From the NCBI RefSeq assembly GCF_039654945.1, contig NW_027361754.1, positions 52,576,001 to 52,640,000 of the forward strand: a DNA stretch of 64,000 bases, given 5' to 3'. The DNA is from Dendrobates tinctorius (taxonomy: Eukaryota). Positions 1 to 64,000 of this stretch are shown here, one piece after another. The notes beneath the pieces were generated by a model. That model saw only the letters and a program-made list of their open reading frames with translations, did no database searches and was not told the DNA's origin. A program made the position numbers and the translations under genes. Positions within the stretch are counted from its first letter, which is position 1. Every line of letters starts with the position of its first letter.

Positions 1-999
1 CGAGAATGTAGATCACAGAAATAAAATGTATTAAAAAAAATCATTGAAAAAATTTTTTTGCAGCGATGTATATTTTGCTGTGCTTTGACTCAGTTGTGTA
101 GATTTGATTAAAGCTTAAACAGTAGGTGATATTGGACAACTTGCTGGCTCGTGCGCATATTACATGGGAGCAATTTCTAGTATCGGAATGGGCCTGGGGC
201 GTCCATTTTGTTCACATCAAGCAGAGTCAGGGAACCTATTAAGAAGACATCGGTGTTGCCTATAGGGTTTTCTAATAATGATATGGCTCTCATCTGGTAT
301 CAAAAGCAAAGTCATTCCTTTACCGTGGACATCAGAGTCAAATCAGATAATCTGTGAAGTCCTTGTAATAAAGAAGAATTGATTTTTTTTTACTTCATCC
401 TTCAGCGTTCGGAGGAGAGTTTACAACTAACCACTGGCTATCTAGAGCTAGGTTACTTGTTCGACGCCTGTTAAGGGTTCTTTTTATTTTAAGAGTCAGA
501 TTTACTAAGCCGCGGTAATAGAATGCAATGATTTGTAGCCGCATTGCTGGTCTTCACTGGAGCCTACTGCTTTTTATGGAGAAAGAGATAGAAAATTATC
601 GCAAGGCTGCAAATAGGAAACGGCCACGAGAACGTCATGAAATTAGATTATATATCTTTGTGTTTTGGAGAAAGCAGGAATGGAAACACTAAAAAGAAAA
701 GAAATTGTAAAGAAATTTTAGATGTTATAAAATAACATATGAAGGCTGAAAAAACTTTTCCGTCTAAAGTGGTCAGATTTTGCAACATTTCCATAATAAA
801 ATGCGGCACAATTATAAAAAGTTTCAATTACATGAGTGAAAAATGTGTTTCCTGTACCTTGGTCTTATAAACTGATGCACACCATTTTGAAATGTTGGCA
901 AAGTCATTGGCCTAAAATAGGTTGACAGTGTAGTTTGTCTTGCTTACTTTTAGAAATTCCTTTCAAGGAATGTTTAAAGATTCTCCTTTTGCACGTCAT

Positions 1000-1708
1000 T
1001 AGTAATGAGCGAACGTGCTCCGATAATGTCTTACCGAGCATGGTGTTATCCGAGTGTCTCAGGCGTGCTCGTATATGTATGTTTGAGTTCCTGCGGCTGC
1101 ATGATTTGTGGCTGTTATATAGCCTCAACACAGTTGGGGATTCCCTAACAAACAGGCAATCCTTGCATGTGTTCAGACTGTCTAACAGCTGTGAAGGAGA
1201 GAATGGCTAATGAAATCAATTATTAAACCTTATAAGCCAGTTCAGATATGGTGCAGCAACATAGCGTCTGTGTCCTAGAACAATACCCTGGAAGGAATCT
1301 TTGGAATATGAAAATGGAGACACACTGAAGACACCATATGTGGAGTTGAGTTGGCATTGACCTATCATAGACTGACAATGGCTGTTCAGAAGATTGTGTG
1401 ACTCCCTTTTCCCATCTGTTAAAAAATTCTTTGTTTTAAGAATAAAGTTCAGTTGTGTGCCAGCTTTCGCTGGAAGAAGAGTATGCATCTGATTCTGTAT
1501 CCGATGTCTATCTTCTAAGCATGCATCCAGCTCATATTTAGGTCAGGAACAGGCAATCACTGAAATCTCACCTTAAGAGATCACCCCGACACAGCCACAA
1601 ATCATGCAGCTGCAGGGACTCGAACATGGGATACGAGCACGCCCAAGATACTCGGATAACACAGCATGCTCGGATAAGGCTTTATCTGAGCATGTTTGCT
1701 CATTACAA
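1000..1708. mobile_element. Palindromic non-autonomous hAT element (MITE), interrupted by a solo LTR
   Basis: TIRs TAGTAATGAGCGAACGTGCTC and GAGCATGTTTGCTCATTACAA. The 8-bp flanks cacgtcat/caggtcat match at 7/8. The internal palindrome is restored when 1190-1591 is removed. Confidence 0.8.
1190..1591 (+). mobile_element. Solo LTR
   Basis: TG...CA ends, 4-bp TSD cagc (1186-1189 and 1592-1595), AATAAA at 1441. Confidence 0.75.
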
Positions 1709-2253
1709 CAGGTCATCCTTCCTTCTACACCCTATACATACCTCCTGAATGTGCCTCCCTTCATTGGAAAGATGTATGAAGGCCTAAATACTAAGAGTCA
1801 AAGCCATTTTCTCTGAGAATCCTCAAATGAAAGAACTTGTGTACATGGCCGTATATTCAGTCGAAGTGCCATCCAACAAAGCTTCAGATCGCACTTGAGC
1901 AATGTTATTCTATGGGGCCGTGAGCATGTCAGATTTTTTCCTTGGTCCACAATGGTCTGAGGAAAATTCGCTGTATGCCCGAATGCCCGAATTTGATCCA
2001 ATATTTATATCGTACTTGGCCATGCAATTCAATGAGTTCATGGAAACCATCGGTCTGTATTCAGATGACATCTAAATGCAGTCCAAATTCCATGGACTGA
2101 CACAATGGAGACGATGGAAAAAAAAATTCTCCATCTTCTCCTTATCCAAGAGAATTAGATCACAGTGGGATTTGCATAATAGACCCTATTGTCACTGATG
2201 AGACAATTGTCTGCACCTAGCCTAAGAAACAGCAGCTAGTACCAGCAAATGTA

Positions 2254-3721
2254 CCGCATATACTCGAGTATAAGCCGACCCGAGTATAAGCCGACCCCCC
2301 TAATTTTGCCAGAAAAAAACTGGGAAAACTTATTGACTCGAGTATAAGCCAAGGGTGGAAAATGCAGCAGCTACTGGTAAATTTTAAAAGTAAAAATAGA
2401 TACCAATAAAAGTAAAATGAATTGAGACATCAGTAGGTTAAATGTTTTTGAATATCCATATTGAATCAGGAGCCCCACATAATGCTCCATTCAGTTCATG
2501 ATAGCCCCATAAGATGCTCCATAGAATAATATGCCCCATATGCTGCTCCATAAAGGTTATGCCCCCATAAGATGCTCCATAGAATAGGCCCCATATGCTG
2601 CCCCATAAGATGCTCCATAGATTATGCCCCCATATGCTGCCCCCATAAGATGCTCCATAGATTATGCCCCCATATGCTGCCCCCATAAGATGCTCCATAG
2701 ATTATGCCCCCATATGCTGCCCCCATAAGATGCTCCATAGATTATGCCCCCATATGCTGCCCCCATAAGATGCTCCATAGATTATGCCCCCATATGCTGC
2801 CCCTATAAGATGCTTCATAGATTATGCCCCAATATACTGCCCCTATAAGATGCACCATAGATTATGCCCCCATATGCTGCCCCTATAAGATGCTCCATAG
2901 ATTATTCCACCATATGCTGCCCCTATAAGATGCTCCATAAATTATACCCCTATATGCTGCCCCCATATGATGCTCCATAGATTATGCCCCTATATGCTGC
3001 CCCTATAAGATGCTCCATAGATTATTCCCCTATACGCTGCCCCTATAAGATGCTACATAGATTATGCCCCTATATGCTGCCCCTATAAGATGCTCCATAC
3101 ATTATGCCCCCATGTGCTGCCGCTGCTGCATTTAAAAATAAAAAAATGACATACTCACCTCTCCATCGCTGGGGCCAGGTGCCGGTGTCACTGCTGGCAC
3201 CTGAGATATTCACCTGTCCCCCCTGCCATCGCTGTCTGGCACGTCATCTGTCAGTGACGTTCAGACTGCAGGGGGCGCAGCGCGCACTAACCATGTCACC
3301 GTGCCCTCTGCTGTCTGAACGTCACTGACAAATGACATGCCAGACATCAGCAAGCAGCGATGGACCCCGGACAGGAGAGTATCGCTATACTTACCTGTCC
3401 TGGCATGATCTCTACAGCCCCCAGCTTCTCCATGATCTCCCTTCCTGCCTTCAGTGGTCATGTGGTACCGCTCATTACACTCATGAATATGCGCATATTC
3501 ATGAGTGTTTCGAGCGGTACCATGTGACCGCTGAAGGGAGATCACGGAGAAGCTGGGGTCTGCTGAGACCGTGCCAAAATGGGTAAGTATGACCTGACAC
3601 AAACCGCCCCCCCCTCCCCCTCCGACCCCCTGGAGTATATGACTCGAATATGAGCTGAGAAGGGGACTTTCAGCCCAACAAAATGGGCTGAAAATCTCGG
3701 CTTATATTCGAGTATATACGG
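2254..3721. mobile_element. Tc1/mariner-pogo-type non-autonomous element
   Basis: TIR CCG(C/T)ATATACTCGA(G/A)TATAAGCCGA at both ends, with a TA flank on each side. Confidence 0.85.
2476..3115. repeat. 40-bp minisatellite inside the MITE
   Basis: Unit tgctccatagattatgcccccatatgctgcccccataaga, roughly 15 copies. Confidence 0.95.
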
Positions 3722-3884
3722 TATTTATTTAAATTAATATTTTGTAAAATATAAATTGTGACCTAATTCCCAATATACTTTCTATATCAACAGCTTGTGT
3801 CATGAAGTTTTCTGCTGGTAGACATTTATTAAGAAAGTAGGAAAAGATCTGGCCTGGTCCTGCAATGGCCAATAGGTTCGTAAC

Positions 3885-5653
3885 TAGAGATAAGCAAATT
3901 GACTCTGCGCAAATAAAATTCACCTTGAATTTCATTTAAAAAAATTCAGATTTTTATGAATCCAAAAATTTTGCTATCATCTTTGGGTGAATCTAATAAA
4001 ATGTTGGTTTGCTGAATGATAAAGATTCAGGAATGGGTTAAAAAAAATTTAAAAAATGATACTTACGTGTCCCAGCATGCAGACACGCTCTGGTCTGGTC
4101 ATCTTTTCTGGTCTGGTCTTCATTTGGTGTCATTGTGTGTGTTGCCAAGGATGTAATAATGAAGTTGTGATGAGCATCATGACTTCTCAAGAGACTTCAC
4201 ATGATGCAGTAAAGATGCGCAAAGATGGGACTAGGCTAGGGCTCAATGACAGAACAGGTGAGGACTGGGTAAGTATATATATATATTTTTTCAAATTGAA
4301 GTTTTATTGAAATTTTTAATGTATAGAAAGGAAAATAGAGGGATTCAACAAGCAAAGTCAATGCTATCAGTATCAAGGTCTTACCTCCCCAATGAAAGAC
4401 AGCGCTTACTGAGTGTATTGGGGGACACCCGCTTGGCAACGGGATTCAGTCACACAGGAGCAATTTTCTCCATTAAGCAGTCTATTTGGTTTATTTAAGC
4501 ATCAAAAACGCACCGTAGGCCATGTTGCACATCACAGACCTAAATCATACTCCATAGCACTTCATAACACACGACATTATATTGCAGACTCTAAACACGC
4601 CGGACTTCTCACTTCGTCCAGATACCGTGGGTGTCCGCACGCCGAACAGTTCAGTAACATCCACGGAACATCACAAGCAACAACAGTCTGTGGAGTTGCC
4701 TTACAGGAGCTCCTGCTCCACATGCTGACTCCTGTCAGTCCTCTCTCCTGGGGGAAGCTGCCTTACTGGGATCACCGTCCTTGTGACCAGGGTACTCCTG
4801 ACAGTCCAGACCCGCAGGAGGAACGGTAGCTTCCCCAATGCAATGCCATCACAGACTCTGCACATACGGACACTCCCTGTGCTCTTCAGGAAGTCCATTC
4901 CTTGGACCTTCAGGTCCATGGCCTCACCATGTGCTCCAGGAATTCGATCCTACTCCCATGATCTTCCAACACAGGCCATACAAGACTCTCTTACACTCTG
5001 ACCATTCAGGTCCATACACTCTCAACCATGTGACCCCAACCCTGGTCACATTATGTACCTGTAATCACCCCCACAGGTGGGCGGTGTATGTGTGAATAGT
5101 CATTCCTGCCCAGCTCTCTGACTAACCCTATAAACCCCCCTATTATAACTAAACAAAACTACCAAACCCAGCACAACAACATTATTTCGGGCTTACAGTG
5201 CAGAGGACCTCTGCGACACATACCGGCCATTTACAATCCTGTCAGTCACTGTTTCACCATCATAATCACAGATACGCCTGTGACTGCCACACCGTCCAAT
5301 GGCCCCAACACGCCTCCGTGCGCACACACAGCGCCCCAGCTGCAACAGGGGTCACTGCCTCACACCAAATATACCACATACAAGTCATTGCCTCACCGTC
5401 CAGGAATTAACATACAGCCAAAACTTGAATGCAACAAACTATTGGTCACATCCGGGAGGGAAGACTGCAGAATAACACAACTATTAGAGAGAGAAGGTTA
5501 AAGGCAGAGTAGAAGACGATGTTTGCCTATTTTTATACTCCAAAACATAATAATCACATTAGATTTGCATAAAATAAACTGAGAAAATGGAGAATGGAGA
5601 AATTCAAGCAAAATCAACAAATTTTAAATTTTTCAAATTTGCTCATCTCTCTA
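3885..5653. mobile_element. Degenerate hAT MITE with an internal insertion
   Basis: TIRs TAGAGATAAGCAAATT and AATTTGCTCATCTCT. The TSD is not convincing. Confidence 0.55.
4286..5480 (-). mobile_element. Probable polyA-tailed retroposon fragment
   Basis: The + strand tttttttcaaattgaagttttattg reads on the - strand as AATAAA followed by an A-tail. The body is GC-richer with no recognisable ORF, and the 5' boundary is uncertain. Confidence 0.35.
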
Positions 5654-5737
5654 CCCATAACAGTTACAGTACTGGTATCAGAACTGTATCCTATAATTGG
5701 CCAAAATCCACGTCCATCACATGACATCTGCTGTAAA

Positions 5738-6035
5738 TAGTGGTGACGTGCTCAGATACGGTGTTATCTGAGCATGCTTGGGCACTAACTGAGTATCTTC
5801 AGCGTGCTCAAAAAATATGAAAATATGTTCGAGTCCCAGTGACTGCTGTTAGCCACAACATATGCAGGGATTGCCTAACAAACAGATAATCCCTGCATGT
5901 GTTGAGGCTGTTGAACAGCTGTGAGACATGCAGCTGCTGGAAATAGAACATATTTTTTGAGCACGCCGAGGTCATTCCGTTAGCTCCCGAGTATGCTCAG
6001 ATAACACCTTATCCATGCACGTTCACTCATCACTA
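5738..6035. mobile_element. Palindromic hAT MITE, same family as 1000-1708
   Basis: Ends TAGTG... and ...CTCATCACTA. It shares the internal palindrome gattgcctaacaaacagataatccctgcatgtg. Confidence 0.75.
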
Positions 6036-7001
6036 ATGATGATGTTTCTGATTGAATGACTGCAGAGAAATTATGATATTATATTAGCAAATTGTACAGC
6101 TTCTTTATACAAAACATGACCTTCATTTTCTAAAACCTGAAATACCACTTTAATTCTTCTTCTTGCATTGATATTAACAATAGAACTTAGAGGGGTTTAA
6201 ACATTTCAAGTGTAAAATACCCAATATACAGTGTAAAGGATTTCTTGTGCAGATTATCGCAGGCGGCAAATACAAGTTTTAATTCCAGGTTAAGAAATAT
6301 ATGATTGTACTTTCATCTCACAATTTATAGCTCATTTCAATGCATTTAAATATATTTAAATAGATTGCATCAAGTGTTGTAAGATCAGCACAATGCCAGT
6401 ACATGTTCAATGTAATTACCACCCATTTGTTTGTGGTGGTTGGGGTTAATTAATATGGATGTTCAATTATTGTTGGAAAGAGTTATTGATAGTGATATCT
6501 ATAATAGGCAACCTGTTGGGAATATGTGGCGTGTTGCAGAATATTGAGATGCAAAGCTTTTAATAGGTTACAGTGTGTGTGGCCATAAATTAAACAGTTA
6601 TCACTTGCAGCACAGAACAAATGGTAACAACCGGCATTTCTATCATACAACATGGACTATGTTCTATGTATATATCTTTCTTGAGAAAATATGGCTTTTA
6701 TTCACTTATCTTTGCTTTCTTAGTAAAGTCAAGCTCCTCTAGTAAATGTCATTTGTGCAGTAGCTTTGGACAATCATAATCAGAAAGCAAAGCCGTACAT
6801 AGAGGAAGGGAAGGTTTCATTGCCACTGCTATGAAGGTTGTGTTCGATGAGGGAAGTTCAGTGGTAAAAAATATGTAGACACAAGACTTTTTGTAGAACT
6901 AATTGATTTACACATTAGACACAGATCTTTACCAGGCTGAAGTTTCATAAGTTGATTATGAACATGGAGATAACCATCTCTCAATATCTCTAGACTTGAG
7001 G

Positions 7002-7875
7002 TGATATGAATGGGTCACCGAGGAGACAAAAGCAAAACAAGCTAAGTCACAGAAAACCAGAGAGGTTGGTAACTATGCAGATTGCAGATCCCTGATCTTA
7101 CCACACAGCTAGCAGTAGCCGTGGAGCGTGCCTACGATGAACCTAGACGCCTCGTCACGGCCGGAGGACTACATAAGCCTAAAGCAAGAAAAGGGAAAAC
7201 TAACTGCCCCAGAGCAGAACCCAAAGGAATAGATAGCCCCCACACATGTATTGACAGTAAAACAAAATGAAGGCACAAACACAGGCAGGAAAATAGGCTG
7301 AGCAAATGATGGGGCCCAAACTAACTAGACAGGAAAGGAAAGGCAAGTCACTGTCTGCAACCTGCAAAAAACCCTACAAAAATAATGTCCAACACTTCTG
7401 ATAGCAAAATTAACCCTGAAGTCACTAGACTTCTCCCACTATATCAGTACTCTGGAATATTCTGAGACAGAGCAAAAAGAGACCGAACTAGTAAGGGACA
7501 AAAAGCCAATTGGCAAAATACTGATAAATAAGAGTGGAAATTCAGCACAGCCTCCAGCAGGGGCTGGCTGACCACGCCAAAAAAAACTGAAGAGACCAAC
7601 AAAATCATGTGTGAACATTAGCAGAAAAACTTAGCTTTAGATGACTGGAACAGAGCTGAAAACCAAGAGCTGACAAGCCAGAAGGAATCACCAGCAACTG
7701 AATAGGGCGTCGGCTGTCTTAAATCCAATCTGAGACTCCTGAGATCCAATCGTCATCCTCATTCTCAGGTGGCAGATCTCCACCTATCAAATCAGCCTCT
7801 CTACCTCCTGTTACCACCAGAGGGAGTCTGGAAGGAGAACTCACAACTGGTGAACCAGAGAATGAACTCACAACA
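7002..7875 (-). mobile_element. Solo LTR (Gypsy-like)
   Basis: TG...CA ends and perfect 5-bp TSD tgagg. It is the reverse complement of the 53692-54577 family; the strand is given relative to that copy. Confidence 0.9.
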
Positions 7876-8025
7876 TGAGGTGTATTATATGTGGATGACA
7901 AGACACAAATGATCTACCAGTCTTTGAACTTAATTGATCAGCACTATTTCCTAGTATTACATTTCAGCTAATATATTGGTACACCAGGTGCCTCCCTTAC
8001 TGGTACATATAAAGTTTGATGTTAG

Positions 8026-8925
8026 TGTAAGGGGGTTACAGAAACTGTCCTGAAAGCTCGAAACATATCCCGGTTTAGTGTGTATATTCATATAATTATA
8101 TATATATTGTTGGCTCGTAATGATGTGTACAAAATCTGCTATGTAGATATGTATATGATCAGGTAAAGTGTAGTGTACATGATTGATCACTAGATGGGGT
8201 TATTATAGATGTGCATAGTGTAGGACAAGAGTTCATTTGTGTAAATGGTTAACCATAGGAGGGGTTAGCTGTGTATAAGGCAGGAAAAGTTCCTGTATAG
8301 AGTCAGTCAGGGCTAGGTAGCCCGAAGCAGTTGGGTGGGCTAAATGCCTGAGCTACTTAACACCCTGCAACATTTAAGGAGGAAACCAGTCATTCAGAGT
8401 CAGTGGGACAGCATAGCCTCAGATACAGCAGCAACAGCATCTACAGGACCTTGGTCTACAGGAGAAGTCACCGCAGCACAGCAGGGCAGGTCGCTTACCA
8501 TGTGGCAGATCATTGCTTGGGCTGATGCCTTCAGAACCGGGGCGAAACAGCTGAGGGAACACCCATAAGCACTGAGGCTGTCAGAGAAGATGCTGAGGAG
8601 CTATTGGAAATGGTACGACCCAGGACCTTACAGTGTGACAGGGAGAGGATTGCAGAGAAAGACGAAGTAACATGTGACATACAAGCTGTCGATAATGTTA
8701 TAATGAATCTGGATGTGATGCGAAGTCAAGAAAGTAAAATTTTACATTTTGAGTTGCACCTGGACTGTGTCTCTGTTTATTCAGAAGCGACCGGAGGTGA
8801 CCATAAAGAATGGAGAACAAACCCTGATGTCACAGGGGATGGAGAGGCAAGTAAGTTGACAGTGAAGCGCGATTTTTATGTATTGGAAGGCCAGGACACG
8901 ACTACGGCTCTGGCTCACCTCTATA
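8026..8925 (+). mobile_element. Solo LTR
   Basis: Starts TGTAAGGGGGTTAC, the same start as the PPT-preceded LTR at 18353. Flanks ttag/ttgg fall within the tandem repeat; the terminal CA appears mutated to TA. Confidence 0.75.
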
Positions 8926-8944
8926 TTGGTACACGAGGTGACTC

Positions 8945-9787
8945 TGTGACGTCTGTCAGTTGTGAGTCTGAGCCGCCCGTAAAACAGCACCCCGAGAGAC
9001 CCAGAGACTCTTTACCCCTATACAGGAATCTGGAATTACAGCAGAGCCCAGGAGGTAGCTGCCTGTGAAAGCAGCGGACCTGAGTAGGACAGTCACCAGA
9101 AAGGGATTAATAAACAGTACCGAAAGCATAGTCAGGAGTCCAAGTCTAAACCAGGCGGGCATCAGGGGTATAAAATCTGCAGGCTGAAGAAGGGTCAAAG
9201 GTCCAGGCCAAGGTCAGAGTAAAAAAACCGAGAGAATAGCAGAGGTACAAAATCGGCAGGCTGTAGAAGGGTCAGAAATCCGGGCTTAGGGTCAGAGTAA
9301 AAAATCCAGGAGAATAGCAGAGGTACAAAATTGGCAGGCTGTAGAAGGGTCAGAAATCCAGGCTTAAGATCAGAGTCAAAAATAGCAAATACAACACTAG
9401 TACACTGGGGAAACCAAGACTATATCTGGCGGCGTGCAGGACAGGCCCCAAAGTATTTGAAGGATAAGGCTATGCCTCACAGGCTCACAGTCTGATGACC
9501 TCATCTGGACCGCCCGAGAACCAGGCCAGATGGCGATGCACCAGCCTCTTCACCTCTGACAGAGGAGCAGAGCCTGCGCCCACCAGATGCCTGCGCAGGA
9601 GCCCCTTCTCTGTCACCACCATCACCCACGGGAGAACCAAGGCGATGCCCAACGACAAAGGCATGTGTCAAAGGAGCGGACCCACATGAGAACAGCAGCC
9701 CCCGAGTCTGACGGTGACGTGACTGTCCGGCGCCTCCCAGTGGCCGAGGCCGGAACACCAGCCCCTGCATCCGACGGGGACATGACA
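8945..9787. mobile_element. Solo LTR
   Basis: TGTGAC...ATGACA ends, perfect 5-bp TSD gactc, internal tandem repeats at about 9150-9380. Confidence 0.85.
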
Positions 9788-10127
9788 GACTCCCTTACTA
9801 TTACACCTCAAGTTTGATGTCAGCACACCAAGTGCCTCCTTTACACTTGGATATAAAGTTTGATGTTGGTACATCAGGTGCCTCCATTACACTTGCATAT
9901 AAAGTTTGATGTTGGTACATCAGGTTCCTCCCTTACTCTTACATGTAAGGCTTGATGTTGGTACAACCAGGTGCCTCCCTTACTCTTACATATAAAGTTT
10001 GATGTTGGTTCACTAGTTGCCTCCCTTACTCTTACACCTCTTGTTTTATGTCAGTACACCAGGTGCCTCACTTACTCGTACATATAAAGTTTGATGGTGG
10101 TACACCAGATGCCTTCCTTACTCTAAA

Positions 10128-10440
10128 GGCCCAGTCACACACAGCGATATCTCCAGCGAGATCGCTGATTTTGTAACGCCACAGCGATCTCGCCAGCAAA
10201 ATCGCTGTGTGTGATATCCATCAGCGACCGGCCCTCCTGCCGGGTATCGCTGATCGTGCAGGATCGTCCTGGGCCATTTTTTGATCGTTGGTCTCCCGCT
10301 GGCCAACACGCATCGCGTGTGGCAGCGGGAGAGCAACGATCAGTGATGCTGCACGCTGGTTTCCAATGTAAACAGCGGGTATTTAGGAGCCTTGCGGCTC
10401 TTAGTTACCCGCTGTGTACCTTGGAAACCAGCGTGCACAG
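10128..10440. mobile_element. Truncated PIF/Harbinger-like MITE
   Basis: Left end GGCCCAGTCACACACAGCGAT with a central hairpin at 10349-10437. It is related to 20842-21221 and 43285-43694. Confidence 0.6.
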
Positions 10441-10961
10441 TAGACACCAGTTTTACGTCCAATGTCAACATGCATTTATGTGCTGCAGGTGTATCAACTC
10501 AAACCAAGCTCAATTTTTGTGTTTTTTTTCTCTGTATTTTTTGCATTCTGTGCAAGCTGGGGTGTTGCCTCCCTCTCCTGAGCTGGAAATTGTATATAAG
10601 GCTTCCCCAGACTGGTCTACTGTTTGGGACCCAGTCCTTTTGTCTGCCCTTGTTCACACATTGAGGTCAATTTTTACACCAGGCAAGGTTTTTAATATTA
10701 GACAGTGTAGGACTATCCCGAACAGAGTTACCGTGTCGATGGTGGGATGGCTTTCATGCTACTTTTGATCAAAAACAGTATTACTAAAAACTCTGTGTTA
10801 TTTAGATGCACTTTTGCTTTTACTTATTTAGTTACAGCAGGGTTTTTGCTCACTTTGTCTTTTGCAGATTTTATGTTTTATGGCCAATGTCAACATGCAT
10901 TTATATGCTGCATGTGTATCAACTCAAACCAAGCTCAATTTTTGTGTTTCTTTTTATCTTA

Positions 10962-11419
10962 GGCTAGTTTCACATTAGCGTTTACGGCCGCAGCGTCGGG
11001 CTGCGCACGGCCGCCGCTAAGCCCCGCCCCCTGCCGCGCGCCTCTGCCGGTAGCTCCGCCTACGGACGCATGATGCTGCATGCGTCCTGCGTCCCCTATC
11101 TTTAGCACTGGGGACGCAGGCCATGCGCAGGTATGCGTTTGGCGGCGCATGCGTCCTTTTGACGCTGCGCCGAGCGCACCAAATTGCAACCTGTTGCGTT
11201 TGGCGCAGGTCGGCGCAGCGTCAAAAGGACGCATGCGCCGCCAAACACATACCTGCGCACGGCCTGCATCCCCAGTGCTAAAGATAGGGGACGCAGGATG
11301 CATGCAGGGTCATGCGTCCGTAGGCGGAGCTACCGGCAGAGGCGTGGCAGGGGGCGGGGCTTAGCGGCGGCCGTGCGCAGCCCGACGCTGCGGCCGTAAA
11401 TGCTAATGTGAAACTAGCC
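10962..11419. mobile_element. PIF/Harbinger MITE, near-perfect 458-bp palindrome
   Basis: TIR GGCTAGTTTCACATTAGC, TTA TSD on both sides, arms complementary almost to the centre. Confidence 0.92.
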
Positions 11420-11631
11420 TTAGATGGGATGTTGGTGCACCAGCTACCTACTGTTGCTGTTACATGTTTCTAGCTGTCTTGCAGACTCTCAAATTCACTT
11501 CATTTATTTACCCATTTCTGACTCTGAAATCAACATTTTGGACCAAGGAACTCAGAGGCTTTGTGACCTATATTTAAATCCTACTCTTCTGCCACAATCT
11601 CCTACTACTTTCATGCCTTTTTGTGCACCAC

Positions 11632-12250
11632 TGTGAAGCCCTACCAAACTTACTCCTGCTGTATTGCGCGGTTTCGGGAAAAAAGGGTTGCATTTACTGT
11701 GTAGCACCTCGGTGCAGAAGTGCAGGCTGCCACCAGGAGGCGGCAGAGTAGTCAGACAGGCCGGAGTCAGCAACAAAGGGGAAGATGAAGTACCAGAGGT
11801 CACAGAAATGCGCGAGGTCAGGGACGAGCCAAAAGTCAGAGCCAAATGAGAGTGCGGTATCGAAAAATGTGAGACAGAAAGATGAGTCGAGGTACAAGCC
11901 AGTGGGTCAAAAAGCCAGTAGGGGAACGTAGTACCGGAGACAGAAACTGGAGGTGGAGTCCAGAGTTCAAGCCAAGTCATACACTGTAGGGAAGTCACCA
12001 AACATACGCAAAGTCATGGATAGGGAATGGGTCAGACGCACACACACGAGAAATCAGAGGCAGAATGATCACTAGGGTATACGGATCAGCTGCTCAAGCC
12101 AAGGACCAGAACTATCACTAACAAATTATACCAAGAACAGTACCAATAAATAGTCACCTAAGAACCACAGAGAGGCAGGAAAGATTAACCCCTTCATGAC
12201 CAGACCAGGGAAAGACAAGCAGGAAGCAAACACTGACCTGGATCATGACA
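11632..12250 (-). mobile_element. Solo-LTR-like element related to 35701-36171
   Basis: Right end ggatcatgaca is the reverse complement of tgtcatgatcc, and it shares the motif tagtcagacaggccg. The left boundary and TSD are uncertain. Confidence 0.55.
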
Positions 12251-12296
12251 CCCTGCTGTGCTCTTCATCTCATGCATACACATCAAACAACCTTAA

Positions 12297-12522
12297 AGGG
12301 ATTGTCCATGACTAAACTATTGATAATTGCTCCTCTATTTAAAATCAGTGAGTGTCTGAACACAGCAGTCCCATATACTGCTTAGTGCCCACCGCCTGCA
12401 CTTTGTCTCTCATTCACTTGAGCTGATCAGTGGAGGGTCTAGGTGTGCTGGCCCCCACTGGTCTCATATTGGTAACCTATCCTATGGAAAAGTCACTAAT
12501 CGTTAAGTCCTAGAGAACCCCA
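12297..12522. mobile_element. Degenerate Kolobok/T2-type MITE
   Basis: TTAA-AGGGATTGTCC at the left end and GAGAACCCCA-TTAT at the right end. Confidence 0.5.
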
Positions 12523-14230
12523 TTATGCAATGCCCTCTTCTTTCTGTCACGAAGAACTCTTGCTTTCGAAACCAACCATCTAATGGATGGTTCTCATGCT
12601 CTTAAGTGAGAAGAATGACCACAAAATGGATTACAACAACCTGGCTGATGGTTATTTAAATGTATCCAAAAGTGAATATTTCTGGAATGTCAAGTGGGAG
12701 TTACTGGATTGGAGTGGGAATTAGAAATGTCTCGTCAATGGAGCATGTTTTAACTATACAACTCAGAGGTTTTATGGAGTCACAATACAGCCATGTACAC
12801 ATATGACCTGTAATCGGTACAGAAATTTGCCAAAATCAATGGGCACATGATCAGAAATCTTAAAGTATTATTCCCATGTTTGGAAATGTGAGCATATCAC
12901 TGGAAAATGTCTTAATATTAACCCCTCTGCGACATGTGCCATGCTACTACAGGGCATGTCGCTTCTCCCCCTTTGATGTGGGCTCCGGCAGTGAGCCCAC
13001 ATCTTTCCCGGGACATGTCAGATGTTTTGAACAGCTGATATATGTCCCCAATAGCCGTGAGTGGAATTGCTATTAGCCCGTTAAATGCCGCTGTCAAACT
13101 CTGACAGTGGTCGGCACTCATAGCAAGTGAGTAGTTCAGCTAAATACAGGTGATCTGATCATCGCCTATATTTAGCAGAGGTGATCATGCCAAAAGTAAA
13201 AAAAAAACAGTTTTTAAAAATATTTAAAAAAAATACCCTTTCACCACATTCAAAATAAAACATTTAAAAAAATCAAACAAAAAAATACCCTTTCACCACA
13301 TTCAAAATAAAACAATTAAAAAAATCAAACATACACCTATTTGGTTTCATCGCATTCAGAATTGCCCGATCTATCAATATAAAAAAGTATTAACCTGATC
13401 GGTAAATGGTGTACCGAGAAAAAAATCAAAACACCAGAATTAAGTTTTTTTGGTCTCCGCGACATTGCATTAAAATGCAATAATGGGCGATCAAAAGGCC
13501 GTATCTGCAGCAAAATGGTATCATTAAAAACATAGGCCCGGCACGCAAAAAATAAGCCCTCACCCAACCCGAGATCACAAAACATGGAGACGGTATCATC
13601 AGCGGTGAGAGAGCCATTACACCTGACACCGGAGGGCTGGTACTTGCAGTGGCCTTCTACCTAGCCAGGCCGAGCTGTTCCTCGGCCATCTGTCCAGGGG
13701 GGGTGAGACCCTTGATTTGTCCCGCAGTCATCAGGGACGGCAGGCCAGGCCCATGTCGGGCACAAGTATTGAGGTGGGCATTCCTCGTGTCTGCACAGTG
13801 ATACAGGGCCCATCCCACACCACTGGCCTGGCCAGGGAGGGCGCTATGGCCAGGCACCGCTCTCATTGGCAGCTGGTTTATGCAAACGTGGAGCAAGGAT
13901 TCGGCTTTACATGGGAGGCAGGAACTAATGACAAAATTTATGTCAATGCTGGGATACCCCTATTGGAAGGGAACTGGGTCTCCTTCTTCAAAGAGGACTG
14001 CCCTAGGGACTATTATGCGGTAACGGTGACCAGGGCCGCCATCAAGGCATTACTGCCCTGACAGGCATATGGGGCCCGGTGGGCAGATGGGCCCACATCG
14101 AGCCCCATCTCATCTGCTCACCGGTCCCCAGCAGCAGGCTTCTGCCAGTGCAGAAACTGAACCTGCGTCCAAGATGCAGGATCAGTTAAACTATTGCCAT
14201 GTGAGCCCGGGCCCGCACGTCAATATTTAA

Positions 14231-14786
14231 AGGGGTTGTCCGGGCTTTTCACATAATCTCAGTGCACATCTGGACTGCAGAATGCTGAAATAAGTAATTT
14301 ACCTTCTGTGGCCAGTTTGCAGCATTTCCAAGAAATGATCTCTTGCTTCTATGAAAAACGTCCAGGGGGTGTGTTCTGGCATTGAAATGAGAACTGGTCA
14401 TTTCCTCATACTCTACTAAAAACCTGCCCTCTATAGCCACAACCCCACCCTCTATAGCTACAGGCCCTCCCCGTCCACATGAACAAACCTATCCCTCCTC
14501 ACACAGTAACAAATCCTCCCCCTCTAGCAGCCTCAGTGCATAGAGCAGGATCACCCAGCTGCTCCTCCCCCAGACACAAGATGAACAGTGATCTATGGAA
14601 AGTGAAACTAGTGAGGAGGAAACAACCTGTTCTCATTTCAATGCCAGAACACACCCGTTTTTCATAGTAGCAAGAGATCATATCTTGGAAACTGTGAAAA
14701 CTGGCCACAGAAGGTAAATTACTTATTGTCAACAATCTGCAGCCCAAATATGCACTGAGATTATGTGAAAAGCCTGGACAACCCCT
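14231..14786. mobile_element. Kolobok/T2-type MITE
   Basis: TTAA TSD, TIR AGGGGTTGTCC(G/A)GGCTTTTCACATAATCTCAGTGCA, long inverted arms. Confidence 0.88.
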
Positions 14787-14879
14787 TTAAAAGCAACCAG
14801 CCAATCGGAGACTGGCAACTGACGTCAGCGCGCACATCGCTGGCGTATGACGTCATTGTCATTCACCGGCGAGTGTGTG

Positions 14880-15570
14880 GATGGGAGACACGGGGCAGGA
14901 TGGGAGACACGGGGCAGAATGTGAGACACACGGGGCAGAATGTTAGACACAGAGGGCAGAATGTGATACACAGGGGGCAGGATGGGAGACACGGGGCAGA
15001 ATGTGAGGCACAGGGGGCAGAATGCAAGACACGGGGCAGGATGTGAGTTATAGGGGGCCGGATGTGAGACACAGGGGGCAGGATGGGAGACACAGGGGCA
15101 GGATGGGAAATACAGGGCAGAATGTGAGACACAGGGGGCAGGATGGGTAACATGGGACAGCATGGGTAGCACAGGGGGCAGGATGTGAGATACAGGGGGT
15201 AGGATGTGAGACAAAGGGGGCAGGATGTGAAACATGGGGCAGGATGGGAGACACAGGGGGAAGGATGGGAGACACGGGGCAGAATGTGAGATGCAAGACA
15301 GGATGAGTAACACAGGGGGCAGGATGGGAGACACGGGGCAGGATGGGAGACACAGGGGGCAGGATGGGAGACACATGGTACGGGATCATGGGGCAGGATG
15401 GATACGATGGAGACAGATGGGGAGGCAGGATCATGGGACAGATGGGGCAGGATCATGGGACATATGGGGCAGGTTCGGGAGATCATATGGGGCAGAATGG
15501 ATACTCACGAGGGCAGGATGAGAGAACATATGGCTGTAGATAGAAAGAGATACACGGGGCCAGGATGGGG
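14880..15570. repeat. 19-21-bp G-rich minisatellite
   Basis: Unit gggagacac(ag)ggggcaggat. It is the source of several spurious ORFs. Confidence 0.93.
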
Positions 15571-15604
15571 AATATTATTACCATAGGGGTTAATTAAGGG
15601 ATAT

Positions 15605-16368
15605 TGTAAGGAATAAACAGTACGTCGGATGCAGTGAGTAACTGGAGACAGAGAAGTGGTTAACAAGGATTTACTGAACAGGCAATAACAAGTAGTACTC
15701 CATGCAGGGAGGGAAAGACAATCAGAAAAAGAATATACAAAAACAAGACAACTTATCGGTTGCAGTTCTGGCAGGGGAAAGGCTGGAAAATCTCCCGGCG
15801 GTGTCTCAACTGAAGTATAAAGTCTCTGGCTCTGCTACGGAGATGCGAATAGCACTGCCACCCGACAGTGCTGATGGATTCAGTTCTGCTTGACTTGGGT
15901 GCGTAGGAACATGGAAACAGTCCTTTATGTGGATTCCTCAGAAATGGCGCCAGACACAGGTCGTGAGCATGTGTACAGGCTGCAACAGCCCATGGTTTTA
16001 AGGAGTAGTCTCTAAGCCGATTGTCCTGTATCTCAGGTAAAACAAGGGTATCCAACAGTGTGGGAACAGATGGTAACTTAATAGTGTCATGAGAAGTCTT
16101 AAGGTCAGCACACTGAGGTATGGGAAAAGTGGAGTTGTCAGCGCGAGCAGCGGAGAGGGAGTCAACCGTCTCCTGTCGTTTTCCTGCCAAGTCTGACCCG
16201 ATCCCACGCTCAGGTCTCCTGAGCTCCTGCCGCTCCCCCTGCTGTCTAACAGAAAGGTCTCTCCCTTTCAGTGGAAACCTCCCCTGCCAACAGTGGTGAC
16301 AGCTCCAATAGCTCTGGCCTTAAAGGGCACCACACACTGCTGGCTCCGTCTCAATTCATCTTCTTACA
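15605..16368. mobile_element. Solo-LTR-like insertion
   Basis: Inverted termini TGTAAGGA...TTCTTACA interrupt the MITE sequence gggatat|tattactgcagtg. The TSD is degenerate. Confidence 0.6.
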
Positions 16369-16647
16369 TCATTATTACTGCAGTGATGTATTTAATTTAT
16401 TTTTTTGAGGATACTGTTTTAAATGGGGGCAGTCCAGTTGCTGTGCAGAGCGACACTATGTCGCCTTTTTTTGTTAATCTGGTGTAGTGCAGAAGTTGGG
16501 AAAAAATTAAGTAATGTGTTCTGCAAGCGGGGGCTCTAGATAACTGTGTTATTTCCTGCAGAGACGAGCCCTGGCTTGAAGACGTGATGGATGAAATATG
16601 TATTGGATGAAAGATGAAAAGCGAAGCTGAAAGACTTCACCTAGAAA

Positions 16648-17375
16648 CGTCACTGGTGAGTTAGTGTGTTACCTGTACACTGACACTATACACTATATAC
16701 AGAGTACATGTGTACAATGTCACCAGTGATCACTGTATTACCTTTATGCTAGCACTATGTACAGAGCTCCTGTGTATAATGTCATCGGTGATCACTGTGT
16801 TACCAGTACACTGACACTATATACAGAGCTCTTGTGTATAATGTCACTGGTGATCACTTTATTACCAGTACACTGACACTATATAGAGTGCTCCTGTGTA
16901 TAATATCACTGGTGATCACTGTATTACCTGTGCACCAACACTATATGCAGAGCTCCTGTGTATAAGGTCATCGGTAATCACCGTATTACCTTTACACAGA
17001 CACTGCATACTAAGTACAGATCTCCTGTGTATAATGGCACTTATGGTAATAGTATTGTGTTTTTTTATTAATGATCAGTATTGTAGTATTCAGTCACCAT
17101 GTGGTGGTAATGTGTGGGCTGGTCATGTTGCGATAGTATTTGTCCCTTGGATGTGCTGTCACTGTGATGGTAAAATGTGGTCTAGTCATGGTGTGGCTGT
17201 ATTTTCCTTGTATGTAGTATTATTGTTCACCATGTGGTGTTAATATGTTGTCTGGACATGGTGTGGTGGTATTTGTCCCTTATATGTGATATTATTTGGT
17301 CACTGTGGTGGTAATATGTGGTCTGGACATGGTGCGTTGGTATTTGTCCCTTTGCATGTGATATTATTGGTCATT
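16648..17375. repeat. Two tandem arrays of about 60-70 bp inside the hAT element
   Basis: cactggtgatcactgtattacc...gtgtataatgt repeats about six times, then gtcactgtggtggtaatatgtggtctggacatgg... about four times. Confidence 0.85.
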
Positions 17376-18937
17376 TTAAAAATTGAAAAATAAATAAAAA
17401 TATACCTAAATTGTACAGGATATTTTAACAAATGTTTAATAGAGTAAAGTAGAGTAGGGCCGGCCAAAAGAGTTTACCGTGTCGTGGTGGCAAATTTTAA
17501 AAATCTTTTTGCCAAAACAAGAGCTGCTGGCTGGGGTGGAGCCTGGGTGGAGTCTCAAGGGGGCCACAAAATTTTGCCAGCATGTGGCCCCGAAATTCCT
17601 AGTGGCAGCTCTGGCGGTGACATTGTGTCTGGAGGATAGCGGCCTAGAGCAATATGCGGGCCTAAATCAGGAGCAGTCGGTTCCTCGTGTGTCAACTTCC
17701 ACCACTCCTCTGCTGCATCCTGGCAACCCATGGACTCTGCGGCTGCAGAGTCCACTTCAGTTTGTAGGCAGGCATGGAACACTGATGATAAAGCGGCACG
17801 GGACGCTTGCTGTTGAATAGTATATTGTCTGCTGAGAATTGTGAAGTTATGCTCATTGCACTTAAGAAAATACGGGACTGGTCTGCGTCCCTATGGGCAA
17901 AGGAGCCCTGATACGCTCCCAGAGTCAGGAGCAATGCGGCCGGAATAGCCAGGAGTGAACAATGAGGATAAAAACTTTTTTTGCCCCTGTTGCGCTTTTT
18001 TGCTGGATAAGCAGGACTTAGTGTTTTTTTAGAACAACGGGTCCTTGGACTAATGAACCGGGTGTAGCCGCAGCAACAGACTGTGTTCTAGGACGAGGCA
18101 GCCTGCACATGGTGCATGGGACCAAGCCATACACAAAGGGAGGGGGATGCCTCCCTTTAAGGACAAAATATCTGTCGACTGACAGTGTAAACAGATGGAC
18201 TGTCTCCGGGCACCTGCTTGTAAATACCGTAAAATGAAAAAAAAATGTATTTTTGGTTAATTCATTATCCTCCCTGCGCAGAGTATTCCTTTGTAAGAAT
18301 AAAGATGGCGTAAGATATGGTCAGGGATAGCCATTGTAAAAGGAAGGGGGAGTGTAAGGGGGTTACAGAAACTGTCCAGAAACCTCCAAACATGTCCCGG
18401 TTTAGTGTGTATATTTGTATTATTACGAGTATATATATTGTTGGCTCATAATGATGTGTACAAAATCTGCTATGTAGATATGTAGATATGTATATGATTA
18501 GCAAAAGTGTAGTGTACATGTTTGATCACTAGATGGGGGTATTACAGATGTGCTTAGTATAGGACAAGAGTTCATTTGTGTAACTGGTTAACCGTAAGAG
18601 GGGTTAGCTGGGTGTAAAGCAGGAATAGTTCATGTATAGTCAGTCGGGGCTAGGTAGTTCGAAAGTGCTCGGGCAGGCTAAATGCCTGAGCTACTCAGTG
18701 CCCCACAACATTTAAGGAGGAACCCAGCCATCCAGAGTCAGTGGGACAGCATAGCCCCAGATATAGCAGCAACAGCTTCTATTGGAACTTGGACTACAGG
18801 GGAAGTCACCGCAACGCAGCAGAGCAGGTCGCTCACCATATGGCAGGTCATTGCTTGGGCTGGAGAGGGTATTGAAAATGGCGCAATTTTTTTTTAACAA
18901 AGTTTGGAATTTTTTTTCACCACTTAGATAAAAAAGA

Positions 18938-19250
18938 TATCTGATAGAAAAGAAAAAAAGCGGACGGCACCGCTGTTACCAGTGTGCTTCTAGTGGTGTG
19001 CGGTATCCGAAGCCCTCAATGCTGGCAGCTGCGAGTGCTGGTCTGGAAGTCCACAACGCTGAATATGTCCAAGAAGAAAGAAAGACCGTACTCCTGGAGC
19101 TGGTGGAAATAGTGTTGGATTTATTGGCACATGCTATGCATGTCGACCGGGGGAATGATATCAGGAGAGGAAAAACAGCGCGAAACGGCATGTGCCAATA
19201 AATCCAACACTATTTCCACCAGCTCCAGGAGTGCGGTCTTTCTTTCTTCT
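18938..19250 (-). mobile_element. Penelope-like inverted-end insertion
   Basis: Inverted arms at about 19070-19135 and 19188-19251 with a one-sided extension. Duplication cttagataaaaaaga lies at 18923-18937 and 19249-19263. A cgcgaaacggc remnant is present. Confidence 0.55.
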
Positions 19251-19899
19251 TAGATAAAAAAGAACCTAGATATGTTCAGTTTCTATGAACTCGTAATGAC
19301 TTGCAGAATTATAATGGCAGGTCATTTTTAGCATTTAGTGAACATGGTTAAAAAAACAAAAACAAAAAACAAGTGTGGGATTGCTCTTTTTTTGCAATTT
19401 CACCGCACTTGGAATTTGTGTCCTGCTTTTGAGCACACAATGTGGTAAAACAAATGATGTCGTTCAAAAGATCAACTCGCCCGCAAAAAACAAGCCTCAT
19501 ATGGCCATATTGACGGAAAAATAATAAAGTTATGGCTCTGGGAAGAAGGGGAGTGAAAAACAGAAACGCAAAAATGAAAGTGGGCTGCGGCGAAAAGGGA
19601 TTAAATATATATTACATTGCAAGGGTTTTTGTCTGCAAAGAGCACTATTGGCCATACAATGTGCAGATTACATACCGTATAAATTACAACACCAAGGAGA
19701 AACAGTCTGGGTAATGATAGGATTTAGTTTTTATTCAAGGTCACTAACATTGCTATTTCTTCAAAGTGTCCAGGCGCCATCTTTCAACAAGACAACCACA
19801 GACTGCATGCTGCTCATGCTACTGTTAGCAGCTTGCATGGGCTAAATGCGTTACCATTGCCTGCAACATCCCCAGACTTGTTTCCCATTGCAAAGATGG

Positions 19900-20745
19900 A
19901 TCTCAAGCCTTGTCTGGTGCTGTGGTCTCCCATTCAGGCTCAGCCGCTGGGATGACTGCTCAACACAGACTTCGGTCCCAGCACCTTGCCCAGGCTCATG
20001 CTGCAGGTATAGTTACTGCTGCCCCTCCATCTAAGCCTATGGTGACTACTGCTTTACATGTACAGCGCTGTGCTCTGGAGCCTGTCCAGATTTTACCCTA
20101 CTGAGCATGTCCATGATATGGTGACTTCCCATTGGTGCTCGGATGTCAGGTGCTCTGGTTATGTGGCAGTTTCAGATTGGTCCACAGGCAAGGTCCTGTC
20201 TGTCTGGACTTGAGCTTAAGGTATAAAAAGCTCTCAATGGCTCATGCCTGTGTGCTAGTGTTGTGTGTTTGCTGTGTTGGTGGCTGCTTTACTACCCTGT
20301 GTGCACGTGTGCCGCTAATAGCACTGCGAGTGTTGGTCTAGACAGGCAGTGTAGGGTGAGAACTCCCGCTTGTACTTAGCATTGGGAGACCTCAGGTGTG
20401 CGTGCTAAAGCACAGTGTGTGTCAGAGCAAGGTCAACCACCAGCTTAGCCTTCCTTGGGGGGTTAAGTTATACGGACCCCAATTAGTATTTTTCTATATG
20501 CCTGTGCAGTCAAACAGGGTATAGTCCTTTTTGCTTTGCTTTATTGCACCGCTCTGTGGTGTAACAGAGCTTGGTACTTTGCGCTCTGTGCACATTTAAC
20601 TCAGTGTGCTTAAAGTGTTTTCTGCCAGCCTTGCTCCGCCATTGTGGCTAGCTGCGGTTTCTCCATCACCGCATGGTGGACCCCGGGTTGCGAACGCACC
20701 TTATTATAATTATTTCTTATTTAGTGTGTTCCGCCAATCCTAACA
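19900..20745 (+). mobile_element. LTR-like sequence
   Basis: TATA-like gtataaaaag at about 20221 and a 3' end ccgccaatcctaaca. The 5' end and TSD were not resolved. Confidence 0.4.
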
Positions 20746-20841
20746 CCTGCCAGCATTGGATCTTGATAATTTGCCCAAGTGCATGCAACATTCCTCAGAC
20801 AACCATTGATAACCTCATTGATAGCAGTTAAGGTGTGTAAA

Positions 20842-21221
20842 GGGGGTTTTACACATAGCGATATCGCTAGCGATATTGCTATAACGTCACCGATTTTGTG
20901 ACGTTATAGCGATATCGCTATGTGTGATACTTACCTCTGACCGGCTCCCCCGCTGTCCATCGCTGATCGCGCAAGAATGTCCGGCTCCATTTCTCGTCGT
21001 CAGCTTCCTGCTGTGACGACGAGCGACGCGTGGAGGCGGGCGGGAGGACGCCAGGATCGCTGTGTGTGAAAGGTGAGTATCGTGCGCTGCATTGCTGCTG
21101 CATCGATGTGAGATCTGCCTGTGTGACAGCTCACTAGCGGTCATTTAGCGATGCACCAGCGATCCTGACCGGGTCGGATCGCTGGTCGGATCGCTGGTGC
21201 ATCGCTAAATGTAAAAGGGCC
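20842..21221. mobile_element. PIF/Harbinger-like MITE
   Basis: Imperfect TIRs GGGGGTTTTACACATAGCGAT and ATCGCTAAATGTAAAAGGGCC, with many AGCGAT/ATCGCT motifs. It is an inverted relative of 43285-43694. Confidence 0.75.
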
Positions 21222-21574
21222 TTAAGTGCAGGGATTTATGCGTTGAGATGTTTTGCAAAGTTTGTTTCCATTTTTCCTGATTTTTCCTGATCATTCGGTG
21301 ATTGCCACAATCCCATTACTTTTTCTTCTTGGTGCTACAATTTCAATGTTCAGGAGTGTCTATAGAATCTGCATATTGTATGACCAAGAATTCACTGCGT
21401 AGAGACTAACCCTATAAATATGCTATATATTTGGTATTTTGGCATAATTATTCATTATATCTGGCATTTTTTGGTACTTTGGGACTTCATGCAAGCATTC
21501 AGCAGAATATAAATGTTCAGCTCTGCTAAATCTTTAAAAATAATTAATCATAAAACAAAATAAAAAAAAAAGAT

Positions 21575-22340
21575 GTTGGTGTTAGCATCTCATTAGCACT
21601 GTAGTGTACAAAATAGAGGCGGACGGACATGAACTATTAAATGAGGACAGATCTGGCCTTGGGTGCAACAAATGTTAACACAACTTTTTATCATTAATTG
21701 TATTCGGAGCTGAAACGTGGCACCAATATAACACCAAGGGTAAATTAGACGGTGGTACAGAGTTATATGCGGAATCTACGGGTTGGAAGGTTTGTCTTCT
21801 TGGTACGTGTATCAAACATGAGGATAATATGCGAGTTATCTGAGAGCGATAGAGGCAAAATAATAGGTTTATTTGAAGGCATCTCATTAAGGTATGTAAT
21901 GGCAGAATTGTGATGCGTAGTTCTCCCTGCAAATTAAATGCTGAAAATGTATTTGTAAATACATTGACTGTAACGAGGTCACAATGTGTCGTTCTTCTAA
22001 TAGTAGTGAAAGGGGTGAGGTTTACTGTGATGTTATCTTTTATCTGTCACCAGAGAGAGGGAAAATAGCTCATTAGAATACCCCGAGATGCAAAGCGAGA
22101 CATCTCATTAGCTTACAGTAGGCGCAGTAATGAAGGTGGCCGTGGCCAAATCTGAATTAGAAGAGCTGGTCTAATTCAGCAGACAAGGAGAGAAAGTTTC
22201 GTCTTGACACCTCTGACAGGGAAACAAAAAGTTTTTTGTTTTTTTTTCATTAAACAGTTTTTTGTCACATATTTAAAAGGACAAATTTCCTCCGGACGCA
22301 ATGACTTTAATGGAAATCTAAGAAATGTGGTTTACACTTT
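21575..22340. promoter_or_regulatory. Candidate conserved non-coding element or enhancer
   Basis: An island with no recognisable repeat and with recurrent CTCATTA and TAAT motifs. This is inference only. Confidence 0.3.
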
Positions 22341-22534
22341 GTAAATGAAATCCAAATTGGGATTCCACCTCTGGCTTTGATTTCTTGTTCAATTACCTAT
22401 CTCTAAAACAATATCTCTATTAGTGATGAGCGAGCATGCTCAGTGCTCGCCCAAGCATTTCACTGCTCGAGATGCTCGGCGCTCTCCGAGTATTTCTGGG
22501 ATTATTCGGCGGGAGCTCGGGTCCCCACCCTGCA

Positions 22535-22855
22535 AGCTTCCTACTCCACACTGATGAGGGGCAATACCCCGAAACAGCTGTATGTGGATGGATACCATGT
22601 TTTGGCATAGGTGGTTTCCTTCATTGGAGACTGCCCTTCCCGTGGTTGTTCCTTCCTGGGCAAAGACCTGGCTGGTCATTGCTTGCGTTGAGAAACATGT
22701 GATGGTGTCTCCGCGGCTTCTGTTTTGCATGTTTTACATATTTCCCATAAGGGATGGGGGCAGTGCTCTAGAATCACTGCGTTGAGAAACACGTGATGGT
22801 GTCTCCGCAGTGTCGGATGTTGATCTCCATGAGTTCATTCATCCTCCTTTTCATA
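22535..22855 (+). mobile_element. Retrozyme-like 321-bp insertion carrying a hammerhead ribozyme
   Basis: 9-bp duplication caccctgca at 22526-22534 and 22856-22864, non-coding body, hammerhead near the 5' end. Confidence 0.75.
22545..22588 (+). ncRNA. Minimal type I hammerhead ribozyme
   Basis: Stem I UCCACA/UGUGGA; core CUGAUGA; stem II GGGG-CAAUA-CCCC; GAAA; palindromic stem III CAGCUG; GUA triplet with the predicted cut after 22582. Confidence 0.88.
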
Positions 22856-24462
22856 CACCCTGCATGTTTGGCGCTCTTTAGAGCGCCAATCAACATGCAG
22901 GGATTGTCTGCCACACACTGTAATGCCGCAGACATGTTGGTTGTGGCATTACAGTGATTGGCTGGCCGTACAGCGTCATCAGGTCTATAGTAGACCGAAC
23001 GCCGCCCTGCTCGTCACAGTCTGCTCCGGACTCAGGCAGTGTAGGGAGAGTTGCTGCTGAGATAGGGAGAGAGTACTCGAGTATTAGGAGCTACTCGTAA
23101 CGAGTACAGCGAGTCCGAGTATTTCACTACTCGCTCATCCCTAATCAGAGGCTGTGCAGATCTAGTGGTGCTTATATTAGGAAAGGATTTTCTGGATATT
23201 TTCCCCTTAAGACAGCTATTGCACTTCATCATTTGACTACACTGGTTGATTTCAATACCATTTGCAAGTTGAGCTAGTTTCCTTACTGCTTTTGGGTCTC
23301 TGTGCCTAAGACATTTGTGCCATACTTGGATACAGTTCTTATGTAGATCTTGTCTAGCACTGTACACTCTTTCCTTGCATTTTAGCTGATAAAGTTCATC
23401 TTGGATTTTTTCTTCTACGAGAGTGCGACCCATCTTTGAGATGATGCAGCTGTTATCTTTAAAAAGTAACTACATTCCCCTTTTGTGTGAGATTCTTTAC
23501 TGACAGAAGATTACTTTCAAGGCTGGGAACATAGAGAACATCCTTTTTTGGGATCTTTCTGCTTTGTGCTGTGGAAACTGGACAGTGGAGGTAGCTGTAT
23601 CCTACTTCTTCTGTAGTCATATAGTGACCATTAGCTAAGATGACTTTTTCTGAAAGGTCAGTGAAGAAATCCTTGCTATTTGTCATATGGCTGGCTGCTT
23701 GCACCAGAATCTATACACCATATATGCTTTGCAGGTTATCCTGTACTGGCATTAAATGCAGTTTCAACACATGCACAATCTTCCTTTACAGCTGTTTTAA
23801 CCCTTTGATGACTGATCTACTTTTTAAGCTGACTCATTCTTGCTTATCAAATTCTGCAGTCTGCTTTAAGGTGACCAGGCTTTTTACAGAAAAAACATCC
23901 ATGAGTTTCTCTTAGATTGCTCTTATATTTAGGGAAATACTGTGTCATTAATGCTGTTTCTTCTCTGGATTCATTACTGCTGCTTACATGCTGCCTTTTT
24001 CTGTTGAAGTCGTCCACAAGTTTGCCTTTAACATACTCTAGTGTCAGCTCATCATCTGGCCGTGCATCTAGTGCAGTCACGAGTGTGTCATAACTTTCTG
24101 GAAGACCACTTAATAAAAGTGCATCAACATCAAAATCTTTAATTTCTTCTCCAATACCACTGAGACGCTCCAAAATCTCTATGGTGTTTCTTATATAGCC
24201 CTGCATATTCTGTCCATCACTTAGCTTAGACTGATAAAGCTTTCTCATGAGATAAAGTTTATTGCTGAGATTTGATCTTTCATGCACTTTCTGTAACTCA
24301 TCCCAAATCTCCTTTGCAGTTGCACACTTGCATATATGCACAATCTGATTATAATCTACACTGAGGGAGTTCGTGCTTTGTGCTTTCTGATCCTTCTCTA
24401 GTCAATCATCTGGTAATGGATGAGGCACTTGTCCCTGAGAATATTTCCACGTACCTTCTCTT

Positions 24463-26380
24463 ATAATAATAATAATAATAATTTTATTTCTATAGCGCCG
24501 ACATTTTCCGCAGCTTTTTACATTTCAGAGGGGACTTGTACAGACGATAGACATTACAGCATAACAATAATCACATAAATCACAACAGATACCAAGAGGA
24601 ATGAGGGCCCTGCTTGCAAGCTTACAATCTATGAGGAAAAAAGGTAGACACGATGTCATGATCTGACAGTTTTAAATTGGACAAAGTGAATTTTTTTTAC
24701 TTTGTCAAGTGCAATGTGTGACGTGATTGCCCCCGGTGGCCATTGGAATTATCACACGTGGTGTCTTTCCTTCTAAGTTGCCCGGTGGTGGGGAGTGGTA
24801 TCGCACCTTAGTGGTAGGTTTAATTTGTAATTATAAATCAGGTGTGAGGCTCTATAAATGAGTCTCAGGGTATTCAATCATTGTTGGTGATAGTTGTTCA
24901 TTTGCAACCAACCTTGGTGGTGGAAGGAGCTGGAGAGATTACTCAGCTCAATCCTGAGTCCTAATGTGGAAGGAGTCACCAAAGGGAGTTCTTTGCAGCG
25001 CTTACTGAACTTGGTGGCAGCTATTCAGGAGGAAGGCTGCAGTCGGTTGCTGGACTCTGTGCTGGAGCATTTGCACAGAGAGAGCTAAGTTTTCTATTTC
25101 CCCTGTTTTTGACTTTCCTTATGTGTGATCTAGTGCAGTGGTGGGATTAGTTTCCGCACCGGCCAATGCCCTAGCGAGAGACTAGGTTCAGGGCGATTCA
25201 GGGCATAAGGTTCGCGTGTGGCGACAGGTGCGGAGCCTGTATAGGGAACGTAAGGATTGCAGGGACGCTTCCTCAGGGGAGCTTAGGAGGTCTCCACATC
25301 CCTATTTCCTATTACATGGCCCACCACTGTAATTGTTCCTGTGTTTCCCCTTATTATTTAAATTCGCCAGCTGGAGGCGGAGTATCCAGTTTTACGTGTA
25401 CTTTTTAAATTCGCCAGCTGGAGGCGGTGTATCCGGCTGCACGTCCCGGTATTATTTAAATTCGCCCCGCTGGAGGCGCTGTATCCAGGGTCACGTGTAT
25501 CATAAATTCGCCCTGCTGGAGGCGCTGTGTCCAGTCATACGTTGACCATTACACACGAAAGGTGGGTGGTAACAGTTGCCTTCATTGTTTGGACCAGCCA
25601 TAATGTTAAGTGTGTAACAGTACAGACACAGAGGGCTAATAGATGCATAAAGCATGTGGGAACATGATGTGGGGAACTTGGTTATGGTAAAACTTTTGAC
25701 TGTGCCACACAGGGATAGTTAGGTTAATGCTTTGAGGCGGTAGGCTAGTTTGAATATGTGCGTTTTTAGGGCACGCTTAAATTGTAGGGATTGGCAACTA
25801 ATCGTGTTGACCTGGGAAGTGCATTCCAAAGAATTGACGCAGCACGTGTATAGTCTTGGAGACGGAAGTGAGAGGTTCTGATTATTGAGGATGCTAACCT
25901 CATGTCATCAGCAGAACGGAGGGCACGGGTAGGGTGGTAGACTGAGATGAGGGAGGAGATGTAGGGTGGTGCTGAGCCTTGGAGTGCTTTGTGGATGAGG
26001 GTAATAATGTTGTACTGGATTCTGGAGTGGATGGGTAGCCAGTGTAATAACTGGCACAAGGTATAGGCATCGGTGTAACGAATGGCAAGGAATATGATCC
26101 TGGCTGCAGCATTCAATAAAGATTGGTGGGGGGAGAATTTGGTAAGAGTTACAATAGTCCAGACAAGAATGAATAAGAGAAACAGTAAGAGATTTTGCGG
26201 AGGCAAAAGTAAGAAAAGGTTAAATTCTAGAAATGTTTATGAGGTGCAGATAACGAGAGCGAGCCAGTGATCGGATGTGGGGGCGAATGAAAGCTCGGAG
26301 TCAAGTATGACCCCAAGGCAGCGGGCATGTTGCTGGGGAGTAATAGTGGAACCACACACAGAAATGGCAATGTCGGGCCA
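24463..26380 (-). mobile_element. 5'-truncated L2-clade LINE
   Basis: The 3' tail appears as (ATA)n at 24463-24482. The ORF2 C-terminus reads LNAAARIIF...LHWLPIHSRIQY...RALRS...LWNALP (25766-26206). Confidence 0.88.
24654..25553 (+). mobile_element. Solo LTR in the L2 3' UTR
   Basis: TGTCATG...ATTACA ends and perfect TSD cacga. It contains four aaattcgcc..ctggaggcg repeats. Same family as 60637-61740, which is inverted. Confidence 0.9.
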
Positions 26381-27039
26381 TTTATGAGCAGCACCTTCAC
26401 ATTGAATTTCTAGGACTGGTAGTTCTGGCTAGTGAGGCTTGGCACTGAGAACTTGACAGGATTGCTGCTAGTGGACATCTTCTCTCTTGCTCTATGCTGC
26501 TTTTGCTCTGGGGTTCTGTGTCACTCTGGGAACATAACCTGTAGGCAGCAGATTATTCAGGATACTCTCCAAGTGTGTGACAACAGAGGTTCTTTATTCA
26601 GGGACAATATATGATAAGCTTAATAGATCGGGAATAAATCAATTGTGTGTCTCTATCTGTACAGCATCTACAGCAGGCTGCTTCTCTCATACACAGACAC
26701 AGGAAAAACAGGAAATACATTCACATGCTCTCCCTGTGTGAGCCTCTGGGAGTTTTTTTTTAACTTTATAAACAGCATACAAATCTAGCAAGTAAATACT
26801 CATAGACAGGAATGGAGTTGTTGCACCAAACATATTCCAACACAGTGCTAGGCAGGCAGTGTATTTCACAGACTTCATTGCATATATCAAGAGGGTCCAT
26901 TAAAGTATTGTCTGCTGCTGCCTACTACAGATATTTATATACATAGTCTAAGGTATCAGGGGCCAGGATTTTTTTTTATCTTAATCCAGATTACTTTCTT
27001 TAAAAGCAATCGAGCTCCATTTGCTTGTTGGCACTGCGT

Positions 27040-29320
27040 TGAAAATTCTGCCATTTCTGGCCTACTGTTAAGTTTTATTGAAGTGTCTTAAATAAGACAC
27101 CAGTTTGCTGAAAATAAAAATTGTTACCTACAAGCCACCTATTTTAGACAGGGGTTTGACCGTCACACGGATCACATCTCAGTTCGCTGAAAATTCTGCC
27201 ATTTGTGGCCTACTGTTAAATTTTGTTGTAGTGTCTTAGATAAGACACCAGTTTGCTAAAAAAAATAGTTACCTACGGGCCATATATTTTACACTGGGGT
27301 TTGTCCGCCATATGGATCACTTATCAGTGCGCACAAAATTGTACCATTTCAGGCCTCAATTTAAGTTTTGTTGCAGTGTCCCAGGCAAGTAATTGACACC
27401 AGTTTGCTTAAAAAAAAATTTACTTACAGGCCAGATATTTTACACTAGAGTTTGTCTGCCACATAGATGACATAACAGTGCGGTCAAAATTGTGCCATTT
27501 CAGGGCTCAATTTAAATTTTGTTGCAGTGTCTTAGGCAATTTATTGACACCAGTGTGCTTAAAAAAAAGTTACCTACAGGACACATATTTTACACTGGGG
27601 TTTGTCTGCCACACAGATCGCATATCAGTGCGGTCAAAATTGTGCCATTTCAGGCCTCAATTTAAATTTTGTTGCAGTTTCTTAGGCAAGTTATTGACAC
27701 CAGTTTGCTGAAAAAAATAGTTACCTACAGGCTAACTGTTTTAAACAGAGGTTTGGCCGTCACATAAAAGATTGGTACGTAAGATGAGAAAGCTTGGGCT
27801 AGGGGAAAATGTGTGTAGATGGGTAGGTAGCTGGCTTAGTGATAGAAAACAAAGAGTTGTTATTAATGGTGCATACTCAGATTGGGCCAGGGTTACTAGT
27901 GGGGTACCACAGGGTTCTGTATTGGGCCCCTACTATTTAATATATTTATTAATGATCTAGTGGATGGCTTACACAGTAAAATATGAGTATTTGCAGATGA
28001 TACAAAACTATGTAAGGTAGTTAAGACAAAGGAGGACAGTTTGCAACTACAGACAGATTTGAGTAAATTGGAGAATTGGGATGAAAAATGGCAAATGAGG
28101 TTTAGCACAGATAAGTGTAAGGTTATGCACATGGGAATGAGAAACAGATGCTACAATTGCTTACTAAATGGGAAACTGCTGGGGAAATCGGACATGGAAA
28201 AAGACTTAGGCATCTTAGTCATTTAGAAGCTAAATTGGAGTGCCCAGTGTCAGGCAGCTGCCTCCAAAGCAAATAGGGTCATGGGATGCATTAGAAGAGG
28301 TCTGGGGACATGAGATGAAAACATAATTCTCCCTCTGTACAAATCACTCGTCAGACCACACTTGGAGTATTGTGTGCAATTTTGGACGCCGGTGCTCAAG
28401 AAAGACATTACTGAACTTGAAAGGGTTCAAAGGCGGGCTACTAAAATGATAAATGGAGTTGGTTCACTACAATACCCAGAAAGGTTATCAAAATTAGGTC
28501 TATTTACTCTAGAAAAGAGAAGACATAGGGGAGACTTAATATATATGTACAAGTATATCAGAGGGAAATAAAGTGATCTCTCCAATGAACTGTTTGTACC
28601 AAGGACTGTGACAAGAACAAGGGGGCATTCTCTTCGTTTGGAGGAAAGACAATTTCTGCACCAGCATAGAAGAGGGTTCTTCACGGTAAGAGCAGTGAGG
28701 CTCTTGAATTCTCTTCCTGAGGAAGTGGTGATGGCCAACTCACTGAATGAATTTGAGAAAGGAATGGATGCTTTTCTTGTAACAGTATAGAAGGTTACGA
28801 ATAACAGAATATTATAGGTAGATGGTTGACCCAGCTTAGGGGAAGGAATTTTTTTCCCTATGGAGAAAATTGGCTTCTACTCTGTGGGATTTTTGCCTTC
28901 CCCAGGATCAACAATGCAGAACAGCTGCACTAAAAGGCTGAACTAGATGGGCATAAGGTCTTCCTTCAGCCTTCAAAACTATGTTACTATGTTACTATGT
29001 TACATGGATCACATCTCAGTACATTGAAAATTCGTCCATTTCTGGCCTACTGTTAAATATTGTAGTGTCTTATATAAGACACCAGTTTGCTAAAAAAAAA
29101 ATATTTACCTACAGGTCATATATTTTACACTGGGGTTTGTCCACTACATGGATTGCATATCATTGTGGTCAAAATTGTGCCATTTCAGGCCTCAATTTAA
29201 ATTTTGTTGCAGTGTCTTAGGCAAGTTATTGACAGACACCAGTTTCCTGAAAAAAAATTTGTTACCTACAGGCGAGGTATTTTGAACTGGGGTTTTCCCT
29301 CACACGAGTCACATATAAGT
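27040..29320. repeat. About 150-bp tandem repeat upstream of the hAT transposase, split by a CR1
   Basis: aaaatt(c/g)t(g/a)ccattt recurs near 27043, 27191, 27337, 27488 and 27637, then resumes after 29005. Confidence 0.88.
27766..29003 (+). mobile_element. 5'-truncated CR1 LINE (RT C-terminal half, decayed)
   Basis: [25 protein letters not shown] and [10 protein letters not shown] motifs, with a (CTATGTTA)n tail. Confidence 0.93.
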
Positions 29321-29377
29321 TTGCTCCAACTTCAGCCACATGTAGTGAATGTTGAAAATATTGCACTCCATTTAAAA

Positions 29378-32285
29378 TGGGCAAGGCACATGATAAGGGA
29401 TAGGGAAGTGGATATGATGGTGATGGTGCATGCAGAGGCCGAGGCCAAGCTGAAATTGTGCCAAAACAAAGACACATCTTCTCGCCCGACCTTCCTGTTC
29501 TAATTACTAGGGGACCACAGCAGCACACCACTATTGAACTCAGAGCAGTGTCAGTGGTTGTTGGTTGGATAGCAGATAATGTTTCCATTCTCTTTGCTGC
29601 CACCACCACCACCACCCTGTCTTCCACACGGTCAAGTTTGGGTAGCCGTGAGTCTGGACTGCATATTCCTCACCCTGATCCTCGTTCCTCACATCATGTC
29701 ACGTGCCCAGAGACAACTGATCCCAAACTTGGACACTCTAAAGAGCTGTTCACTTTTCCATTTATAGATTCAGGCCTCTCGCCCAGTCCACTTGAAGTGG
29801 GGCAAGAAGAGATCGCATGTAGCAATTGCCAGAAAGTCAGGAGGAGGACTAGGGTACGGAAGTGGAGGACGAGGTGGTGGATGATACAGTAACTGACCCA
29901 AGCCGGCAGGAGGACATGCAGAGCACCCGACTTTGTGGGCCAAACCCCAGGGTCAAGGAACAGTATCTGTGGGTGACACCACTGCTTCTTTTGCTGTTGT
30001 GCGTGCAAGCCAATCCCCTGTCCATGGTGCATGCAAAGATGCCTCCTGCCCTGCACCTGTCATTGCACACACTCAACTAGCACGATAAGCAAGCACGTCC
30101 ACATCCTTGTCCCAACGCAGCTTCAGTTGTCCATACCCCAGTCCTTGGAATGCAAGTGCATATATGCCGACAACGCCCCACAGGCCACACTACAAAATTT
30201 GCACATATCTCTACTGTTTGCGCTCAAAATGTTGCCTTTTAGGCTCGTGGAGATGGAAGCTTTCTGCAACCTGATGGCGGCGGACATCCCTCGGTACTCG
30301 GTCCTCAGCTGCCACAATTTCTCCCGGAGTGTCGTCCCTGCAGTACACAAGCATATATCCCACAACATTAGCCGTGCCTTCAACAATACAGTTACTAGGA
30401 AAGTCCACCTAACCATGGACACGTGGACAAGTGCTTGTGGGCAAGGACGGTACATCTCGTTAATGGCACACTGGGTTAACATAGTGAAAGCCGGGACCCA
30501 GTCGGATCTTGGAACAACGCCGAGGATTACGAGACCTATGTTAATCAGGGTTGCCCCCACAGTCTAGAGCTCCTGCATCTCCTCCTCCTCTTCAGCCTCT
30601 ATCTCCAAAATGACCACATCAGTCACAAGCTGGAAGCACTGCAGTACTGCCTCAGTCAACCGGCAACAAGCTGTGCTGAAGCTAATATGCTTACGTGACA
30701 AACCACACAATGCTGAAGAGTTTTGGACAGCTCTGAAAGTGCAGGCAGATCTGTGGCTGACACTGCTGAACCTACAGCCAGGCATAGTCATGTGTTACAA
30801 TGGCCGGAACCTGGTGGCGGCTAAGAGGTGAGGAGACGTGACACACGTACCATGCCTGGCCCATGTGCTTAACCTCATGGTTCAGCGGTTTCTCAAAACC
30901 TACCCGGAGCTGCCGGAACTGCTTGTGAAAGTACGCCGCCTGTGTGCCCATTTTAGAAAGTCAGCTACAGCTTCCACCGCCCTTGCCGTGCTTCAGCAGC
31001 ATTTGCAGTTTCCGGCTCACTGACTGTTGTGTGATGTCCCCACGTGTTGGAATTCTACACTGCAGATGTTGGAAAGGATTTGTGAGCAGAAGAGGGCATT
31101 TGTTGACTACCAGCATCAACAAGGCTGTTGTTCACTTCAGACTCCACACATAAGACCTCAGGAGTGGACATGGATGTCAGACATATGCACCATCCTCCAA
31201 AACTTTGAGGACTCCACCAAGATAGTGAGCGGTGATGACACCATAATTAGCCTCACCATCCCGCTTCTCTGTGTTCTGAAATGCTCTCTGCTTACAATCA
31301 AAGAAGATGCATTGCAGGCAGAGCATGATGAGATGGAGCAAGCAACCATACAGGGTGATTACACACAGCCCAACCTCATCTCATCCCAATGTGGTTTGGG
31401 TGACAATGAGGAAGAGGAGGAGGAGGAAGAACAGAAGCTACTTTCATGCACTCTAGATGGTGCTACAAGAACAACTGTCATACAGTCTGTTCAGTGTGGA
31501 TGGCCTGAGGACAGGGAGGAGGAGGAGCAGAGCATGGTCAGTCGTCATCTTGGTGAGGACATGGAAGTCTTGCCTGTTAGCAGTCTGGCATGCATGGCTG
31601 AGTTTATGTTACGCTGCCTTTCCCGTGACCCTCGCGTTCTCAAAATTTTGGGTGACAGTCATTACTGGCTGGTAACACTTCTAGACCCACGCTACAAGGA
31701 GAACTTTCTATCTCTTATTCCAGAGGCAGACAGGTCTACTAAAATGGGGCAGTACCAGAGGGCCCTTGTTGCAGAATTATTAAAAAAATTCCCATCTGAA
31801 AATGCTGGCGGCAGAGGTCACAGTTCATTGGACAACCAAGGAGTACAGGCAAGAGAGAGACAATTCCAATCCAGCAGAGGCAGGGGAACACTGCCAAAGT
31901 TCTGGGACAGTTTTCTCAGACCCTCCCATCGCACTGGCATGAGGCGTGGGGTACTCTCACAAGGAGTGCAAAGTTTTAGAAGATACTGAGGGAGTACCTT
32001 GCTGACTGTACAAACGTACTCTGTGATTCCTCTGTGCCTTATAATTATTGGGTATCCAAGCTGGACACGTGGCATAAAATGGCTTTCTATGCCTTGGAGG
32101 TCCTGGCCTGCCCTGATGCTAGTATTTTGTCAGAGTGGGTTTTTAGTGCCGCTGGTGAAATTATAACTGATAAGCGCATCAGCCTGACAACTGAAAATGC
32201 AGACAAGCTGACTCTTATAAAAACGAACAAGGGCTGGATTGGGCCAGACTTCTCTACACCACTGAATGATAGCAGTGTAACATAA
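29378..32285 (+). pseudogene. hAT (Ac/ZBED-like) transposase pseudogene
   Basis: VHLTMDTWTS, HVPCLAHVLNL, CDVPTCWNST, LLDPRYK and the dimerisation domain YWVSKLDTW...SEWVFSAAG. Multiple stops and frameshifts; the start position is approximate. Confidence 0.92.
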
Positions 32286-33287
32286 ACTTGAATCCAGTGT
32301 CTTTTTTTGGGTGGTCTATTCCCATGCACCTCTTCATACCCACACATGGCTATGCACTTACTGATTTTGACTATTTGCTGTTGTTCTCCTCCTTCTCTTA
32401 ATCCTCATCCTACACCACCAGACTACCAGGGTGACAGTGGTCTGTGATGCAACACCCACATAATTTTTTTAAAGGGTGTTTATAATGCCCATACCAAAAA
32501 AAGTGGTTATACAGTATGCTCATGTATACCCCCCATGCTTAAATGTTTGTCAGCTGTAATGTTCCACACTCTCTGTGGATGAGGATTACTCACTTTGCTC
32601 GTCTTGGAGGTAAACACTGGCATGCTTAGGGTTAAAACGAGTCCATTCTGTTTATTATTCACCAGTATGCAGCAACCATTACACTGTCTGTTACACATTC
32701 AGCTTTACCAAAATGAACACAGTCACTGACCCCGATCAGCATAACATGGACTCTGTTCCCTTACCTGTTGGCCACACAGGTTCTCGGATCCCTCTTATCT
32801 GCAGAGGTATCCCATAAATATCTCTCACTGACCCCAGTCAGCATAACTCACGGGTTTCAAGACCGTCTACTCCTCTGGCTCAGACTCGCCAGCACAGCTT
32901 CCCCAGGCTGACAGACTCCCAACACATTCTCTCACATGTGCAAAACACATTCCTTAGATAGCTGTAACCACTCCCAGTTACCTATCACATGGCTAGTCAC
33001 ATGATCATGACCTCATCACAGGTACTCAAAATTCACAACCACACACATACCTTCAGGCAAAATGGGGTACAGTGAGCCCCCCTTACCATGGAGCGAGGTA
33101 AATGGGTAGCATGGCCCTCACAACTCTTAGAGCTACCTGTAGCCTGGACCCAAATGTGAACAAAAACTACTTAGATCTTACGTACACTTAAGAAAAACAC
33201 TCCGGGCTAAATCACAGGGAGCTGCCATCCCTGTGATACACACATCCCATTAACTATACAGTCATTAGTATCGCTACACAGCCCATA

Positions 33288-34318
33288 TGTGGCGCCCCCA
33301 GGAGTATGGTCGCCACAGTGTCTTTGCCTTCCTCCAGGGGACGGTAATGCCAGGCTTGGAGGCAATGATGGGTCTCTCTCGCAGTCAATCTATGCATGCA
33401 ACACAGTTCCACTCCAGGCCAGCAGGGGGAACTCTGAACTGGGATTAAGGGGAGGAGTGCTCTCTGAGGGCCAAGAGGAAGGGGTGGTTAGTTAGTTAGT
33501 CTGCAGAGGGTGAAGTGTGCAGATGTGTGGAAGGAGCGCTGAGATAGAGCTGAGAGGAAGAGCTCATCTCTGAAGAGAGCGCATGAACTGGAGCCTGGTC
33601 TCCACGGTTGTACGGATACTAACGGTCCTGCAACAGACACCAGAGGAATAGGAGGCTGTACTGTAAATGCCTACTCCCATCTAAGACTTGAGGGCACAAC
33701 AGCAGCTTGGATAGTGAGCCGGGACTCAGGAGAGAGGAGTCCCCGAGAGAGGCTACAGCTGTCTGCCGTGCAAGTGAGGTTCTCGGAAACATCTGACAAG
33801 AGGAACTTCAGTGTAACTCGGTACTGGAGATCCCGCAAATAAGCGCTAGTAAGGAGACTGCACAACCCATCTGCTGAGAGAGAATCCCTGAATTGCTTCC
33901 AGACTAGCCTGCTCCAATACCATCTGTAATCAGGACCTGGACTGCAGTTATCAAGTAAAGGTACAGAAATTGCACCCCGCTGTGTCTTGTCTGCTTCCTA
34001 CCTTTCCGGCACCACTACATCCCCGTGCCAACCACATCTACACTGCCCTGGGACTATAGCTTCACCTAGGGGGAGCTTTTACATCTTTGCTGCACCATAC
34101 CATCAGTCCCAGCGGATCTGCATGCAGCGTCGGCTTAACACCTCCCTTGCCGAGCACCACAGGTGGCGTCACGAACTATTCATCTAACTTCATTCCACCA
34201 TTCACATCTTCCTATTACTTGGGCGCCCAGGGTCACGGTCCGGGTCACCGCTGCTTTGACACATCCCACTGACACCGGCCCGGTACTGAGTACCCCACAG
34301 CCCTGGGAGGGCGACCCA
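33288..34318 (+). mobile_element. Solo LTR (Gypsy-like)
   Basis: TGTGGCGCCCC...GGGCGACCCA ends and 4-bp TSD cata. Confidence 0.85.
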
Positions 34319-34964
34319 CATACACTTCCTAATAATGGGAAAATTGTTTTATGAGGCCCTCCTCCACGACTCTTCCAAGGGGTATTGGGGTGCGTCCAAG
34401 TTTGGGCCAGCTCAAGCAGTCACTGCATAGGCAAACAGTATGGGAGACCCACATCCTTTTGGGCCTCCGCCCCTTGCTGGGACCCCCAGGATAGAAATGG
34501 GCTGGTTTCCCATGGAACCTTCCATCTCCTGGTATCTCTCAACCCATCCGACCAGTTCATCAGCATTCCAGGAATTACCCTGGGCAACCCAAGTCTGTAC
34601 GGGCCTCTGCAGGGACTACACAAACCGGTCCATCACCACCCGTTCTACCATATGCACAGGCATAGAGGAATCTGGCTGCAGCCACTTCTGGACCAGGTGA
34701 AACAGGTCAAACGTTTGGAAGCATGGTGGTTTGTTCCGGTTGTACACCCAACGGTGAACCCACTAGGCCCTGAGAGTCATTGTTACCCCTAAGCGTGCAA
34801 GAATCTCCATTTTTAGCTTGTCATACTCTTTAGTGTCATAGAAAGCTAAATCATTGAATGCTTTCTGAGGTTCCCCCCGTCAAGTATGGCGCCACTACCT
34901 GTGCCCACTTCTCTGACAGGATTTTCTCCTTCCCGGTGACCCTTTCAAGCACCGTCAGGAAAGC

Positions 34965-35475
34965 ATCAACATTGCAATTCTCCATTATAGATTATTCAGC
35001 CTCAACAATGCTGTCCTCCACTGCATGTTATTCAGCTTCAAAAATGCAATTCTCCACTGTAATTTCTTCAGTTTCAACATTGAAATTTTCCACTGCAGGT
35101 TCTTCAGCCTCAACAGTGCAATTGACTGCAGGTTCTTCAGCTTCAATACTGCAATTCTCCACTGCCTGGTCTTCAGCCTCAACACTGCAATTGACTGCAG
35201 GTTCTTCAGCTTCAATTTGCAATTCTCCATTGCCGGGTCTTCAGCATCAACACTGCAATTGACTGCAGGTTCTTCAGCTTCAGTATTGCAATTCTCCACT
35301 GCTGGGTCTTGAGCCTTTACACTGCAATTGACTGCAGGTTCTTCAGCTTTAATATTGCAATTCTCCACTGCCGATTCTTCAGCCTCAACACTGCAATTGA
35401 CTGCAGGTTCTTCAGCTTCAATATTTCAATTCTCCACTGCAGGTTATTCAGCTTCAACATTGAAATTGACTGCAT
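34965..35475 (-). repeat. 69-bp (33+36) tandem repeat
   Basis: It translates on the - strand as a repeated VENCSIEAEEPAVNCSVEAEDPA-like unit. Confidence 0.85.
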
Positions 35476-35700
35476 AGGCACACATTATGTGAATACCAAC
35501 TTCCTACTAATGGGAACATTGCTTTCAGGTGGCCCTTCTGTACTTCTCTTTAAAGGGTTATTGGGGTGCATCCAAATTTAGGGCAGGTAATAAGTTACAA
35601 AATAAAGTCAATACATTATTGCAGCAGGTTATCAAAAGCCTTGACAGGCTGCAACCCACATCATGACCACTGGGGCGTATATAGAGACATATAGCATACA

Positions 35701-36171
35701 TGTCATGATCCGGACCGGGGTTGGAGTTCTGTTCCTGCAGGCTATGTTGGTTATAGTTTTGCCTAGGGCTGCTGTAGCTGACTGATTGCTCTGATTTGTC
35801 CTCCTGCATTTGCTGCCTGAACCCGTGTCTCTGTTTTCCCCCATTCCTGTTTTTTACTCAGTGTTCCCCTTTAGTGTATTGACCTCCTGGTTCTGACTTG
35901 GCTTGTATCCTGACCTGTTTCTGTCTTTGTCTTTTGGCTTATCCTCTCCTGACCACTACTGACCTTCCCGGCTTTCCTCTGACCCTGAGTTTATTTTGCT
36001 TTGTACTGTGCTTCAGTGTGTTTCTTGACTCGGCCTGTCTGACTAATCTGCTGCTACCTGTGGTGGCCTGGCTTCTGCATTGCAAGTCTGCTCTGTTTGG
36101 GTGCAGTTCTGCGACCACTCTACTGCCATCTAGTGGAGCCTGCACCTATATGTATTGCAGCAGCCCTGACA
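35701..36171 (+). mobile_element. Solo LTR
   Basis: TGTCA...TGACA ends and perfect TSD ataca. Confidence 0.88.
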
Positions 36172-39100
36172 ATACACATCTCCAGATTTAAAATCCTAAA
36201 ATTGTGTTGTTGGTTTTTTGTGGGTATGTTGACCTGAGAGTAAAGGTAAGAAAGGACATATCTGTACTTTGTAAATGCAGTTCCTTTGCATCCAGTCTGC
36301 CCTTGTATTAAATGTATGGCCATTCATTCATAAGACCATGTAATTATACATTTGCAAGCCTTGGTTCTGCAGTCAAAATGTCTGTCCAGAAGTAGATATC
36401 GGATGGTTAGAAAATGATTGTCTTCATTAGCTGGCCCTTTTAACTGGTCTTTTGGCAACCGCATTGCCACATGCCACTTGTCCACTATTTATACTTCTCC
36501 ATACATACTATAGTATATAGGCAGTATTAGTTAGGTATTACAAAACCAACTGTGGTTGGCCTATTGGAAAAACTCCTTCAACACTTTTACCTTCTAAGCT
36601 ATATATGTAAGGCTTTACTCTGTCTGACACATCTCTGATAGACAGATATACATTTTTGCGCTTTTTCATGATCATGTCTTAGATTTAGCTCATAATAGGG
36701 CTTTCACAGACAGGTTTTGCACAAGCTGCTCCATCTAGGAGGTCACAGAGGACCTTATATAAGGATTTTTGGACTTATTCAGGGCCCACTGGTTTGTGTC
36801 CAAGGAGTGGCTCTGGGATCATTGAGTGAGTCGGCAGAGAATTGGAGGAATGTTGGATCTGAAACTGAAGGTCAAAGTCAGTAACAAAATCAAGAGACTG
36901 TCCGGTAGTCAAAAAACAAGTAGAGATCAGGGATGGGAATCAACAGACTGAATCGGAGGATAGAAGCAGGAAGGAGCCAATGTAAGTATAATCTATTACT
37001 GGCATTTAGAAACAAACCACTGGGGGGAATAAATAGGGAGGAGCTCTGACCATGGATCCCAGCAGATAGCTACAGTATTTATATTCATAACCAGCTCACT
37101 CACAACTGTAAAATGCAGATGAACTGGAAGAGGGACAACAAGTCTTAGCTATCTGAAAACTAATAGAAAACTTGCTATTGTTTCCCAATACTACTAGTAG
37201 TATTAGTGGCCGGAGCGTTTTCAGATATGGGTGTTACATAGTCAAGCTTGTCTTCACATAGTAGAAGGGTGGTGCTGATGTCTCCCATTTAGTAACTGTC
37301 AGGGAGAATGAAGAGAGAAGGGGTGGATCCTCTGTGTGACCTGGTGACCAACAGGAATAAGCCAGAGAAGAGTCAATGTGGCCGAAAATGGTGGAAGTTA
37401 TATGGCGACAAGCCAGCATCCCAACTAGGAATGTGAATAAATAAAATCTATCTAAAGTAATGCTAATAACTCTCTATATATAGTGTGTATGATTGTAAGG
37501 CATTCAAATGTCTGACATTAATTTGCTAGCGTGTATAACTGGCCCAACAATCCGTCCTTCTTACTGATTTGCATGTGGATATTACATACTTTAACACCCC
37601 CTTGCAAACTGTTTTCTCTTCCTCCTCCACACCCACCTGCCACATTGTTCACTATATTGTCAACGAGCATCTAGAACATAATATCAAAGAAGTACGTAGG
37701 GAAAAATCTGTCCTCTTATTTGATCCAGGAACATTGATATCTGTATAAACAAGGGATTTATAGCCAGGCATCTTGTTATTGGGAGATTGGGAGGGGGACT
37801 TATGGCTAGGACTGGTAGAGAGCAAGACTGGGATGGAACGTGGTAAACAGGAGTGATGCTTTACTTACCGAGAGCAGAAATTCCCCCATAATTTCCGAGC
37901 CCTGTTAATAATTGCAAGTAAGAAGACGTCTTTTTCCTTCTGTCTGTGCTTTTTTATTACAATGACTGGACAGCTAATAACAGGATGTCATGCTAGAAGA
38001 CAAGAACGCAGGAATGCAAACAACAGATTCTCAGAATGTTAACAGCTTTGCAGATTATATGTATGGGAATATAAATGTATTTAGGTCTGGGAGCCTACAC
38101 CAATAATGTGTGCATAGAGTAAATGTCCTCATATTTACAACCTACACACTGCCACGCATCATCATCTCCTTCCAGACAGTCTGTGTTACATCTACCATAA
38201 TATTCGATGAGTTCTTGCATTTTTTGAAACCCGACAGACTTAATCTAAAGGCCCCAGTTTGGACACCAAATTTTTATTATAATAACTTCAAAATCCTGAA
38301 TTGTATTTTTCTTACAATATTTTCTTTCTAGCAATTGGAGTTCAAGTTTTCTCATACAAAGCTCTCAGTCTCCTACATAGGCATGGAGTAAAAGGAAAAT
38401 ACAGTCTAATCTGCAGGTAGCCTGTTATAGAGCAGGAGGAGCTGTGCAGATTGACATATAGTTTTAGAGGAAACTATTTGGTATAACTTGTAATTTATTC
38501 ATTTAAACATTTTCTTCTTCTGGATCTAGGAGTCCAGTGGGCGGTCACTTATAGAGGGAAGGCTGTCCCTTACTGTGTAGGACTGCCCACTGGACTCTTT
38601 AGCTCAGAAAAGAAGACATTTACTACTTATACTGAAACTTTTCTCACAAACGTGCATATCAATCTGTTCACTTCTTTCTGCTCTGTATTTTGATCACATA
38701 TTGGACTGCATTTTTCTACTCTTTCCCATAAACGCCATGCATATGCAGGGGATTGTGAGCTCCAAAGGGTTCTCTTTAAAATTCTAAATCCTAGGTGCCT
38801 CTCCTTACCACTAGAATGGCTTACTCTATACGTGGGATGCACAACCTGTGGCCCAGGGGTCAGGGTTTGGGCCACAAGGCCACTCTGTGCAGATCTCAAC
38901 CATATGGACAGAAAAATGCTTGACTAACAGGTCTGAGCAGCCATACATAAGAGTAGTGTCAAACAACAGAGGAGCATGGATTAGAAAGTACTAATGGTGC
39001 ACTATGTAGGCAACTCTGGATGCCCCATACTTCTGGAGAATGTGGTTACTTAACCTGTTTGGCACTCCAGAAACTAGTATGCGAATTTGACAGGTGGCCT

Positions 39101-39789
39101 TCTGTGTCTGTGGCTCGCTCCACTGTTTGTGGGACTTCTGAATTATTAGGAGGTAAGAAAAAAACCCATGACTTATTGATTGTAGTGAGCCAAATGCATG
39201 CCTGACCTCTTCCTTTATAAGGTCCATTGACACAGTTTTTTTTACAAGGAACTAGTGGATTGCACTGAAAATCTACACAAAAATGCGTATCTGATAATAG
39301 TTTTCCAAGGCAAATGACCTAAAATCAGAGGGTAATATGTTTCATCAGGCTGGTTGTAGCCTAACTAGAAATAAACAGATTATTTTGATACCAGACATCC
39401 AGAGTTCCTCTCTGGTCTGGACACAGGTTCCTGATCTGTTTACATGAGATCAGAGGAAATTTTCCCTTGAGTTATCTCCTGATTAATCCTAGAATGATAT
39501 TCAGTACATTATCAAAATGAATAAACTCACAAAATAAATCCAAATATCTTACATCAGCAAGATGGTACCCACAATTACAAAGCATTTATATGTGAGCACT
39601 AGAGTTGAGCGATACCATCCGATACTTCAAAGTATCGGATCGGAATGGATCGGCCGATCTTAAAAAAAAGTATCGGTATCGCCGATTCCGATACCGGAAG
39701 TCCCATTCAAGTCTATGGGACTTCCGGTATCGGAATAAGAAAAATCCTGTTTTTCCCTTGTACAGCCTCTCTGGGGTCTGTACGGGCCT

Positions 39790-40030
39790 TTCGGGGGGCT
39801 GTGCCGGCCTGCCAGGGGGTCTGTGCAGGCTCCGGTGGTCTGTGCCGGCCTGCCGGGGGGCTGTGCAGGCTCCGGTGGGCTGTGCCGGCCTGCCGGGGGG
39901 CTGTGCCGGCCTGCCGGGGGGCTGTGCCGGCCTGCCGGGGGGCTGTGCAGGCTCCGGGGGGCTGTGCCGGCCTGCCGGGGGGCTGTGCCGGCCTGCCGGG
40001 GGGCTGTGCAGGCTTCGGGGGTCTGTGCAG
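39790..40030. repeat. GC-rich ~21-bp minisatellite, mirrored at 42485-42640
   Basis: Unit gctgtgccggcctgccggggg. Confidence 0.9.
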
Positions 40031-40164
40031 GCATCGTCCGATGGGACTACAAGTCCCATCGGGCGATGCCTGCTACCATGACAGTGATTGACACATTAGC
40101 CAATGATGGGACAGTAGTAGTCCCATCATCCGGCTAATGTGTTGAATGTAAAAAAAAAAAAAAA

Positions 40165-41020
40165 ATTACATGCTACATACATGCTACATACATACAACAT
40201 GCATACTACATACATGCTACATTCATACTACATACTACATACATGCTACATTCATACTACATATATACTACATGCAACATACATACTACATATATACTAC
40301 ATGCATGCAACATGCATACTACATATATACTACATGCAACATACATACTACATATATACTACATGCATGCAACATGCATACTACATATATACTACATGCA
40401 ACATACATACTACATATATACTACATGCATGCAACATGCATACTACATATATACTACATGCTACATACATACTACATATATACTACATACATACTGCATG
40501 CTACATACATACTACATGCTACATACATACCACATACATACTACATACATACTACATGCTACATATATACTACATATATACTACATGCTACATACATACT
40601 ACATATATACTACATGCAACATACATACTACATATATACTACATGCATGCAACATGCATACTACATATATACTACATGCTACATACATACTACATATATG
40701 CTACATACATACTACATACATACTACATGCTACATACATACTACATATATACTACATACATACTACATACATACTACATGCATGCTACATACATACTACA
40801 TGCTACATACATACCACATACATACTACATACATACTACATGCTACATACATACTACATATATACTACATGCATGCTACATACATACTGCATGCTACATG
40901 CATGCTACATGCATGCTACATACATACTACATGCTACATACATACCACATATATACTACATACATACTACATACAATACATTCATACAATACATACATAG
41001 ACATACAGTACATATAACAT
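40165..41020. repeat. Compound (CATA/CTA/CATG) microsatellite, left arm
   Basis: Direct inspection. Confidence 0.95.
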
Positions 41021-41419
41021 AGAGTAACATACTTACCAATACTTGTCACATTGTTCCCCGAAGCCATTGTCTTTTACAGAATAAATATTAACATAACAAA
41101 CCACAAAAATACTCACCCACGATCCGAAGCAGTCCACGCAGCAATGGCATAAAGTGAGACTAGGGACTTTTTTTTTTTAAGTGGCGGAGGAATACAGTGC
41201 GGAAGGATACCTACCTTCCGTCATTGGATTCCTGCAGCCCGTAGAGAACGGCAGCAACAGCTGATGCTGCAGTTCTCTACCCAAGATCGTCGTGGGACAC
41301 ACTCGTGGACTGCTTCGGATCGTGGGTGAGTATTTTTGTGGTTTGTTATGTTAATATTTATTCCGTAAAAGACAATGGCTTTGGGGAACAATGTGACAAG
41401 TATTGGTAAGTATGTTACT

Positions 41420-42317
41420 CTATGTTATATGTACTGTATGTCTATGTATGTATTGTATGAATGTATTGTATGTAGTATGTATGTAGTATATATGTGGTAT
41501 GTATGTAGCATGTAGTATGTATGTAGTATGTATGTAGCATGTAGTATGTATGTAGTATGTATGTAGCATGCATGTAGCATGCAGTATGTATGTAGCATGC
41601 ATGTAGTATATATGTAGTATGTATGTAGCATGTAGTATGTATGTAGTATGTATGTGGTATGTATGTAGCATGTAGTATGTATGTAGCATGCATGTAGTAT
41701 GTATGTAGCATGCATGTAGTATGTATGTAGTATGTATGTAGTATATATGTAGTATGTATGTAGCATGTAGTATGTATGTAGCATGCATGTAGTATATATG
41801 TAGTATGTATGTAGCATGTAGTATGTATGTAGCATGCATGTAGTATATATGTAGTATGTATGTAGCATGTAGTATGTATGTAGCATGCATGTAGTATATA
41901 TGTAGTATGTATGTAGCATGTAGTATGTATGTAGCATGCATGTAGTATGTATGTAGTATGTATGTAGTATGTATGTGGTATGTATGTAGCATGTAGTATG
42001 TATGTAGCATGCATGTAGTATGTATGTAGTATGTATGTAGTATATATGTAGTATGTATGTAGCATGTAGTATGTATGTAGCATGCATGTAGTATATATGT
42101 AGTATGTATGTATGTAGTATGTATGTAGTATATATGTAGCATGTAGTATGTATGTAGCATGCATGTAGTATATATGTGTTATGTATGTAGTATGTATGTA
42201 TATATGTGGCATGTATGTAGTATGTATGTAGTATGTATGTAGTATGTATGTGGTATGTATGTAGTATGTATGTAGCATGTAGTATGTATGTAGCATGCAT
42301 GTAGTATGTATGTAGTA

Positions 42318-42318
<1 letters not shown>
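41420..42318. repeat. Compound (TATG/TAG/CATG) microsatellite, right arm
   Basis: Reverse-complement counterpart of 40165-41020. Confidence 0.95.
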
Positions 42319-42349
<31 letters not shown>

Positions 42350-43284
42350 AACACATTAGCCGGATGATGGGACTACTACTGTCCCATCATTGGCTAATGT
42401 GTCAATCACTGTCATGGTAGCAGGCATCGCCAGATGGGACTTGCAGTCCCATCGGACGATGCTTGCACAGACCCCCGGACATCAGCACAGCCCCCCGGCA
42501 GGCCGGCACAGCCCCCCGGCAGGCCGGTACAGACCCCCACAGGGTGCACAGACCACCGGCAGGCCGGCACAGCCCCCCGGCAGGCCGGTACAGACCCCGG
42601 GCAGTCCACACAGCCCCCCGGCAGGCCGGCAGAGACCCCCGGAAGGCCCGAAATGACGGCGCATCATGATGCGCACACACCGCGCATCATGATGACGTCA
42701 GGCTGTCAATCAACTTTGAACTTCCGATTCCGATGCCGACTTCCGATATTGAAAAAATATCGGAAGTCGGTATCGGAATTCCGATACAGCAAGTATCGGC
42801 CGATACCCGATACTTGCGGTATCGGAATGCTCAACACTAGTGAGCACCAACTACAGATAATTGAGCATTTTTTGCTCTAGAACATTTATGTACCATTTGC
42901 TATATTTATTAATAGATGCTTAGTTTTGCCAGGGTTAGCTTTCCAGTTGGAAAACTTTTGAGGTGCAGTTTAAAAGCACAAAGCGTAATTACTGTACCTC
43001 CAAAACTAAGTGGAAAAAACGTAAACAAATGAACTAGAATATAAGTTGGTATGGCTACTAAACAGACAAAACCCAAAATAAAAACATAATAAGCAAATAT
43101 CCTGCAGTAAATACTGTAAATAAACAGTAATAGTGCATAAAATAATATAGAGTACTTAGTTAACATAATTTTTATCAAAAAAATGCAAAAGCCATCCCAC
43201 CACGTCACAGTGACCCTATGCAGGATAGTCCTAACCGCTAATATTAAAACTATACCATTTGTCAAATGACTTGCATGTGGCTAA

Positions 43285-43694
43285 GGGTCCCGTTACATTT
43301 AGCGATGCACCAGCGATCCCGACAATGATACAACCCAGTCAGGATCGCTGGTGCATCGCTAAATGGTCATTAGTGAGCTGCCAAACTGGCAGATCTCACC
43401 AGCGATGTAGCAGCGGTCAGCGGTCGTTACTTACCTGTCAGATGCGGTGATGAAGACGTCCTCCCGCCCGCGTCCACTCTTCGCTCGTCGGCACCAGCGG
43501 GAAGACCAGCAGGAAGCCGCCAACGAGAAACGGCCCAGGATGTTCTCGCGCGATCAGCAATAACCAGTGGGGGAGCGGTTGGAGGTACAGTAAGTATCAC
43601 ATTTAGCGATATCGCTAGCAATATCGCTGCTGTGTCACAAAATCGGTGACACTTTAGCGATATTGCTAGCGATATCGCTATGTGTGAAACTCCC
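43285..43694. mobile_element. PIF/Harbinger-like MITE
   Basis: TAA-GGGTCCCGTTACATTTAGCGAT at the left end and ATCGCTATGTGTGAAACTCCC-TTA at the right end. Confidence 0.78.
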
Positions 43695-44248
43695 TTATGG
43701 GAGCACTGAGACCTGGTTAGTGGACACACAGCTGTGGGGAACTACATGAGCTAAATGTCCAGCTCAAAGAAAAGAGAGGCAACTCCTTTATTTGCACTGG
43801 GTGAAACAAAGTGTACTTCATGTACATCACTTCACAAATGGTAAGGTTTTAATATTAGAGGTTAGTACCATCCCGAATAGATTCAGCGTGACCTGGTGGG
43901 ATGGCTTTTTCATATTTTTTATCAAAATATTGTTAACTAAGCACCCTATATTACTTTCATGCACTATTGCTCTTTATTTACTACAGGATACTCTCTTATT
44001 ATGTTTTATCTTGGGTGTTGTCCAAAACTTAGTGGCCAAGAGACACCACATAGGCACATTTGATTATAGCGCCTTGCCGTGTTATAGTCGTAACCAGGTG
44101 ATATCGCCAGACTTATCAAACCAGGAGCTGCCTTAATTAACATGTGACATAAAACTTTGAATGGAACACTGAAAACAGTAGCAGAACCCACTGAAGCTCA
44201 GTCTTATGATAATATAAATTATCTTTTCTAAAGTAGTCTGTCCATTAA

Positions 44249-45351
44249 CAACTCAGTGAAAGAACCAATTTTGTACTTAATGACCAAGCCAATTTTTACA
44301 ATTCTGATCGCTGTCACTTTATGAAGTTATAGCTCTGGAACGCTTCAATGTATCCCACTGATTCTGAGATGTACCTAAACAGTGGAAACCCACCCAATTC
44401 CAACTAAAACCATAACACCACCCTAACCCTAATCCCAACCCTAATCACAACCATAACGCCAACACCAATCCTAACCCAACACAACCCTAACCCGAACACC
44501 ACCCTAAACCAACACCACAACCGTAACCCTAACCGTAACCTCAACACAACCCTAACCCCAACACAACCCTAACTCTATCCCCAACCCTAACCCTAGCCCA
44601 GCCCTAGCTCAAACCCCAACCCTATCTCTACAGGCCCAACCCTTGCCCCAACTCTAATCATAGTTCAATCCTAACCCTAGCTCCAACCCTAACTCTAGCC
44701 CAACATTAACTCTAACCCCAACCCTAACCTTAACCCTAGATCTAACCCCAACCCGAACCCTAACTGCAAAGAATAGAAAAAAATGCCTTTTTTATTTTAT
44801 TATTTTTATCTAACTAAGGGGGGGCAACAAAGGGGGGTTTTATTTACTATAATTTTTATTTTGATCACTGTGAAAGGATCTATCACAGTTATCAAAATGA
44901 ACCAATTGGAAAAATCTCCTATTGTTGCCGGCCAACAGATCTCGGTGGACGCACTGTGCATGCGCCCGCCATTTTCTTCCAGGAATATTACACGGAGAAC
45001 CAGGGGATGGAGCCAGAGGGTCCATGGATGCCAGAGGTACTGGAGGGCTTGGAGGACACCATTTCTCTCTCCTCTTGTATGCTAGATCATATCAAGGGAG
45101 AGAGAAATTAATGGGAATTTGGAATTTTTCTTTTGCGGTGAATAATGGTGAACACAAGACCTCAGACGGTGAAACCCAACCCAAATCATGTTCTCTGGGG
45201 TCTCAGCTACCCCCAGTAGCCAAGATCCCAGAGATTTTCTGATGCTGGGGAGCGCTATACACTTATTTCTCAGCGCCGTTAAAAAGCGGCGCTGAGGAAT
45301 AAGTACCCTTTACTGCCGCCATTAAAAGGCGTAATGGCGATCATTAAGGGG
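44249..45351. mobile_element. piggyBac-like non-autonomous element
   Basis: TTAA at 44245-44248 and 45352-45355. The right end is CATTAAGGGG; the left TIR is degenerate. Confidence 0.6.
44400..44765. repeat. Degenerate (CCCTAA)n telomere-like array
   Basis: Repeated aaccct, aacccc and aactct hexamers. Confidence 0.88.
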
Positions 45352-45717
45352 TTAATTGAAATCCCACAATAACTTTCTGCAGGAAACAATAGCTGACAAC
45401 TGGAGCTGCGGTTGGAGTTAGAACAAAATAAACCAATTTACAGTCTGTAAAGTTGATGCTTTACTATAGAAGTGTAGCTCCTTTAGAGACCACCAATATG
45501 TCTTTATACTGACCCGAGATGTAAGAGAACTGCATTCCCTGACAGGTGACAATCCAGCAGCTGTCAGCTATACACTATAACTGACAACCTTCTGCATCAG
45601 CCATGATCACTGTTGGCACTGACAATGGTCATTTAACCCCTTAAATGCTGCTTCCAATAATGACTTTGGCATCTAAATATTTCAGGGTACTTGCCCTTCA
45701 TCAGCACAGACCAAAAC

Positions 45718-45970
45718 AAAGGTCTGTCACCAGGTTTTTGCTATCTCATCTGAGAGCATCATAATGTAGAGAAAGAATACCATGATTCCAGCAATGTATC
45801 ACTTTGTTTACTATGTGCAGAAATTGTGATATAATCAGCGATTTTAGCTGCAGCACGTAGCAAAGCTCAGAAACCTATCCCTGCCCACGCCCCTGATTAG
45901 CAGCTTCTTGTGCACATTCTATATTGACAGTAAGCTGCTAATCAGTGCTGGGGGTGTGATTGGACCAGGA
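45718..45970. mobile_element. Left part of a Kolobok/T2-like MITE that is the Copia target
   Basis: A degenerate AAAGG-CTGTCACCAGG start and an internal hairpin ctgattagcagctt...aagctgctaatcag. Confidence 0.4.
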
Positions 45971-46419
45971 TGTTGGCATATGCAACAGCTGTGGGCTTCT
46001 TTGTTTATGTAAAGGAGGACTTTATGCTAATCTGACAATAGATGGCGATGTTGTGTAAAGTTTCCTTGCTTAATGTATTGCAAGAGAAAAGGTCTCTCTT
46101 GTTTAGTTTCACTTTTGTTTTCCTACTTCCTGATGATGCAGCTTTGCATGACTGTGCATTTTTCCCTTTACCTCATGCTCTGACAAGTAAAAGCTTGTTA
46201 TCCCATGTAATCTGATCTGTGAAGGTTTCTACTGAACTGTGGATATCCAGGAGCTATACAACAAGCTGTGCAACAGGTTATGGGCCCAGGCACAGAGAAT
46301 CCCAGAGACTCACCAAGGACCCCAGACACCCAGGACACCTGAACTCTCAGCAAAGACCCTGGTGACTGCAGAACAATTCTTCAGTACAATTCTCTACAAA
46401 CAAGTAAGACAAATTAAAG

Positions 46420-49400
46420 ATGATGAGTAGCACAGAGCTAAAACTCACAGTAGCTAAGCTGAATAATGAGAACTATCAGTTATGGAAGTTCAAAGTAGAG
46501 ATGTTATTGTCTAAAGATGATTTATGGGAAGTAATTACTACAGATAGACCTGATGAAGATAACCAGACATGGGATAGAAAAAATAGGCAAGCAAAAGCTA
46601 CTATCAGCCTATTACTGGATGATGCTCAATTAATTCACATAAGGAATTGGATACAGCAAAAGGAATTTGAGAGGCACTGAGAAACCTATATGAAAGATCC
46701 AGCTTAAATCAAAAGTTATTTCTGTTAAGAAAGCTATACAGTATGAGACTAAGTGCAGACAATGACATGCAGAAGCACATATTCTCTATTATGATGATAT
46801 CACAGCTGAGATCAATTTTCTGAAGATATTAAGGAAAGCTATGTAGCAGCAATATTATTGTGCAGTTTACTAGATTCATGTACTGCTTTAATAAATGCAC
46901 TAGAGACAAGACCTGAAATAGATATTACATTAGAATTTGTGAAGACCAGGCTCATAGATGAGTATCAAAGAAGAAGGAAAGAACAAACAAATGATTCTTC
47001 TACTGAAAAAGATAATGGAAATGCTCTTAAAGCTACAGAATAAAAAAAAACCTTATAATAAAGAGACAAGAGAATGTTTCAGATGTAAGAAAAAAAGACA
47101 TTTAAAGAAAGACTGTACTATATGGAAAGCAGAACAACAGAAATTACACCATAAGAAGAATACACAGAAGGTGAAAAACACAATTTCTGATTCATGTGAA
47201 AATAATTGGAATGGCTCATTTAAAGTAACTGATAAGAAATCATCATTTGGTTGGTTTATTGACTCAGGAGCAACAAGTCATATGACAAGTAATAACAATT
47301 TTTTTACTGAACTTGATTTAAATAAGAAGGAAGCCATTTATCTTGTAGATGGAAGCAAAATAACTGCAGAAGGTGTTGGACAAGGAATGCTAAACTGTTC
47401 TAACAACTATGGATAAGATTCAAAAATACTTGTACAGGATGTGTTATACGTTCCAGGATTAGAAGGTGGATTGTTATCTGTAAAACGTCTAACAGCTAAA
47501 GGACTTACTGTAAAATTCAAAGATTATGAATGTACAATACTAGCAGGAAATAAGGTAATAATCAATGTCAAGGCAATGTCAAGGCAGATGAAAAATTATA
47601 TCATCTAGACACATTAAAGGAACAGATGAAGTTGTGTACACATGATTACAAGAATTGTATTCACATGTGGCATAGACGTCTAGGACACAGACATCCTGAA
47701 AGTATAATGGAGCTACAAAGGAAAGAATTGACAAAGGATCTATTGATAACTGATTGCTCAATTACCATAAGATGTGAATGTTGTATAAAATCTAAAGCCA
47801 CAAGGATATCTATTCCTAAAGAAGGTGAAATGAAAAGCACAAGACCACTTAATTTGGTGCATACTGACGTATGTGGACCCATGAAAGTGACTACATCAGG
47901 AGGCAATTGATATATGGTGACTTTTATAGATGACTACTCAAGATACACAGTCACATACTTGATCAAGAACAAAAGAGAAGTTTTCAATAAACTAGTAGAC
48001 TTTTCAAAAGCTTTTGATGTGGTGCCACACAAAAGGTTGATACATAAAATGAGAACAATGGGGATAGGGGAAAATATGTGTAAGTGGGTTAAGAGCTGGC
48101 TCAGGGATAAGAAACAAAGGGTGGTTATTAATGAAGCACACTCGGATTGGATCACGGTTAGTAGTGGGGTACCACAGGGGTCAGTATTGGGCCTGCTTCA
48201 TTTTAACATATTTAATAATTACCTTGTAGGTGGCATAGAGAGTACAATTTCAATATTTGCAGATGACACTAAACTCTGCAGGGTAATCAATACAGAGGAA
48301 GACAATTTTATATTACAGGAGGATTTATGTAAACTAGAAGCTTGGGCTGATAAATGGCAAATGAGCTTTATTGGGGATAAATGTAAGGTCATCACTTGGG
48401 TAGAACAAACAAGATGTATAATTATGTGCTTAATTGTAGAACACTGGGCAAAACTGTCACTGAAAAAGATCTGGGTGTATGGGTGGATGACAAACTCACA
48501 TTTAGCGGCCAGTGTCAGGCAGCTGATGCAAAGGCAAATAAAATAATGGGATGCATTAAAAGAGGCATAGATGCTCATGAGGATAAAATAATTTTACCTC
48601 TATATAAGTCACTAGTGCGACCACACTTAGAATACTGTGTACAGTTCTGGTCTCCGGTGTATAAGAAAGACATAGCTGAACTGGAGCGGGTGCAGAGAAG
48701 AGCGACCAAGGTTATTAGAGAGCTGGGGTGTCTGCAATACCAGGACACGTTATTACACCTTGGGTTATTTAGTTTGGAAAATCGAAGGCTTAGGGGTGAT
48801 CTTATTACAATGTATAAATATAAGCGGGGACAGTACAAAGACCCTTCTAATGATCTTTTTACTCTTAGACCTGTGACGAAGAAAAGGGGGCATCCTCTAT
48901 GTCAGGAGGAAAGAAGGTTTAAGCATAATCACAGACGCGGATTTTTTAATGTAAGAGCAGTGAGACTATGAAACTCTCTGCCATATGATGCCTTTCTTGA
49001 AAAGTATAATATTACAGGGTATATACACTAGTTTCCTTGATATTGCGTTGATCCAGGGAGCTAGTCTGACTGCCATATGTGGAGTCGGGAAGGAATTTTT
49101 TTCCTCATTGCGAAGCTTACTGTTTGCCACATGGGTTTTTTTTGCCTTCCTCTGGATCAACATGTTAGGGTAAGTTAGGATAGGATATGGCTTGAACTAG
49201 ATGGACTTAAAGTATTCCTTCAACCTTAATAACTATGTTACTATGTTACTATGTTACATGACAAAGTCGAATAACAAGTTTCAGAGGAAACCAATTGTCA
49301 TAAGAAGTGTTAATGGAGGTTAATTTACAGGACACGAAATAGAAAACTGCTTAAGACAAAATGGTATAGAACATCAAAAGACTGTTCCATATACACCTGA

Positions 49401-49634
49401 ACAAAATGGAGTGGCAGAAAGAAAAAAACAGAACTCTGACTAAAATGATAAGGTGCATGCTAACAGATTCCAAACTATCAGAGAAATATTGGGGTGAAGC
49501 AGCAATGACAGCTACATATCTACAAAACCGACTTTTTTCCAGAAAACATAAAAAACTCCATATGAACTGTGGCAAGGTATGAAACCAAGTGTGAATTATT
49601 TAAGAGTTTTTAGTTGTAAAGTTTTTGTATTCAT
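46420..49634 (+). pseudogene. Decayed Copia gag-protease-integrase, split by a CR1
   Basis: LNNENYQLWKF, CFRCKKKRHLKKDC, WFIDSGATSHM, WHRRLGH, HTDVCGP and FIDDYSRY. After the CR1 it continues with PYTPEQNGVAER and LRVFSCK. Confidence 0.93.
47998..49257 (+). mobile_element. 5'-truncated CR1 LINE inside the Copia integrase
   Basis: DFSKAFD, SGVPQGSVLG, FADDTKL and [11 protein letters not shown] motifs, with a (CTATGTTA)n tail. Confidence 0.95.
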
Positions 49635-50019
49635 CAGAGTTGAGCGAAACAGGTCGGTCAGATTCAAAAATCGCCGACTTTCGCCAAAGTCGGGTTTCGC
49701 CTAGCAAAACCCAACCATAGCATGAGGTCGGCCATGCGGTCATCGACCCAAGCGCCAAAGTTGCGTTTCCCATAATGCTTGTAGGTGCCTTTTCTCAGCT
49801 AATGAGCAAGAGAGTGTTAGGCAGGAAAGAAACGTGATTCTGTGCTTGTGCTGATAGAAATTGTGCTGTACAGTTCGTGTGCAGTGACAGGGGAGGATTT
49901 TTTTGTGTGCAGCAGTGCTGGTTATTAGGCTGCCTGATAGCTGCATTGCTGTGTGTACACTGCTGTGCAGACGGCTTTTTACACAGCACTCTATTTTTCT
50001 GCACAGTTACCGACCGTTC

Positions 50020-50590
50020 ATTTTTTCCCACACCGTATAGAGCTGTACGCTCCTCACACACTATCGTGGACCGGCTGGTATCACGGACAAATACATGCTG
50101 ACTATCTTTGTGTGAGTCCGGAATTAAATACAGAGATTTAAATTTTCCACTACACTGTATACAGCTGTACGTTTCTGATACAGTACCGTATATCTGCTGT
50201 TTGGATTACAGTCAAATCCATACTGGGAGAGCATCTGTGTGTGACTAAGGAAATATATACGGAGATTTAAATTTTCCCCTACACCGTAAACAGCTGTATG
50301 TTTCTGATACAGTACCGTATATCTGTTGTTTGGATTACGGTCAAATCCATAGTGGGAGAGTGTCTGTGTGTGACTAAGGAAATATATACGGAGATTAAAA
50401 TTTTCCCCTACACCATATACAGCTGTACGTTTCTGATACAGTACCATATATCTGCTGTTTGGCTTACGGTCAAATCCATAGTGGGAGAGCGTCTGTGTGT
50501 GACTAAGAAAATATATACGGAGATTTAAATTTTCCCCTACACCTTATACAGCTGTACGCTCCTCATACAGTACCATATATCTGCTGGTAT
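50020..50590. repeat. 129-bp tandem repeat upstream of the hAT transposase
   Basis: cagctgta...gatacagtacc recurs near 50162, 50291, 50420 and 50549. Confidence 0.92.
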
Positions 50591-52681
50591 TTTTGGTACA
50601 TTTTCCCACACATGAGGAAGTATGGTGGAAGAGGCCTCGTACGTGGGTGGGCGGAGGGGGCATCTGGTACTGAAGATGGTGGTGGTGCATCTGCTGGTAG
50701 TGCCAAAAGCACAATAGTACCTAAGGCAGGAGGTGTTGAGCCTGTGTCATCATCTGGCTCAAGAAGGCCTGGAAGGCTCCCTTTTCTGGGAGTAGGTAAA
50801 CCGCTTTTAAAGCCGGAGAATCAGGAACAGGTTTGGGCTTACATTGCCGAAACAGCCTCCTGCTCTATCGCCTCCTCTTCTGAAGTTTCAAAAACTGCAA
50901 GTACTGAGTGGTCAGTGCAGGCTTCTGGTCAGGAACAACAACTTTCCTTGTGTCCTTCACCCCCACCAAAAGTGAAGGATGAGGTAGGCCACACTTCAGA
51001 TTACTCCATGGAGCTCTTTTCACATACCATGCCTGGGTTATCAAGTCAAATCCTGAATTCCCCAGTCCAAGATGAATTTGACATGAAGTGCACTGATGCA
51101 CAGCCACTGCTAGATGATTCTGCTGGTACATTGACCCAGAGCACTACTTTGCCCTCGCAGTCTACTGAGCCAGAATCTTACCCTGATGAAACTCAGGTGC
51201 CCCTTCCCTCATACTATACCACCTTACACGGTGACACAGAGGAAGGTGCAGATGAAATTTAAGAGGAGGTGATGAATGACCAAGTTGTTGACCCGGATTG
51301 GCATCCATTGGGGGAAGAGGGTGCCTCTGGCAATAGCTCAGAAGAGGAGAAGGATCCGCAGCAGGCATCGCCATCGCAGCAGCGGTTATCTGGCAGGCAC
51401 ATAGCTGTCCAAAAACATGTTAAAAAACCAAAAAGTGTTGCAGGACAGCTTGGCCAAACGGTCAAATTAGGACAGCGTGCAAGCCCAGAAAATTTATACC
51501 ATTGTAGGAAGAGTGAAGTGTGGCACTTTTTTGACCAAAATCCTATTGATGAGGCAAAGGTTATCTGTAAGAAGTGCAGAAGGACCTTTAGCCGAGGGAA
51601 AAAATCTCTGAAATTTGAATACCAGTTGCATTCTTAGACATTTAATCACCATGCACTTGCAAGCGTGGACGGACTACAAAACCTCAGGTAGCACATGTGC
51701 ACGTGCACCTACTCCGACTGAAGGTAGCCAGCAACGCTCCATCGCTTCCCCACTGTAAGCCCACCGGTAAGCACACCAACAGCAAGAAATGTTGAGGTCT
51801 CATCGCAAGGCCAAAGCAGTCAGGGAGTCAAAATGTTTTTGCAACGAAAGACTGAATATAGGCCATGACCACCACCATCACCATCACCAACCCCCTCTCA
51901 GTCCGTCAGATCCGCCACTAGTTCCCCCATATGCAGCTCTCAAGTCCAGCTCACCCTACCAGACACTCTGAGTAGGACAAGAAAGTACACTCATCCTCTC
52001 ATCCGCATATACTGGCTTTGAATGCCTACATTGCCAAACTGATCTCATTAGAGATGATGCCCTTCCGTTTGGTTGAAAGTGAAGCGTTCCGAGAGCTCAT
52101 GGCCTATGCTGTCCCACGCTATGACCTACCCAGTGAGCACTTCTTTTCTAGCAAAGCCATCCCTGCCCTCCACCTGCATGTGAAAGACTGCATTGTCCAT
52201 GCACTCAAGCGTCAGCAGGATGTTTTAAAGATTATGTCTTTGGGCAACAACAGACACACCACGGAGGTACTGGCTGACTACTTGCAGCGAGAAACTGAGT
52301 CATGGCTGGGCAGTCTACATCTTGAGCCAGGCAAGGTAGTAACTTTGTGGCGGCCATAGCCCTTGCAAAACTCAGACACATACCTTGCCTGGCTCACACC
52401 TTGAACCTGGTGGTGCAGTGCTTCCTAAATAATTATCCGGAGTTAACAGCCCTGCTCCATAAGGTGTGAAGACTGTGCTCGCACATCCGTCGCTTGCCCG
52501 TAGACTCCTGTCGTATGCAGAGGCTGCAGCGATCGCTCCACCTCCCCAAGCACCACCTAATCATAGACGTTGCAACAAGGTGGAACTCCACCATGCACAT
52601 AGCTGAGAGGCTGTGCAAACAGAGGCAGGCTGTAATGCATTTGTGGGAGGATAGACGGGCAGGCAGTTTGAGGGCAGACAT

Positions 52682-53619
52682 GTTCAACATCTTTATCAAC
52701 GATTTAGATGAAGGAATTGAGGGTAAACTGATTAAATTTGCTGATGACACAAAGATAGGAGGGATAGCTAATACTAGAGAAGAGAGAGGATTCAAAAAGA
52801 TATAAATAAACTGGAGAAGTGGGCAGCAACTAACAGAATGGTTTTTAACAGGGAAAAATGCAAAGTACTGCATCTGGGCAATAAAAATGAAAAAAGCATA
52901 TACAGAATGGGAGGAATAGGCCTAAGCAACAGCACATGTGAAAAAGACTTGGGTATACTAATAGATCACAGACTGAATATGAGTCAACAGTGTGATGCAG
53001 CAGCAAAAAAAGCAAATGCAATTCTAGGATGTATTAACAGAAGCATACAGTCTAGATCACGTGAAGTCATTATTTCCCTCTACTCCTCTTTGGTTAGACC
53101 TCATCTGGAATATTGTGTCCAGTTTTGGGCACCACATTTTAAAAAAGACATCAACAAACTGGAGCAAGTTCAGAAAAGAGCAACCAGAATGGTGACCGGT
53201 CTGCAAACCCTGTCTTATGAGGAAAGGTTGCAGGATTTGGGATTGTTTAGTTTGCAAAAGAGAAGACTGAGAGGAGACTTAATAGCTGTCTACAAATATC
53301 TAAAGGGCTGTCACATTGTAGAAGGATCAACTTTATTCTCATTTGCACAAGGAAAGACTAGAAGCAATGGGATGAAACTGAATGGGAGGAGACACAGATA
53401 AGATATTAGAAAAAACTTTTTGACAGTTAGAGTGATCAATGAGTGGAAAAATCTGCCACGAGAAGTGGTGAGTTCTCCTTCAATGGATGTCTTCAAACAG
53501 AGGCTGGACAGACATCTGACTGGGATGATTTAGCGAATCCTGCTTTGAGCAGGGGGTTGGACCAGATGGCCCAGGAGGTCCCTTCCAACTCTACAATTCT
53601 ATGATTCTATGATTCTATG
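52682..53619 (+). mobile_element. 5'-truncated CR1 LINE of a different subfamily
   Basis: FNIFINDLD, KFADDTK and [11 protein letters not shown] motifs. The 3' end is gaggtcccttccaact followed by (ATTCTATG)3. Confidence 0.95.
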
Positions 53620-53691
53620 GAGTGGTCACGTGTGCAGTGGTCAAAGCTGAAAGACCTCTGTAAAGTCCTTCAGTGTTTTGAGGAATGCACA

Positions 53692-54577
53692 TGTGTTGTG
53701 AGCTCATTTTCGGGTTTTCCTCTGGCTTCTGGTGAGGGTTATGGAGCTGGCTGTGCTGACAGAGGAGTAGTGAGTTCTCTATCTGGACTCCCTCTGTTGG
53801 TGAAGGGAGGTAATGAAGCTGATCTAAATGGCAGAGACCGGCCACCTGAGGAGGAGGACTGCGATTGGACATCAGGAGTTTCTGATTGGATTTAAGGCAG
53901 CCGACTCCCTAGTTTCTTGCTGGTGATTTTTCCTGACTGTGGCTCCTGGTTTCCAGTTTGGTTCCTGCCTTCCTAAAGCTAAGTTTTCTCTGCTATTGTT
54001 CATATGAGTTTTTGTCTGGTTTACTTAGTTTTTGTGTTCAGCCAGCCCTGGCTGGGACTGGGCTGAATCCCCATTTTGTCTCTGATCAGTTGATCTTTTT
54101 TGCCCTGTCTTCAGAATATACCTGAGTGCTGATAGAGTGATTTGAAGTCTAGCGACTTCAGGGCCTTTTTCTATCAGACGTGTTGGACATTCTTTTTGCC
54201 AGGGTTTTTTGCGTGAATGCAGACAGCAGCTTTTCTTTCCTGTACTTTCTAGTTAGCGAGGGCCCCATCGTTTGCTTAGCCTATCTTTCTACCTGCGTCT
54301 GTGTTTTCATCTTGTTTCACCGACAATACATGTTGGGGGCTGTCTATTGCTTTGGGGTCTGCTCTGGGGCAGTTTAGATTTTCCCTTTCTTTCTTTAGGC
54401 TTATTTAGTTTTCCGGCCGTGACGAGGCGTCTAGGACCACCGTAGGCACGCTCCACGGCTACTGCTAGTTGTTGTGGATAGGATCAGGGGTCTGCAATCT
54501 GCTAGTTACCAATCTCTCTGGTTTTCTGGGCTTAGCTTGCTTTTTGTTTTTTCCTCCTCGGTGACTCATTCATAACA
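53692..54577 (+). mobile_element. Solo LTR within the hAT transposase
   Basis: TG...CA ends with caca flanks (left edge uncertain by 2 bp). Removing it restores FEECTRLVSADD. Same family as 7002-7875. Confidence 0.88.
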
Positions 54578-56527
54578 CACACGGCTGGTAAGTGCAGACG
54601 ACGCCATCATAAGCATGAGCATACCACTTATGCATCTGCTCTTGCAAACTTTGATGCACATTAAGGATCAGGCATCTGCAGCAGAGGAGGAGGGAAGCCT
54701 TGATGACAGTCAGGCATTGTTTGCCCAGGGGAACTGTCCTGGACGAGGTGGAGGAAGAAGAGGAAGAGGAGGAGGAGGATGAACGGGATGATTATTTTGG
54801 GGAGGAGGATGCTTCTTGGGGGGCAAGAGAAAATGTTGACTTGCCAAGGTCAGGTACAGGGTTTGTGCGTGACTGGAGAGATGTGGATTTGGCAGAAAGT
54901 ACTCCTCCACCCACCACTGTCAGTGCATCATTGACACCTGGAACATTGGCCCACATGTGTGATTATCTCTTGCGGCTCCTAAAAAGGGACCCCCGCATTG
55001 TCAAAATTATGAAGGATGACGACTACTGGTTGGCCAGCATCCTCGATCCACGCTATAAAGGCAAATTACAGAACATCATGCCACAGGAGAACCTAGAGCT
55101 AATATTGGCGAACAAACAAGCAACTCTGGTAAACCGTTTGTTTGAGGCATTCCCAGCACACAGCTGTAGTGCAGGTTCTACCACGAGCCGTAATGGGCCA
55201 AATGGAACAGGTGTTCGTGGTGCACACAGCCGAAGTAGCGTTAGAGACAGGGGTTTCATGACCATGCTGTGGACTGATTTCTCGAGGACCGCTCACACGA
55301 CTGTTAATACTGAATCTATTGCAACAGACAGGAGACAGCAGTTGTCAATTATGGTTCAAAATTACCTCTCCTCCCCTATCGATGTTCTCCCTCACAGTTC
55401 ATTCCCCTTTGACTACTGGGCCTCTAAACTGGACACCTGGCCTGAATTGGCACAATATCCCTTACAGGAGCTTGCTTGCCCTGCTGGTAGTGGGCTATCA
55501 GAAAGAGTCTTCAGTGCTGCTGGATCAATCCTGACAGAAAGAAGGACCCAGCTGTTGACCCAAAATGTTGGTGATCTCACCTTCATTAAAATGAACCATG
55601 CCTGGGTTTCAAAGGATTTTGTACCACCTTCCCCTGATGACACATAGGTTGCCAGCAAAATGGCTCGCTTTGTCCTCCTCTTCCTCAGACCTGCAATTCC
55701 TCCATTTACAGCTGCTGAACGTTCAGCCTACACCTCAACATATGGCAGTTTTTCCACCTCCCTAACTGGGCTGTACCCCCCCAGGGCCGGCGTCAGCACC
55801 TGGTGCACCCGGGCAAGTGCCGGGGCCCTGAGCAGGTGGGGGGGCCCACTCGTGGGTGACGGCACTGGCACAGGGCCCCTCACAGTGCACCAGTGTCTCT
55901 GACGATGGGGGGCCCACTCGCCATCACAGACACCGTCGTACTATGAGGGGCCCTGTCCCACTGCCGTCGCCCACGAGTGGGTCCCCCTGCTTGCTCAGGG
56001 CACCAGCACTTGCAATACTAACCTCTCCCTGCTCCACCGCTGTGACCTCTTCCGCTTTTCCTGACAGTGACATTCAGGTCAGAAAGCGCGATGACGTCAC
56101 GTCTGTACGCCCTCTGCCTGAGCAGTCCAAGTGCAGAGAGCTTGAATATGGTGATGCTGAGGAGTCTAGAGTGGAGCAGTGCCCAGGAAGGAGAGGTATT
56201 TCATTTTTTTAATGTTTGGAGCAATATATGGGGATCATTATACACTGGAGAATTATATATGGGGCCCATCATACACTTGAGCATCATAGATAGGGCCCAT
56301 TATTCACTGGAGCATCATATGGGGCCCATTATATATGGAGCATTATATGGGCCCATCATACACTGGAGCAATATAAATGGGGCCCATCATACACTGGAGC
56401 ATCATCCATGGGGCCCATCATACACCTGTGCATTATAAATGGGACCCATCATACACTGGAGTATCATATACGAGGCCCATTATACACTCGAGCATTATAA
56501 ATGGGGCCCATTATATATGGAGCATTA

Positions 56528-58084
56528 CACACTGTTTGCATAATTATTATTAGACAGGTTGTATTTGAGAGGATTCTTCTAATTATTGAACAACAAATAT
56601 GCTCTCAATCAACCGAAAAGACTCATAAATACCAAAGCTTACTATTTTTGGAAGTTGGAGTGTTTTTTTTTTCTCGATTTGGCTATCTTAGGAGGATATC
56701 TGTTTGTGTAGGTAACTATTACTGTGCAGAATTATTAGGCAACTTAATAAAAACCAAATATATACCCATCTCATTTGTTTATTTTCACGAGGTAAATCAA
56801 TATAACAACACAAAATGTAGAAATAAACATTTCTGACATTCTGACATTCAAAACCCCCCAAAAAAGGGACCAACATAGCCACCTTTCTTTACAATGACAC
56901 TCAAAAGCTTTCCATCCATACATTCTGTCAGTTGCATGATCTGTTTATGATCAACATTGCGTGCAGCAGCCACCACAGCCTCCCTGACACTGTTCCTAGA
57001 GGTGTAATGTTTTCACTCCCTGTAGATCTCACATTTTATGAGGGACCACAGGTTCTCTATGGGGCTCAGATCAGGTGAACAAGGGGGCCATGTCATTATT
57101 TTTTCTTCTTTTAGACCTTTACTGGGCAGCCACACTGTGGAGTATTTGGATGCATGTGATGGAACATTGGCCTGCATGAAAATCATGTTTTTCTTGAACG
57201 ATACCAACTTCTTCCTGTACCACTGCTTGAAGAAGGTGTCTTCCAGAAACTGGCACTAGGTCTGGGAGTTGAGCTTCACTCCATCCTCAACCCGAAAAGG
57301 TCCCACTAGTTCATCTTTGATGATACCAGCCCATACCAGTACCCCACCTCCACCTTGCTGGCGTCTGAGTCAGAGTGGAGCTCTCTGGCCTTTACTGATT
57401 TAGCCTCGGGCCTATCCATCTGGCCCATCAAGAGTCACTTTCATTTCGTCAGTCCATAAAACCTTACAAAAATGTGTCTTAACATATTTCTTGGCCCAAT
57501 CTTGACGTTTTATCTTATGTTTCTTGTTCAAAGGTGGTCATTTTCCAGCCTTCCTTACCTTGGCCATGTCCCTGAGTATGGCACTTGTGCATTTTGATAC
57601 TCCAGTAATGTTGCCGCTCTGAAATATGGTGGCAAATGGCATCTTGACAGCTTCACGCTTGATTTTCCTCAATTCATGGGCAGTTATTTTTAGCCTTTTT
57701 TTTATCAACACGCTTCTTGCGACCCTGTTGGCTATTTGCCATGAAACACTTGATTGTTCAGTGATCACACTTCTAAAGTTTGGCAATTTCAAGACTGCTG
57801 CATCCCTCTGCAAGACGTCTCACAATTTTTGACTTTTCAGAGTCTGTCAAATCTCTCTTCTGACCCATTTTGCCAAAGGAAAGGAAGTTACCTAATAATT
57901 AAGAACACCTTATATAGGGTGTTGATGTCATTAGACCACACCCCTCCTCATTACAGAGATGCAAATCACCTGATTTACATAATTGGCAGTTGGCTTTCAA
58001 GCCTATACAGCTTGGAGTAGAACAACATGTGTAAAAAGGATGATGTGACCAAATACTCATTTGCCTTATAATTCTGCACACATG
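56528..58084 (-). mobile_element. Tc1 transposon with decayed DD34E transposase
   Basis: TIRs resembling CA(C/T)GTGTGCAGAATTAT, TA flanks, and - strand FMQANVPSH...WPPCSPDLSPIENLW. Confidence 0.9.
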
Positions 58085-59347
58085 TATGGGCCCATCATAC
58101 ACTGGAGCATCATCCATGGGGCCCATCATATACTGCAGCATCATATGGGGCCCATTATATTTGGAGCATTATATAGGCCCATCATACAATGTAGCATCAT
58201 CCATGGGGTCAATCATACACTGGAGCATCATATGGGGCCCATCATATACTAGAGCATCATATGGGGCCCATTATATATGGAGCATTATATAGGCCCATCA
58301 TACAATGGAGCATCATCCATGGGGCCCATCATATACTGGAGCATCATATGGGGTTCATTATTTATGGGGCATCATATAGGGTATGGAGCATTATATGGAG
58401 CACATATGGAGCCTATTCTGCATGGAGCATTATATGGAGCCCATTCTGTATGGAGCAATATATGGGGCCCATCATATACTGTATGGAGCTTTATATGCGA
58501 CTCATTATACTGTATGGAGCAATATGTGGGGCTCATTCTACTCCATGGGGACCATCCGACACTGTATAGCACATTATATGGGGACCATCATATACTTCAA
58601 TAGATTTCCCTGTCTGAACAATTAAGCAAGAATTAGGGATCCAAAGAGTTTTAGCAAAATTAGTAAATTTTATTACACAAAAATTAAAAACAGAGCATCG
58701 TTGCTAATGCAGGCAGTGATAAGCATAATAGACACAAACTAACACCCAAATAAATAACTCAATGTATACAGTCAATATTGAGGAATTTTAGTCAAACATA
58801 GTGCTTAGTGATACTAAAAACTGTCCATGATATTTACGTTTTTTTGTATACTATATAACAGCTAGCTAGCACTTGATCTGATGGTAACAATAGCGGGCTT
58901 ATCCCTGCAAGAAGTTGTTTGGATTTACCCTTAGATTTATATCAGCGGGCTAATACCTGCTGCTATGTATACTATCTACCTATGCAAATGTGACTAGGGG
59001 GCTGCAGACAGCGGCAGCATTCTGGGCACTTAAAGTAAGTAAGTCTCAGCACCTTCATGCAGTAAAAACTGTCCATGACATTTACTTTTTTTCTGTATAC
59101 TATACAACAGCTAGCTAGCCCTTGCTCTGTTGGTAACAATAGCGGGATTATCCCTGCTGGTAGCTGTTTGGACAATCTTTACCCTTAGATCAATAGCAGC
59201 GGGCTAATACCTGCTACTATGTGCATTATCTACCTATGCAAATGTGACTAGCAGATCCTTTTGGATAGAGTATTTTATCTCAGGCTTACTGTGATCTGCT
59301 TGACCAGGATAAAATTACTACCACATGAGAAGTTTAACCATTTATTT

Positions 59348-59390
59348 TCCCAACGCGTTTCAAAGTGTGAACCACTTCTTCCTCAGGGGA
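59348..59390 (-). ncRNA. Minimal hammerhead ribozyme (inverted copy)
   Basis: Exact reverse complement of 59429-59471. Confidence 0.7.
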
Positions 59391-59428
59391 TGACAGGGGA
59401 TGACATGTCATCAGGGGATGACATGTCA

Positions 59429-59471
59429 TCCCCTGAGGAAGAAGTGGTTCACACTTTGAAACGCGTTGGGA
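59429..59471 (+). ncRNA. Minimal hammerhead ribozyme, Penelope type
   Basis: Stem I UCCC/GGGA; core CUGAGGA plus one extra A; stem II GAAGUG-GUUCA-CACUUU; GAAA; palindromic ACGCGU; GUU triplet. Confidence 0.72.
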
Positions 59472-60636
59472 AAATAAATGGTTAAACTTCTCATGTGGTA
59501 GTAATTTTATCCTGGTCAAGCAGCGCACAGTAAGCCTGAGACAAAATACTCTATCCAAAAGGATCTATATTGGTGGTCACGGAGTGGACCTTCGGGCGTG
59601 CAGCAAGCTGACATTGGTTTATATGCCTATATCTTTCCTGGAAAGGGTGAGTAGATTTCATCAGTCTTTATTCCATTTTCCACCCAGATAAGACCCTATT
59701 GCGCTTTTTCTTTTTCCTTAGTTTTTTTACCAATGTGACTAGCAGAGCACCCGGTAAATTAATCCAATTAACGGGGCGACAGGGAGCGGCAGCACTTTTG
59801 TCACTCCTTGTAAGAGAATCTCAGCACCTTTGGATTACTCAAGGTTGCTGGATTTCTTCATATAGTGAAAACTGTTTATGACATTTACGTCTTTATGTAT
59901 ACTATATAATAATGGGCTGACCCTTGCTCTGATGGTTGCAGTGGCGGGCTAATCACTGCTGGTAGCTGCTGATATAATTGTCACTTTTAGATTAATAGCA
60001 GTGGGTCAATTCCTGCTACTATTTGTACCATCTAAATTATGCAAATGCGATTAGCGCAGCACCTTGAAAATTAATTCAATTAACGGGTATGAAGTATTAC
60101 TAAACACTATGTGTGACTAAAATTCCTCAATATTGACTGTATACATTGAGTTATTTATTTGGGTGTTAGTTTGTGTCTATTATGCTTATCACTACCTGCA
60201 TTAGCAACGATGCTCTGTTTTTAATTTTTGTGTAATAAAATTTACTAATTTTGCTAAAACTCTTTGGATCCCTAATTCTTGCTTAATTGTTCAGACAGGG
60301 AAATCTATTGATATATATTGTGTTTTGAGTTGTGCTATTACGTGTTTCCCATTAGTAGGGGATATTCTTGCATTTACCATCATATACTGTAGCATTATGT
60401 GGAGCTCATCATATACTGTATGGAACATTATATGGGACCAATTATTCTGTATGGAGCAATATATGGGGCTCATTATTCTGTATTGCGCACTATGTGGTGG
60501 CCATAATACTGTATGGCGGAATATACTGTCCGGTTTTTGAACTATTGAAGAATTTAAAATAGATATCAGTCATGTAATGTAAGAAGTGAAGTATTTGTCA
60601 TTGCACTGTACCAATATTTCTCTGCCGTATGGGAGC

Positions 60637-61740
60637 AGTCATGATCACGTGTGTCAGGTCGCAGATGATGCCGCAAGGCGAACCCATAACACACGTGACC
60701 CTGGATACACCGCCTCCAGTGGGGAGAATTTAAATAATAAAACGTGCAGGTGGATACGCCGCCTCCACCTGGCGAATTTAGGTATTACACGTTATAAATA
60801 CATTTCTGGAAACACTGCCTCCAGTACGGCGAATTTAAATAATAAGGGGGAACCTGGGTAACTTTAACAATGGTGGGCCCTGTGGTAGGGAATGGGGACA
60901 TGGAGACCTCCTGCACTCCCCTGAGCCAGTGTCCCTACACTCCTCACATTCCCTAAACAGGCTCCGCACCTGTCGCCGCACGCGTACCTTAACGCCCTTG
61001 CTCGCCCTGAGCCTAAACCCTCACTAGGGAATAGGTCGGTGCGGAGACTAATCCCACCACTGCACTAACAACACACATGAGGAAAGAGACAATACAGGGG
61101 AAACACCACTTAGCTTTGCTCTGTTGCGTACGCTCCTAGCAACAGAGCCCACCACCTGTGTGCATCTTCTCCTTCACCCTGATCCATCACCATAACTGGA
61201 TCCATCACCATCGTGCAGCCTGGGAGCAGAGTCCATCACCACTTGCAGCAGTCCAGTACACAGAGTCCCAAGATGAGTCCAGCCTCTGCCAAGAATCCAA
61301 GCATGCTCGAGTCCAGTTCTCAGCAACCAAGTCGCGCATGCCGAGTGCAACTCTCTTCCTAGTCGCCACTCCTCCAAGCCATGCACGCACTTCCAGCCGA
61401 CACCATAAACTGCGACTCCACCAGGCCATGCCAGTCCTTCCTGCAGACATCATTAGCTGGCACTCGTTCTCTCTGGCTGACTGCGCAGGACTCCTATCCA
61501 GCTCCATCCTTCCACCAGGCTCTCCAATAACTCAGCAAGAAGTATCACCAGCAGTGAGTGAACACCCTGAGACCCATTTATAGGGCCCCACACCTGAACC
61601 ATAATTAAGTGCAACCTAACCTAAGGTGCAATACCACTAACCACCACCGGGGACAGTCAAAACACCTTTGAACTTAACCAAAGTAAAAAAAGTTCACTTT
61701 GTGCTTTTAATACCGCCAGATCCAACACTGGATCATGACA
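60637..61740 (-). mobile_element. Solo LTR
   Basis: TSD ggagc at 60632-60636 and 61741-61745, ends (A)GTCATGATC...GATCATGACA. It is an inverted relative of 24654-25553. Confidence 0.85.
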
Positions 61741-62120
61741 GGAGCATCATGAATTGTGGTATGTGTTAAAGGGGCTCACTGACACTTTTTCGCCCGGGGC
61801 ACACGAAAACCCACCACAACTTTAGCCAAATAACCCCCAGTTTTCAATGTGTAACTATTATTATAAAGTAAATTAAGGTTGACAAGCTTAAGTAATAAGA
61901 ATTGATGTTTTTGGCATTGAAATGGGCAATGTAGGTGTGTTTACTGTCCTCCACTCCCTGCCAACTTTGCTTCCCCATTGACTTGCATTGGGTTTCGTGC
62001 TTCAGTCAGACCTCCAACTTTTCCTGATAGTCGGCCGATTTCGTTCTTCTCAACTTTTGAGAAAGTCAGGTTTCATGAAACCCGACTCGACCCTAAAAAA
62101 GGCAAAGTCGCTCATCTCTA

Positions 62121-64000
62121 GTATTCATTCCAACAGAAGAAATGTTCCAAACTTTAAAACAGGTCCATAGAAGGAATATTTGTTGGATATAGTAAAAATT
62201 GCAAAGAATATAGAATCCTAGATCCCAAAACAGACAAAGTTACGGTGAATAACAGTGTGACATTCATTGAAGATCTAAATGAAGACACTATGATTTCACT
62301 GGAAACAAAAAAAGAGAAAAACAGCAGTGATATAGCTTAAGCAATTTCTGATGAAAAAGAAGTTGAAATTGATAAAAAACAGAATTCTGAAAGTGAAGAG
62401 ATACAACTACAAACAGACACAGAACCAAGACGTTCAACAAGGGAAAACAAAGGAAAATCACCAAAACGTCTCTCATACAAGGCAAATACAAGTAAAATTT
62501 ATGAACCTACCTCTTGGGAAGACATATCTCGACTTCCTGAAGAAGAAGCTAATAAATGGATAGAAGCAGAAATAGGAATAAAATTCATGCATGACTCAAA
62601 GACGTGGACACTAACAGAATTACCAGAAGGAATAAAAGCTATAGGATGTAAATGGGTTTTTAAAGTAAAGTACCAAACAGTTGGCACAACTGAACGATGC
62701 CAAGCAAGACTCATAGCTAAAGGCAATTCTCAAAAAAATGGAGAAGACTATGATGAAACATTTGCTCCAGTTGTCAAACATATAACAATAAGAACTTTGC
62801 AGTTGCAACAATGAAACAAATGGTACTGAAACATCTGGAAGTAAAGACAGCATTTTTGAATGGAAGTTTAACATAAGATATTTACATGGAACAACCACCA
62901 GGATTCAAAGATGAAAGTAACCCAAACATGGTTTGCAGATTGCAGAAAAGTATATATGGTTTAAAACAAGCAGCTAAAGCGTGGAATGATAGAATCACGG
63001 AAGGGCTCACAAATGAAAAATCTCAAAGAAGCAAAGCTGATCCTTGCCTGTACACAAAAAGACTAATGAACAGAAGGATTTATGTACTCATATACAATAT
63101 GTTGATGACATTTTAGTTTGTTTTGAAAAAGAAAGGGATAGCAACATTTCGAGATCAAAGATTTGGGAAATGTGAAACAGTACCTAGGAATACAGATAGA
63201 AAGAGAAGAAGATGGAAGTTTCTTACTTAATCAAAATCACATGATTCAAGACATAACCGAAACATTTGGATTGAAAGATGCAAAAATAGCAAAGTCTCCA
63301 TTGGAAACTAATTATCTTAAAGAGATAAATAGTGAGAAAAATGTGTTACCAAATAATGAAGAGTACAGAATGGCAATAGAAAAATGACTGTATCTAGCGA
63401 CTGTTACAAGACCAGACATCGCAGCAGCAGTAGGATTTCTGAGTAGAAAAGTATCTAAGCCAAATAAAGCGAATTGGAATGCTGTGAAGAGAGTAATACG
63501 TTATTTCAAAGGAACTGGCAATGTTAAACTGAAACTTCCTACAACCGATCAATGCATTTTAACTGGATAAGTTGATGCAGATTGGGCTGGAGATCCAACT
63601 GACAGAAAATCTACCAGTGGCTATCTTTTCTTTCTCTCAGGCGGACCAATTAGTTGGGCTAGTAAAAAACAATCAAAAGTAACGCTGTCATCAACAGAAG
63701 CAGAATATATTGCAGCAGCACATGCAAGTCAAGAAATTCTATGGTTAAGACAATTGCTAACAGACCTAGGACAACCTCAGTTGGAACCGACAAAAATAAA
63801 TGAGGACAATCAAGGCTGTCTTGTTCTTGCTCAGTTGAAAGGGTTAACCCAAGAACCAAGCACATTGATGTGAAGTATCATTTCTTGAGGGATCATCAGG
63901 AACAAGGAATCCTGAAATTAGAATATTGTCATACTGAAGATATGACAGCAGACATTTTCACAAAGGCATTGAATGCCGAAAAACATCAGATACTAATGAA
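62121..64000 (+). pseudogene. Decayed Copia reverse transcriptase and RNase H
   Basis: AIGCKWVFK, YDETFAPV, MEQPPGF, SIYGLKQA, YVDD (about 63098), DADWAGD, EAEY, EDNQ, KHIDVKYHF and ADIFTK, with stops and frameshifts. Confidence 0.95.

What the first reader, a model, noticed from the sequence alone, without database searches (positions are those of the whole stretch)
13717..17820. Cold-shock-domain-like ORF in an LTR retrotransposon, revealed by excising a hAT MITE
Seen: ORFs 13717-14061 and 17479-17820 fuse in frame at the TSD (AVTVT|LCLEDS). The fused ORF ends about 520 bp before the PPT and 3' LTR. Known: CSDs have the pattern FN.xKGFGFI...DIFVH...L.EG..V.F...A..V. Here it reads YANVEQGFGFTWEAGTNDKIYVN..LLEGNWVSF...YYAVTV. 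An upstream frame (LTPEGWY, about 13620-13645) could be the end of a second copy. Inference: this LTR family carries an accessory OB-fold nucleic-acid chaperone, which is not a standard LTR element domain. It might supplement nucleocapsid function.
Basis: partly seen in the sequence, partly recalled or inferred. Interest (0 to 1): 0.7.

Follow-up and report, generated by a model that had tools for sequence, protein, structure and literature searches.

The report
Cold-shock-like gene in frog LTR element
A decayed LTR retroelement in a poison-frog-like genome carries a reading frame, cut by a later hAT-like transposon, that encodes a very divergent cold-shock (RNA-binding) domain; a second, younger frog LTR element keeps the same domain under purifying selection, so it is a real element-borne gene and not a chance ORF.

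Summary
ORFs 13717-14061 and 17479-17820 exist. A 3.6-kb hAT-like insert (14031-17613; 16-nt TIRs; 8-bp TSD matching 7/8) separates them, and removing it keeps the frame. The stop lies 518 bp before a PPT and the 3' LTR.

On its own, the window peptide's likeness to a CSD is at chance level: no Pfam hit, and rank 3 of 1278 six-frame segments. The exhaustive protein search found one true relative, XP_073436531.1 of Dendrobates tinctorius. It matches at 46-51% identity over 64-69 aa, ending at the hAT break. That protein is the only long ORF of a 2.9-kb LTR element with a tRNA-Ser PBS and the same 17-nt PPT/LTR junction as the window.

Codon positions 1/2/3 are 71/71/33% identical, which indicates purifying selection. 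The relative hits Pfam CSD at E=7e-4. The two-sequence profile hits almost only cold-shock proteins in the PDB, and hhalign gives 79% probability.

The core idea is therefore supported. The "second copy" is not supported. The LTR repeat ends at 8537, not 8925. Neither element has gag or pol. RNP2 is degenerate, and structure prediction was uninformative. CSDs in bird ERVs were reported in 2025, so this is a new variant of a known kind. Function is inferred only.

The parts
8026..8537 (+). 5' LTR, the part that has a partner. It starts TGTAAGGGGG. Its true 3' end is unknown, and 8538-~9100 has no partner in the window.
   Evidence: direct repeat with 18353-18863; 88.6% identity at aligned sites, K80 0.126.
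13627..14030 (+). Open frame (stop to stop) up to the transposon break. The first ATG is at 13753. Only 13837-14028 is conserved.
13837..14028 (+). Divergent cold-shock-domain-like core. The RNP1-like motif is QGFGFT and the RNP2-like motif is IYVNA. It is homologous to residues 354-421 of D. tinctorius XP_073436531.1.
   Evidence: E 1.4e-4 library-wide; tblastn 46% over 69 aa, E 1e-10; codon-position identity 0.71/0.71/0.33. CSD signals.
14023..14030 (+). Left copy of the 8-bp target-site duplication (ACGGTGAC).
14031..17613 (.). Non-autonomous hAT-like insertion with 16-nt imperfect TIRs. It holds a nested foldback MITE (14226-14791), a 19-21-bp minisatellite (14842-15570) and 62-bp tandem repeats (16690-17373). 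It has no transposase.
17614..17621 (+). Right copy of the target-site duplication (GCGGTGAC, 7/8).
17622..17820 (+). In-frame continuation after the break (65 codons plus stop). It is not conserved in the homologue and has no family hit.
18339..18352 (+). Polypurine tract. The junction AAGGAAGGGGGAGTGTA (18340-18356) is identical to that of the L007 element.
18353..18863 (+). 3' LTR, truncated or interrupted after 18863.

Best explanation
The window holds an old copy of a gag/pol-less LTR retroelement from a dendrobatid-frog-type genome. LTR divergence puts its age at roughly 25 Myr.

Its 3' internal region carries the remnant of an element-encoded protein. The conserved core of that protein (13837-14028) is a highly divergent cold-shock domain: a five-stranded OB fold with an RNP1-like GFGF and a degenerate RNP2. 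A non-autonomous hAT-like transposon later inserted at the very end of the domain and split the frame. Other repeats have replaced whatever lay upstream.

The same domain ends the only long ORF of a younger, compact LTR element in Dendrobates tinctorius. That element has a tRNA-Ser PBS and an identical PPT/LTR junction. The domain has therefore been carried and kept under purifying selection by this element lineage.

Shown: the homology, the selection signature, the location within elements, and statistical similarity to CSDs.

Inferred: the protein binds single-stranded nucleic acid and serves the element's RNA (packaging, protection or chaperoning) while the enzymes come from an autonomous partner. 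Whether the domain was originally captured from a host gene is unknown.
For: Relatives. The exhaustive search of 1.84 billion representatives gave one non-repetitive hit, P0006, at 51% identity over 64 aa, E 1.4e-4. tblastn of P0006 against the window gives 55.5 bits, E 1e-10, ending at base 14028.

Identity of the relative. P0006 is XP_073436531.1 of D. tinctorius. It is encoded in L007 at 10001-11296.

Element context. That ORF lies between R-U5 repeats that are 96% identical at aligned sites. Its PBS TGGCGTAGTCGGCACGAT matches the tRNA-Ser 3' end 17/18. Its PPT+LTR start is identical over 17 nt to the window's.

Selection. Flanking DNA of the two elements is otherwise unalignable. Codon positions 1/2/3 are 71/71/33% identical, with pN 0.295 and pS 0.83, saturated.

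CSD signal.
- P0006's domain alone hits Pfam PF00313 at E 6.7e-4 over profile positions 9-63 of 66. The next hit is another OB domain.
- All three NCBIfam hits are CSD-type: CspE 0.0082, the retron Se72 effector, and CspA.
- The two-sequence profile against the PDB gives 34 hits at E<=10, 32 of them cold-shock or Y-box proteins, best E 0.0045.
- hhalign against nine E. coli Csps gives 79% probability, P 1.6e-5, over 61 columns spanning beta1-beta5.
- The AF2 single-sequence model places five strands exactly where that alignment puts beta1-beta5.

Precedent. 46 bird ERVs carry CSDs (PMC12287698).
Against: - The window peptide alone gives no Pfam or NCBIfam hit. Against a Csp HMM it scores no better than other six-frame segments.
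- All CSD scores are below curated thresholds: 19.9 bits against 27.
- RNP2 lacks the His and the second Phe in both copies. P0006 has EYGL instead of GFGF.
- Both AF2 models are low-confidence (pLDDT 50 and 39). Foldseek found no CSD.
- Only two family members are known.
- No PBS was found in the window. The 3' LTR is truncated. No gag or pol is present, so the retroelement class and the autonomous partner are unknown.
- The N-terminal 353 residues of P0006 have no relatives and no counterpart in the window.
- No biochemical evidence exists.
Confidence: 0.72

Rival explanations
1. This is a retroviral accessory gene or host-gene capture. On this view the CSD ORF was transduced from a host cold-shock gene by an (endo)retrovirus, as in bird ERVs. 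The two frog elements would be internally deleted proviruses that kept only the leader, the captured ORF and the 3' end. The domain need not serve replication.
For: - Bird ERVs captured CSDs several times, at varying positions.
- The window ORF sits just upstream of the PPT, where env ends or accessory genes usually lie.
- A pyrimidine-rich ...cag at 13709-13727 followed by the ATG at 13753 could be a splice acceptor (inference).
- Neither element has gag or pol.
Against: - No host CSD protein of any amphibian matched at E<=0.001 in the exhaustive search, so any capture is ancient.
- The domain has stayed under purifying selection while everything else diverged. That argues for a function in the element lineage.
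- No env, gag or pol remnant ties the elements to a retrovirus.
Confidence: 0.2
2. This is a host (domesticated) gene family rather than an element gene. XP_073436531.1 would be a bona fide frog gene, and the window copy a dead paralogue that happens to lie near LTR-like repeats.
For: P0006 is an annotated RefSeq model with an intact 431-codon ORF. The purifying-selection signal would also fit a host gene.
Against: - Both copies lie between LTR-type repeats, upstream of an identical PPT/LTR junction. The intact one starts right after a tRNA-Ser PBS.
- It is a single exon inside an intron of a SLAIN gene.
- Synonymous sites are saturated, yet no orthologue exists in any other amphibian. That fits RT-driven evolution better than host-rate divergence.
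Confidence: 0.06
3. This is a chance ORF in GC-rich junk DNA that happens to resemble the CSD motifs.
For: - Several frames of 13556-14058 and 17439-18087 are open.
- The window peptide alone is at noise level against CSD models.
- ORFs of 150-200 codons occur elsewhere in non-coding parts of the window.
Against: There is a protein-level homologue at E 1e-10 in the window-sized search, with a 71/71/33% codon-position identity pattern. The homologue independently hits CSD models.
Confidence: 0.02

Closest known systems
Cold-shock-domain ORFs in avian endogenous retroviruses (Mol Biol Evol 2025, PMC12287698)
   Same: A CSD/S1-like domain is carried inside an LTR-flanked retroelement of a vertebrate, outside gag-pol-env. 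The position within the element varies.
   Different: - The bird domains reach the CDD/Pfam CSD model. They are interpreted as repeated recent captures in elements with recognisable RT (ERV-A/B and ERV-G groups).
- The frog domain is below Pfam threshold.
- It has no detectable host donor.
- It sits in elements without gag, pol or env.
- It shows long-term purifying selection between two element lineages.
Canonical cold-shock domain proteins (bacterial CspA/CspB, vertebrate YBX1, LIN28, CSDE1; Pfam PF00313)
   Same: - Length is about 65 aa, with five predicted strands in the same order.
- There is an RNP1-like G-F/Y-G-F/L motif on beta2 and an aromatic on beta3.
- The L-x-E-G-x-x-V-S-F/Y beta4 is present.
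- The profile alignment covers the whole domain.
   Different: - RNP2 V-F-V-H-F is I/V-Y-V-N-A/V.
- The beta3-beta4 loop is 5 residues shorter in the window copy than in P0006 and about 7 shorter than in CspA.
- A conserved C-P-R-x-Y-Y-A-V beta5 is not typical of CSDs.
- Scores stay below gathering thresholds.
Nucleic-acid chaperones of retroelements (retroviral/Ty3 nucleocapsid CCHC knuckles; LINE-1 ORF1p RRM+CTD)
   Same: A small single-strand nucleic-acid-binding module encoded by the element itself. It would plausibly act on the element's own RNA.
   Different: The fold is different (OB barrel versus zinc knuckle or RRM). No capsid-like region is recognisable, and no activity has been shown.
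Non-autonomous LTR elements (LARD/TRIM-type, gag-only derivatives)
   Same: LTRs, a PPT and (in L007) a PBS are present, but no reverse transcriptase or integrase. Mobilisation must occur in trans.
   Different: These elements normally carry no conserved ORF, or only a gag remnant. Here the conserved coding part is a CSD-like domain.

Membership tests
Cold-shock domain (Pfam PF00313) | Score at or above the Pfam gathering threshold (27 bits) | tested here: not met
   The window peptide gives no hit at E<=10. The homologue P0006:335-431 scores 19.9 bits, E 6.7e-4.
Cold-shock domain (Pfam PF00313) | Profile-level homology across the whole domain | tested here: met
   hhalign of the two-sequence profile against 9 E. 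coli Csps gives 79% probability, P 1.6e-5, over 61 columns. 32 of 34 PDB hits are cold-shock or Y-box proteins. The NCBIfam hits are all CSD-type.
Cold-shock domain (Pfam PF00313) | RNP1 motif K/R-G-F/Y-G-F-I on beta2 | tested here: inconclusive
   The window has Q-G-F-G-F-T and P0006 has R-E-Y-G-L-I. Aromatics are partly kept.
Cold-shock domain (Pfam PF00313) | RNP2 motif V-F-V-H-F on beta3 | tested here: not met
   The window has I-Y-V-N-A and P0006 has V-Y-V-N-V. One aromatic is kept. The His and the second Phe are lost.
Cold-shock domain (Pfam PF00313) | Five-stranded antiparallel beta-barrel (OB fold) | tested here: inconclusive
   AF2 places five strands at the expected positions, but pLDDT is 49.8. 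The two-sequence MSA model has pLDDT 38.9. Foldseek against the PDB found no match at E<0.7 and no CSD.
Cold-shock domain (Pfam PF00313) | Binding of single-stranded RNA/DNA | not testable with these tools
   This needs biochemistry.
LTR retroelement | Two direct long terminal repeats | tested here: met
   8026-8537 versus 18353-18863, 88.6% identity at aligned sites. The 3' copy breaks off at 18863.
LTR retroelement | Polypurine tract abutting the 3' LTR, and an LTR that starts with TG | tested here: met
   aaaaggaagggggag|TGTAAGG at 18339-18359. The 17-nt junction is identical in L007.
LTR retroelement | tRNA primer-binding site after the 5' LTR | tested here: not met
   No tRNA-Ser PBS within 3 mismatches in the window. 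The LTR end is undefined. In the related L007 element the PBS matches tRNA-Ser 17/18.
LTR retroelement | Target-site duplication flanking the element | not testable with these tools
   The 3' LTR end is missing from the window.
LTR retroelement | gag/pol coding capacity (autonomous element) | tested here: not met
   97 stop-to-stop ORFs of >=55 aa from 7.4-19.6 kb were scanned against Pfam. No RT, RNase H, integrase, protease, gag or env was found.
hAT-superfamily non-autonomous transposon (the interrupting insert) | 8-bp target-site duplication | tested here: met
   ACGGTGAC and GCGGTGAC match 7/8.
hAT-superfamily non-autonomous transposon (the interrupting insert) | Short terminal inverted repeats starting CAG/TAG | tested here: met
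   CAGGGCCGCCATCAAG and CAGAGCTGCCACTAGG match 11/16, all mismatches transitions. The TSD+TIR combination arises in 3.4% of shuffles. Subterminal similarity is weak.
hAT-superfamily non-autonomous transposon (the interrupting insert) | MITE size (a few hundred bp) | tested here: not met
   The insert is 3583 bp, inflated by a nested foldback element and tandem repeats.

The most novel reading that the evidence does not exclude
Poison-frog genomes harbour a lineage of compact LTR retroelements with no Gag, Pol or Env. Their single conserved protein ends in a divergent cold-shock domain that takes over the nucleocapsid or ORF1p-like role: cis-binding and chaperoning of the element's RNA for packaging by a helper. 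This solution would have been kept by selection through many replication cycles. It would be a new class of element-encoded chaperone, not a passively captured host fragment.
Probability: 0.2. Interest if true: 0.7.

Novelty: new variant of a known kind. Interest (0 to 1): 0.5.

Why it matters
LTR elements and retroviruses almost always use zinc-knuckle nucleocapsids. A cold-shock-type OB fold kept under selection inside gag/pol-less LTR elements would be an independent solution to RNA handling by a mobile element.

It would also extend the recent bird-ERV observation of CSD acquisition to amphibians, whose giant genomes are dominated by poorly classified LTR elements.

In practice, it assigns a likely origin and domain to an 'uncharacterized protein' RefSeq model of D. 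tinctorius. It also shows that a motif spotted by eye, although at noise level on its own, can be validated through one distant homologue.

Tried and rejected
- Pfam, PDB (phmmer) and word-index searches with the window N-piece gave nothing.
- Pfam on the C-piece gave nothing.
- A direct CspA BLASTP (E 0.004 for one comparison) and hhalign (4.8% probability) of the window peptide alone were weak. A Csp HMM run on all six-frame segments showed this to be chance level.
- Six of the seven hits in the exhaustive search are artefacts. They are long tandem-repeat proteins whose many weak repeats add up.
- AF2 without a deep alignment gave low confidence twice. I did not search with the second model.
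- A second domain copy at about 13620-13645 ('LTPEGWY') is rejected.
- DNA-level alignment of the LTRs, leader and 3' region between the window and L007 found nothing beyond the PPT junction.
- Searches with P0006, domain region and N-terminal region, found only P0006 itself.
- No tRNA or Rfam family is present in the window.
- I did not build, search or fold the joined (insert-removed) ORF. The frame was checked by coordinate arithmetic, and the two pieces were searched separately.
Full report
**1. The observation**

ORF 13717-14061 and ORF 17479-17820 are both present on the + strand. Stop to stop, the first frame is open from 13627, and its first ATG is at 13753.

The DNA between the two ORFs begins CAGGGCCGCCATCAAG at 14031. 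It ends at 17613 with the reverse complement of CAGAGCTGCCACTAGG. That is 11 matches of 16, and all five mismatches are transitions. It is bracketed by ACGGTGAC (14023-14030) and GCGGTGAC (17614-17621).

I scanned all 700 x 600 position pairs around the two ORF ends. I looked for an 8-bp direct repeat with at most one mismatch next to a 16-nt inverted repeat with at least 11 matches. Only this pair was found. The same scan on shuffled neighbourhoods found any hit in 17 of 500 trials. An insertion with an 8-bp TSD and CAG-type TIRs, which is hAT-like, is therefore likely but not certain.

The insert is 3583 bp. It contains a nested foldback element (14226-14791), a 19-21-bp minisatellite and 62-bp tandem repeats. 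It has no transposase domain. It is a non-autonomous hAT-like element rather than a MITE. A hAT dimerisation domain occurs elsewhere in the window (54700-55644).

By coordinate arithmetic, removing 14031-17621 keeps the reading frame (codon AC|A). The two pieces were treated separately.

The stop at 17818-17820 lies 518 bp before the polypurine tract at 18339-18352 and the LTR start at 18353.

**2. The surrounding element**

The direct repeat is 8026-8537 versus 18353-18863. It shows 88.6% identity at aligned sites and K80 = 0.126. [quoted passage not shown]

After 8537 the 5' copy has no partner in the window. No PBS was found.

I scanned all 97 stop-to-stop ORFs of at least 55 aa between 7.4 and 19.6 kb against Pfam. 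There was no gag, protease, RT, RNase H, integrase or env. The best hits were noise, E 0.004 among 97 scans.

The interior is a patchwork of tandem repeats, foldback elements and A-rich repeats. The element is a non-autonomous, heavily invaded LTR element.

**3. Is the window peptide a CSD on its own evidence? No.**

- Pfam gave no family at E<=10.
- PDB phmmer gave only noise.
- The word-index search gave nothing.
- Against E. coli CspA, BLASTP gave 18.9 bits, E 0.004 for one comparison.
- hhalign against a profile of the nine E. coli Csps gave 4.8% probability.
- An HMM of those Csps, run with filters off on all 1278 six-frame segments of the window, ranked this ORF third at E = 4.9.

The eye-matched motifs are what a six-frame reading of 64 kb yields by chance. 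ORF length is not an argument either. Several other frames of the same GC-rich stretches are open.

**4. The homologue**

Because the family scans and the word search left the protein open, I ran the exhaustive search with 13627-14028.

Six of its seven hits are long tandem-repeat proteins whose many weak stretches add up. I discard them.

The seventh is P0006 (431 aa). It matches once, at its C-terminus: 51% identity over 64 residues.

tblastn of P0006 against the window gives one significant hit, residues 354-421 against 13837-14028. It shows 46% identity over 69 columns, 55.5 bits, E 1e-10. It ends at the last full codon before the hAT-like insertion.

P0006 is XP_073436531.1, an 'uncharacterized protein' of Dendrobates tinctorius. 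It is encoded as a single exon in an intron of a SLAIN gene (locus L007). L007 shares other repeat families with the window at 82-97% identity. The window therefore comes from this frog or a close relative.

**5. The homologue sits in an LTR element too**

In L007 the ORF frame opens at 9836 (annotated ATG 10001) and stops at 11296. The element around it has these features:

- R-U5 repeats ending ...CCCTACA at 9804 and 12457 are 96% identical at aligned sites, K80 0.040, about 8 Myr.
- Two bases after the 5' LTR lies TGGCGTAGTCGGCACGAT. It matches the complement of the 3' end of vertebrate tRNA-Ser(AGA/UGA) at 17 of 18 positions (tRNA sequence from PMC10359600).
- The 3' LTR is preceded by acaaaggaagggggag and starts TGTAGGG.
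- The 17-nt junction AAGGAAGGGGGAGTGTA is identical to window 18340-18356.

Everything else is unalignable between the two elements. That includes the LTR bodies, the leader and the 3' untranslated region.

They are thus distant members of one group of LTR elements that probably depend on related replication machinery. The domain is the one internal sequence they share.

**6. Selection**

In the 63 aligned codons, identity is 71%, 71% and 33% at positions 1, 2 and 3. pN is 0.295 and pS is 0.83, which is saturated.

This is the signature of long purifying selection on this frame. It excludes a chance ORF.

Synonymous sites are saturated, yet the exhaustive search found no other amphibian relative. 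That fits fast RT-driven evolution of an element gene better than host-rate divergence of paralogues. This last step is an inference.

**7. The domain is a divergent CSD**

P0006 alone, which owes nothing to the window's GFGF, gives these results:

- Pfam CSD at E 6.7e-4, 19.9 bits (threshold 27), over profile positions 9-63 of 66. The next hit is another OB domain.
- NCBIfam hits to CspE, the retron Se72 effector and CspA only.
- CspB as the top PDB hit.
- The P0006 ORF as the top segment of L007 against the E. coli Csp HMM, E 0.036, with the next segment at 2.7.

The two-sequence profile gives these results:

- 34 PDB sequences at E<=10. Of these, 32 are cold-shock or Y-box proteins, best E 0.0045.
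- hhalign against the Csp profile at 79% probability, P 1.6e-5, over 61 columns covering beta1 to beta5.

The single-sequence AF2 model of the window piece has five strands exactly where that alignment places them. Its pLDDT is only 50, and Foldseek returned no CSD. The two-sequence model was worse, pLDDT 39. Structure is therefore untested in practice.

Motif status:

| Motif | Canonical CSD | Window | P0006 |
|---|---|---|---|
| RNP1 | K/R-G-F/Y-G-F-I | QGFGFT | REYGLI |
| RNP2 | V-F-V-H-F | IYVNA | VYVNV |

In RNP2, one aromatic is kept and the His and the second Phe are lost. I rate 'homologous to CSD/OB fold' at about 0.8. I file it as CSD-like, not as a Pfam-level member.

**8. What is not supported**

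- The 'LTPEGWY' second copy. The domain HMM finds no second copy in the window or in L007.
- The 65-codon tail after the break. It has no family hit and no counterpart in P0006, which ends 10 residues after the domain.
- An N-terminal counterpart in the window. The 353 residues before the domain in P0006 have no relatives anywhere and no counterpart in the window. Upstream of 13627 the window is occupied by unrelated repeats.
- The word 'accessory'. It presumes a gag-pol element that neither copy shows.

**9. Mechanism (inferred)**

A CSD binds single-stranded nucleic acid on the beta2/beta3 face and melts secondary structure.

In an element that must be reverse-transcribed and packaged by a helper's proteins, a self-encoded RNA-binding protein could mark, protect or chaperone its own transcript. 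This would be analogous to nucleocapsid or LINE ORF1p.

Alternatively, the domain is an anciently transduced host module retained in deleted proviruses, as reported for bird ERVs (PMC12287698).

The window copy itself is dead. It is split by the hAT-like insertion, lacks its upstream part, and sits in an element of about 25 Myr with a truncated 3' LTR.

**10. Novelty and score**

CSDs inside vertebrate ERVs were described in 2025. Two literature searches found no other report of CSDs inside ERVs or LTR elements, and none in amphibians. A sub-threshold, selection-maintained CSD that is the only conserved coding part of gag/pol-less frog LTR elements is a new variant of that kind. The evidence rests on two copies only.

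Interest is 0.5.

The element may be a provirus of an animal.

Noticed in passing
window 39586-42880; L007 13937-17312: A large foldback structure. GC-rich 19-21-bp repeats flank long arrays of an 11/18-bp TA-rich unit, which translate as HTYYMHATYILH... on both strands. The same family occurs in the D. tinctorius locus at 85-97% identity.
   Followed up: partly
window 7952-8026, 8921-8946 and 9744-10170: The sequence directly upstream of the 5' LTR is 64-79% similar to the 46-bp tandem repeats inside the element. A related 'tatattggtacac.aggtg' motif lies at 8921. This could be a nested insertion into an older copy or a misplaced element boundary. It is unexplained.
   Followed up: partly
window 10956-11425: A near-perfect palindrome, likely a foldback MITE inside the LTR element. 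The arms are 152 nt at 91% and 84 nt at 96% complementarity.
   Followed up: no
window 54700-55644 (+) and 30031-31986 (+): hAT transposase remnants. The first has a Pfam hAT C-terminal dimerisation domain, E 4e-8. The second looks related by eye but gave no Pfam hit.
   Followed up: partly
window 23850-24341 (-), 46958-47413 (+), 47914-48543 (+): Other retroelement fragments: a copia-type gag with a CCHC knuckle, a Pol beta-barrel domain, and an RVT_1 reverse transcriptase fragment.
   Followed up: partly
window 18133-18147: A second PPT-like purine run (caaagggaggggga) about 200 bp upstream of the PPT that abuts the 3' LTR. It is the only part of the 3' region that aligns weakly with L007.
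   Followed up: no
L007 9836-10250 and 10060-10080: In the D. tinctorius element, a second open frame starts at the ATG at 9837, right after the PBS, and overlaps the annotated ORF. The annotated protein has a PPxY-like PPPTY near its N-terminus, which could be a late-domain motif. Neither frame has any family hit.
   Followed up: partly
L007 12241-12816 (-): The LTR element in L007 abuts an ORF on the opposite strand with a sub-threshold OSK (SGNH-hydrolase-like) domain hit. From my own knowledge, this domain is typical of the ORF1 of some vertebrate LINEs.
   Followed up: no
search result: Six of the seven 'significant' hits of the exhaustive phmmer search were tandem-repeat proteins, up to 15 weak stretches each and E as low as 7e-33. 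This is a reminder that summed repeat scores can mask the one true homologue.
   Followed up: yes

What the first reader, a model, noticed from the sequence alone, without database searches (positions are those of the whole stretch)
22535..22855. Retrozyme-like monomer: a non-coding 321-bp insertion with an intact hammerhead and a 9-bp TSD
Seen: all conserved hammerhead core bases and all three stems are present (UCCACA-CUGAUGA-GGGGcaauaCCCC-GAAA-CAGCUG-UA-UGUGGA). The motif begins 10 nt inside an insertion bounded by caccctgca. The body has a 31-bp direct repeat (about 22685 and 22778) and no recognisable ORF. Known: newt satellite 2 and metazoan non-LTR retrozymes are roughly 300-nt units with minimal type I hammerheads whose palindromic stem III works as a dimer, and they yield small linear or circular RNAs. 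Inference: this is one retrotransposed, circularly permuted monomer of a frog retrozyme family, now sitting inside a hAT MITE. The class is known; this family may not be described.
Basis: partly seen in the sequence, partly recalled or inferred. Interest (0 to 1): 0.85.

Follow-up and report, generated by a model that had tools for sequence, protein, structure and literature searches.

The report
Solo frog hammerhead retrozyme insertion
A 321-base non-coding insert inside a small DNA transposon carries a complete self-cutting "hammerhead" RNA motif of the amphibian type; it is most likely one stranded copy of a known kind of reverse-transcribed repeat (a retrozyme), so it is real but ordinary.

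Summary
A full type I hammerhead lies at 22545-22588 (+), or 22539-22592 with a distal stem I. It has every conserved core base, a 6-bp helix I, a 4-bp helix II and a palindromic helix III (A-CAGCUG-U), and should cut after A22582. My structure-descriptor scan finds it once in the window and never in 300 shuffles. Rfam's curated models do not reach threshold (best 18 bits against a cut-off of 48.5). Two copies of the motif are predicted to fold into the double hammerhead. The 321-bp body (22535-22855) is flanked by an exact 9-bp repeat (CACCCTGCA), has no poly(A), no homologous ORF and a 31-bp internal repeat, and interrupts a hairpin of a TIR-bounded, hAT-like MITE.

The ribozyme layout matches the axolotl retrozyme Ax353 hammerhead and differs from the Penelope-type minimal hammerheads at 59.3 kb in this window. 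My best reading is a solo, probably inert, reverse-transcribed unit of an amphibian non-LTR retrozyme, probably mobilised by Penelope-like machinery.

Not shown: other copies, tandem arrays, a circular RNA template, cleavage. No tool here reaches the rest of this frog genome. The class is already described in salamanders and Xenopus, solo monomers included. Earlier notes of this scan report similar, abundant retrozymes elsewhere in this genome. Interest is low.

The parts
22421..23143 (.). Host MITE-like element with terminal inverted repeats (TAGTGATGAGCGAG / TAGGGATGAGCGAG), hAT-like TIR class
   Evidence: 16-nt inverted repeat, 94% complementary, at 22419-22434 and 23130-23145. The same TIR class bounds elements with 8-bp TSDs elsewhere in the window: 1000-1708 at 7/8 and 39600-42839 at 8/8. 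This copy's own 8-bp flanks match at only 3/8.
22526..22534 (.). Left copy of the 9-bp target-site duplication CACCCTGCA
22535..22855 (+). 321-bp non-coding insertion (retrozyme-like unit); 48.9% G+C; no poly(A) tail
   Evidence: No similarity to related MITE copies in the window. No other copy in the window.
22539..22592 (+). Type I hammerhead ribozyme including a possible distal helix I (UCC 22539-41 / GGA 22590-92) and a UAC/U internal loop; core motif 22545-22588
   Evidence: Sub-threshold Rfam alignments place the core, helix I and the cut site correctly.
22582..22583 (+). Predicted self-cleavage site (after A22582, GUA triplet)
   Evidence: Follows from standard hammerhead numbering applied. 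Not tested experimentally.
22684..22714 (+). First copy of the 31-nt internal direct repeat; folds as a hairpin module
22778..22808 (+). Second copy of the 31-nt repeat; sits inside a strong hairpin closed by CACUGCG/CGCAGUG (about 22775-22812), 43 nt from the 3' end of the insert
22856..22864 (.). Right copy of the 9-bp target-site duplication; continuous with the MITE hairpin arm

Best explanation
This is a single, dispersed ('solo') DNA copy of an amphibian-type non-LTR retrozyme: a short, non-coding, hammerhead-bearing repeat.

Inferred history: a plus-strand RNA of the family was reverse-transcribed at a staggered break inside a hAT-like MITE. The enzyme was probably the reverse transcriptase/endonuclease of a Penelope-like element. 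The event left a 9-bp target duplication and no poly(A). The template was not cut at this hammerhead, or had been re-ligated, because the cleavage site lies 48 nt inside the copy.

Shown: the motif, the insert boundaries, the lack of coding capacity, and the predicted dimer fold.

Inferred: the ribozyme needs a second copy, because its helix III is only 2 bp plus a palindromic tetraloop and becomes an 8-bp helix in a dimer. A lone unit therefore cannot release a unit-length or circular RNA, and this copy is most likely an inert by-product of the family's spread.
For: - Complete hammerhead, unique in the window and absent from 300 shuffles.
- The 44-nt motif folds at -15.4 kcal/mol.
- Two 54-nt copies co-fold at -42.1 kcal/mol, against 2 x -18.1 for two monomers. 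The co-fold is exactly the double hammerhead, with an 8-bp intermolecular helix III and helices I and II intact. The lone monomer prefers an inactive fold.
- The architecture equals the 'canonical' metazoan/amphibian type I motif as described in PMC4209133 and PMC7229834: helix I 6 bp, helix II 4 bp with a 5-nt loop, helix III 2 bp plus a palindromic tetraloop, GUA cut site.
- By eye it matches the axolotl Ax353 retrozyme hammerhead in that paper's supplement, including a 3-nt/1-nt internal loop in helix I.
- The size of 321 bp fits amphibian retrozyme units: about 330-350 bp in axolotl and a mean of 316 bp in Amphibia.
- Exact 9-bp TSD, no poly(A), non-coding.
- Dispersed solo monomers are a described state of these families in Xenopus.
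- No RT or GIY-YIG ORF in or next to the insert.
Against: - Only one copy could be examined. No second copy is in the window, and no tool reaches the rest of this genome. Family membership, unit length and tandem arrays are therefore unverified.
- Rfam's curated hammerhead models do not reach their gathering scores: none at gathering, best Hammerhead_3 at 18.1 bits against 48.5.
- The TSD is short, and no true empty-site copy of this MITE subfamily was available. Only distant relatives were.
- In the MFE of a hypothetical head-to-tail dimer of the whole insert, the 8-bp helix III forms but helices I and II do not.
- In Xenopus only one of nine tested retrozyme dimers cleaved in vitro, so an intact motif does not guarantee activity.
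Confidence: 0.68

Rival explanations
1. It is a severely 5'-truncated insertion of an autonomous Penelope-like element. Only the terminal non-coding part (pseudo-LTR with its hammerhead plus the 'tail') was copied before reverse transcription stopped.
For: - Most PLE insertions are 5'-truncated, carry hammerheads in their pLTRs, have variable TSDs and lack poly(A).
- Xenopus retrozyme families are sister to PLE pLTRs, so the two categories shade into each other.
- A Penelope-type insertion is present in this same window at 59253-59731.
Against: - The hammerhead is not of the PLE 'minimal' build (helix II of 6-8 bp with an unpaired 5' base, helix I of 4-5 bp). That build is what the 59.3-kb element shows. 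This one is of the canonical retrozyme/satellite-2 build.
- 273 nt follow the cut site. In the one PLE studied in vitro, reverse transcription starts about 85-92 nt after the cut.
- The 67-aa frame opening at the cut site has no homologues.
- No RT/EN remnant is nearby.
Confidence: 0.17
2. One reading: the template was a covalently closed circular retrozyme RNA, copied for exactly one turn, giving a circularly permuted monomer.
For: - The cleavage site is internal and uncut, 48 nt from the 5' end.
- The length is close to amphibian unit sizes.
- Amphibian retrozymes do accumulate as circles.
Against: - An uncut linear multimer or read-through transcript gives the same product.
- There is no terminal redundancy to show passage over a junction.
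- For a PLE in vitro, unprocessed RNA was the dominant template and hammerhead cleavage was dispensable.
- The family's unit length is unknown, so 'exactly one turn' cannot be checked.
Confidence: 0.1
3. There was no retrotransposition. The segment is an internal part of this MITE subfamily, the 9-bp repeat is chance, and the hammerhead is a fortuitous or captured motif.
For: - 9-bp repeats within 1 kb are expected by chance at about two per kb. Three direct-repeat families were found in this 1 kb.
- No true empty-site allele or copy was available.
Against: - The descriptor hit is unique, with 0 in 300 shuffles.
- The two related MITEs in the window share TIRs and the central hairpin motif but nothing with the 321-bp body. 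One has CTGCATGT uninterrupted at the insertion point.
- The repeat sits exactly where the MITE hairpin arm is broken.
Confidence: 0.05

Closest known systems
Axolotl/newt non-LTR retrozymes (satellite 2; Rtz_353 with HHR_Amex2), Cervera & de la Pena 2020, PMC7229834
   Same: - Type I hammerhead with a 6-bp helix I, a 3/1 internal loop, a 4-bp helix II with a 5-nt loop, and a helix III of A-(6-nt palindrome)-U (2 bp plus tetraloop).
- GUA cut site.
- Dimer-dependent design.
- Non-coding unit of about 320-350 nt.
   Different: - Here it is a single TSD-flanked unit, not a tandem array.
- Helix II closes with G-C rather than the U.U mismatch noted for HHR_Amex2.
- Expression and circles are untested.
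Xenopus non-LTR retrozyme families and their solo monomers (Li, Clavereau, Pollet 2026, bioRxiv 10.64898/2026.07.22.740005)
   Same: - Anuran host.
- Amphibian mean consensus of 316 bp.
- Dispersed solo monomers, interpreted as non-mobile offspring.
- Proposed dependence on Penelope-like elements.
   Different: - The host here is a poison frog according to earlier scan notes, which I did not check. No poison-frog genus name appears in that paper's main text; its species table was not available.
- Homology to any of the 57 Xenopus families could not be tested.
Penelope-like element pLTR hammerheads (min-HHR), Cervera & de la Pena 2014, PMC4209133; Frangieh et al. 2024, PMC11167929
   Same: - Palindromic helix III that works through dimers.
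- Insertion with a variable TSD and no poly(A).
- Probably the same enzymatic machinery.
   Different: - Min-HHRs have a long helix II with an unpaired 5' base and a short helix I, as seen at 59.3 kb in this window. This motif has the canonical 4-bp/6-bp build.
- There is no RT/GIY-YIG ORF.
Schistosoma Sm-alpha SINE-like hammerhead repeats (from my own knowledge, not checked here)
   Same: A dispersed, non-coding unit of about 330 nt with a canonical type I hammerhead.
   Different: Sm-alpha is described as SINE-like. I saw no B-box-like motif in this insert when reading it by eye; no scan was run.

Membership tests
Hammerhead ribozyme, type I (canonical metazoan/amphibian form) | Conserved core C3-U-G-A-N-G-A9, G12-A-A14, A15.1-U16.1 pair, H17 not G, G10.1-C11.1 | tested here: met
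   All are present at 22551-22557, 22571-22573, 22574/22581, A22582 and G22558/C22570.
Hammerhead ribozyme, type I (canonical metazoan/amphibian form) | Three helices around the core with helix I open; helix I about 6 bp, helix II about 4 bp, helix III 1-2 bp capped by a 2-4-nt palindromic loop (PMC4209133) | tested here: met
   6 bp, 4 bp, and 2 bp plus the AGCU tetraloop. The descriptor hit is unique, with 0 in 300 shuffles.
Hammerhead ribozyme, type I (canonical metazoan/amphibian form) | Reaches the curated score of an Rfam hammerhead covariance model | tested here: not met
   No hit at gathering. Best are Hammerhead_3 at 18.1 bits (cut-off 48.5) and RAGATH-1-hammerhead at 14.1 bits (cut-off 56.3). 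My reading, not tested: the very short helix III costs score.
Hammerhead ribozyme, type I (canonical metazoan/amphibian form) | Loop 1 - loop 2 tertiary contact | tested here: inconclusive
   A UAC/U internal loop followed by a 3-bp distal stem, together with a 5-nt loop 2, has the same layout as axolotl Ax353.
Hammerhead ribozyme, type I (canonical metazoan/amphibian form) | Self-cleavage | not testable with these tools
   Only the predicted double-hammerhead co-fold is available.
Non-LTR retrozyme (Cervera & de la Pena 2020; Li et al. 2026) | Tandem array of at least two consecutive units, each with a complete hammerhead (definition of an 'active' retrozyme) | tested here: not met
   There is a single unit at this locus. 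TRF finds no array here and the window holds no second copy. At best the locus is a 'solo monomer' in the sense of Li et al..
Non-LTR retrozyme (Cervera & de la Pena 2020; Li et al. 2026) | Short non-coding unit (150-450 bp), G+C below 50%, no LTR/PBS/PPT | tested here: met
   321 bp, 48.9% G+C, and no ORF with homologues. The G+C is near the upper limit.
Non-LTR retrozyme (Cervera & de la Pena 2020; Li et al. 2026) | TSD longer than 4 bp when present | tested here: met
   Exact 9-bp repeat.
Non-LTR retrozyme (Cervera & de la Pena 2020; Li et al. 2026) | Multi-copy family in the genome; full-length homology (over 80% identity across 80% of a family consensus) for a 'monomer' | not testable with these tools
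   No access to the rest of this genome or to Repbase/Dfam. Blank results: metagenome pattern scans, two ORF-based searches and the scan's own index.
Non-LTR retrozyme (Cervera & de la Pena 2020; Li et al. 2026) | Expression as linear and circular RNA of unit length | not testable with these tools
   No expression data are available.
Autonomous Penelope-like element (terminal fragment) | RT plus GIY-YIG ORF, or its remnant, contiguous with the hammerhead-bearing repeat | tested here: not met
   There is no such ORF in or beside the insert. The nearest RT (47914-48546) is a LINE-type piece inside a Copia-like element.
Autonomous Penelope-like element (terminal fragment) | Minimal hammerhead build (long helix II with an unpaired 5' base, helix I of 4-5 bp) | tested here: not met
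   Helix II here is 4 bp and helix I is 6 bp. Compare the PLE-type motif at about 59425-59475 and the description.
hAT-type MITE (the host element) | Terminal inverted repeats and an 8-bp TSD | tested here: inconclusive
   TIRs are present. This copy's flanks match at only 3/8. Elements with the same TIR class in the window have 7/8 and 8/8 TSDs.

The most novel reading that the evidence does not exclude
The insert is a unit of a poison-frog retrozyme family that shares not only the ribozyme build but real sequence ancestry with the axolotl Rtz_353/HHR_Amex2 family. On that reading one retrozyme lineage has persisted or moved across Amphibia for about 300 million years. Clean single-unit, TSD-flanked copies like this one would then record one-turn copying of circular RNA by Penelope-like reverse transcriptase.
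Probability: 0.07. Interest if true: 0.55.

Novelty: new member of a known kind. Interest (0 to 1): 0.2.

Why it matters
As it stands the finding matters little. It adds one tidy example of a solo hammerhead-retrozyme unit with clear insertion scars in an anuran. That supports the published view that these repeats spread by reverse transcription rather than only by unequal crossing-over.

Its modest value is comparative. The same window holds a canonical retrozyme-type hammerhead and Penelope-type minimal hammerheads, so the two ribozyme builds can be contrasted in one genome. The close match to the axolotl HHR_Amex2 layout suggests the canonical amphibian hammerhead is shared by frogs and salamanders.

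Tried and rejected
- Rfam at gathering over the whole window gave no family. In E-value mode only sub-threshold hammerhead alignments appeared. The weak miRNA-like hits at 22850-22968 are simply the MITE's own hairpins.
- BLASTN of the insert against the window found no second copy. It found only the internal 31-bp repeat and a 25-nt match to a decayed hammerhead-like site at 45680-45704.
- Two metagenome pattern scans, one with the hammerhead and one with the 31-nt repeat, found nothing. This was expected, because those collections are not frog DNA.
- I tried to fish other copies through spurious ORF calls in public assemblies, using the 67-aa plus-strand and 65-aa minus-strand ORFs. There were no candidates.
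- The scan's own index was blank by sequence.
- A literature search for the ribozyme's exact sequence found nothing. The held supplements of the 2026 preprint contain no hammerhead sequences.
- The 129-bp tandem repeat at 50104-50586 shares ACAGCTGTA with the motif but has no hammerhead core.
- I did not align the insert to the published axolotl Ax353/Ax330 units. Those sequences exist only as text in a supplement and have no reference. The step was left out and only the short ribozyme was compared by eye.
- SINE (Pol III) reading: by eye I saw no B-box-like motif and no A-rich tail. No scan was run.

Full report
**What is there**

On the plus strand the motif reads as follows:
- Helix I is UCCACA (22545-50) paired with UGUGGA (22583-88).
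- The core CUGAUGA follows helix I.
- Helix II is GGGG/CCCC closed by the loop CAAUA.
- GAA comes next, then helix III, A-CAGCUG-U.
- A22582 is the cleavage-site nucleotide.

All invariant hammerhead positions are present: C3 to A9, G12 to A14, the A15.1-U16.1 pair, G10.1-C11.1, and H17 not G. Outside helix I a further three pairs are possible (UCC 22539-41 with GGA 22590-92). These leave a UAC/U internal loop.

**Is it more than chance?**

I wrote a structural descriptor requiring:
- helix I of at least 5 bp;
- the core CUGANGA;
- helix II of at least 3 bp;
- GAA;
- an A...U helix III that is either palindromic or at least 3 bp;
- H17 not G.

I ran it on both strands. It finds this one site in 64 kb and nothing in 300 dinucleotide-preserving shuffles. 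The 44-nt motif folds at -15.4 kcal/mol (z = -2.5).

Rfam does not confirm it at curated thresholds. There is no hit at gathering. In E-value mode the best are Hammerhead_3 at 14.5-18.1 bits (cut-off 48.5) and RAGATH-1-hammerhead at 14.1 bits (cut-off 56.3). The latter alignment places helix I, the core, helix III and the cut site as I do. I count this as a membership criterion tested and not met. My reading, which I did not test, is that the very short helix III costs score.

**How the ribozyme would work**

Alone, the 54-nt motif prefers an inactive fold at -18.1 kcal/mol, in which CUG of the core pairs with CAG of helix III. The active fold costs 5 kcal/mol more. Two copies co-fold at -42.1 kcal/mol, 5.9 kcal/mol better than two monomers. 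The co-fold is exactly the double hammerhead: an 8-bp intermolecular helix III (ACAGCUGU with itself), with helices I and II of both copies intact.

In a hypothetical head-to-tail dimer of the whole 321-nt insert, the global MFE again contains that 8-bp helix III, but helices I and II are displaced by other pairings. The prediction is therefore supportive, not decisive.

This is the behaviour published for amphibian hammerheads: weak as monomers and efficient as dimers (PMC7229834; PMC4209133).

**Which kind of hammerhead**

PMC4209133 describes 'canonical' metazoan type I motifs as having helix I of 6 bp, helix II of 4 bp, and helix III of 1-2 bp capped by a 2-4-nt palindromic loop. It contrasts them with the 'minimal' hammerheads of Penelope-like elements (PLEs), which have a long helix II with an unpaired 5' base and a helix I of 4-5 bp.

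The motif here is of the canonical build. The supplement of PMC7229834 prints the axolotl retrozyme Ax353. Read by eye, its hammerhead has the same layout:
- a 6-bp helix I;
- a 3-nt/1-nt internal loop followed by a distal stem;
- a 4-bp helix II with a 5-nt loop (CACUA there, CAAUA here);
- a helix III of A-(6-nt palindrome)-U (CACGUG there, CAGCUG here);
- a GUA cut site followed by UG.

The Penelope-type palindromic insertion at 59253-59731 of this same window is different. It carries CUGAGGA, an unpaired A plus a 6-bp helix II, a short helix I and A-CGCG-U, which is the PLE minimal build. The ribozyme type therefore points to the retrozyme/satellite-2 class, not to the end of an autonomous PLE.

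**The insertion**

- The 321-bp body (22535-22855) lies between two exact copies of CACCCTGCA. The repeat cannot be extended on either side.
- A 9-bp repeat within a kilobase is not rare by chance. My estimate is about two per kb, and three direct-repeat families were found in this 1 kb. The case therefore rests on context.
- The right-hand copy continues into one arm of a MITE hairpin (CCCTGCATGTT ... AACATGCAGGG), while the left-hand copy stops exactly where that arm is broken.
- Two distant relatives of the MITE lie in the window, at about 1000-1708 and 5739-6040. They share its TIRs and the CATGCAGGGATTG hairpin motif but have no similarity to the 321-bp body. One has CTGCATGT uninterrupted across the insertion point.
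- The body has no poly(A), 48.9% G+C (flanks 44%) and no inverted 5' segment.
- It has no ORF with homologues. The longest internal ORF is 67 aa and starts at the AUG that overlaps the cut site.
- The 31-nt direct repeat (22684 and 22778, 97% identical) forms two similar hairpin modules. The second is closed by CACUGCG/CGCAGUG, 43 nt from the 3' end. Whether these bind the mobilising enzyme is speculation.

**The host**

The host element has 16-nt TIRs. The same TIR class bounds a 709-bp element with a 7/8 TSD (1000-1708) and a 3.2-kb element with a perfect 8-bp TSD (39600-42839). This is typical of hAT elements. This copy's own flanks match at only 3/8, so 'hAT MITE' is plausible but not proven for this copy.

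**What it most likely is**

My best explanation is a solo DNA copy of an amphibian non-LTR retrozyme, made by target-primed reverse transcription and probably using PLE machinery. I put this at about 0.68.

The literature fits this reading:
- Such repeats are about 330-350 bp in axolotl.
- They average 316 bp in Amphibia and occur in all seven amphibians sampled. In Xenopus they appear as evenly dispersed solo monomers as well as arrays (bioRxiv 10.64898/2026.07.22.740005).
- Those authors regard monomers as offspring that cannot transpose, and regard retrozymes as non-autonomous derivatives of PLE pLTRs.
- PLEs are common in anurans (PMC12822217).

A lone unit has one cleavage site and no partner in cis. 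It cannot release a unit-length RNA or a circle, so I expect this copy to be inert.

**Rivals**

1. A 5'-truncated autonomous PLE (about 0.17). Against it: the ribozyme build; 273 nt after the cut site where the one PLE studied in vitro starts reverse transcription about 85-92 nt after the cut; and the absence of any RT/EN remnant.
2. The internal, uncut cleavage site is compatible with it, but equally with an unprocessed linear template. Unprocessed RNA was the dominant substrate for a PLE in vitro. There is no terminal redundancy and the unit length is unknown.
3. No insertion at all, with a chance repeat (about 0.05).

**What could not be done**

The decisive test is to find other copies, arrays and empty sites in the same genome. 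That needs the assembly, which none of the tools reach. All of the following were blank:
- BLAST within the window;
- two metagenome pattern scans;
- two ORF-based searches of public protein calls;
- the scan's own sequence index;
- a literature string search.

**Earlier notes of this scan (unchecked by me)**

- The notes indicate the genome is a poison frog.
- They say similar hammerhead retrozyme insertions with 331-353-nt units, some from 'very abundant' families, were found on other pieces of this genome and judged ordinary.
- These notes agree with my reading but are not independent evidence.

**Verdict**

This is a new member of a known kind at most, and interest is low (0.2).

Noticed in passing
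window 45656-45704 (-): Hammerhead-like relic: CUGAUGA, a 4-bp helix II (AGGG/CCCU, loop CAAGUA) and GAAA. It is 88% identical over 25 nt to the motif at 22551-22574, but no helix I or helix III partner follows. It is probably a decayed related ribozyme, or chance.
   Followed up: partly
window 59253-59731: Penelope-type palindromic insertion with a 15-bp TSD (AATGTGACTAGCAGA). I used it here as a contrast to the canonical motif.
   Followed up: partly
window 39600-42839: A 3.2-kb element with hAT-like TIRs (TAGAGTTGAGCGA / TAGTGTTGAGCAT) and a perfect 8-bp TSD (GTGAGCAC). Its interior is mostly two inverted blocks of TACATAC-type microsatellite and GC-rich 21-mers.
   Followed up: no
window 44414-44764: Degenerate interstitial telomere-like array, (CCCTAA)n with variants, about 350 bp.
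   Followed up: no
window 46420-48971: Gag-like and integrase-like ORFs that look Copia-type by eye (not run against Pfam), interrupted by a reverse-transcriptase fragment (RVT_1, E = 2e-20) that looks LINE-type. A separate Copia gag (Pfam Retrotran_gag_2) lies at 23847-24341 (-), just right of the host MITE.
   Followed up: partly
window 22582-22785 (+): The AUG overlapping the predicted cleavage site opens a 67-codon frame. It has no homologues and is probably meaningless. In the anole PLE PAc, however, the ORF start also sits within the hammerhead.
   Followed up: partly
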